NCBI GenBank assembly: GCA_003990765.1 | Contig: RBNJ01000115.1 | Coordinates: 1 to 40,970, forward strand | DNA length: 40,970 nucleotides | Origin: Jimgerdemannia flammicorona | Lineage: Eukaryota | Direction: 5' to 3' | Shown: positions 1 to 40,970 of the stretch, in pieces | Numbering within the stretch: position 1 is the first letter of the stretch | Layout of the letters: each line of letters begins with the position of its first letter | Notes under the pieces: model-generated | What the model saw: the letters and a program-made list of their open reading frames with translations, nothing else | The model's database searches: none | What the model was told of the DNA's origin: nothing | Made by a program: the position numbers and the translations under genes

Positions 1-204
1 CATCACTAAGCCTCGCCGTTGCCCTCCCTGAGGTCCCCAACCCACCCACCATCCGGTCAGCAGATCCCCCACCAGCTCCTCCCACCGTAACACCTTTGCA
101 CCTAGCCCCAGCCGCTGCCCCTCCTCAAATACAAAGAGCCAATGGCCCGCCAACCCCACCCATACTGCCAACACCCACCCTACAGTGAGCCAACTATCCC
201 CCAC
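1..204 (-). mobile_element. 5'-truncated fragment of LINE family B (3' end of ORF2), inserted in the chromoviral pol
   Basis: Reverse complement aligns without gaps to 40690-40893, the C-terminal end of the LINE ORF2 at the other end of the window. Immediately after it the gypsy RNase H frame starts (PYEVTTNASD). Confidence 0.9.
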
Positions 205-2071
205 ACCATATGAAGTTACTACTAATGCCTCTGACCTAGCTCTTGGAGCAGTGCTCATACAAGAAGGACACCCTGTGACCTATCACTCTCACAAGTTCAA
301 TAATGCTGAAATTAACTATGTAACCCATGAGAAGGAAATGCTAGCCATCATAGACACTTTGATCAAATGGCGACCATATCTAGAAGGAGTACACTTTACT
401 GTATTGACTGACCACAAGTTATTAGTCAATATCAAGACACAGGCTACCCTTTTTCAAAAGCAAGCCAGATAGATGAAAGTTCTCACCAACTTTGACTACA
501 AAATCCAGTACTGCTCTAACAAGGAAAATATTGTTGCCGATGCAATCTTCAGACCACTAATCAAAGAAGTTATCCAAACTCTCACCTTGGTTACAAACTC
601 CATCACGGAATAAATTATCACAGTATGTGCTGATGATAAGGAAGCTCAAGTACTTTGAGAAATCCTGAACAGTAATGATGCTAACAAGCATACACAGTAT
701 CACCAATACCAACTAAAGGGCAACACTATCTACTACAAGGACAGACTGTATGTTCTAAATAACCAAGACCTCCAAAGGACTATCCTATTTGAATATCATG
801 ATACACCTATAGCTGGATATTTAGGATTTGACAAATGCTATGAAGTTATCTCCCAAAACTTCTATTGGCCCCATATGATAGATTAGCTCAAAACCTACAT
901 TACTTTCTGTGATGTCTGCTAATGAAATAAGTCCTCAACACTAGCAAAACCTGGCTTACTTCACCCTATCCCAGTACTATCTGCGAATTGGGAACAAATC
1001 TCTATAGACTTCATTATACAACTACCCTGAACTAAGAATGGGAAAGATGTAATTGTTGTCTTTATGGATTACCTCAGCAAATAAGCCCACTTTGTGCCTA
1101 CTACCACTACTGCAACAGCACCAGACATAGCCATACTCTTATTTGACAATATCTTCCACTATCATGGTCTTCCTAAGATCATTGTTAGTGACCGAGACCT
1201 GAAATTCACCAGCTATTTTTGGAAAGCCCTCCATGCATATCTTGGAACAAAACTTGCACTATCTACAGCCTTTCACCCAGAAACTGATGGCCAAACCGAA
1301 AGAATGAACCGAACTCTAGAACAAATGCTAAGGAACTATGTTTCCTATAGACAAGATGATTGACATGAACACCTGACCACAGTTGAGTTTACTTATAACA
1401 ACAGCAAGCAAGCCTCTCTGGGAATGACCCCATTCTTCGCCAATACTAAACAAAACCCAAACACCCCTTTGACACTTATCCAAACCACTGAAGAACCCTC
1501 TACAGTCAAAGCTGTTGAAGAATTCTTACTCTGAATGCATAATCTAAGCCAGATTGCTATTGAGAACTTATTATGAGCTCAAGAATAACAGTTACAGTAT
1601 GTTAACCAATACTGCCAAGAAGAAATCTTTGATATTGGAGAAAAAGTTCTACTAGACATCAGAGGATACCAAGTTGATAACCTCAAGCACAGACCATCTA
1701 CAAAGCTGAACAGCAAGTTCATTGGACCATTTGAAGTCATTGTATAAATCTCTCTAACCTCCTACAAATTGGCACTACCAGACACTATTAAGATTCACCC
1801 AGTCTTCAATGTCCAATATCTCAAGTGATACAATGAGAATGATGATAAACTATTCTCTAACTGAACCATGAAACCACCTGTACCTGTCATTATTAATGAC
1901 CAAGAAGAGTATGAAGTTGAACAAATCCTCAACAAACGTGGCCACAAGAACCACCCTGAGTACCTTGTTAAATGGAAAGATTATCTAATCTATGATACAA
2001 CCTGGGAGCCCAAGACCAACTTCCAGAATACTACCAACTTAGTTCAGGAATATGATTTCTTGAACAACTAA
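205..2071 (+). pseudogene. pol: Degenerate Ty3/gypsy chromovirus pol (RNase H, integrase, GPF, chromodomain)
   Basis: RNase H motifs (VTTNASDLALGAVL, EKEMLAI, TDH); integrase core (IVSDRD, FHPETDGQTERMNRTLE); KFIGPF and IHPVFNV; chromodomain EEYEVEQIL..EYLVKWKDY..TWEP. Many in-frame stops. Confidence 0.92.
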
Positions 2072-2479
2072 AACCAAATACTCTGTACCTATCCATATAT
2101 ACTATATATTATCCTCCCAACACTATAATTATCAAAAATCAAGAACTCAGCAAAATAAGACAAGAATACTGACCCTCTGGAAAAAATAGCAAAACTGAAA
2201 GCCAGCCTATTCTCCCCATACCACTGGTGGGAAACAAGATATAGACATTTAAGAAGATTCCTTAGAGGAAATTCTCCAGCAGTGAATGATGTCAGAATCA
2301 CTTCTGGCACACGGCATTAAACACATGACCCTTTAACATATAAATCCAATGCGTTAGGCAACTGTACTATGAGCATGCCACTTTCTGAGAAAAATGGACT
2401 TCACTGGACTTTTGACCTCTCAAACAGTGTAACAATACTAAAACAAAATTGGAAGGTCCCAACAAGGATGTCGAAAGCT

Positions 2480-2492
2480 AAGAAGGGGAGAG
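2480..2492 (+). promoter_or_regulatory. Polypurine tract of the chromovirus
   Basis: AAGAAGGGGAGAG lies directly before TGTAAG (2494), downstream of the pol stop. Confidence 0.75.
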
Positions 2493-2493
2493 T

Positions 2494-2713
2494 TGTAAGT
2501 GCACAACCTCCAAGTCACTGAAATTACATGTCACCCTCTGAACAAGCCACTGAAATCACACATGACCTCTGAACAAATCTGGAAATCACCTGCTCAATCA
2601 TGAAGCTGAGTCAAACTGAAGTTACAGCACACAAAGATGAGTCAATACGAAGTCACAGAACACAAGATTCACATAAATAGAATCTTACCAATCAGGACCA
2701 AATGCATATATAC
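2494..2713 (+). repeat. Chromovirus 3' LTR, left part (interrupted by gypsy element A)
   Basis: Starts TG after the PPT and ends at the ATAC target site of the nested element. The partner LTR is not in the window. Confidence 0.65.
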
Positions 2714-4185
2714 TGTAATGTGCCGGCTCAATAGAGGCAAATTACAAGATTGGGGGTTGATGTAGTTTGGCTTGAGCCCCCAGTTACTTTGTTAAAAGCA
2801 ACAAAATGTTCTTGGTATTTAGTAGTATAATAGTCAAGATCTGGATACTGTGCAAGCGATTTCCTTATTGGGACAGTTCTCTGGGTGTAGTGGTGATTTG
2901 TGTGTCTTTTCCTTCTTGAGTCAACTGGGAATGGCACAATTTGTGTGTAGCATGAGTGGTTTCCTTCTTGAGTGACGGGTGATTTCTGTGTAGTGCGACA
3001 ATCTTCAAAAGTATGCGATTTCTGAGTGATGGTCTTGGTGCGATGATCTTTGTATAGCGCGACGATCTCCAAAAGTATGCGATTTCTGGCGGATGACTCG
3101 ATTCGGCTCACTGGGAATTGTATGGTGTGGATTCTTCCATAACAGGCTCACTGGGAATAATGGATACCTCGGATGGCTCTAATGCGGATAACCCGAAAGT
3201 GGTGGATGATGCAGATTTGGCGGGCTTCTTGGAAGCAGCAGCTTAACTGGGAATTAACTCAGATGGCGCGGATTCTTCTAAATCGGCGGCTTCAACTGGG
3301 AATACAATGGATAACTCAAAATGGTGGGGTTCTTCTGGGAAACGGGATGGTGCGGATTCTTCCTGAATCGGTGGGCTCTAACTGGGAAACGATGGCGCGG
3401 ATTCTTCCTGAATCAGTGGCTTCAACTGGGAAACGAACAACTGGCGGCATTCTTTGGGAAAGGGTTTCTTGGCAAAGTTATGTCAAAGACTGGCTTTGTT
3501 TGTACAAACGGATCACTGCGAAGTTGTGTCGGAAACTGGCTTGGGCAAGGTGGCTTTCTCTGGGAATGTGGATAACTTGGAAATGGCAGCTTATTCCTTA
3601 AGTGGCAGATTACTCAAAAGGTAGCGAAGTTCTCCTTGAACTTAGGTGGCAAATCTTCAGGCTTATCTAGCAAGTGAACCAATAGTTCCAAAGGCGGTGA
3701 AGTTCTTCCTTGAACTTGGCGGCAAAATCAGCTTTGTATCGGAAAGTGGACCGGAGTGGAAAGGGGACCAATGCTCAATCTTTAGAGGCTTGTTTGGTAT
3801 TTGTATTTCGGACTGAGGTTTTATTCACTCTCGCCTCTGGGGTAATTTATACAAGTTGGTTGCTATCTGGTTACTATATGGCTAACTATAGATTTGCTAT
3901 CTTTGGTAATGTTTGGGTGTGTCCTCTGGGTACAGGTGTGTCCACAGGATATGAGTTGTCCGCAGAATATGAGTATGTCCGCAGAACATGAGTGTGTCTG
4001 CAGGACATGAGTGTGTCCTCAGGATACAGGTAAACAATCCTGATCTGGTGTCTTGGCTAATTATAAGTATGGCGGGCATGAGTAACTATGATACACTGGA
4101 AGTCACATCATGCTGAGTAAGTATGCTAATTGTTCATGTCATCTGGCTAAGTTATAATTCAGGTGGTATGTTTTGGTCTGTTACA
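2714..4185 (-). repeat. 3' LTR of gypsy A (1472 bp)
   Basis: Direct repeat of 11780-13188. TATAAAT at 3845-3851 and AATAAA at 3820-3825 on the minus strand. Internal ~45-bp repeats (about 3200-3440) and 18-bp repeats (about 3935-4025). A G-rich PPT-like tract is adjacent at 4186-4197. Confidence 0.95.
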
Positions 4186-4224
4186 TCAGCCCCCACTGAA
4201 GGGTAGTCTGTCTCAGATTATTCT

Positions 4225-4737
4225 TCAGTCATCATTCCAATAGGCATAGGCTGCTTCTGCATCTATACCTGTTCCATCATCATCCTCTGAGCTGCAGTCA
4301 CTCCATTCCAGGGGCTCTTCTTCTTCCTCAGGAAATAGGATCTCCACTTGGTGAATAATGCTGAGGTAGGTGGGCTGTGTCATCCTTTGGAGGTCATTCA
4401 GGGAAAACTGGGCCTGGATTAAGGCAGAAGGATTTCGTTTGTATATTGTGTATAGTCTGTCTGCAGTGGTAGTATTCCTTCTGTTCAGGCCAGTGGTGTT
4501 TCGGACATAGGCTAGGTCTGGGAGAGGAAGATTCTGCAATTGTTCTCCAATTGCATAATATGCCTGTAGCTGGTGGACCTGGAGTAGCCTTTCAGCCAAA
4601 GTGAGGTTCTCTTGATGAACTCGGATTCTCTGAAGATAGGTTCCATTGGGTTCCCAGAACTGAGGCAGGGGAACTGGTAGGGCTTGGAGGGAACTGAGAA
4701 CAAGAGTTTGGAGGCGGTTGTCAATTCTCTGATTCAT
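4225..4737 (-). CDS. Intact 170-aa accessory ORF between pol and the 3' LTR; unknown function, acidic C-tail
   Basis: ATG-started and stop-free, on the element's sense strand at the env position. Collinear similarity to the decayed ORF at 13260-13781. Confidence 0.8.
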   Translation of the reverse strand: MNQRIDNRLQTLVLSSLQALPVPLPQFWEPNGTYLQRIRVHQENLTLAERLLQVHQLQAYYAIGEQLQNLPLPDLAYVRNTTGLNRRNTTTADRLYTIYKRNPSALIQAQFSLNDLQRMTQPTYLSIIHQVEILFPEEEEEPLEWSDCSSEDDDGTGIDAEAAYAYWNDD

Positions 4738-7269
4738 GGTATGAGAGAAAGTATATCTTGAGGTGATTGATGTATACTGGTGTTCTCAGGGTTCATCCAT
4801 CCATGCTTCTTAAATAGATGCTGGTTCCTCTGATGTTGTGTACAAGATAAGATCCTTCCCATTTTGATTCCAGTTTGGCGGCAAAGTTTGTCTCAATCAT
4901 GCTTCTCCAAACTAGGACTTGATCTCCAATCTTGATCTCCTGATCCTTCTGTTTTTGGTTATAGTACTTCTTTTGTCTTTCCTGGGCTTTGATAATCTGT
5001 CCTTGGGCTTGATTTCGTAACTGTTCTGTCTTCTTGAGGAGGTCTCCAAGATTCTCATGGTCAGCAGTTCTGGTTTTCTTGGCAAATATCATTTCGAATG
5101 GCTTTTGTTTGGTGGATGTAGCAGGGGTGTTCCGAATTTCCCATAGGATCTCAGGTAAGCAGAGGTCCCAATTAATAGGGTTGACTCAGGCAAGTCCTTT
5201 CTTGATAGTCTGGTTCATTCTTTCTGTCATACCATTGGTCTGGGGGTGGTATGATGTGGTCCTTTTGAGGTGGATCTTGTGAATTCGGGCATAACTTGTG
5301 ATTATGTTGTTGATGAATTCTGTGCCTCGGTCAGAGATGAGTTCTTCTAGAGGTCCATATCTGAGTGTGAGTCCATGGAGGAGACCTACAATGGTTAAGG
5401 CATCTGCGATTTCCATTGGGAAAGCCTTGGGCCACTTGGTCAGATGTTCTATAAATACAAGGATGTATTTATTTCTTCTTAGTGTAACTAGTAGAGGTCC
5501 AATTACATCTACTCCCCATCTTTGAAAGATGTGAGTGGATGGAGAAATCAGTTGCAGAGGGGCTTGATAGTTCTTCTTTCCTTGGTATTTCTGGCAGGTG
5601 TCACATTTCTGAATGATGTCTCGGACTTGAGTTCTGAGGTGGGGCCAATGTTGATATTCTTTTTGAATCCTCTCTTCTATGCTTGTCTGTCCTTGGTGAG
5701 CTTTCTGATGTTCTTTTCGGATAAGATCTTCTTATGCTTTGATGGTCTGAGGAGCTTCCTTTAGAGTATGGTTCCTTGGGACACCCTTCATCTGATTCAT
5801 TGGGGCTGGCGGGAAAGTACATCAACATTGTTGTAGGCTTTCCCTGCTTTGTGAATGATGGTGATTTTGTAATCCTGAAGGATAAGGATCCAGTGGGCTA
5901 GAATTCTGGCAGGTTCCTTGTGGTTGAATAGCTATTTGAGGGCTGCATGGTCTGTAATCAGGGTGAACCTTTTTCCAATGAGATAATGCTTGAACAGGGT
6001 GACCGCCCATATGACTGCAAGGTACTCCAGTTTGGTGCTACCATAGTTTGTCTGCTGCTGATTGGTAGCTCTGCTTGCATAAGCTATCACATGGTGCTAT
6101 TGGTCAGGTCCTTCTTAGGCTAGAACTGCTCCTAGGCCATCTTTGGAAGCATCTGTATACAAGATGAATGGCTTCTATAGATTGGGGTGCACAAGGATTG
6201 GTGCTGTAGTCATGCGGTTCTTGAGTTCTCTGAAGGCTTTTTCCTGTGATTCTGTCTATTTGAATGTCATTCCTTTCTTGAGAAGGATTCAGATTGGGGC
6301 AGTAATTTGGGCAAAATCCTTGATGAACCTTCTGTAGTAGGATACTAGCATCAAGAATGATAGTGTTTCTTTTGGAGTCTTGGGTACCAGCCAATTGTTG
6401 ATCTTCTCGGTTTTCTTTGGGTCTGCATGAGTTCCTTCTTTTGAAACCACAAATCCCAGGAATTCAAGTTTCTGTTTTCCAAAGTAGCATTTCTTTGCAT
6501 TCAGTCTCAAGTGATTCTTGCAGGTGAGCTTGAAGAATTCCTCTAGGTGGTACAGGTGTTCTTCAAAATTTGCTGAATAGATGTTGGAGTCATCCATGTA
6601 TACAATCAGACAGTGGTGGATCAAGGGGGCATAGACTGAATTCATCATCCTCTGGAAGGTGGGGGGTGCATTGCAAAGTCCAAAAGGCATTCAGAGGTAT
6701 TCAAACAATTTTTCTAGAGCAAGGAAAGCTGTCTTTTGAATGTTCTTGGGGTTCATGGGGATCTCATGGAATCCTGCGAAGAGGTCCATACTGCTGAAGT
6801 ATCTGGCATCTTGTAACTGGTCCAAAAGATCATCGATTCTGGGCAAGGGATAAGCATCCTTTTCAGTGACTGAGTTGAGTTTTCTGTAATCCATGCAGAG
6901 TCTCCATCCTCCTTTCTTCGGTACAATAAGTATAGGGCTGGCCCAGGGGCTGGTAGAGGGTCGAATGACTCCATTGTCTAAGAGTTCTTGGATGTGCTCC
7001 TTTTCAAATATTTTCAAGTGATGGGGTATTCTATAGGGTTTCTGCTGGATGGGTGTTGCATTTCCTGTATTTATGCTGTGGTGATATGATGGGTTGTATG
7101 GTAGGTTGCCATAATCGGTGGTGAAGATATCTTGATATTTGTTGAGAAGTTCTACTAGTTGTTGCTGTTGTTGAGGTGTCAATTCTTCTCCAATGTTGGT
7201 GGAAGGCTTCACTGTCTCCTGGGTCGCAGAGGGGCCTTTCCTTTCTTCTGGGACCTTTTGCTGTTTCCC
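4720..7269 (-). pseudogene. pol: pol of gypsy A: RT, RNase H, integrase (no chromodomain)
   Basis: RT: SPWASPILIVPKK, RLCMDYRKLN, YPLPRIDDLL, MPFGLCNAPPTFQR, YMDD. Integrase: HHCC (EHQKAHQG..CDTC), GVDVIGP, ISDRGTEF, NGMTERMNQTIK, KIGDQVLV..KWEGSYLV. Contains stops and frameshifts. Confidence 0.93.
7222..7269 (-). promoter_or_regulatory. Putative -1 ribosomal frameshift signal
   Basis: G GGA AAC heptamer (7269-7263) in the correct phase, a 7-nt spacer, then stem GGTCCCAGA/TCTGCGACC. The -1 frame runs into RT (VKPSTNIGEEL). Copy B has GGGAAAT at 21050-21056. Confidence 0.7.
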
Positions 7270-7617
7270 GATAGGTTTAGTTCATAAACTTCTCTATGAG
7301 TTTGGTTGAGAAAAGGCACCAAATGTCCTATGATGGTTCCTTTTGGCAGGATGATGGTCTCCCAACTTTGGTTGGTTGCTCGGGAGTGTACTGGATTCAT
7401 CTTGTCAGGGAATGTGTGTCCCTCTATGTCTAGGTGTGGGATATCTTCCTTAGGTTCAAAGAAAAGGTTTCTGGGGTTGGGTGGTGCAAGATTTCGAAAG
7501 TAGTTTGTTCTCCAGGCTCCAGGATGAGATTCTTGTGCAGTCTGACTGGTTGCCGGTATACTTGCTGGGGGACATCCCTCTTGAGGCGGTTGACTTGAAG
7601 GAGATGTACCTCTTTTC

Positions 7618-7990
7618 TGTCTGAACTTCCAAATCCCTTGGCTTGTCTTGTTCCTTCAGTTAGTTCAGAAACTTCCTATAACAGTGGGGTCTTGACCTTC
7701 ATGAAGACTGCTTGGGAAATCTTCTGTCCTCTAATGATTCGGTGCCATTCTGCACTGCTGTTGTGTAGGATAATCTTGATTTCGCCTGTATATCCGGGGT
7801 CAATGGTTTCTCCTTCTACAGTTATTCCTTGTCTGGCAAGTCTGGACCTTGAGGTCAGTTGAATATAAGCTCCTTGAGGTGGCTGCATGGCTAATCTGGT
7901 TCTGACCATGAAGGTTTTTCCAGGCTTGATGGATTCATCCTCCAGGCTGTGAAGATCATATCCTACATCCTCTGGGTGGGCTTTGGTCGG
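7618..7990 (-). pseudogene. dut: dUTPase domain of gypsy A, between protease and RT
   Basis: All five dUTPase motifs are recognisable: DVGYDL, SRSRLA, TIDPGYTGEI, KISQ, RQAKGFGSS. Also present in copy B at about 21407-21775. Confidence 0.9.
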
Positions 7991-9329
7991 GGGTTAGGCC
8001 TTGGGGTGCAGCAGGGCATACTGGGCAATATTCTTGCTGAGTTCGGGCTTTCCGAAGGCTGAGGCTCCACTGGTAGAAAGTCTCCAAGCTCTAAGGTTGA
8101 GGTGTGGCCATCTGGCTCCAGTAGAGGGGTCTCAGAGGTAATTGATTCCCCTTCTTCCTGTAGGATCAAGGGCTTCCATGAAGTTGGTGGTATCTTCTGC
8201 CCATCCTTGGTGGGTTGCATGTCTGATAAGAGCTAGGATGTCTTCTCCCAAATTGTAGATCTTGAGAATTCTTTTTCCAGGCTTCTTGGTCTGGCTTTTT
8301 CGAATCTGGCTCTTTCGGATCTGGCTTCAGTTATCTCCTTTCTTCAGGGTGTGTACTGCAACATCATGACTGAGGTGAATCTTCTGATGTCTACAGTCTC
8401 AGCAATCAGGGTGTCTTCCATGGTTGCAATATCCCATTGCTCGGAAATGATGTTCCCGGCTATTTATCTCTTGTTGTCTTGGGAATCGGTACCCATCTTG
8501 ATCATAGGTTGGGGGAAGGGTAGACAAGGGGTATATTTCTGTTCGGGTGAAGAAGCCTTGTCCCCTAAATCGACTTTGTAACCTTATGGTGACCTCTTGA
8601 AAGGTAGTGGACTGTATAAGAGTAGTTGGGGGTTCTGGCCTCTGGGGTCTCTGTCTTTCTTGTTGGTCCAACAGATGACACTGATAGCAGTAGTCTCGGG
8701 GAGAGTGGAAGGCTATTTGATGTGGACATCTTTCTAGCCGGAAAGCTTTCTCTTGGTGGGTTTCTTTCTTGGGGATAATGGTAATGGTACTGGGTCCTTT
8801 CTCTATATTCCAGGGGTCATTGTCTTCAGGTGGTATCCACCGAGGGTCATCCCAGGGGATGAGTTCAGGGACTTCTTCTTCATCAAGTGCTTCTTGTTCA
8901 GGAACTTCTTAGTCAGAAGTTTCTTCTTCCTCGGATGATTCTTGGCCCCAAATTGCTTGTACTTCTGCAGCTTTGGTCACAGGTGTTTCGGGAACATGTC
9001 TGCATTTCTTCTTCTTCCTTCTATATTCTGGGTAGGCTGCACCAGACGATTTCCTTTTTCCCATGATCTTGGAGGAGTGCTCAGGACACTTGTATCTCTT
9101 GAGGCATATAGGGCATCCTTTGGCTTCCCCTGCAATGGCTCCAATAGTGATAGGGACAGTGTTCTTGGCCCACACATTGTCTTCTGGTCTGTCATCTACC
9201 AGATTGATTTGGGGATTGAGTCTGGGATCATTTCCATCTTCGGATTCTTCTTCCTCTTCTGTAGTAGACTCCTCACTGCTGGCATATTCTTTTTGAATAG
9301 TGATCTTCTTCTTCTTCTTTGATTGCTCG

Positions 9330-11740
9330 TAGCTGGTCACCTTAACTCTATACTTTTTGCCTCAGTAGTCAAACTTGAGTACTTGTTGGCCAATGTCAAC
9401 AACTGCATTCATCTCCTTCATCCAATTCATGCCAAGAATCATATCATAGGTGACAGCTTCAGTGACAACAGCTTTGGGAATAGAGAACTGAATGTGTCCA
9501 AGGGAGATGGTGATATTTCGTACTTCTCCAAGGGGTTGAGTTTGGGCTCCATCTGCTACTATGATGCTGAGGTTGGATGGTCCATCAATGGGCCATTAGA
9601 GGGTGTCCAAGAATCGTTTGGCAATGACACAGACAGCTGCTTCTGTATCTATGAGGATTTTCGCTTTTTGCCCTCCAATATCTCCATGTAAGTAGGTGCT
9701 GACATGTCTTTCAGCTGCTTGGACCGGAATGGAAGCTGGTTCTTGCTGTGGGATTGGAACTCAGCCAGTGCTAGACCTGGTAGTTCTCAGCAATTTGTTT
9801 CGGACTCCAGCTAGTGTCAGTTGCAAAAACTACAGGAGAGGGACTTCCATCTTGGCTTCTTGAATCTTCTGCCAGGCTTCATTGTAAATATCCCTAGGCA
9901 TGGTCTTCAGGGTGTACTTCTTCTTAGACTTTGGAGCAACAGGTTCCCATTCTTCTTGTTCCATTTCTTCATCTTCTGGTAGCAATTCATTTGTCTCAGA
10001 CACAAAGGGTGAGGGGGTTCAGGGAGGTATTTCAACTTGTTCCTCCTCATGTTCTTCATCTTCTTCTTGAATAATTCTCCTGCTAATGTTCCTGGATGGT
10101 CTTCCCACAGGTCTCTTTCTTTTCTCTGCTGGGTAGACTGTCTTTCGGGTGATAACCTTGATAGGGTACAAGTCTAGGTCACTGTAGTCTTCACTGTTGC
10201 TTGCTTCCTCGAAATCTTCAACAGGATGGGCTTCAGTCTTCTTGTACTGGGTGTCATTCCTTCGGTTTGGTGGTTCTGAGTCCCTTTGGTCACTTCTTTT
10301 GTTGTCACATTCAGTGGCATAGTGTCCAAGTTGTCCACAGTGGAAGCATTGGACTTGGGCTCTGTCTCGGACAGGGTACCTTCTTTCTTCTTGCTGGTAA
10401 TTCCTGTTATCTCTTGATGGATAACCTTGGCTCCTCTGTGGTGGGTACCCTCTGTTGTTTTGGTAGTCCCAATTTTCGCGTATGGTGAGTTTTTCAATCT
10501 GTCCAACCAATCAGTCTAACTTGGAGCTGAGGTCTTGAATTTCGCTTCTGTCCTTCTTTCCTTCCTTGGCTGGCCTTCTTTCTTCAGACCTTTCTTGTCC
10601 TTGAAGGAGTCCTTGCAGGGCTTTGACCAGGATATCTTCTTTATCTTCCTTTTTGTCATGGTCACTCCAGGTAGTTCCTTGTCTGACATCAAAGAATCCT
10701 TGGACTGCATCTACTTGTTCTTCAGACCTTCTGATGCCTAGGGTGCAGACATGCTGGGCAATATTCAGGGGAATTCCATTCATGAAGGTCATTGGACCTA
10801 TGATGTCCTGGTTGGTAGCATTGAACCCAGCAGAATGCATTCTCTTCTGGATTCTTATGAAGAAGGCTCTGGGTGATTCTCCAAGATTCATCTTCATCCC
10901 CATGATGGACTCCTGAGCCTTGTGGCGGGGTTCATTTCCTGCATACTTTTCTATGAGCCAGTAGACCATGGCCTGATATTCTAGCTCATAGGAGACTGCT
11001 GCTTGTATCTGTCTTGCTAGTTCCAAATCTGGGTTGTTTGCTGTTTGATGGAAAATCCCTCTGGCTGGTTCTCTGAGCTGAGCTTTGTAGATGGCAATCT
11101 TTCTTTCATCTGAGAGATTCCTCAAGGCTGTGATTCCTTCGATTCTATCAAGGAATTCTCTGGGGTCTTCCTCTAGGTATCCTGCAAAGATTGGCAATGA
11201 GGTGGCCATTTCTTTGTCACTTTCTTCTGATTCTGGTTCGAATTCGGATTCTGATTCACTTTCTGAACTGTCACTAGAGACCAGGGTGCTTGGGTATCTT
11301 GAAGATGGTGTTCTTGTTCTTGGGTGAGGTGGAGTAGGCCTAGGTATCCTTGTAGGAGCTACTTCTGGTTCTGCAAGAGGTTGTGGTAGGGGTTCTATTG
11401 GTGAGATGGGTGGGACTGGTGTATGCTGTCTGGCTGTAAGATGTTGGGTCCGGGTAATAAGTTTGTCTAGTTCTTGTGCAAGTTCTTCAAAAACTCTGGC
11501 AGGACTATCTGTATTATCTGCTTGATCTGGTTGATCTGGTTGATCTGGTTGGGGATTTCGGACTATACTGCCTCTTGCTTCTGGTTGGGATCCTTCTGAT
11601 GCTGGGTAGTTGGCAAGTCTTGAGGTGATTACTTCTCTTCCTGTCCAAATACTAGTGATGACTGGTTCTCCTATAGTGGCAGAGGTTGGTGTTGTATCAA
11701 ATGTATCCAGTTTGACTGTGGATTCTTGTGAGCTGAAAAG
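9330..11740 (-). pseudogene. gag: gag-protease of gypsy A (single frame)
   Basis: Capsid-like start LPIFAGYLEEDPREFL; CCHC knuckle CFHCGQLGHYATEC; protease ILIDTEAA (copy B ILIDTGAA). The frame continues to the dUTPase apart from point-mutation stops. Confidence 0.88.
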
Positions 11741-11759
11741 TCACGTCGATTTTGAAATC

Positions 11760-11777
11760 TTCCCAGTTGAGCCCCCA
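11760..11777 (-). promoter_or_regulatory. Primer binding site, tRNA-Pro type (TGGGGGCTCAACTGGGAA)
   Basis: 2 nt inside the 5' LTR boundary. Begins TGGGGGCTC like known tRNA-Pro PBSs. Identical in copy B at 25509-25526. Confidence 0.8.
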
Positions 11778-11779
11778 AA

Positions 11780-13188
11780 TGTAACATGCCAGCTCAATAG
11801 AGGCAAATTACAAGGTTGGGGGTTGATGTAGTTTGGCTTGAGCCCCCAGTTACTTTGTTAAAAGCAACAAAATGTTCTTGGTGTTTAGTGGTATAATAGT
11901 TAAGATCTGGATACTGTGCAAGTGATTTCCTTATTGGGACAGTTCTCTGGGTGTAGCAGCGATTTGTGTGTCTTTTCCTTCTTGAGTCAACTGGGAATGG
12001 CACAATTTGTATGTAGCGCAAGCGGTTTCCTTCTTGAGTGATGGGTGATTTCTGTGTAGCGCGACAATCTTCAAAAGTATGTGATTTCTGGGTGATGGTC
12101 TTGGTGCGACGATCTTTGTGTAGTGCGACGATCTCCAAAAGTATGTGATTTCTGGCAGATGACTCGATTTGGCTCACTGAGAATTGTATGGTGTGGATTC
12201 TTCCATAACAGGCTCACTGGGAATAATGGATAACTCGGATGGCTCTAATGCGGATAACCCGAAAGTGGTGGATGATGTAGATTTGGTGAACTTCTTAGAA
12301 GCGGTGGCTTAACTGGGAATTAACTCGGATGGTGCGGATTCTTCTAAATCGGCAGCTTCAACTGGGAATACGATGGATAACTCAAAATGGTGGGGTTCTT
12401 CTGGGAAATGAGATGGCGTAGATTCTTCCTGAATCAGCGGCTTCAACTGGGAAACGAACAACTGGCGGCATTCTTTGGGAAAGGGTTTCTTGGCAAAGTT
12501 ACGTCAAAGACTGGCTTCGTTTGTGTGAACAGATCACTGCGAAGTTGCATCAGAAACTGGCTTGGGCAAGGCAGCTTTCTCTGGGAATGTGGATAACTTG
12601 GAAACGGCAGCTTATTCCTTAAGCGGCGGATTATTCAAAAGGCAGCGAAGTTCTCCTTGAACTTAGGCGGCAAATCTTCAGGCTTATCTGGCAAGTGAAC
12701 CAATAGTTCCAAAGGCGGCGAAGTTCTTCCTTGAACTTGGCGGCAAAATCAGCTTTGTATCGGAAAGTGAACCGGAGTAGAAAGGGGACCAATGCTCAAT
12801 CTTTAGAGGCTTGTTTGGTATTTGTATTTCAGACTGAGGTTTTATTCACTCTTGCCTCTGGGGTAATTTATACAAGTTGGTTGCTATCTGGTTACTATGT
12901 GGCTAACTATAGATTTGCTATCTTTGGTAATGTTTGGGTGTGTCCTCTGGGTACAGGTGTGTCCACAGGACATGAGTGTGTCCGCAGGACATGAGTGTGT
13001 CCGCAGGACATGAGTGTGTCCTCAGGATACAGGTAAACAATCCTGATCTGGTGTCTTGGCTAATTATAAGTGTGGCAGGCATGAGTAACTATGATACACT
13101 GGAAGTCACATCATGTTGAGTAAGTATGCTAATTGTTCATGTCATCTGGCTAAGTTATAATTCAGGTGATATGTTTTGGTCTGTTACA
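11780..13188 (-). repeat. 5' LTR of gypsy A (1409 bp)
   Basis: Direct repeat of 2714-4185. It is 63 bp shorter, consistent with loss of one ~45-bp and one 18-bp repeat unit. Substitutions are mostly transitions at CpG. Confidence 0.95.
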
Positions 13189-13259
13189 ATACCAAGCACC
13201 AAGACACGTCAAAACAGAGAACTAAAACAAATAACAACCACAACTTCCAATACACAAAC

Positions 13260-13781
13260 ATGACCACTGAGATCTACACCCATATCCACACTGATATTTG
13301 GAATGCCATTGTCAACTGAGCTACTCTCCCTCTGCCCCTCATGAATATCCATAGCCTGGCACCCCTCTATTTCATAGAAGCCCAATGGAATGCCCTAAAC
13401 ATGCTCAATGAGACCTACTGAATTGGACAAATCTCAAGCTACTATCAGATCAGCCACCTCCTAGAAGACATGGTCAAACACTACCATGATACAGACATTA
13501 TCCAGATGTCTCAACACCAGAAACTCATTGCCCGCAAACACCAAGAACTCTTCTATGAGTATAGCACTGTTATTCCCTACCTCTGAGTTATTATAGCCAA
13601 AATGGTTGCTACTCTGTCCTATGGCCAAATCAACAATATGATACAAGAACTCAACCATAAGTATCTCAAGTACGTTGAAACTACAGACAGAACCTTCCCA
13701 CACCTCAACAATCATATCCATGCAAATACCCCAAGTCGAATACACCATGAAGGATGTCTACGATATAATCCACTTCGATGA
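13260..13781 (+). pseudogene. Decayed accessory ORF homologous to ORF 4225-4737
   Basis: Translates as MTTEIYTHIHTDIWNAIVN*ATLPLPLM...Y*IGQISSYYQISHLLEDM. The three internal stops (13317, 13419, 13584) are all TGA, as expected from CGA decay. Confidence 0.75.
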
Positions 13782-14358
13782 AGACAAAGCAGAAGACAAT
13801 GATCCCTCTAATACCAACATGACCTCAAGCCAAGGATCTCTGCCAACCCTGATCACACTGCCAACCTTGCCAATGAACTTATAACAATTCATAACAGCAT
13901 ATGAGACTTATTGGGACAATGACCACTGGCATAAATACCAACCTATGTTTACCCCCAATTACTTCAACTACAATGAAGAGACCAGAGAACACAACCTGTA
14001 TCTCCAGACAACTCTCGAGATTGAACCAACCACTCCACTACCTGAGTATGAGCGACATGAACCACAGCTACCAGCTTACTACAATTCCATGACTCATAGT
14101 GCTGTAACCTACAGAAGGTACGCAGACACCAAATCTGATGAAAGTAAAGACAATGTACCTCTCCTCCACCCACCAATACCTTATCCAGTATATGAGACAG
14201 ATGATACTATTCTGTGGGATGGTGATGAAGTTTCAATATATTATTACCTCAGCAAATAAGGAGAAGTAATCCGTGAACTACTTTTCCTAGACGACTACTT
14301 CATCAGAGATGATATCATTGATAGTAATATCATCGAAGACTACCCAGACAGTGTCTAA
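13720..14358 (+). pseudogene. Second decayed ORF (about 210 aa, acidic, Tyr/Pro-rich), unknown function
   Basis: Track ORFs 13675-13884 and 13945-14259 are in one frame, joined across TAA codons at 13882 and 14257 and ending DYPDSV* at 14358. Confidence 0.55.
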
Positions 14359-15019
14359 ACCTATAAATAGCTTAGCAGGTATAGTATAGTTAGATTAGCC
14401 TTGTATGACATGACTGTAAACTGACTCAGCAGTCAGATGATCTCTTGATATATCAGATTACACTTGTACTATGTGACTGCATTCTGACTCAGCAAGGCAC
14501 TTAGTGCTATATCCATATTTAGCATAGTCCAGATAGCCCCTCACTAGTATAAATATCCCCTCCCCCAGACCTCAGAATTGGAGACTTGAAAGACTTGAAC
14601 AATCTAAACACAACTTCTGAGCACTTCTTCACAATACCCCTAATACAACTACTCCTAGTATAGCAATATCATGAATAGTAAATAAATCTATTTAATAATC
14701 CACAAACTACTCTTAAATAAATCTGCTCCCTGTTAGGTCCCACTCCTAACCCCATCATGAAATTTCCTAATTGGGTATCATCTGTAGCGATATACTGATT
14801 CAACTAAGCTAGTCTTAGTTTCTTGAACTTTCTGAAATATGAAAAATCTTGAATATCCAGAACTAGTCCAAAAAAAAGGACTTTGGTTGAGATATCAACC
14901 CAATCTTGAAATCAATAAGCATAGAGGATGTACTCCATACAAAATTGATCTTGACCATAAGAAAACAGTCTTCCAGAATATCCAGAACTTCCAGAAAACC
15001 CTCCCAGAACTATGTAACA

Positions 15020-18000
15020 GTTACCCTAAAAAGCAACCCTCTTACACTACCTCTCAATCAACTCCCCTATTCTCATCTAAGGATTCTGCTAGAACACTTA
15101 TTATCAATATACTGCCATCAGAATCTAGACTCTAAGGACCCAGTCCAGCCCACTTTAGATATCTCCAGGTACTCCAACTAGCTACTACTTAACTACCAGA
15201 CTAGTGGATTCCCCTGGCCTTTTACTCTCTGAGTCTCAATATTCTTCCAATATCTGTTAATACTCTTCTATCTCTGGACATTTTGTCAGGATATACTCTG
15301 GTAACTACACTACTCTCTCATCTACCTTACTGCATTACTTGCATTCTCAACTACTATCCACCTCCATCTATCCTGTCCTATAGCTCAGTATCACATTTCT
15401 CCTCAGGAATTACCACTATATCACTCAGTACTTAGATAATACAACTTTAAGTAAGGAAGCCCTTCAGCTCCAGATATTTCTCTAATCCCAGTCTTCTCTA
15501 ATCCAGCCTTCTATTAGTCTATAGACTACTTTTCAAGAAGGCCAGCTCTGATCTATTCCATCACTTCTGTTAAAGAGTACTCTACCAACCAGTATCCACC
15601 AATACATAGGCTCTCTAACTATCACCATCACTGCTCTGGATTCTCACCCCTGGCTCTATCAACTCTATAGTTAGCCAGGCCTCCATAATATCCCACCAGA
15701 ACTCTTTAAACCACAATTGACTGAATCTTCTAACCTAAAGCAGTCCTCATATATTCTTCCAGACCTCACCATAGGGGCAGAACCTGATCTCCCAATTATC
15801 TATAGCCAGTCTGCTCTAATCTTCCTCTCTCAACTCTACTAACTGATACTCTTACTAACTTTAGAGTACTTTCAACTGCCTCTAGAAGTCCATCAACTCC
15901 AGACCCTCATCTGCTGTCCTCAACACTACTATCTCTTAATCAATTTGTAGTTATGCTCTCTGCTATAACCATTCTTCCACCACCTTCTTCAGCCTCTGCA
16001 CTACTCAACCAAGAAAGTCTAGATAATACTCCAGATACCATAACTTTGGCAACCAATATATATTCAAAACCACCACTTTTCCCACCAAGGAGAAGTACCT
16101 CCCTGACCAATCTATTAGTACTCTCTCTCACTTCTATATTATACTACACCACCATCTCTTTGACAATACTGTCTTATATACTGAAAACCAGATATCTAAA
16201 TATCAGACAGCATTTTCCACAGCCACTATCTATCCAAATTACTCATTCTCTTCCAAGCCAGCATGAAGCTCCATTGTCTCATACTTGTCTCAGTTCAGTT
16301 TTATACCTACCAGCCTCTCATACTCTCTCACTCCTTCCTGCAGGCATTCTATATTTACTATATAACCTAACTCAACCACTATATCATCAGCAAAAGCCCC
16401 TAGCTTCCAGATCATATCTCTTATTTGCAATCTAGTTAGCTGCTCCTTCAGTCAAGTCAACAAAGGCTCCAAGGAGAGGATATAGAGTAGGGGGGAGAGT
16501 GGGTCACTCTGTGACACACCCCTCTCTAAGGCAAATTTCAGACCACTCTACTTATTCATCAGTACCACTACTCTATAGCCTTGCACCAGCCCCATCAACC
16601 TCCTTATCTCTTCAGCACTGAACCCTGCCTTCTGCAGTACTGCCTTAAGGTAATTCTACTGCATCCTATCATATGCCTTCTTCTGATCTAAGAAGATCAT
16701 CCATCTATCTACTTACTAACTCCTGTAGCCCTCCAAGATATTCTGTATCTAGGCAGTGCTATCTCTAATCTGTCTCTCTTTAACAAAGTCTCTCTGGTCC
16801 TCACTCATCAGTCTGCCAATCCACTGCTATATCCTTCCAGCCAGAATCTTGGATACCAGTTTTCTGTCCATATTTAGTAACATGATTGGCTGTCAATCCT
16901 ACCATATTCACTAATCCCCCTTCTTCTTATACAGTAAAGAGACTAGCCCTACAGAGCTATTGCCAATCCAGCTACTCTTCTTCAAGACAAAGTTTACCAT
17001 TTTTACTAACCAGTCACCAAACTCAACCTGGAACTCCTTCCAGAATTCCCAAAGCAACCCATCCTCCCCTGGAGATAAACCTGCCTGCACTTTCTCCAAT
17101 ACCTCCAACATCTCTTCAAGGGCCACCATACTCATTACTGCCTCACCTATCTCAGATTGCACTATCACTGGCCAACTACCTACCAAATTATTATTATTCT
17201 CCTATAATACCCCACTCTCCACTAACCCCCCTTCATCTTGCCAGAGATCCCACTATTGCCCAGAAATCTTACCCAGCATTTCCATGATTCTCATGACCTC
17301 AGTACCATTCTCTCACAATACTAAAGCCTAGTTATACTGCACCTTTCTGGCCTTTAAAATACCTAATAAATACTTCATAGGCTGCTCTTCTTCCTCCAGC
17401 TGCCTAGTCTGCAGCCTTGCCAGCAGACTATTGACTACTCTATCCTCAGCTGTCTTAAGATCCAGATACAACTTGACTATCTCTACAGCTAATTGAGAGC
17501 ACCTTTCTCCTGATAAGTTCCCCCCTTCTATCAATCTCAACTGCCATTGCAGCCCTTGCTCTACTCTCCTCTCCTTATTCTTTTGCTCCTTTTCAACAAC
17601 CTCTCCTATATCTCACCAATAAGCACTAGCCAAATGTTTAAATTTACTCCACCACTGTTCTATCTGCTGTCCTTTCTTCTTCTACTGCACCATCTCCTGC
17701 TTTGCTATCTCCACAAATTTTTCCCACTCTGCCTGCCTTTGAAGGAGAGCTATATTGAGCCACCAGCAACTCTTACCCCCACTGACTGCCTGAAATCTAC
17801 CACTCACCTCCACTCTCCAGTGATCTGACCAAAGGCACCACTACACCTCTGCAATATTTAGAACATTCCCCCAACCTTCAGCCACCAGAATCCAATCAAT
17901 CCTTATCTCCACCAGACCCTTATCTACTGAATACCACTGAGTAAAGGGCCCAGGCATTTCCCCTTGATGCTGTCAGATACTATCTACCAAGCCTATACCT

Positions 18001-20143
18001 CTCTCAACCTGGAGCCACTGAGCTAGCTCTACTGAAACTGCTACACCTACTCTACTATCAGACCTATCCAGTGTCCTGTCATGAACTATATTAAAGTCTC
18101 CTTCCAAAATGTCCAACCCCATCTCCTCCTAGCCCTCCCATGCTAGCTAACTCTCCACCCATTGCTTTCACTCTCTGCTAACTGCTGGGAGATAGACAGA
18201 GCCCACTACTAGTCCATCTTCCAGTCTACCTTTCAATCTTCTCCATATTAATTGATCACTATAAACTTCCACTTCTATCAGCTCACCTCTACCAATATCC
18301 ACTAAGATGCCCACCTGTCTATTCCAACCAGTATTGCTATACCATTCTCTGCTCTACTCCTTATAGTCCTACTCACTATAGGCTTGAACATCCTAAAGAA
18401 GTATCACATTATACCTTCTGACTTTCAGCCAATGAAATAAATACCACCACTTAACTCTGTCATACAGACCATTAACATTTAGAGATAATATATACAGACT
18501 GTTTATCATCATTGATAAAAATGTTTAAAGTTCCATCAAAATCACTACTACCTTCTCAGCTCTGCTACAGATTATCTCCCTTTGTTTCTCACAGATAGCT
18601 CTCTAAATATATATCCCATTCTCACTGCTATAGAATAAATCCATCTATTCTGATGTCACCTTTCTGATGTCAGCTATTCTGTTCTCATCAACTTCATACC
18701 TCTCATCATTCAGTAGTACCACTACCATCACTATCACCAACTTTGATTCCTGCATTGTAACATTGAGAAATCTCTCTCAAGCCTTCTGAGATCTATGAAA
18801 TATATCTACTTTCTTGATATCTTCCTCCACAAGCTCCTCAAGTACTATCTGGTACCAACTATTCGTTGTTATCACTAGTGGTCCAAGAGTGGCTGGTCTG
18901 GGAGTTCTACTCAACTCCTGTACAACCTCACAACCTCACCAGCCTCTGGATACTCCCAATGAACATTTGCTGCTCTTGCTATCTAAATGTCCTCCAATTG
19001 AGTCTTTAGTACTATCTCCATGATTTCCTCAAAACCCCCCTCTCTCATCTCCTCCTTATTAGCCCACTTCCCTGTCACTGATGCATAAGCTGAACTCTTC
19101 ATACTATCTAGCTGTGAAAATGACATCTCAGCTATCTCTATCTCCTCCATCTGACTTCTGGCTGCCTTCACCCTTGCTGCCTCCTCTGTCTATGAACTCT
19201 GGAGAACTGTCTGCAGGTGTTCCCAGTTCTCTTTCTGCTATCTCTTTCTCCTCTCATTGGTTGGAACCCATATCCAGTTCTTTGTGAACTCCTCTTATCT
19301 CCTTTTTTTCAATTCCTTTATAGCTTTTCTCTCCTCCAGAGTCAGTAATCCTCCTCTTGTTCAGATCTCTTCCTCCTCTATACCTTGCACTCTTGACCAT
19401 TAACCTGAATCACCTCTGGTTAGTTCCTTTCTAACTCCATGGCCTCCTTGCCCTCCAGTCTTACCATTACCTCACAGTTATCATTCCTCAGCTTAGTCCC
19501 CTCCCAGAATATAAATCTGAAATCAACCATCTCACTAAAGCCCCCCAGTATCTCTGCCACTATCTCCTTAGTCTCCTGTCTCTCTAAAGTTGGCAACCCC
19601 TCTACTACTAGATATACATATGGCATGCAGATCCTATCTCAGATATCTCACCATTCCAACCTTGATGCTCTTGACTACCAATCCTTTCTTCAGGGCCTTC
19701 ACTATCTCCTCCTCTTCTATAAAGCCAATCTTCACAGTCTCTACTGACAGAATAAACTTCAGAGACTCTGCACTGGTAATCTTCTCACTCACTAGCTATA
19801 AAACCTCTCTAACAGACAAATCAAGTCCCAGAAAATTTGTCAAAATTGCCCACATTAATACCAATTTGTAGAAAAAAGAATACACCATTAGTTCTCTAGA
19901 GCCAGCTACTATTATTGTCTTCTCCTTATCTCCTAAGATACTAGCAGTCACCCCATCAGCCCCAGAAAGTCTATCAGTAGTCTCTTCCCCAGCCACCAGT
20001 CCAGCCACTGACCTAGTCTCAAGAATACCAGTTTTAGCTGTCATACCTCCAGACTCCTGTCTCCTGGCAGTCATCTAACCTGCCATCTGACCAATCACCT
20101 GACTCCCCCTCTTGTCAATACTATGTCTCCCCTACCCTACTGA
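15020..20143 (-). mobile_element. Heavily decayed near-full-length L1/Tx1-like LINE (family A): ORF1 about 18520-20074, ORF2 from about 18512
   Basis: APE endonuclease motifs SLNVNGL, GDFN, SDH. RT motifs SPGEDG..EFWK, SLLYKKKGD, WQPIMLLN.D.K, LDQKKAYD, RGVSQSDPLSPLL. C-terminal LRRNV..CxxC region resembles LINE B. Confidence 0.85.
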
Positions 20144-23100
20144 AATGATAATATTTCTTTTGGAGTCTTAGATACTGGCCAATTGTTGATCTTCTCAGTT
20201 TTCTTTGGGTCTGTATGGGTTCCTTTTTTTGAGACTATGAATCTAAGGAATTTAAGTTTTTATTTCCCAAAGTAGCATTTCTTTGTATTCAGTCTCAAGT
20301 GGTTTTTGCAGGTGAGCTTGAAGAATTCCTCTAGGTAGTATAGGTATTCTTCGAAATTCACTGAATAGATATTGGAATCATCCAAGTATACAATCAGGCA
20401 GTGGTGGATCAAGGGGGCATAGACTGAATTCATCATCCTCTGAAAAGTGGGGGGTGTATTACAAAGTCCAAAGGGTATTCAGAGATATTCAAACAGTTTT
20501 TCTAGAGCAAGGAAGACTGTCTTTTGAATGTCTTTGGGGTCTATGAAAATCTCATGAAATCCTGCAAAGAGGTCCATACTGCTGAAGTATCTGGCATCTT
20601 GTAACTGGTCCAAAAGGTCATCGATTCTGGGCAAAGGATAGGCATACTTTTTGGTAACTGAATTGAGTTTCCTGTAATCCACACAGAGTCTCCATTCTCC
20701 TTTCTTCAGTACAATAAGTATAGGGCTAGCCCAGGGGCTAGTGGAGGGTTAGATGACTCCATTGTCTAAGAGTTCTTGAATGTGCTCCTTTTGAATATTT
20801 TCAAGTAATGGGGTATTCTATAGGATTTCTGCCAGATGGGTGTTGTATTTCCTGTATTTATGCTGTGGTGATATGATGGATTATATGGCAGGTTGCCATA
20901 ATTGGTTGTGAAGATATCTTGATATTTATTGAGAAGTTCTACTAGTTGTTGTTGTTGTTAAGGTGTCAATTCTTCTCTAATATTGGTGGAAGGCTTTACT
21001 GTCTCCTGGGTTGCAGAGGGGCCTTTCCTTTCTTCTGGGACCTTTTGCCATTTCCCGATAGGTTTAGTTCATAAACTTCCCTATGAGTTCAGTTGAGAAA
21101 AGGCACCAGATGTCCTATGATGATTCCTTTTGGCAAGATGATGGTCTCCCAACTTTGGTTGGTTGCTTGGGAGTGTACTGGGTTCATCTTGTCAGGGAAT
21201 GTATGTCCCTCTATGTCCAGATGGGGAATATCTTTCTTGGGTTCAAAGAAAAGGTTTCTGGGGTTGGGTGGTGCAAAGATTTTGAGGGTTGTTTGTTCTC
21301 CAGGCTCTAGGATAAGATTCTTGTGCAATCTGACTAGTTGCCAGTATACTTGCTGGGGAACATTTCTCTTGAGGTAGTTAACTTGAAGGAGGTGTACTTC
21401 CTTCCTGTCTGAACTTCCAAATCCTTTGGCTTGTCTTGTTCCTTCAGTTAGTTCAGAGACTTCTTCCAATTATAGGGTTTTGATCTTCATGAAGACCACT
21501 TGAGCAATCTTCTGTCCTCTAATAATTCAATACTATTCTGTACTACTGTTGTATAGGATGACCTTGATTTTGCCTATATATCCTGAGTCGATGGTTCCTC
21601 CTTCCACAGTTATTCCTTGTCTGGTAAGTCCAGACCTTGAGGTCAGTTAGATATAAGCTTCCTGAGGTGGCTGTATAGCTAATCCAGTTCTGATCATGAA
21701 GGTTTTTCCAGGCTTGATAGATTTATCCTCCAGGCTGTGAAGGTCATATCCTACATCCTCTGGGTGGGCTTTAGTCAGGAATTTGGCCTTGGGATGTAGC
21801 AGGGCATACTGGGTGATATCCTTGCTGAGTTTGGGCTTCCCTAAGGCTGAAGCTCCACTAGCAGAGAGCTTCCAAGCTCTGAGGTTGAGGTGTGGCCATC
21901 TGGCTCCAGTGGAAGGGTCTCGGAGGTAGTTAATTCCTCTTCTTCCTGTAGGGTCTGGGGCTTCCATGAAGTTGGTAGCATCTTCTGCCCATTTTTGGTG
22001 GGTTACATATCTAATGAGAGCTAGGATGTCTTCTTCCAAATTGTAGATCTTGAGGATTCTTCTTTCTGGCTTCTTGGTTTGACTTTTTCGGATCTGGCCC
22101 CTATTATCTCCTCTCTTTAAAGTATGGACTGCAACATCATGACTAAGGTGAATCTTCTGATGTCTGCAGTCTTAGCAGTCAGGGTGTCTTTTATGGTTAC
22201 AATATCTCATTGCTCAGAAATGATCCTGGCTGTTTATCTCCTGTTGTCTTGAGAATCGGTATCCATCTTAGTCATAAGTGTGTGGAAGAGTAGACAAGGG
22301 ATATATTTCTGTCCAGGTAAAGAAGCCTTGCCCCCTGAATCAGCTTTGCAACTTGGTAGTAACTTCTTGAAAAGTAGTTGACTGTGCAAGTGTGTTTGGG
22401 GGTTCTGGTCTCTGAGGTCTCTGTCTTTCCTATTGGTTTAGTAAATGGCACTGATAGCAGTAGTCTCAGGGAGAGTAGAAGACCATTTGGTATGGACATT
22501 TTTCTAGCTAAAAAATCTTTTCTTAGTGAGTTTCTTTCTTGGGGATAATGGTGATTATACTGGGTTCTTCTTCTGTATTCCAAGAGTCATCATCTTCAGG
22601 TAGTATCCAATGAGAATCATTCCAAGGAATGAGTTCAAGGACTTCATCTTCTTCAGGTGCTTCTTGTTCAGGGACTTCTTGATCAGAAGTTTCTTCTTCC
22701 TCAGATGATTCTTGACTCCAAATTGCTTGTACTTCTGCAGCTTCAGTTGCAGGTGTTTCTGAAATATGTCTGCATTTCTTCTTCTTTCTTCTGCATTCTG
22801 GGCAGGTTGTGCCAGGTGATTTCCTTGTTCCCATGATCTTGGAGAAGTGCTCAGGACACTTATATCTCTTGAGGCAGGTAGGGCATCCTTTGGCTTCTCC
22901 TGCAATGGCTCCAATAGTGATAGGGATGGTGTTTTTAGCCTACATATTGTCTTCTGGTCTGTCATCTACCAGGTTAATTTGGGAATTGAGTCTGGGATCA
23001 TTTCCATCTTCAGATTCTTCTTCCTCTTCTGTAGTAGACTCCTCACTGCTGGTATATTCTTTTTGAATAGTGATCTTCTTCTTCTTTGATTGCTCATAGC

Positions 23101-25934
23101 TAGTTATCTTAACTCTGTACTTCTTGCCTTGGTAGTCAAACTTGAGGACTTGTTGACCAATATTGATAACTGCATTCATTTCCTTCATCTGGTTGGTGCT
23201 AAGAATCATATCATAGGTGACAGCTTCAGTGACAACAGCTTTTGAGATAGAAAACTAAATATGTCCAAGAGAGATAGTGATATTTCATACTTCTCCAAGA
23301 GGTTGAGTTCAGGCTCCATCTGCTACTATGATGCTAAGGTTAGATAGTCTATCAATGAGCCATTGGAGGGTGTCTAAGAATTGTTTGGCAATGATACAGA
23401 TAGCTGCTCCTGTGTCTATGAGGATTTTCACTTTTTGTCCTTCAATATCTCCATATAAGTAGGTGCTGACATGTCTTTCGACTGCTTGGACAGAGATAGA
23501 AGCTGGTTCTTGCTGTGGAATTAGAACTCAGCCAGTACTAGACCTGGTGGTTCTCAGCAATTTGTTTCAGACTCCAGCTGGTGTCAGTTGCAAGAACTGC
23601 AGGAGGGGAACTTCCATCTTGGTCTCTTGGATCTTCTGCCAGGCTTCATTGTAGATGTCTCTAGACATGGTCTTTGGGGTGTACTTTTTCTTGGGCTTTG
23701 GGGCAATAGGTTCCCATTCTTCTTGTTCCATTTCTTCATCCTCTAGTAGCAACTCATTTGTTTCAAGAACAAAAGGTGAGGGGGTTCAAGGAGGTGTTTC
23801 TACCTGTTCCTCTTTATGTTCTTCATCTTCTTCTTGAATAATTCTTCTGCTGATATTTCTGGATGGTCTTCCCACAGGTCTCTTCCTTTTCTCTACTGAG
23901 TAGACTGTTTTTTGAGAGGTGATCTTGGTAGGGTATAAGTCTAGATCACTATAGTCTTCACTATTACTTGCTTCCTCAAAATCTTCCATAGGGTGGGCTT
24001 CAGTCTTCTTGTACTAAATGTCATTCCTTCAGTTTGGTGGTTCTGAGTCTCTTTAGTCACTTCTTTTGTTATCATATTCAGTAACATAGTATCCAAATTA
24101 TCCACAGTGGAAGCATTGAACTTGAGCTCTGTCTCAGATAGGATATCTTCTTTTTTCTTACTAATAACTCCTGTTATCTCTGGGTGGATAACCTTGGCTC
24201 CTCTGTGGTGAGTATCCTCTATTATCTTGGTAACTCTGATTTTCACATATGGTGAGTTTTTCAATTTGTCCAACCAGTTAGTCCAATTTGGAGCTGAGGT
24301 CTTGGATTTTATTTCTGTCCTTCTTTCCCTCCTTGACTGGCCTTCTTTCTTCAGATCTTTCTTATCCTTGAAGGAGTCCTTGTAGGGCTTTGACCAGAAT
24401 GTCTTCTATCTCTTCTTTCCTATCATGATCACTCCAGGTAGTTCCTTGTCTGACATCAAAGAATCCTTGGGCAGCATCTACTTACTCTTTGGACCTTCTG
24501 ATGCCTAGGGTGCAAACATGCTGGGCAATGTTTGGGGGAATTCCATTCATGAAGGTCATTGGACTAATGATGTCCTAGTTGGTAGCATTAAACCCAGCAG
24601 CATGCATTCTCTTCTGAATTCTTGTGAAGAAGGCTCTGGGTAATTCTCCAAGATTCATCTTCATTCCCATGATGGATTTCTGAGCCTTGTGGTGAGTTTT
24701 ATTTCCTGTATACTTTTCAATGAGCCAGTAGACCATGGTCTCATATTCTAGCTCATAAGACATTGCTGCTCATATCTGTCTCGCTAGTTCTGAATCTGGG
24801 TTGTTTGCTGTTCGATGGAAAATTCCCCTGACTGGTTCTCTGAGCTGAGCCTTATAGATGGCGATTTTTCTTTCATCTGAGAGATTTCTCAAGACTGCAA
24901 TTCCTTCAATTCCATTAAGGAATTCTCTGGGGTCTTCCTCTAGATATCCTGCAAAGGTTAGCAATGAGGTGGCCATTTCTTTATTACTTTTTTCTGATTC
25001 TGGTTCAGGTTCAGATTCTGATTCTAGTTCACTTTCTGAGCTGTCACTAGAGATAGGGGTGCTTGGGTATCCTGAGGATGGTGTTCTGGACCTTGGATGA
25101 AGTGGAATCAGTCTAGGTATTCTTGTAGGAGCTACTTCTAACTCTGCAAGAAGTTGTGGTAAAAGTTCTATTGGTGAGATTGGTGGAACTAGTATGGGGT
25201 GTCTGGCTGTAAGGTCTTGGGTTTGTGTAATTAGATCTTCTAGTTCTTATGCAAGTTCTCCAAAATCTCTAGCAGGGCTGCCTATATTATCTGGTTGATC
25301 TGATTGGAGATTTCAGGCTGTACTGCCTTCAGGTTGAGAGCCTTCTGATGCTGGATAGTTGGTAAGCCTTGATGTGATTATTTCTCTTCCTGTCCAGATG
25401 CTGGTGATAACTGGTTCTCCTATAGTGACAGAGGTTAGTGTTGTATCAAATGTATCCAGTTTGACTGTGGGTTCTTGTGAGCTGAAAAGTCATGTTGATT
25501 TTGAAATCTTCCCAGTTGAGCCCCCAAATGTAATATGCCTGGCTCAATGGAGACAAATTACAAGGTTGGAGGTTGATGTAGTTTGGCTTGAGCCCCCAGT
25601 TACTTTGTCAAAAAGCAACAAAATGTTCTAAGATTTCTGAGGTCCTTGTTGGTGTTTAGTGGTATAATAGTCAATCTGAATATCTGCAAATAATTTATAT
25701 ATCAATTTCCTAATTGGAACAGTTCTCTGGGTGTAGTAGCAATTTGTGTGTATGAATGGGTTTCCTTCTTGAGTCAACTGGGAATGCCACAATTTGTGTA
25801 GCAAGGCAATTTCCAAAAGTATGCAATTTCTAGGTGATAGTTTTGGTGTGACAATCTCTGTATAGCATGACTAGTGCTTTGAACAAATCAATTTGAATCA
25901 AATCCAGATTCAATTCATCATATGACAGTTTGAT

Positions 25935-26210
25935 CTGAATCTCAAATCCGAAGCCATCTGAATCAACTCAGATTAATCCGAATCATCTCATCCAAATTGC
26001 CTCATCTAAATCACCCATCCGAACTACCCCAATCTGAATCACTCAATCTGAATCACTCAATCTGAATCACTCAATTCAAATCACTCAATCTGAATCACTC
26101 AATCCAAATTCTCCAATTCAAATCCTCCAATTCAAATCCTCCAATTCAAATCCTTCAATCCAAATCCTCATCTGAATCCTTCAACTGAATCCTCCAATTC
26201 AAATTCTCCA
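25935..26210 (+). repeat. Left subterminal tandem array of hAT, ~13-14-bp units (CACTCAATCTGAAT / CCTCCAATTCAAAT)
   Basis: Directly visible. Also at about 33990-34200 and inverted at about 33330-33700. The right end has TCTGGATCAA repeats at about 32245-32305. Confidence 0.85.
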
Positions 26211-26310
26211 TATGACTCATATACTGGACACATCTACAATACAATATATACATACATATACACAATATATATACACGTATACATATGTACATATAAATAT
26301 ACAAACACAC

Positions 26311-28889
26311 ATGTCAACAGATCAGTCTTCAACAGTTCACAGTACTGATGATGCTTCAAGTCAAATATCCCTGATAGTTCCACACCTTCTACACAATCCT
26401 CACTCCAAAATCTAGCAATATTGTGCTAAGATAGGAGATGATGTTGTTTGTAATTATTGCAGGTAAAAAATTAAGATGCACCTATTGACACTTTTGGTTT
26501 GTTTTGACACACACATGATATTGTTTCATCCATCCCCATAAACTGCACCAGCCAGAAGTTCAAAATGCTTAGGGGTATGACTTCAAACAGGAATCAATAC
26601 ATAAAAGACAAGTACTCTGACAAAATCAAAAAGAACACAGAGATAAATAAAATTGACATCCAAGCTATAGTGGGTACATTTATCTGATTGCCCAACCATT
26701 TCTATACCAATAATGCCATTTAATCAAAAATATTTAGCCATACTCTTTGGCAGAATTTCGAAATTAGCTCATTTGCTAGATTGTATATATAGACCAACCA
26801 TTCACAACTATCAAGAGTGATCAATTGCATAGCATCTTTGGCCTCCTCAAGCATGATTTATATTTGCCAAGTGCCAATACTATTCACAAAGATGTCCTGA
26901 AGGCCTATAGGAAGGAGCACAACAATCTCTGCTAGACACTTCAGGTAAAATAAGGGCAGTACCATGACCTTTGCAAGCTGAATTATACATATAAAAGAGC
27001 TCACCAATTTAACCTCACATTCAATAAGCAGAATTTGGCAGGCAAAATTTTGTTTATGATCAACACATGGACATCCCCCAATGCAATTTTGTTTCTGGAC
27101 ATTACCGGTCATTGGATTGACCTCAATTGGTAGCTTAAATCTCTTACCCTTGACTTTGTCAAACTTGCTGGCCCTCATTCTGGAGACAACATTGTAGATG
27201 CTTTTATTAGTTATATCCAGGAGCTTGGGATTACAACTAAGATAAAAAAGGGGGACTTGCCATCAGGTCGGCATTTTGAGGGAGGTCTTAAAACAAACCA
27301 GATTTTATTGATTATTTATTTTCACATAAATTTGCTGACTGAATATTTCAAGTACAGATTTTGGCCATTATGATGGACAATGCTACAAATAACTCAATAT
27401 TTTTCAAAGTTTTAGCAGCCAGCCTCAAACAAGAAAATATGGCCTTTAGTACAGAAAACTGCCATATGCGATGCCAGGCCCATGTACTGAACCTCACTGT
27501 TCAGGACTATCTTATATACATAGACAAAACATCCAAGAGAGGAGGGGCTCTGAGTATAATTTCCAAGCTATGCAATCTGGTTATATTGGTCCAATCATCC
27601 TCACAACAACGAGACAAATTCACTACACAGTGTAGGGCAATCAGTTTAGCCCCAAAAGAGCTTATATTGGACATCTGTATACATTGGAACTCAATATTTA
27701 CAATGATCTAGTGTGCACTGGAGTTTGCTGTAGTATGTATTCTTTTTTTCTTTGGTCAGCTAAAGCAACTTATTTTGGATAATTTATTTAAAAAAAAACA
27801 AAAAAAACCAATAGATTCAACAGTGGCTACCAACAAGAAAATATGGGCCAAGGCTCTAGGTAAAAGTGAGTGGGACATACTTAGGAATGTTATCAGAGTT
27901 TTAGAAGTAAGTGGTGATTGCTCTGACTCCACACTTGTTTTGTCTACCTCCACATAATGCAATACCTCACCACATATAACTGCCAGTGTTTTGATAATTG
28001 TATGAAGGATATAGTCAAACAAACAACCCTGACAATAAGCTCAGCAATATCAGTATATAACCTTCTGATTGACTGGCTAGAGGACAAGCTTGAGAACAGG
28101 CTGGAGAGTTGTGGTGATTTATGGTTGAACCCAGATCAGAGAGACGCCATAGAGGTTGCTTTTAGCAAGCTCAGAAAGTACTACTCCCAAACAGATACTG
28201 CCATATACTCAATTAGTATAGGTATGTTGATATCGGCATATGGCCATTGCCCCTTCCAAAACAGAGAAACCCCCACAAAAGCTCACTCTCTCCTCTTTTT
28301 CAAATAGTGCTAAATCCATGCTTAAAGCTACAATACCATAAAGATCAGGGCTGGGAGCAGCACTTCATTGAGAGAACCAAGCAGGCCATAATCGAAGTGT
28401 AGTAGAAAAACTACGCGCTACCACAAGGTTCCAGCCAAAGTTCAGACAAATATGCTGAGAGATCCCTCCTGTCCTACATTTACTTCAGCAGAAAGAGGAA
28501 GAGGGAGCTGTCAGTAGAAGAGCTGCTGTCAATAGACAAACTTACCATTTATCTTACCAGTGATCATGTGATCCTGCTGGAGGGTACAGAGGTGCTCAAC
28601 TAGTGGAAGGTAGATTGTCAGATGGATATTATCAGGTGGGCATTGGGTCAATTTAACCCACCAATCTAACCACTACTCTATCCACCAGGGTGTGCAGCTG
28701 CATCAAATGGACTTCTCCAGCCTATGTGGTATGGCTCGGAACTACCTGGCAATTTCTGCCTCCAGTACTCCCATCAAGCAGGTGTTCTCAGGTGGGGTGG
28801 ACCTCATTGCCCCAAAGAGGTGTGTACTGAATGCTGAGATAATCTAGGTGTGTATGTGTCTGAAGTCTTAGTGGGGCTCAGGCTGCTAA
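26311..28889 (+). pseudogene. Intron-containing hAT transposase pseudogene
   Basis: BED finger (SKIW..VCNYC / TSN); IDTWTSPN (D intact in copy B); HWID; MDNATNN; RCQAHVLNL; WNS; KLRKYY; dimerisation domain MARNYLAI.ASSTP...VFS. Several GT-AG introns. Confidence 0.9.
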
Positions 28890-29039
28890 AATTCGGTGGG
28901 TCCTGGGGGTTCATGAATAAGTTGGTTGGCCTTATGGAATATTTAATACCTTTCAAAAATAATAAAAAGGTAAAAAACCCTGAGGACTTGGCCCAGAGTT
29001 TGTGGCCCAAGTGGGCAGTGGTCAGCAGGGTTGGCAGTA

Positions 29040-29750
29040 GTAGCAGAGGGAGTACACAGTATTTGCGGCACTTCGCCAGCAGTAAGGGGCAGCCCCAAGC
29101 TGTCAGTGCCCAGGTTGGTGGGTAGGTCAGTGGAGGGAGCACACAAAATTTGCAGTCCTCTGCTGGCAGTAAGGGGCAGCCCCAAGCCACAAGTGTCCTG
29201 GTCAGAGGGGTTGGCAGAGAGAGTATGCAAAACTTATGGTCCTCTGCCAGCAGCAAGAGGCAGCCCTGAGCTATCAGCATCTGGGTTAGTGGGTGAGGTC
29301 AGTCAGCAGGGTTGGTGGGCATAGGGTCGGCAGAGGGAGTGCACAAAATTTGCAGCCCTCCACCAGCAGCAAGGAGCAGCCCTGAGCCATAAGTATCCAG
29401 GACAAGCAGGGCAGGTGGAGGGAGTACACAAAATTTGCAGCCCTCCACTAGCAGCAAGGGGCAGCCTCAAGCTGTCAGCACCCAGATCAGTGGGTGGGGT
29501 CAGTTGGTGGGGTTGGTGGGCATGGGGTCAGTGAGGGAGCATACAAAATTTGTAACCCTCTGCCAGCAGCAAGGGGAAGCCCTGAGCTGTAAGTGTCCGG
29601 GATGGGTGGGACAGGCGGAGGGAGTGCGCAAAATTTGCGGCCCTCTGCCAGTAGTATAGGGGGCAGCTCCAAGCCACTAAGGAGTCTGGGGTGGAGGGTA
29701 CTTCTGGCAGTTGGAGGGTGCTTCTGGCAGTCAGAGGGCATTTCCGGTGG
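29040..29750. repeat. GC-rich array of about seven 85-115-bp units with a palindromic core, followed by 18-bp repeats, between the two hAT genes
   Basis: Core GAGGGAGYRCRCAAAATTTGCRGCCCTCTGCCAGCAGCAAGGGGCAGCCC recurs. The same array is in copy B at about 37055-37800. Confidence 0.85.
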
Positions 29751-29997
29751 TTGAAGTCCACTATAGATTTGAGCCCCATCACTGGTTTGGGTCCTATGGG
29801 TGCCCTGGCCCTGCACCACAGCACCGCACTGGTGGCACTGCAGAGCAGGGCCAAGGGGCCAGTAGGGCCCTGCATAATGGCTAAGCTAGTGCTACAGAAG
29901 AGGCACCTGGTCCAACCCCCCACATAAGACTGCTCAATCCATACAAAATGACTGCTTAACCCTCATGAAAGACTGTCTATCCCTCATGAAAGATTGC

Positions 29998-32040
29998 CTA
30001 ACTCTCACAAAAACTGCTCCACCTATCAGTCACAGGCCTTGATGAGCCTATCATCCATTGTGAGTATGACAACTGTTGTATCTGAGCTCTCCTCAAAGGC
30101 GATGGTACTGTGGTGGTCATGTGGTTGGAAGAAGATGACCATGTTGGCTGCAAACAGGATCTCGAAACTGTAGGTGAGGTCATACCAGACTTCACTGCTA
30201 TTCTCTCAGGTTGGGCCCTTCCTTTCTGGAACATAAAACATTACCAGGGTGACATTGTTATCTGTGTGTATGGGCAGAGAAAGGTTGCACCTGACATATT
30301 CTGATGTGACATGAGCATATGATTGAGTGAACCCTTGGCCCAGAACCTCATACTGCTAGGCTGTACTGATGGATGCCTGCCCTTGGTCCAGCCCCAGGAG
30401 CCCCAGCTTAGAAACCTGTCAAAATGGATGGCAACCAGTTAGTCCTTTTTGCATTCAGGGAGGCAGAAACCCCCTGGGCCGCAGAAACCCCCCAGGCTGC
30501 AGCACTTCAAAAAAGTGGAGCTCCTCACCTCATATGGCATGCTAAATTGTGCCAAGAATGTATGTACAGCACTGAGATCACCACCAAGCTGGCCTGCCAT
30601 ACACTCTACCAATCTGCTCAAAGAACTCCAGATCATAGCCGCCATCGCCACACAGGCTATGTCATGCTCATGTGCAGTTTGCTCTTCAATAGCACTTCTA
30701 AAGTTCCAGTAGGGGTATAGAATCTTGTATATCTCTGGATTTGTATCAAAAAGAGTATGTCAGTGAAGAGTGTGATTTATCTGGGGAGGAGTAAAAAAAA
30801 AGAGAGACGAGTGTGGGGGATTTCAGAACTCCAGAACCCACTCTTCGCCAGTATTGCAGTATACCCAATTTCCATCCAAACCCCCCCTCCTTGCTTTTTT
30901 CACCCCCTCTTTCCTGCCACCCAGTATTTGACACAATTCTCACAAATCTCATTGATGTGACAGTGAAGCTCATCACTGTAGAGGTTCCTTACTACCATCA
31001 CAACTACCTCTCTGCATTCATTAATAAAGATATGGTTCTCTTTATCATTGGTTACTTCTGCTGGCCAATGGACCCCTTGGTTGAGAATGATTAGCTTTGA
31101 TTTAAATGTAGACCCCCAAGCCTTGATAATGATATTGGTACTGCTTATGCTAAACATCTTGTCCTTGAACTTCTCTATTTGATCAGACCCCAGATATGGT
31201 TGAACTTAGGTAACTTTGAACTCTCCTTTTCAATGGAACTGAGCCCTGATCTGAGGGACTGAGATAAGTGTACAGATGGATTGCATGCAGATAGGTTGTG
31301 TGTGGATGGGTTGTATGCAGACAGATTGCATGTGGATGGGTTGCATGTGGATGGGTTACATGCAGGCAGGTTGCATGCAGGTGTGGGTGTTTTTTAGGGG
31401 GAGACTACATAAAAAATGAAATTAAATAAAACATGGAGATGGGTATTTCAGAAAAAGAGCATGAGTGAGTGAGTGAGTGAGTGAGCTGTATGCTGACAAG
31501 TTGCATGCTGACAAGTTGCACAAGTTGCACAAGATTGCTCATAAAGGCTTGCTTCTATTTCTTTTGAGATCTCTGCCACACAATGCATTGACTCAATAGC
31601 TCAGCCACCAAAGGTATACCCTACAACATCCTCCAACCTTTCTTCATCTTGATCAGATGTTGCGAATAAAGTCGGTAGATCTCACCATAGAGCTGTAGAC
31701 CCTAAGAAGAGCATGAAGTGAATCAGGTCATACTGGGGGAATTTAAACAAGTAAAAAGTAGTGGTAGAAAAGAGCAACCTACATCTACTATCGGCTGCTC
31801 TAAAAAGGCTGCCATATACATAGCTGTGAGATTTGTGAATTCCGAGGTCCAAAGGGCCACTATGAGTTGTTGTTGGAATTCACCCTCATCCCTGCTATTG
31901 TCATTGCCATCACCATCACCACTGCTGTCACCCCTTTGGCTCTCGATGAGCAGCTTGTATGCTGCCCATATGAGAAAGAATCTAACATTGTCAGTAGAGA
32001 GTATGTTTCTACCTTGAATACTCCTTCTTTTGACAATCAT
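29998..32040 (-). pseudogene. Multi-exon cargo gene of hAT-A; putative TET/JBP-like Fe(II)-dependent dioxygenase
   Basis: Inferred exons 31250-30842, 30734-30529 and 30415 to about 30008, with GT-AG introns, plus upstream exons to about 32040. HTD at 30268-30260 in YVRCNLSLPIHTDNN; distal HH at 30115-30110. Confidence 0.65.
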
Positions 32041-33291
32041 TGCAGGGTGAAAAATGAGTAGACTGGACCAACATATGAATTAAGGGTTGCTGTTTTGTTT
32101 GCTTATAATGTGGCAGAAAAGAACAAAGAAAAAGAACAAAGAAAAGAGAGAGAACAAAGGAAAGAGTAATGTCACCAAAGTGTGACTGAAAAAAAAAAAC
32201 AAGAGCAAAATGAATAAAAGAAAGGGTGATGTCACCAAAGATTTCAATCCAGATAGATCATCCAGATGGATCAATCTGGATCAATCTGGATCAATCTGGA
32301 TCAGATCATGAGACTAATCCGAGTTGATTCAAATCCATCACATAATGAATCTGAATCGAATCTCATCTGGATCAACTCCATTCATTTGGAGCACTAAGCA
32401 TGATGATCTGCTTATGCATGACAGTCTGGCAATTTAGTGGTTCTCCTTATGCAGATTTGGTGGACAACTCAATTTGGCTCACTAGGAATTATACTGGTAC
32501 AGTTTCTTCTGTATTGGCTCACTGGGAATAAACAAATAACTTTGGTAGCAAGTAACTCAGATAACTCAGATAACTCAGATGTCACAGAAACTTGGATGGT
32601 ACAAATTGGGTTCTTCTGGGAATGCAGATAACTTGAAAATAGCAGATGATGCAGATTCTTCTGAATCAGTGGGCTTCTGGGAAATAACTTGGATGGTGCA
32701 GATAAATGGATTCTTCCTGAATTAGTGGCTTCAACTGGGAATATGGCAGATAACTCGAAAGGTGGTAAAGTTCTTCCTCAAACTTAGTAGCAGACTTCAG
32801 GCTTATCTGGCAAGCAAACCAAAAATAGACTTGTTCTTTGTATTGGAAAGAGGACCAGAGTGGAAAAAGAGAACCAATGCTCACAATCTCCTAGTAGTGG
32901 CTGTAGAGCAGGCATTTCTCCTAAGTATTGCAATCCTTCTTGGATCAAGTGGCTTTTGATAGGTGTATCTCTCAAAGTATAGTAGACAGACTTGTCTTTT
33001 GCTTTTTGGATTCAATTTTTGGACTGAGGTTTATTTACTCTTATCTCTGGGGTAATTTATACATTATGGTTGCTATCTGATTGCTATATGGCTAACTATA
33101 GATCTGCTATTTATGATATGTTTGGGTGGACAGCCACTGTCCAGTAGATAGCCACTGTTCACATTATTTCCTTCTTTGGCTATATGGTTATTTATACATT
33201 TTTTGCAACAATGGTTACTGGTTACTATACTATGCTAATGTTTATATCACCTGGTTAGGTTTGAGATTGCTACATTTTGTGGTTTATCACA

Positions 33292-33744
33292 ATAGATATA
33301 TCCAGTATATGAGTAATGTAGAGAATTTAGATTAGAGAGTTTAAATTAATAGATTCAGATTAGATGATTTAAATGAGATGATTTAAATTGAACGATTTGA
33401 ATTAAGTGATTTAAATTGAGTAATTTAGATTAAATAATTTAGATTGAATAATTTAGATTAAGTAATCCAAATTGAGTAATTTGGATTGAGTAATTTAGAT
33501 TGAGTAGTTTGGATTGAGTGGTTTGGATTGAGTGGTTTGGATTGAGTGGTTTGGATTGAGTAGTTTGAATTGAGTAATTCAGATTGAGTAATTCAGATGG
33601 AGTGATTCAAATAAAGTGGTTTGAATAGAGTAATTTAGATTAATCTAAGTTGATTCAGATTGTTTCAGATTTGAGATTCAAATCAAATCATCATATGATA
33701 AATTGAATCTAGATTTGATTTGAGTTGACTCATTTAGAGTACTA
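33292..33744 (-). mobile_element. Left end of a third hAT copy (C), inverted and interrupted by gypsy B
   Basis: Reverse complement begins TAGTACTCTAAATGAGTC (decayed TIR), followed by the subterminal array and CATATACTGGA as at 26219. Confidence 0.85.
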
Positions 33745-33926
33745 TTAATAGCAATAGTCTCAGAGAGAGTGAAAGATCATTTAATACTAATATCTTCCTA
33801 GCTAAAAGGCTTTTTCCTGGTATATTTCTTATCTTAGAACAATAGTAACTATACTTAGTCCTTCTTTAGTATTTCAGAAATTATCATCTTCTGGTAATAT
33901 ATATATAGTAGAGGTTATCTCAAGAG
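33745..33926 (-). mobile_element. 182-bp fragment of a third, very decayed dUTPase-gypsy copy (C)
   Basis: Aligns to about 8681-8858 and 22451-22628 with extensive C-to-T and G-to-A change. Confidence 0.75.
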
Positions 33927-34307
33927 TAGTACTCTGAACAAGTCAATTCGAATCAAATCTGGATTCAATTTGTCATATGCCAGTTTGATCTGAATCTCAA
34001 ATCCAAAGCCATCTGAATCACTCAATCTGAATAACTCAATCTGAATCATTCAATCTGAATAACTCAATCTGAATCACTCAATCTGAATTACTCAATCTGA
34101 ATCCTCCAATTCAAATCCTCCAATTTAAATCCTCTAATTCAAATCCTTCAATCCAAATCCTCATCTGAATCCTTCAACTGAATCCTCTAATCCAAATTCT
34201 CCACATGACTCATATACTGGATGTATCCACAACACAATATATACACATGCATATACAATACATATATGTATATACATACATATGCATATGCAAACATGCA
34301 AACACAT

Positions 34308-36904
34308 ATGTCAACAGATCAGTCTTCAATAGTTCACAGTACTGATGATGCTTCAAGTCAAACATCCCTGATAGTTCCACACCTTCTATGCAATTCTTGC
34401 TCCAAAATCTGGTAACATTATGCTAAAATAGGAGATGATGTTATTTGTAATTATTGTAGGTAAAAAATTAAGATGCACCTATTGACACTTTTTGTTTGTT
34501 TTGACATACATATGATATTGTTTCATCCACCCCTATAAACTGCATCAGCCAGAAGTTCAAAATGCTTGGGGGTATGACTTCAAACATGAATCAATATATA
34601 AAAGACAAGTACTCTGACAAAATAAAAAAGAACATGGAGACAAATAAAATTGACATCCAAGCTGTGGTGGATATATTTATCTAATTGCCTGACCATTTCT
34701 GTACCAACAACACTGTTTAATCAAAAATATTTAGCCATACTCTTTGGCAGAATTTCGAAATTGGCTCATTTGCTAGATTGTGTGTACAGACCAGCCATTC
34801 ACAATCATCAAGAGTAATCAATTGCATAGCATCTTTGGCCTCCTCAAGTATGATTTATATTTGCCAAGTACCGATACTATTCATAAAGATGTCCTGGAGG
34901 TCTATAGGAAGGAGCATGATAATCTCCACCAGACACTTCAGGTAAAATAAGGGCAGTACTATGACCTTTGCAAGCTGAATTATATAAAAGAGCTCACCAA
35001 TTTAACCTTACATTCAATAAGCAGAATTTGGCAGGCAAAATTTTATTTACGATTGACACATGGATATTCCCCAATGCAATTTCATTTCTGGGCATTATAA
35101 GTCATTGGATTGACCTTAATTAGTAGCTTAAATCTCTCACTCTTGACTTCATCAAACTTGCTGGCCCTTATTCTGAAAACAACATCACAGATGCTTTTAT
35201 TAGTTGTATCTGGGAGCTTGGAATCACAACCAAGGTAAAAAAGAGAGGCTTGCCATCAGGTCAGCATTTTGAGGGAGATCCTAAAACAAATCAGATTTTA
35301 TTGGTTATTTATTTTTGCATAAATTTGCTGACTAAATATTTCAAGTACAGATTTTGGCCATTATGACAGACAATGCCACAAACAACTCAACATTTTTCAA
35401 AGTTTTAGTGGCCAGCCTCAAACAGGAAAATGTAGCCTTCAGTACAGAAAGCTGCCATGTATAATGCCAGGCCCATGTACTGAACCTCACTGTTTAGGAC
35501 TATCTTATATACATAGACAAAACATCCAAGAGAGGAGGGGCTCTGAGTATAATTTCCAAGCTGTACAACCTGATTGTATCAGTCTGATTGTCCCCACAAT
35601 GATAAGACAAATTTGCTGTACAGTGTAGGGCAATCAGTTTAGCCCTGAAAGAGCTTATATCAGATATCTGTACATGTTGAAACTCAACATTTATAATGAT
35701 CCAGCATGTGCTGGAGTTTGCTGTGGTATGCATCCTTTTTTTCTTTGGTTGGCTGAAGTAACTTGTTTTGGATGATTGAAGATTTATTTTTAAAAAAAAA
35801 AAAAAACAAAAAAAGCCAATAGATTTAACAGTGGCTGCTAACAAGAAAATATGAGTCAAGGCTCTAGGTGAAAGTGAGTGGGACATACTTAGGAATATTG
35901 TCAGAGTTTTGGAAGTAAGTGGTGATTGCTCTGATTCCATACTCATTTTGTTAGTCTCTATACTTGTTTTGTCTACCTCTATACAATACAACACCTCACT
36001 ATATATAACCGCCAGTATTTCAACGATTGTACAAAGGATATAGTCAAACAAATGAACCTGACAATAAGCTCAGCAATACCAGTATATAACCTTCTGATTG
36101 ACCAGCTAGAGGATAAGCTTGAGGATAGACTGGAGGGTTGTAGTAATTTACAGTTGAGCCCGGATCAGAGAGATGCTGTGGAGGTTGCTTTTAGTAAGCT
36201 CAGAAAGTACTACTCCCAAACAGATACCACTGTATACTCAATCAGTACAGATATGTCAATGTTGGCATGTGGCCATTGCTCCTTCCAAAACAGAGAAACC
36301 CCTACAAAAACTCACTCTCTCCTCTTCTTCGAACAGTGCTGGACCCATGCTTAAAGCTACAATACCATAAAGATCAGGACTGGGAGTAGTACTTCATTGA
36401 GAGAACCAAGTAGGCCATAATCGAAGTGTACTGGAAAAACTATGTACTGCCATAAGGTTCTGGCCAAAGTCTGGACAAATTTGCTGGGGGATCCCTCCTG
36501 TCCTACATTTACTTCAGCAGAAAGAGGAAGAGGGAGCCATCAGTAGAAGAGCTGCCATCAATAGATGAACTTACCATTTATCTCACCAGCAACTGCATGA
36601 TCCTGCTAGAGGGTACAGAGGTGCTCAACTAGTGGAAGATGAATTGTCAGATGGGTATTGGGCCAATTTAACCTACTAATCTAACCACTGCTCTACCCAC
36701 CAGGGTATGCAGCTATATCAAACAGACTTCCCCAGCCTGTGTAGCATGGCTTGAGACTATCTGGCAATTCCTGCCTCCAGCACTCCCATTAAGTGGGTGT
36801 TCTCAGGTGGGGTAGACCTTGTTGCCCCAAAGAGATATGTGCTGAACACTGAGACAATCTGGGCATGTATGTGTCTGAAGTCTTGGTGGGGCTTGGGCTG
36901 CTAA
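34308..36904 (+). pseudogene. hAT transposase pseudogene, copy B
   Basis: Collinear with 26311-28889; same motifs and introns. Confidence 0.9.
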
Positions 36905-38053
36905 AATTTGACAGGTCCTGGGGGTTTATAGATAATTTGGTTGGCCTTATGGAATATTTAATACCTTTCAAAAATAATAAAAAGGTAAAAAACCCTGAGA
37001 ACTCGGCCTGGAGTTTGCAGCCCAAGTGGGCAGCAGTCAGTGGGGTTGGCGGTGGTGGTGAAGAGAGTATGCAATATTTGTGGCCCTCTGCCAGCAGCAA
37101 AGGGTAGCCCCAAGCTATCAGTGCCTGGGTTGGTGGGCAGGTTGGCAGAGGGAGTATGCAAAATTTGTGGCACTCCGCTGGCAGCAAGAGGCAGCCCCAA
37201 GCCACAAATGTCCTGATCGAGGAGTTGGTGAAGGGAGTGTATAAAACTTGCAGCCCTCTATCTATAGCAAGGGGTAGCCCTAAGCTGTCAGCACCTGGGT
37301 CAGTGGGTGGGGTCAGTTAGCAGGGTTGGTAGATATGGGATCAGTGGAGGGAGCATGCAAAATTTATAGCCCTCTACCAGCAGCAAGGGGCAGCCTCAAG
37401 CTGCAAGTGTCTGGGACAAGCAGGGCAGGCAGAGAGAGCATGCAAAATTTGCAGCCCTCTGCCAGCAGCGAGGGGCAGCCCCAAGCTGTCAGCACCTGGA
37501 TCAGTGGGTGGGGTCGGTCAGCAGAGTTGGTGGGTGTGGGGTCAGCAAGAGAGTGTGAAAAATTTGCGGCCCTCTGCTGGCAGGGGGCAGCCCCAGCCAC
37601 AAGTATCCAGAATGGGTGGGGCAGGTGGAGAGAGTATGCAAAATTTGCAGCCCTCTGCCAGTGGTGTAGGGGCAGCCCCAAGCCACCAAGGAGTCTGGGG
37701 CAGAGGGTGCTTCTGGTAGTCAGAAGGTGCTTCTGGCAGTCAGAGGATGCTTCTAGCAGTTGGAGGGCATTTCTGGTGGTCGGAGGGTACTTCTAGTGGT
37801 TGAAGTCCACTACAGATTCGGGCCCCATCACTAGTTCAGGTCCCATGGGCACCCTGGCCCTGTGCTGTAGTGCTGCACCAGCAGCACTACAGAGCAGGAC
37901 CAAGGGGCCAGTAGGGCCCTGCATAATGGCTAAGCTAGTGCTACAGAAGAGGCGCCCAGCCCAACCCCTCACATAAGACTGCCCAACCTACATAAAATGA
38001 CTGCCTAACCCTTACAAAAGACTGCCTATCCCTTGTGAAAGATTACCTAACCC

Positions 38054-39185
38054 TTACAAAAACTGCTCCATCCACCAGTCCCAGGCCTTGATGAGTCTAT
38101 CATCCATTGTGAGTACAATGACTGTTGTGTCTGAGCTCTCCTCGAAGGTGACAGTGCTGTGGTGGTCATGTGATTGGAAGAGAATGGCCATGTTGGCTAC
38201 AAACAGGACTCCAAAACCATAGGTGAGATCATACCAGACTCCTCTACTATCCTCCCTGATTGGGCCCTTCCTTTCTGGGACATAAAACATTACTGGGGTG
38301 ATATTGTTATCTGTATATGTGGGTAGAGAAATGTTATGCCCAACATATCCTGATATGACATGAGCATACAGTTGGGTGAACTCTTGGCCCAGGACCTCAT
38401 ACTGTCAGGCTGTGCTGGTGAATGCCTGCTCTTAGTCCAGCCCTGAGAGCCCTAGCTTGAAAATCTGCCAAAATAGACAGCAACTGGTCAGTCCTTTTTG
38501 CATGCAGGGGAGCAGAAACTCTCCAGGCCACAGAAACCCCCCAGGCTACAGAATCCCCCCGGGCTGCAGCACCCCAAAAAAGCAGAGCTCCTCACCTCAT
38601 ATGGCATGCTAAATACACCAAGAATGTATATAGCCATACTGAGATCACTACCAAGCTGGCCTATCATACACTCTACCAATCTGCTCAAAGAACCCCAGAT
38701 CATGGCCACCATTGCCACATAGGCTATGTTGTGCTCATGTGCAGTTTGCTCTTTGACAGCACTTCTAAAGTTCCAGTAGGGATATAGAATCTTGTGCATC
38801 TCTAGAATTGTATCAAAAAGAGTATATTAGCAAAGAGTGTGATTTATCTAGAGAAGAGAAAAAAAAAAAAGGGAGACAAGTGAGGGGATTTCAGAACTCT
38901 GGAACCCACCCTTTGCCAGTGTTGAAGTATATCTAATTCCTGCCCAAACTCTCTCTCCTTGCTTTTTTCGCCCCCTCTTTCCTACCACTTGGTATTTAAT
39001 GCAATTCTTGCAAATCTCATTTATATGGTGGTGAAGCTCATTGTTGTAGAGGTTTCTTACCATCATTGCAACCACCTCTCTATATTCATTAATAAAGATA
39101 TGGTTCTCTCCATCATTGGTTACTCCTGCTGGCCAATGGACCCCTTGGTCAAGAATGATTGGCTCTGATTCAAATGTAGACTCCC
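38054..39185 (-). pseudogene. Cargo dioxygenase-like gene, copy B (5' part displaced by the LINE insertion)
   Basis: GYVGHNISLPTYTDNNITPVMFYVP...GVWYDLTYGFGVLFVANMAILFQSHDHHSTV. The HxD His has become Tyr (TAT) at 38315-38317. Confidence 0.65.
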
Positions 39186-40970
39186 GGGTGTGGCTGGGGA
39201 AGGTGTTGGACTGCATTGGAGTCCCCACGACATTTAGGGCCTCTATGTTGAGTCTGCTGGAAAGTAGTCGGGCTGCACTAACGTGTAATGGTCACCACGG
39301 GAGGGCGTTTCCCTTGGGAAGAGGAGTACCTCAGGGGGACCCTCTATCCCCTATTCTCTATGCCCTTTCACTGGAGCCATTGATGGATAGAATTCACCGG
39401 AAGATAGCAGGCCTCTCTATCTATGGTATAGTGTGGAAGGTGGGGGCCTTTGCTGATGATATGGTGGTTGGACTTGGATCTGTGGTGGATGTAGAGGAAC
39501 TTCGGGAGACGATGGAATGGTACGAGGCTCATTCCGGGGCGAAACTCAACTGGCATAAGTGTGAGACAATGGTGCTAGGGAATGGGTTGGTGGGTGGGGA
39601 CGTCATTGAAACAATTGTCCCTACTGGTGAGGTGGTGCGATATCTGGGCATCTTCCTCTCTGTCTATGGTTCTGTCTTGCTAAGGGTGTGGTGGGAGAGC
39701 AAGGTGCATAGTTGGGGGGAGACCCTTCGAGGTTGGGGAGGCCGCCATATCTCTTTGGCAGGGCGGGTGTCGATCCTGAATGTATATTGGTTCCCTAAGC
39801 TATGGTATGTGGCGTATCATCTGGACTTCCTGGCGTGGGTAGTGAAGAAGCTCATAAAGGTGGCTAGGGATTGGATTTGGGCAGGGAGGAGGTCCCAGGT
39901 CAGTTGGGATACTCTTGCAAGACCGGTAGTCAGGGGTGGGCTTGGCCTGGTGGATTTCCCTAAAAAGCTGCACTGCCTGAGAGCCTGGTGGTTGAAGAGA
40001 GCTGTGGATTTGCATGGCGGCGGTTGGGTGCCTCTGCTGCAGAAGGTATGGGAGATGCATACGTCCCCTCGAGGGTCCTCTGGGGATCTGCTCTCTTTGG
40101 GAGGCTGAATGGAGTTCGGAGGCTGTGGTTCAAGGGGTTTTGGTGGGGAGTGGCTGAGGGGGCACACCGTATTGGCCTGCGCTGGCAAGGCGATGAGGGG
40201 GAGGTGGCGTGGGGGCCTAATATGTGGCGCTAGGATAGGCTGCTCCTGGGGGGTACTCCCTTGGCTACATTCGATATTGGAGAGGGAGTGGAGTATCAGC
40301 AGGGGCTTGGCCGGGATCTTTGGCCAGGTGGCTGGCAGGCAGTTGGGATCAGAGAGGAGTGGGACTGGGTGGGCATCTGGTCTTGGAGTGCTGAGGTACG
40401 GTGATGGCTCCCTCCCAAGTACTGGGTGGTATGGTGGCGAATGTTGCAGAGAAATGTTATGCTGAATTTCCACTCAGGGCATTTGGTGGAGGGTGGACAG
40501 TTTGACTGCGAGGAGTGTTATGGTGTTGGGCAAGCTGGGGGTTATGTACAGATGCCGGAACATTGGCTGGGGGAGTGTGAGGTCTTGGGGGAGTTTTGGG
40601 CAGAGATAGGAGATAGACTGGGTGTTGGGCGTCGGCTGGTGGGGGAGGGGGGTCGCTGGGAGGACTTAAAATCTTGGCTTGTGGGTGGGGTGGGAGATAG
40701 TTGGCTCACTGTAGGATGGGTATTGGCATTATGGGTGGGATTGGCAGGCCATTGGCTTTTTGTATTTGAGGAGGGGCAGTGGCTGGGGCTAGGTGCGAAG
40801 GTGTTACAGTGGGCGGAGCTGGTGGGGGATCTGCTGACCGGATGGTGGGTGGGTTGGGGTCCTCAAGGAGGACGACATTGAGGTTTAGTGATGAAGATCT
40901 GTGAGCAGAGTGGTGGGAGGGTGGGGATAGTGTTCGACAAAGTGGTCTTTCACAGGGAAGGAGTAGGGGG
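39186..40970 (+). mobile_element. Relatively young 5'-truncated L1/Tx1-like LINE (family B); ORF2 RT to C-terminal zinc region ends at 40881
   Basis: RGVPQGDPLSPILY, FADD, SGAKLNWHK, RYLG, ISLAGRVSILN, RGGLGL. After an apparent frameshift near 40080 comes WLPPKYWVVWWR..CEEC..EHWLGEC. Retains many CpGs. Confidence 0.92.

Follow-up and report, generated by a model that had tools for sequence, protein, structure and literature searches.

The window, that is the whole stretch of 40,970 nucleotides that was analysed, contains two nested gypsy elements, the features of which are summarized in Table 1. The pol gene on the plus strand has a C-terminal chromodomain and thus belongs to a chromovirus. 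The second element carries a dUTPase gene and lies on the minus strand at 2714-13188. It interrupts the post-pol tail of the chromovirus (1-2713 and 13189 onward), since its LTRs are flanked by an ATAC duplication and the chromovirus strand resumes at 13189. The two LTRs of the nested element are 92.6-92.7% identical by blastn. Strand composition agrees on the two sides of the insertion, with 1-2000 and 13001-15000 both A-rich with C over G, and 2001-3000 A-rich with a weaker G/C skew. The nested element has no chromodomain match, and its last pol ORF, 4796-5185(-), gives no Pfam hit of any kind. An earlier reading made from the sequence alone (the sequence-only reading) had named the two carriers as a dUTPase gypsy lacking a chromodomain and, apparently, a chromovirus, and the domain matches confirm both.

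Table 1. Features of the two nested elements and their accessory ORFs. Positions are those of the window.
Feature	Position	Strand	Basis or remark
Chromovirus pol, 3' part	1..2071	+	Window begins inside pol; Pfam hits and frame reading
Chromovirus RNase H	32-469	+	Pfam RT_RNaseH, E 5.5e-27
Chromovirus integrase zinc finger	659-883	+	Pfam Integrase_H2C2, E 6.7e-11
Chromovirus integrase core	near 1085-1360	+	
Chromovirus chromodomain	1865-2068	+	Pfam Chromo, E 1.3e-13; directly precedes pol stop
Chromovirus pol stop	2069-2071	+	
Chromovirus post-pol spacer	2072..2713	+	Nested insertion cuts at 2713
Target site duplication ATAC (4 bp), left copy	2710..2713	.	Sequence
dUTPase gypsy 3' LTR	2714..4185	-	TG...CA ends; repeat families D3, D4, D19
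Short spacer, family 1 ORF stop to 3' LTR	4186..4224	-	Contains G-run
Family 1 accessory ORF	4225..4737	-	170 aa, intact, P0001
dUTPase gypsy pol stop	4793-4795	-	
dUTPase gypsy gag-pol, broken	4796..11740	-	ORF map and Pfam
dUTPase gypsy integrase	5189-5731	-	Pfam rve, E 5.1e-07
dUTPase gypsy RT	6292-7281	-	Pfam RVT_1, E 3.8e-17
dUTPase gypsy dUTPase, between protease and RT	7679-7993	-	PF00692, E 7.8e-20
dUTPase gypsy protease	9365-9595	-	
dUTPase gypsy CCHC knuckle (gag)	10022-10510	-	Pfam zf-CCHC, E 3e-06
dUTPase gypsy 5' LTR	11780..13188	-	
Target site duplication ATAC, right copy	13189..13192	.	Chromovirus sequence resumes here
Family 2 accessory ORF, N-terminal helical part	13260..13719	+	TGA at 13317, 13419, 13584
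Extra base, frameshift	13720..13720	+	Absent in other copies
Family 2 ORF, C-terminal part, +1 frame	13723..14259	+	TAA at 13882; final TAA 14257-14259
AYETYWDND	13897..13923	+	Counterpart of family 1 end AY.YW[ND]D[DN]

The post-pol spacer of the chromovirus has 6 stops in one frame and 12 and 15 in the other two (214 codons). The frame with few stops (2162-2713, plus strand) may represent yet another decayed coding region, located between pol and the accessory ORF; a piece of this spacer, 2321-2518, has no Pfam match.

Relatives of both elements occur elsewhere in the window. There is a second, more diverged internal copy of the dUTPase gypsy at 20144-25297(-), which matches 6356-11524 with 81-93% identity and has neither LTRs nor the accessory ORF region. 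An inverted fragment of 208 nt at 40686-40893(-) is 90% identical to the chromovirus RT/RNase H at 1-208, and comes from the same chromovirus family. By eye, the minus strand of about 15000-20100 encodes a non-LTR (LINE-like) reverse transcriptase with an FADD motif, in a stretch with strong C-over-G strand skew; seven stop-to-stop ORF pieces from 15943-20074(-) gave no Pfam hit for this putative LINE-like RT. An 8-kb unit is present twice (26030-31115 and 34023-39183, 79-89% identity). Each copy has one array of 84-nt tandem repeats in a GC-rich stretch (29043-29613 and 37058-37512), and a hAT-like transposase fragment was seen by eye near this unit.

We term the accessory ORF of the dUTPase gypsy and its relatives family 1, and that beyond the insertion family 2. 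The family 1 ORF had been taken as the comparison gene in the sequence-only reading. It exists and is intact, though it is to be read on the minus strand. Its start is 55 nt past the pol stop, in a different frame, and 39 nt separate its end from the 3' LTR; the G-run in this 39-nt spacer may be a polypurine tract (PPT). Database searches found 18 relatives with 46-74% identity, the complete ones being 169-183 aa long. Since it occurs in many relatives family 1 is not a single transduced copy, and we take the ORF to be a genuine gene on the strength of this conservation. The end of the protein is strongly conserved among the relatives as DDG.GIDAE.AY.YW[ND]D[DN], and P0001 itself ends AYAYWNDD. 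The W of this motif is present in all 11 family 1 sequences that reach the end. Ten of the 11 keep AY.[YH]W[DN][DN][DN] at every position, and in the remaining one N replaces the first Y. P0001 has a near-neutral helical body (K+R 12, D+E 9) followed by a tail of 36 residues, of which 15 are acidic and none is basic. No Pfam family was matched at E values up to 1. When PDB sequences were searched with the family 1 alignment, the best match was a coiled-coil dynein regulatory subunit at E 0.019, and we regard this as noise. In three of the relatives of P0001 (P0005, P0007 and P0012) the open frame reaches 20-40 codons further upstream than the usual Met, and by eye this extension is an alternative frame over the integrase end. 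In some elements the accessory gene may thus overlap pol or be reached by frameshifting.

The family 2 ORF had been noticed by reading through three TGA codons in 13260-13781. Read in this way the stretch has 174 codons. The three TGA triplets are codons 20, 54 and 109, and a fourth TGA closes the frame. A word-index search gave one hit from three candidates, P0009, which is the only protein relative of family 2 found. It has 128 aa, is 77% identical to the window copy, and is apparently cut by the end of its contig. In P0009 each of the three TGA sites is an Arg, and its sequence YYQIGRLL agrees with the prediction that ATCAGC in the window copy derives from a Gly-containing ATCGGC. Most of the differences between the window copy and P0009 are C-to-T or G-to-A in the window copy. 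We therefore attribute the TGA stops to CGA-to-TGA transitions in a decayed copy. All four TGAs fall either at an Arg of the intact relative or at the end of the frame.

Contigs of four public runs were aligned to 13189-14600, giving 2007 (X1), 238 (X2), 11 and 4 pieces. With this many pieces, family 2 is no one-off transduced gene either, in spite of its single protein relative. Base 13720 is missing in three X2 contigs (depth 12.3/12.3) and one X1 contig (2.2/2.2). Dropping this base joins the 13260 frame to the +1 frame, which is open from 13723 to 14256 save for one TAA at 13882, and the gene then has approximately 332 codons. The end at 13781 that was first assigned is consequently too early, giving 174 codons where the gene continues in the +1 frame to 14256. 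The second half of the protein is acidic (D+E 30, K+R 10), aromatic and proline-rich, and there are further acidic-aromatic patches in this longer tail. T>C or A>G in the reads accounts for 34 of the 40 best-supported differences listed against 13189-14600. For X1 the differing places comprise 73 T>C, 59 C>T, 46 A>G and 20 G>A. On these substitutions the window copy of family 2 is to be read as transition-decayed. Such a pattern is what deamination of methylated CpG, or a RIP-like process, would leave. The breaks in the gene comprise three CGA-to-TGA changes, a TAA and an insertion of 1 nt.

With four TGA codons in 13260-13781, this might be no gene at all but noncoding tail sequence of a dead element, in which one frame is nearly open by chance. 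That is hardly credible, given that P0009 is open across the same 128 residues at such identity with Arg at each TGA site, and that stops are scarce in the proposed frames only. From 13260 to 13719 (153 codons) the proposed frame has 3 stops compared with 7 and 9 in the others, and from 13720 to 14256 (about 178-179 codons) it has 1 compared with 8 and 19. Past 14257 there are 18-26 stops in every frame. We take the family 2 frame to be a genuine gene, longer than first called.

Further relatives of family 2 were sought more widely. HMMER with the two-sequence family 2 profile against 1.84 billion representatives gave three hits and no member of family 1. One of the hits is P0009; the other two are repetitive surface-type proteins, which were judged spurious because of their T/S/N-rich repeats. 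Scans of metagenome contigs produced 342 pattern matches with the family 2 alignment and 92 with P0009, none of which was confirmed. In viral contigs 0 of 91 matches were confirmed with the family 2 alignment, P0009 gave one confirmed stretch and no loci, and the pattern WNALNMLNE had no match. Two viral contig loci found with the pattern DIWNAIVN (L001 and L002) are not relatives. They share an 8-residue word only, with tblastn E values of 0.13 and 0.002 over 8-18 residues.

The family 2 ORF lies in the sense orientation after the chromovirus pol stop, about 709 nt from it when the nested element is excluded. Given the continuity of the sequence across the nested insertion we infer that it belongs to the chromovirus, in either its internal region or an LTR. 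The ORF could also lie outside the internal region, in the chromovirus 3' LTR or in another repeat that follows, so that the second carrier would be mis-assigned. The 709 nt between the pol stop and the family 2 ATG have no clear ORF, and no 3' LTR, PPT or LTR boundary of the chromovirus was located, its 5' LTR being absent from the window. The summed contig depth goes up two- to three-fold only past about 14340. Yet there is no break in the sequence at the 4-bp target site duplication, the ORF is on the chromovirus strand, and 1-2000 and 13001-15000 share their compositional bias. Moreover, if the depth step is the start of the LTR, the ORF end at 14256 falls about 100 nt upstream of it. We consider a mis-assigned carrier improbable, and proceed with the ORF as part of the chromovirus. 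A loose-end consensus near 14578 was considered as a breakpoint. It has no match in the window, and the window reads nearly alike there, so it most likely reflects divergence close to the end of the aligned stretch.

The sequence-only reading proposed that these two ORFs belong to one protein family, collinear over about 130 aa with offsets of one or two residues. When a single pair of sequences is compared the similarity is at chance. The Smith-Waterman score is 41 (z = 1.7), which 138 of 2000 shuffles reach, and the global score has z = 0.6 and is reached by 483 of 2000. BLASTP gives E = 5.4, in a different register. The shuffle test that had been suggested for the pair thus fails to separate it from random sequences. 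The best blastn E is 0.75, in keeping with the statement that there is no nucleotide similarity, and the accessory proteins are about 20% identical between the families.

Comparison at the profile level rises above chance. The family 1 HMM scored 10.0 bits against P0009. Among 5000 global shuffles one did as well, among 5000 local shuffles four, and the reversed sequence scored 0.5. Against P0002 the HMM scored 8.4 bits; here the numbers of shuffles doing as well were 7 and 9 in 5000, and the reversed score was 0.8. The empirical P therefore lies in the range 2e-4 to 2e-3. When the same HMM was run against the six-frame translation of the window (81936 residues), 13320-13562(+) was the best match outside its own gene, in the register of the sequence-only reading and with E = 0.22; the next-best match was at -5.5 bits. 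Aligning the profiles of family 1 (19 sequences) and family 2 (2 sequences) with hhalign gave a score of 25.0 (P = 0.004, probability 8%). None of 400 column shuffles reached this score, the maximum being 20.8, but the reversed family 2 alignment scored 22.0, so that part of the score, and perhaps much of it, is helical or compositional. The alignment begins at the N-termini of both proteins. The PLP followed by I.Q..YY.IG..L does fall in collinear register by profile alignment, but the offsets exceed one or two residues, since beyond position 90 the alignment contains inserts as long as 9 residues. Similarity above chance is thus seen with the profiles and with a C-terminal motif that the sequence-only reading had not noted, and not with the single pair.

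The motif YW[DN][DN][DN] occurs twice in the six-frame translation, once at the end of family 1 (4228-4242, minus strand) and once in the +1 frame in which family 2 continues. Shuffles give an expectation of 0.013 occurrences in the window, or 0.023 for [YH]W[DN][DN][DN], and P for the family 2 region is about 3e-4, uncorrected for the motif having been chosen post hoc. The AYETYWDND of family 2 is collinear with the end of family 1 and follows an acidic stretch, and requires a one-residue insertion. A C-terminal HMM of family 1 ranks the YWDND site fifth, at -5.9 bits. The motif forms the very end of the protein in family 1; in family 2 it is internal, with about 110 codons beyond.

Comparison of predicted structures had also been suggested. 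The AF2 models of the two proteins have mean pLDDT values of 44.7 and 47.2, and at below 50 the secondary structure alone is comparable. Both are all-helical and soluble-like. Within these low-pLDDT models there is a helix at 3-18, a loop at 19-33 and a helix start at 34 in both proteins, then helices at 86-101 and 85-102, 103-108 and 104-107, and 113-117 and 111-118 respectively, with a helix start at 121 in both. Helix order and boundaries therefore nearly coincide, but the models are too poor for a meaningful three-dimensional comparison. In the ESM Atlas the best scores were 0.88 for P0001 and 0.93 for P0009, and the two share their five nearest clusters (two unnamed, the closterovirus coat Closter_coat, the phage translation repressor Translat_reg and DUF6192). 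These clusters may be a generic attractor for orphan helical proteins or may reflect shared features, and they are not counted as evidence of homology.

Taking the profile scores, the collinear end motif and the matching helix pattern together, it is probable that the two ORFs are homologous. They would share a common plan, comprising an all-helical N-terminal body of about 135 residues with a PLP loop and a long helix containing YY.IG, then an acidic tail bearing A-Y-x-Y-W-[DN]-[DN]-[DN]. Both ORFs have the same position and sense after pol. Alternatively both may be real accessory genes that are unrelated, alike in composition (Q/L-rich helices and an acidic tail) and with acidic-aromatic motifs that have converged. 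The chance-level pairwise scores would be expected from this, as would the small gap between the real and reversed hhalign scores with its low reported probability, and the window-level E value. The families differ too in length, at 170 and about 332 codons, and in the placing of the motif, at the very end or within the protein respectively. Against convergence, HMM scores matched by at most 9 of 5000 shuffles fall to 0.5-0.8 bits on reversal. The collinear motif is independent of the stretch covered by the HMM and is scarcely expected in the window, the alignment runs from both N-termini, and the helix boundaries agree. We regard two unrelated genes as unlikely. We lean instead towards a joint reading, of a nested gypsy pair in which each element has a sense post-pol ORF and the two ORFs are distant homologues within one undescribed accessory family.

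The family was also proposed to be ancient and exchangeable between elements. The conserved pol cores (RNase H and integrase) of the two elements are 32-37% identical, and tblastx between the two pols gives a single 26-aa hit. Descent from a common ancestor with a faster-evolving accessory gene would fit these values as well as would exchange of a module, and with two carriers only, exchange and inheritance cannot be distinguished. An ancient origin is something that we infer at most.

LTR elements of plants are known to carry a class of sense additional ORFs (aORFs) that lie between pol and the 3' LTR (Vicient and Casacuberta 2020, PMC7264820). The family 1 ORF fits this class in its position between the pol stop and the 3' LTR and in its orientation. 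In the available part of that paper the elements are from plants and the sense class named is env-like, whereas the present proteins have no transmembrane-like segment or Pfam family, and their host is probably a soil fungus. There is precedent for one type of ORF3 across lineages in bdelloid rotifers, where the same ORF3 types are described in unrelated LTR lineages, some with dUTPase (Rodriguez, Kenefick and Arkhipova 2017, PMC5408684). The rotifer ORF3s described in the part of the paper at hand are GDSL esterases, DEDDy exonucleases and fusion glycoproteins, whereas here we have an orphan helical protein for which homology across lineages is only probable. Fungal Gypsy elements, including dUTPase-bearing ones, have been drawn with an 'additional ORF with unknown function' (2010, PMC2864245). 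The likeness to the present ORFs is by description only, the accessible portion of that paper giving no sequence family, motif or cross-lineage comparison. No such genes are described in the available text of a survey of fungal LTR elements (PMC3248453). Our literature searches found no description of this accessory family. Sense post-pol ORFs are thus a known kind of feature, and this protein family is probably undescribed.

No transmembrane-like segment was found in Kyte-Doolittle profiles with a 19-residue window, the maximum being 0.57-1.11 in the intact members, and these accessory proteins are therefore not env-like. The decayed window copy has a hydropathy maximum of 1.55, at a site changed by C-to-T. 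The acidic-aromatic tail may resemble acidic activation tails, or the acidic W motifs known from other adaptors. It would serve as a short linear motif by which a host factor is recruited, with the helical body as a module for folding or association. From these sequence features the protein is most likely, we suggest, a retrotransposon-encoded adaptor or regulator and not an envelope protein.

Complex retroviruses encode small non-structural regulatory proteins 3' of pol, with acidic aromatic-rich tails. By analogy the present proteins would be alike in their position 3' of pol and in the acidic-aromatic tail, a likeness of layout and not of sequence or fold. Extra genes in LTR retrotransposons are raw material for retrovirus-like complexity, and to our knowledge they have hardly been catalogued beyond plants, insects and rotifers. 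It is a long shot that one ancient regulatory gene, whose tail recruits host machinery, is carried by many of the Ty3/gypsy lineages in this probably fungal host group, in chromoviruses as well as in dUTPase elements. If so these would be 'complex retrotransposons' analogous to the complex retroviruses, and the tail might activate transcription, say, or serve as an adaptor in trafficking. If one orphan family is common to a chromovirus and a dUTPase gypsy then gag and pol are not the whole functional repertoire of such elements, and the helical body with its acidic W-motif tail becomes a concrete protein with which to probe for a host partner. In decayed copies genes of this kind go unnoticed, as in the present case, where the readable frame is half as long as the true ORF.

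Follow-up and report, generated by a model that had tools for sequence, protein, structure and literature searches.

Two decayed hAT transposon copies of Jimgerdemannia flammicorona with a three-exon cargo gene for a predicted TET/JBP-like dioxygenase

The window analyzed in this study, a stretch of 40,970 nucleotides from contig RBNJ01000115.1, contains two old and mutated copies (A and B) of one hAT family, and each of them possesses a three-exon cargo gene besides the transposase. This gene probably encoded a 2OG/Fe(II) dioxygenase of the TET/JBP kind, which may have countered silencing of the element. A TET/JBP-like fold of the encoded protein is indicated indirectly, by language-model neighbours in the ESM Atlas, by weak Foldseek matches and by a collinearity of motifs with PE-type transposon TETs that was read by eye. 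The predicted iron-binding layout HxD...H is conserved across the protein family, and the arrangement of motifs suggests that this enzyme lineage is closest to the PE-type TETs described in PMC12730594, while keeping HxD. The features of both copies are listed in Table 1.

Table 1. Positions of the two hAT copies, their genes and repeats, and the adjoining retroelement in the window.
Feature	Position	Strand	Remarks
hAT copy A, complete between both ends	25872..33744	+	7.9 kb; TIRs and collinearity with copy B
hAT transposase gene remnants, copy A	26780..28844	+	many ORF pieces; Pfam Dimer_Tnp_hAT
~84-nt direct repeat array, copy A	29021..29680	.	57% G+C; between transposase and cargo gene
TET-like gene, copy A, exon 3	30005..30415	-	HTD and distal His; stop codon 30007-30005
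TET-like gene, copy A, exon 2	30529..30734	-	introns on both sides
TET-like gene, copy A, exon 1	30842..31157	-	first ATG 31157; frame open from 31205
hAT copy B, without right part	33927..39185	+	blastn collinearity with copy A stops at 39185
hAT transposase gene remnants, copy B	34777..36901	+	Pfam Dimer_Tnp_hAT
~84-nt repeat array, copy B	37034..37710	.	self-hits; family D1 with 5 copies, 37058-37512
TET-like gene, copy B, exon 3	38054..38464	-	YTD replaces HTD; P0001 tblastn E 9e-62
TET-like gene, copy B, exon 2	38596..38801	-	tblastn and splicing
TET-like gene, copy B, exon 1, 5'-truncated	38910..39183	-	tblastn and splicing
Non-LTR retroelement (RT) fragment cutting copy B, outside hAT	39186..40105	+	40105 is the open-frame end only

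The element is assigned to the hAT superfamily by its C-terminal dimerisation domain in copy B and by its terminal inverted repeats (TIRs). The Pfam domain Dimer_Tnp_hAT was matched at 36755-36901 in copy B with E 2.3e-6 and 27.7 bits, over the cut-off of 21.4, and at 28614-28844 in copy A with E 9.8e-4 and 19.3 bits, under it. The ORF pieces of the copy A transposase also display blocks which, from general knowledge of hAT motifs, we take to be hAT-like. In the blastn self-comparison the two copies are collinear over 5.3 kb (25866-31117 of copy A) with 82.7% identity, and the order of transposase, repeat array and reversed TET-like gene is kept in both at equal divergence. Six copies of repeat family D1 are found in copy A, at 29043-29613, within the 29021-29680 stretch spanned by blastn self-hits. 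The element termini are TAGTRCTYTGAAC, starting with TAG. The left end of copy A (TAGTGCTTTGAAC...) is identical to the reverse complement of its right end in 64 of the first 80 bases, the inverted ends pairing over at least 115 nt, and the left ends of copies A and B share 70 of their first 80 bases. A target-site duplication (TSD) of copy A, which would be 8 bp long in a hAT or 7 bp in hAT7, was not found, the flanks AGCATGAC and TTAATAGC being unlike and heavily mutated. The hexamer ATAGCA is common to both flanks, 3-4 nt off the element ends. The Pfam scan of 59 window ORFs gave no match (E<=0.01) for three copy A ORFs in 31706-32777, nor did it detect a second transposase in copy A. The interior of copy A looks foreign at 32621-32776, a stretch that shares about 70% similarity with the LTR segment 3181-3335. 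The ORF at 39050-40105, which overlaps the LINE beside copy B, matched Pfam RVT_1 with E 9.9e-14.

According to the first-pass annotation, both copies contain a spliced gene that lies inside the hAT TIRs and converges with the transposase. This was borne out: the peptides it quoted were located on the minus strand, and in each copy three exons splice into a single frame, giving a gene of about 310 codons placed tail-to-tail with the transposase and spanning 31157-30005 in copy A. The introns of copy A are GTGGGT..CCAG (30841-30735) and GTGAGG..ACAG (30528-30416), with equivalents in copy B. No frameshift is present in either copy; the one assumed earlier in copy A, at 30206/30205, is a TGA stop. 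By tblastn, exon 1 of copy A matches residues 92-167 of the homologue P0003 (E 0.002), exon 2 matches residues 174-227 of the same protein (E 5e-4), and exon 3 matches P0001 (E 1e-60). The conserved blocks are spaced exactly as in the spliced homologue P0007: GYT and PYWNF lie 12 aa apart, PYE and LG 26 aa. Nothing significant was found upstream that resembles an exon for the N-terminus of P0003.

A total of four true relatives (P0001-P0004), all of them environmental proteins, were retrieved by phmmer with the copy B exon-3 ORF from 1.84e9 proteins, with E-values from 3e-54 to 3e-8. P0003 is an intact protein of 374 aa, and its residues 92-343 are collinear with the window gene. When the homologues were searched against the window by tblastn, P0001 (E 9e-62), P0002 (E 5e-32) and P0003 (E 9e-15 for the C-terminal part and 2.6e-8 for the N-terminal part) hit the two TET-like loci only. 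Word-indexed searches found no relatives with a 116-aa ORF, only P0007 with P0003 as query, and only P0003 and P0001 with profile A3.

Residue conservation in the 15-row family alignment A5 was counted on the 14 rows that cover the column in question. The His of HxD is present in 13 of 14 rows and the Asp in 12, replaced by Asn in the other two, and the distal His occurs in all 14. The motif takes the form H-[TV]-D, and the spacing from its His to the distal one is 52 residues. The layout N-x5-H-x-D...H proposed in the first-pass annotation holds in its H-x-D and distal His, neither of which is missing from the family, but the N-x5 part is not conserved. The peptide quoted there is a reconstruction; copy A does possess both HTD and the distal His (...PIHTDNN..., ...HDHHST...), whereas copy B has lost the first His (...PTYTDNN..., ...HDHHST...). 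In TET/JBP enzymes an Arg beyond the distal His binds the C5 carboxylate of 2-oxoglutarate. In the family, an Arg follows the last strand in most alignment rows (DDRL, DERL, HRT, TRS) and is absent in the P0004 cluster, and a 2OG-binding Arg could not be placed.

Profile searches did not place the protein. In the HMMER comparison with Tet_JBP and 2OG profiles that had been suggested as a check, neither the window pieces nor P0001-P0004 matched Tet_JBP (PF12851), PF20515, 2OG-FeII_Oxy_6 or any other 2OG profile, even at E<=10, and P0007 and P0008 gave no Tet or 2OG match at E<=5. The 59 window ORFs likewise yielded no Tet or 2OG match in Pfam. The sequence and profile searches of the PDB with the family returned no matches at E<=10, and the PHROGs search nothing meaningful. 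In the ESM Atlas, the 30 named neighbours of P0007 (recognition 2505) consist of eight clusters with PF20515 and 22 with PF12851 Tet_JBP, with no other 2OG family among them, and two of the PF20515 clusters are named 'Tet-like 2OG-Fe(II) oxygenase superfamily domain-containing protein'. The top neighbour of P0003 is a basidiomycete cluster with PF20515 (score 0.96). The TET/JBP reading of the earlier annotation is supported by residue layout and Atlas neighbours but not by Pfam. A double-stranded beta-helix with the triad clustered could not be modelled with confidence, as the AlphaFold models, built from 8- and 15-row alignments, have pLDDT values of only 38.8 for P0003 and 42.6 for P0007. 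For the P0007 model the best Foldseek matches, spanning E 0.018-0.1, are 2OG prolyl 4-hydroxylases (5iat, E 0.018, probability 0.96) and cupins, with nothing at E<=0.001 and no TET chain among the matches listed. For the P0003 model the Foldseek matches were noise, herpesvirus gB among them, and TET2 came only at rank 44 (E 3.5). CcTET, NgTET1, CMD1, TET2 and JBP1 share with the family the order of H-x-D, about 50 residues and H, and the Atlas neighbours carry Tet_JBP; their sequence similarity to it, however, is not detectable in the PDB searches at E<=10.

The first-pass annotation knew of no TET/JBP gene as standard hAT cargo, a claim of novelty that is superseded by a published survey. Besides hAT, six further transposon lineages of rust fungi have been reported to carry TET/JBP genes (Kojima 2025, PMC12730594), and the hAT cases comprise 20 TET+ hAT7 families, spread over six Puccinia species, with consensi of 8.1-9.8 kb. 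Associations with Kyakuja-Dileera-Zisupton and Plavaka are credited there to Iyer et al. 2014; these too are fungal DNA transposons travelling with a TET/JBP gene, but they belong to other transposase superfamilies and their TETs are of AG or PU type. The Puccinia TET+ hAT7 elements resemble the window element as hATs of about 8-10 kb with a transposase and a TET/JBP-type gene, residing in hosts with C-to-T hypermutated repeats, and an equal role was proposed for them. They differ in their ends, which start CAACGGTGGG or CAGCGATGGG, whereas the window hAT opens with TAGTGCTTTGAAC and its inverted ends pair over 115 nt or more. Their enzyme is PU-type (...IGWRK..., ...N-x-x-H-x-D..., ...F-[TS]-R-L-G...), while the window enzyme looks PE-like and has no PU match by HMMER. 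Within the first 400 characters of each supplement entry of PMC12730594, three window terminus strings (10-13 nt), an altered fourth and the exact family motifs are all absent.

PE-type TETs are described in PMC12730594 from Tuber, Morchella, Ascobolus and Agaricus, truffles and morels included, on carriers such as Helitron, IS3EU and EnSpm; hAT is not in the list given in its abstract. About eight blocks are collinear between them and the window family, as read by eye against Table S1 of that paper and with no alignment statistic. The common blocks are E-[IV]-V-A-M-V-x-R-N, G-Y-[ST], F/I-W, Y-G-[IVF], H-G-[TS] and ...R-L. The PE-type order, likewise by eye, is an E-[IV]-V-x-x-V-x-R-[ND] beta-strand, a G-[YH]-S/T loop, an F-W helix and the metal site, followed by F-F/Y, Y-G-[IV], N, H-G-T and the final ...R-L. 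Pfam-level searches miss both groups, according to the same paper for the PE-type. From the conserved Arg to the first His the window family is longer by about four residues, and because it shows HxD instead of the PE-type hallmark HxE, it is PE-like but not PE as defined. Judged against that survey, a PE-like, HxD-bearing enzyme lineage in a hAT other than hAT7 may be new. More tentatively, and with the odds somewhat against it, the family could represent a fourth type of TET-like transposon gene, a sister of PE with the ancestral HxD retained, captured independently by a long-TIR hAT unrelated to hAT7 in fungi beyond the lineages of the survey. Such a type may be rare in sequence collections, with four relatives in 1.84 billion representative proteins, and would broaden the known diversity of the enzymes as well as of their carriers.

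Both copies are dead, as had been noted, with the transposase broken into ORF pieces and premature stops in the TET-like gene, five in copy A and two in copy B, one of them (STA*QY) common to both; the gene of copy B is also interrupted by the LINE about 13 codons after its start. The copies differ by 719 transitions and 28 transversions, with 125 CA/TG pairs and only two conserved CpG; C-to-T and G-to-A transitions account for nearly all of the damage that inactivated them. They may descend from a single copy that was already dead, being adjacent and sharing a stop. The dN/dS between A and B, 0.36, is below the 0.44-0.83 obtained for the five other frames, with codon-position counts of 43/37/55; this contrast is too weak to claim past selection on the TET-like gene.

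Another origin of the gene deserves consideration. It might have come with a non-autonomous element nested in one hAT copy, for example a Helitron, IS3EU or EnSpm, which are known carriers of the PE-type, or A and B might be a segmental duplication of one composite locus, which we regard as unlikely but worth keeping in view. Just two copies are present, 8 kb apart in one window, with a common premature stop; copy A has no TSD and contains the foreign-looking, LTR-like segment, and the PE-type carriers in the abstract of PMC12730594 do not include hAT. However, copy B has its own left terminus and the left flanks of A and B differ, and therefore the repeat unit begins precisely with the hAT end, as separate insertions would. 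Neither termini nor a second transposase or Rep/helicase could be detected near the gene, whose divergence equals that of the rest of the element, and TET+ hAT elements of equal size are on record in PMC12730594.

Less probable still is that the product was a passenger 2OG/Fe(II) or cupin-fold protein, such as a protein or small-molecule hydroxylase, which would not oxidise nucleic-acid bases and would be useless to the hAT. The best Foldseek matches of the partly usable P0007 model (prolyl 4-hydroxylases, RmlC-like cupins and a lysyl hydroxylase, no TETs) would agree with it, as would the absent Tet_JBP Pfam match and the 2OG-binding Arg, which has not been placed. Set against this, the Foldseek input has a pLDDT of only 42.6, each of the 30 named Atlas neighbours of P0007 has PF20515 or PF12851, and the motif order parallels the PE-type TETs by eye. 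The latter, as reported in PMC12730594, match CMD1, NgTET and CcTET in predicted structure at e<1e-5, though HHpred gives CMD1 only e 1.4. Next to no weight is left for the notion that a gene is absent and that the peptides come from frames left open by chance in decayed repeats. The lack of a Pfam match and the stops in both copies speak for it, yet it is refuted by the phmmer/tblastn homologues and by splicing: natural homologues reach E 3e-54 in the 1.84e9-protein library, and the intact P0003 is collinear across two canonical introns with exact spacing.

On the reading that we favour, the hAT carried a gene of the TET/JBP kind beside its transposase in a CpG-depleted, repeat-rich host genome. 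When active, the enzyme would have oxidised methylated bases of the element DNA, 5-methylcytosine or another, and this would have relieved methylation-based silencing and the ensuing C-to-T hypermutation; escape from methylation through TET cargo has been proposed for all TET+ fungal transposons in PMC12730594. The methylation and mutation process of the host would then have won over both copies here. No new question is opened by this case, as the principle and the hAT association are already in print in PMC12730594, but it adds a hAT unlike the hAT7 described there. Since this enzyme lineage is missed by standard profiles, annotation pipelines will overlook it. A transposon equipped with a DNA-demethylating enzyme of its own clearly exemplifies counter-defence against genome silencing, and every independent capture strengthens the case that the element benefits from the enzyme. 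Both copies in the window show the outcome once the host prevails.

Two copies of one hAT family lie side by side in the window, and both contain a three-exon gene on the minus strand, the TET-like gene, which is convergent with the transposase. Self-comparison of the window shows that 25866-31117 and 33921-39185 are collinear with 82.7% identity. When the right end of copy A is reverse-complemented, 64 of its first 80 bases equal those of the left end, and the similarity continues to at least 115 nt. Transposase pieces are present on the plus strand in both copies; the C-terminal piece scores 27.7 bits in copy B and 19.3 bits in copy A against Pfam Dimer_Tnp_hAT, above and below the cut-off of 21.4 bits, respectively. 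In both copies the transposase is followed by an array of ~84-nt repeats and then by the TET-like gene on the opposite strand. A short inverted repeat (GCAGAGGG ... CCCTCTGC) stands at the start of each array unit.

Features of the window, with positions on the forward strand
Feature	Position	Strand	Details
hAT copy A	25872-33744		two inverted ends; left end at 25872 (TAGTGCTTTGAAC...), right end at 33744
hAT copy B	33927-39185		begins with the same terminus as copy A; homology to copy A ends at 39185
TET-like gene, copy A	31157 (ATG) to 30007-30005 (TGA)	minus	~310 codons
First intron, copy A	30841-30735	minus	GTGGGT..CCAG; equivalent sites present in copy B
Second intron, copy A	30528-30416	minus	GTGAGG..ACAG; equivalent sites present in copy B
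~84-nt repeat array, copy A	29021-29680		6 copies; 57% G+C
~84-nt repeat array, copy B	37034-37710		5 copies; 57% G+C
Non-LTR RT fragment	39186-40105		RVT_1, E 9.9e-14; begins where copy B homology ends
Ty3/gypsy-type LTR retroelement	2714-13188	minus	dUTPase domain at 7679-7993, E 7.8e-20
LTR pair of this element	2714-4185 and 11780-13188		~1.4 kb each
Second gypsy copy	20144-25802		more decayed; same dUTPase at 21650-22171

The peptides quoted in the first-pass annotation were found in minus-strand stop-to-stop frames. Tblastn with natural homologues gave three collinear blocks in each hAT copy, with canonical splice sites between them and introns of ~110 nt. The splice sites are confirmed by the inter-block distances of 12 and 26 residues, which are identical to those of the spliced homologue P0007, and the exons joined by coordinates form a single frame from start to stop without frameshift in both copies. 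The gene is interrupted by five premature stops in copy A and two in copy B, one of which (STA*QY) is common to both; by reading, a single transition would turn every stop into a sense codon, either the one in the other copy or one implied by the homologue P0001. The His of HxD is gone from copy B (YTD), and HS is found in both copies where relatives have HG. The RT fragment sits in exon 1 of the copy B gene, with the start and the remaining hAT-B removed, so that this gene lacks its promoter and ~13 codons owing to the retroelement insertion. Given the stops and this truncation, both copies are dead, as had been proposed. In the DNA alignment of exon 2 (A 30560-30600, B 38630-38665) two compensating 1-nt gaps lie 19 nt apart, which may mean that one copy left the frame for about six codons and then regained it, or may be an alignment artefact.

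The window (no N, G+C 43%, CpG observed/expected 0.16) is made up of nested repeats, namely Ty3/gypsy-type retroelements, the non-LTR RT fragment and the two hAT copies. The gypsy elements possess RT, RNase H, integrase, zinc knuckle and dUTPase domains according to Pfam, and the dUTPase of the element at 2714-13188 is placed between protease and RT. Its LTRs are 90.4% (blastn) or 94.5% (MAFFT) identical. The window ends form a 208-nt inverted repeat, 90% complementary (1-208 and 40686-40893), within gypsy RNase H-coding sequence; they represent related retroelement copies, two in number, that face opposite ways.

All three repeat pairs differ almost only by transitions, with 719 transitions and 28 transversions between the hAT copies, 76 and 1 between the LTRs, and 619 and 66 between the gypsy copies (6356-12017 and 20144-25802). 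Over the 5,164 aligned positions of the hAT pair, no more than 2 CpGs remain conserved, and the 125 aligned CA/TG pairs are former CpGs mutated on opposite strands. A further 135 CA/TA and 109 TG/TA pairs suggest C-to-T change at CpA as well, a RIP-like signature. Among NCG contexts, TCG ranks first in the hAT pair (15/35) and the gypsy pair (18/41), but not in the LTR pair (4/33). The dN/dS of the TET-like gene between copies A and B, 0.36, is the lowest of the six frames by a small margin (others 0.44-0.83), and differences are distributed 43/37/55 over the codon positions; its divergence is therefore mostly neutral decay.

When the copy B exon-3 ORF (116 aa) was searched with phmmer, six of 1.84 billion representative proteins matched at E<=0.001. 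Four of them are true relatives: P0001 (77% identity, E 3e-54), P0002 (48%, E 3e-25), P0003 (40%, E 3e-10) and P0004 (37%, E 3e-8). The other two, near the threshold, were discarded as repetitive proteins. P0003 is uninterrupted (374 aa), and a search from it gave P0007 (259 aa). All homologues are environmental records without a protein name. P0001, P0002 and P0004 begin close to the exon-3 boundary, which is what gene callers would produce if they picked up the last exon only. In the P0004 cluster, 28 members from different contigs are >=90% identical, and HVN replaces HVD in two of eight aligned members, which suggests that other organisms, too, have several copies of the gene in decay. Taken together, these relatives show a real family from eukaryotes, whose genes contain introns and which is very rare in sequence collections.

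The assignment of this gene to TET/JBP-like dioxygenases was supported in part. In the family alignment H-x-D and a distal His are conserved 52 residues apart (H in 13/14, D in 12/14 and distal His in 14/14 of the rows covering each column). In a language-model search P0007 fell among 30 named clusters, all with PF20515 or PF12851 Tet_JBP, at a recognition of 2505 (above the 2300 mark); two PF20515 clusters from Basidiomycota are named 'Tet-like 2OG-Fe(II) oxygenase superfamily domain-containing protein'. The top cluster of P0003 is that of P0007 (score 0.96) at a recognition of 2137, below the mark. The nearest clusters come from Basidiomycota and Mucoromycota; together with the ~110-nt introns, this suggests a fungal origin of the window. 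Against the assignment, searches of Pfam, PHROG and PDB gave no match even at lax thresholds, including the HMMER check against Tet_JBP and 2OG profiles that had been suggested. Two AlphaFold models from shallow alignments are of low confidence (pLDDT 38.8 for P0003, 42.6 for P0007). Foldseek with the P0007 model placed 2OG-dependent prolyl 4-hydroxylases and small cupins on top (E 0.018-0.1, probability <=0.96), but no match had E<=0.001 and those listed include no TET; the P0003 model gave noise.

The family was also compared, by eye and without a statistic, with TET domains in Table S1 of Kojima 2025 (PMC12730594), as far as this source was available. It is not closely similar to the PU type of rusts, but its successive blocks have counterparts in the PE type (Tuber, Morchella, Ascobolus, Agaricus): the first strand (EVVAMVVRN in the window, EIVAMVYRN in Tuber borchii), a G-Y-S/T loop following a basic stretch, an A-x-x-[FI]-W helix, an [ML]-D-x-x-G turn, the metal site (HxE as the PE hallmark, HxD in the window family), F-[FY]-x-x-x-Y-G-[IVF] ... 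N ... H-G-[TS], and a last strand with an R-L end. According to the same paper, PE-type proteins are marginal in HHpred (e 1.4 to CMD1), which would explain the negative profile searches here, and structural matches of their AlphaFold-DB models to CMD1, NgTET and CcTET have e<1e-5.

The gene lies within the TIRs of copy A, with identical place and orientation in copy B, as the first-pass annotation had stated, and its divergence (154/891 coding positions, 82.7% identity) equals that of the rest of the element. The ORFs scanned in copy A besides the hAT transposase include no transposase and no other Pfam family. At 7.9 kb, hAT-A is similar to the TET+ hAT7 consensi of 8.1-9.8 kb (PMC12730594). 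That the locus is a composite formed once, or that an older element is nested here, instead of true hAT cargo, is unlikely; in favour of it are that only two copies, neighbours, were seen, their common stop codon, the failure to find a target-site duplication at the hAT ends, and an LTR-like stretch inside hAT-A. This stretch (32621-32776, 156 nt) is ~70% similar to gypsy LTR parts 3181-3335 and 12247-12401 and may be what is left of an older insertion nested there. The rest of 31250-33290 in hAT-A contains tandem GGATGGGTTGCATGC-like repeats and ORFs of 100-118 aa without Pfam matches.

The observation of the first-pass annotation was confirmed. Its central idea is not new, since Kojima 2025 (PMC12730594), in the part available, reports that DNA transposons of seven lineages carry TET/JBP genes in Pucciniales, among them 20 TET+ hAT7 families of six Puccinia species, and that AG-type enzymes occur in Kyakuja and Zisupton. 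In a full-text literature search no further paper linked hAT to TET, and a search on PF20515 found none. Three terminus strings from the window (10-13 nt) and an altered fourth are absent from the Kojima supplement entries, taken at up to 400 characters each, and an exact-motif search found no motifs of the TET-like family in the Table S1 sequences available. Kojima 2025 proposes, without experimental validation, that TET/JBP lets transposons evade methylation-based silencing or hypermutation. The enzyme function of the TET-like gene is a putative one, drawn by analogy. A hAT with termini different from the published ones is possibly new, and so, possibly, is a PE-like enzyme lineage that keeps HxD.
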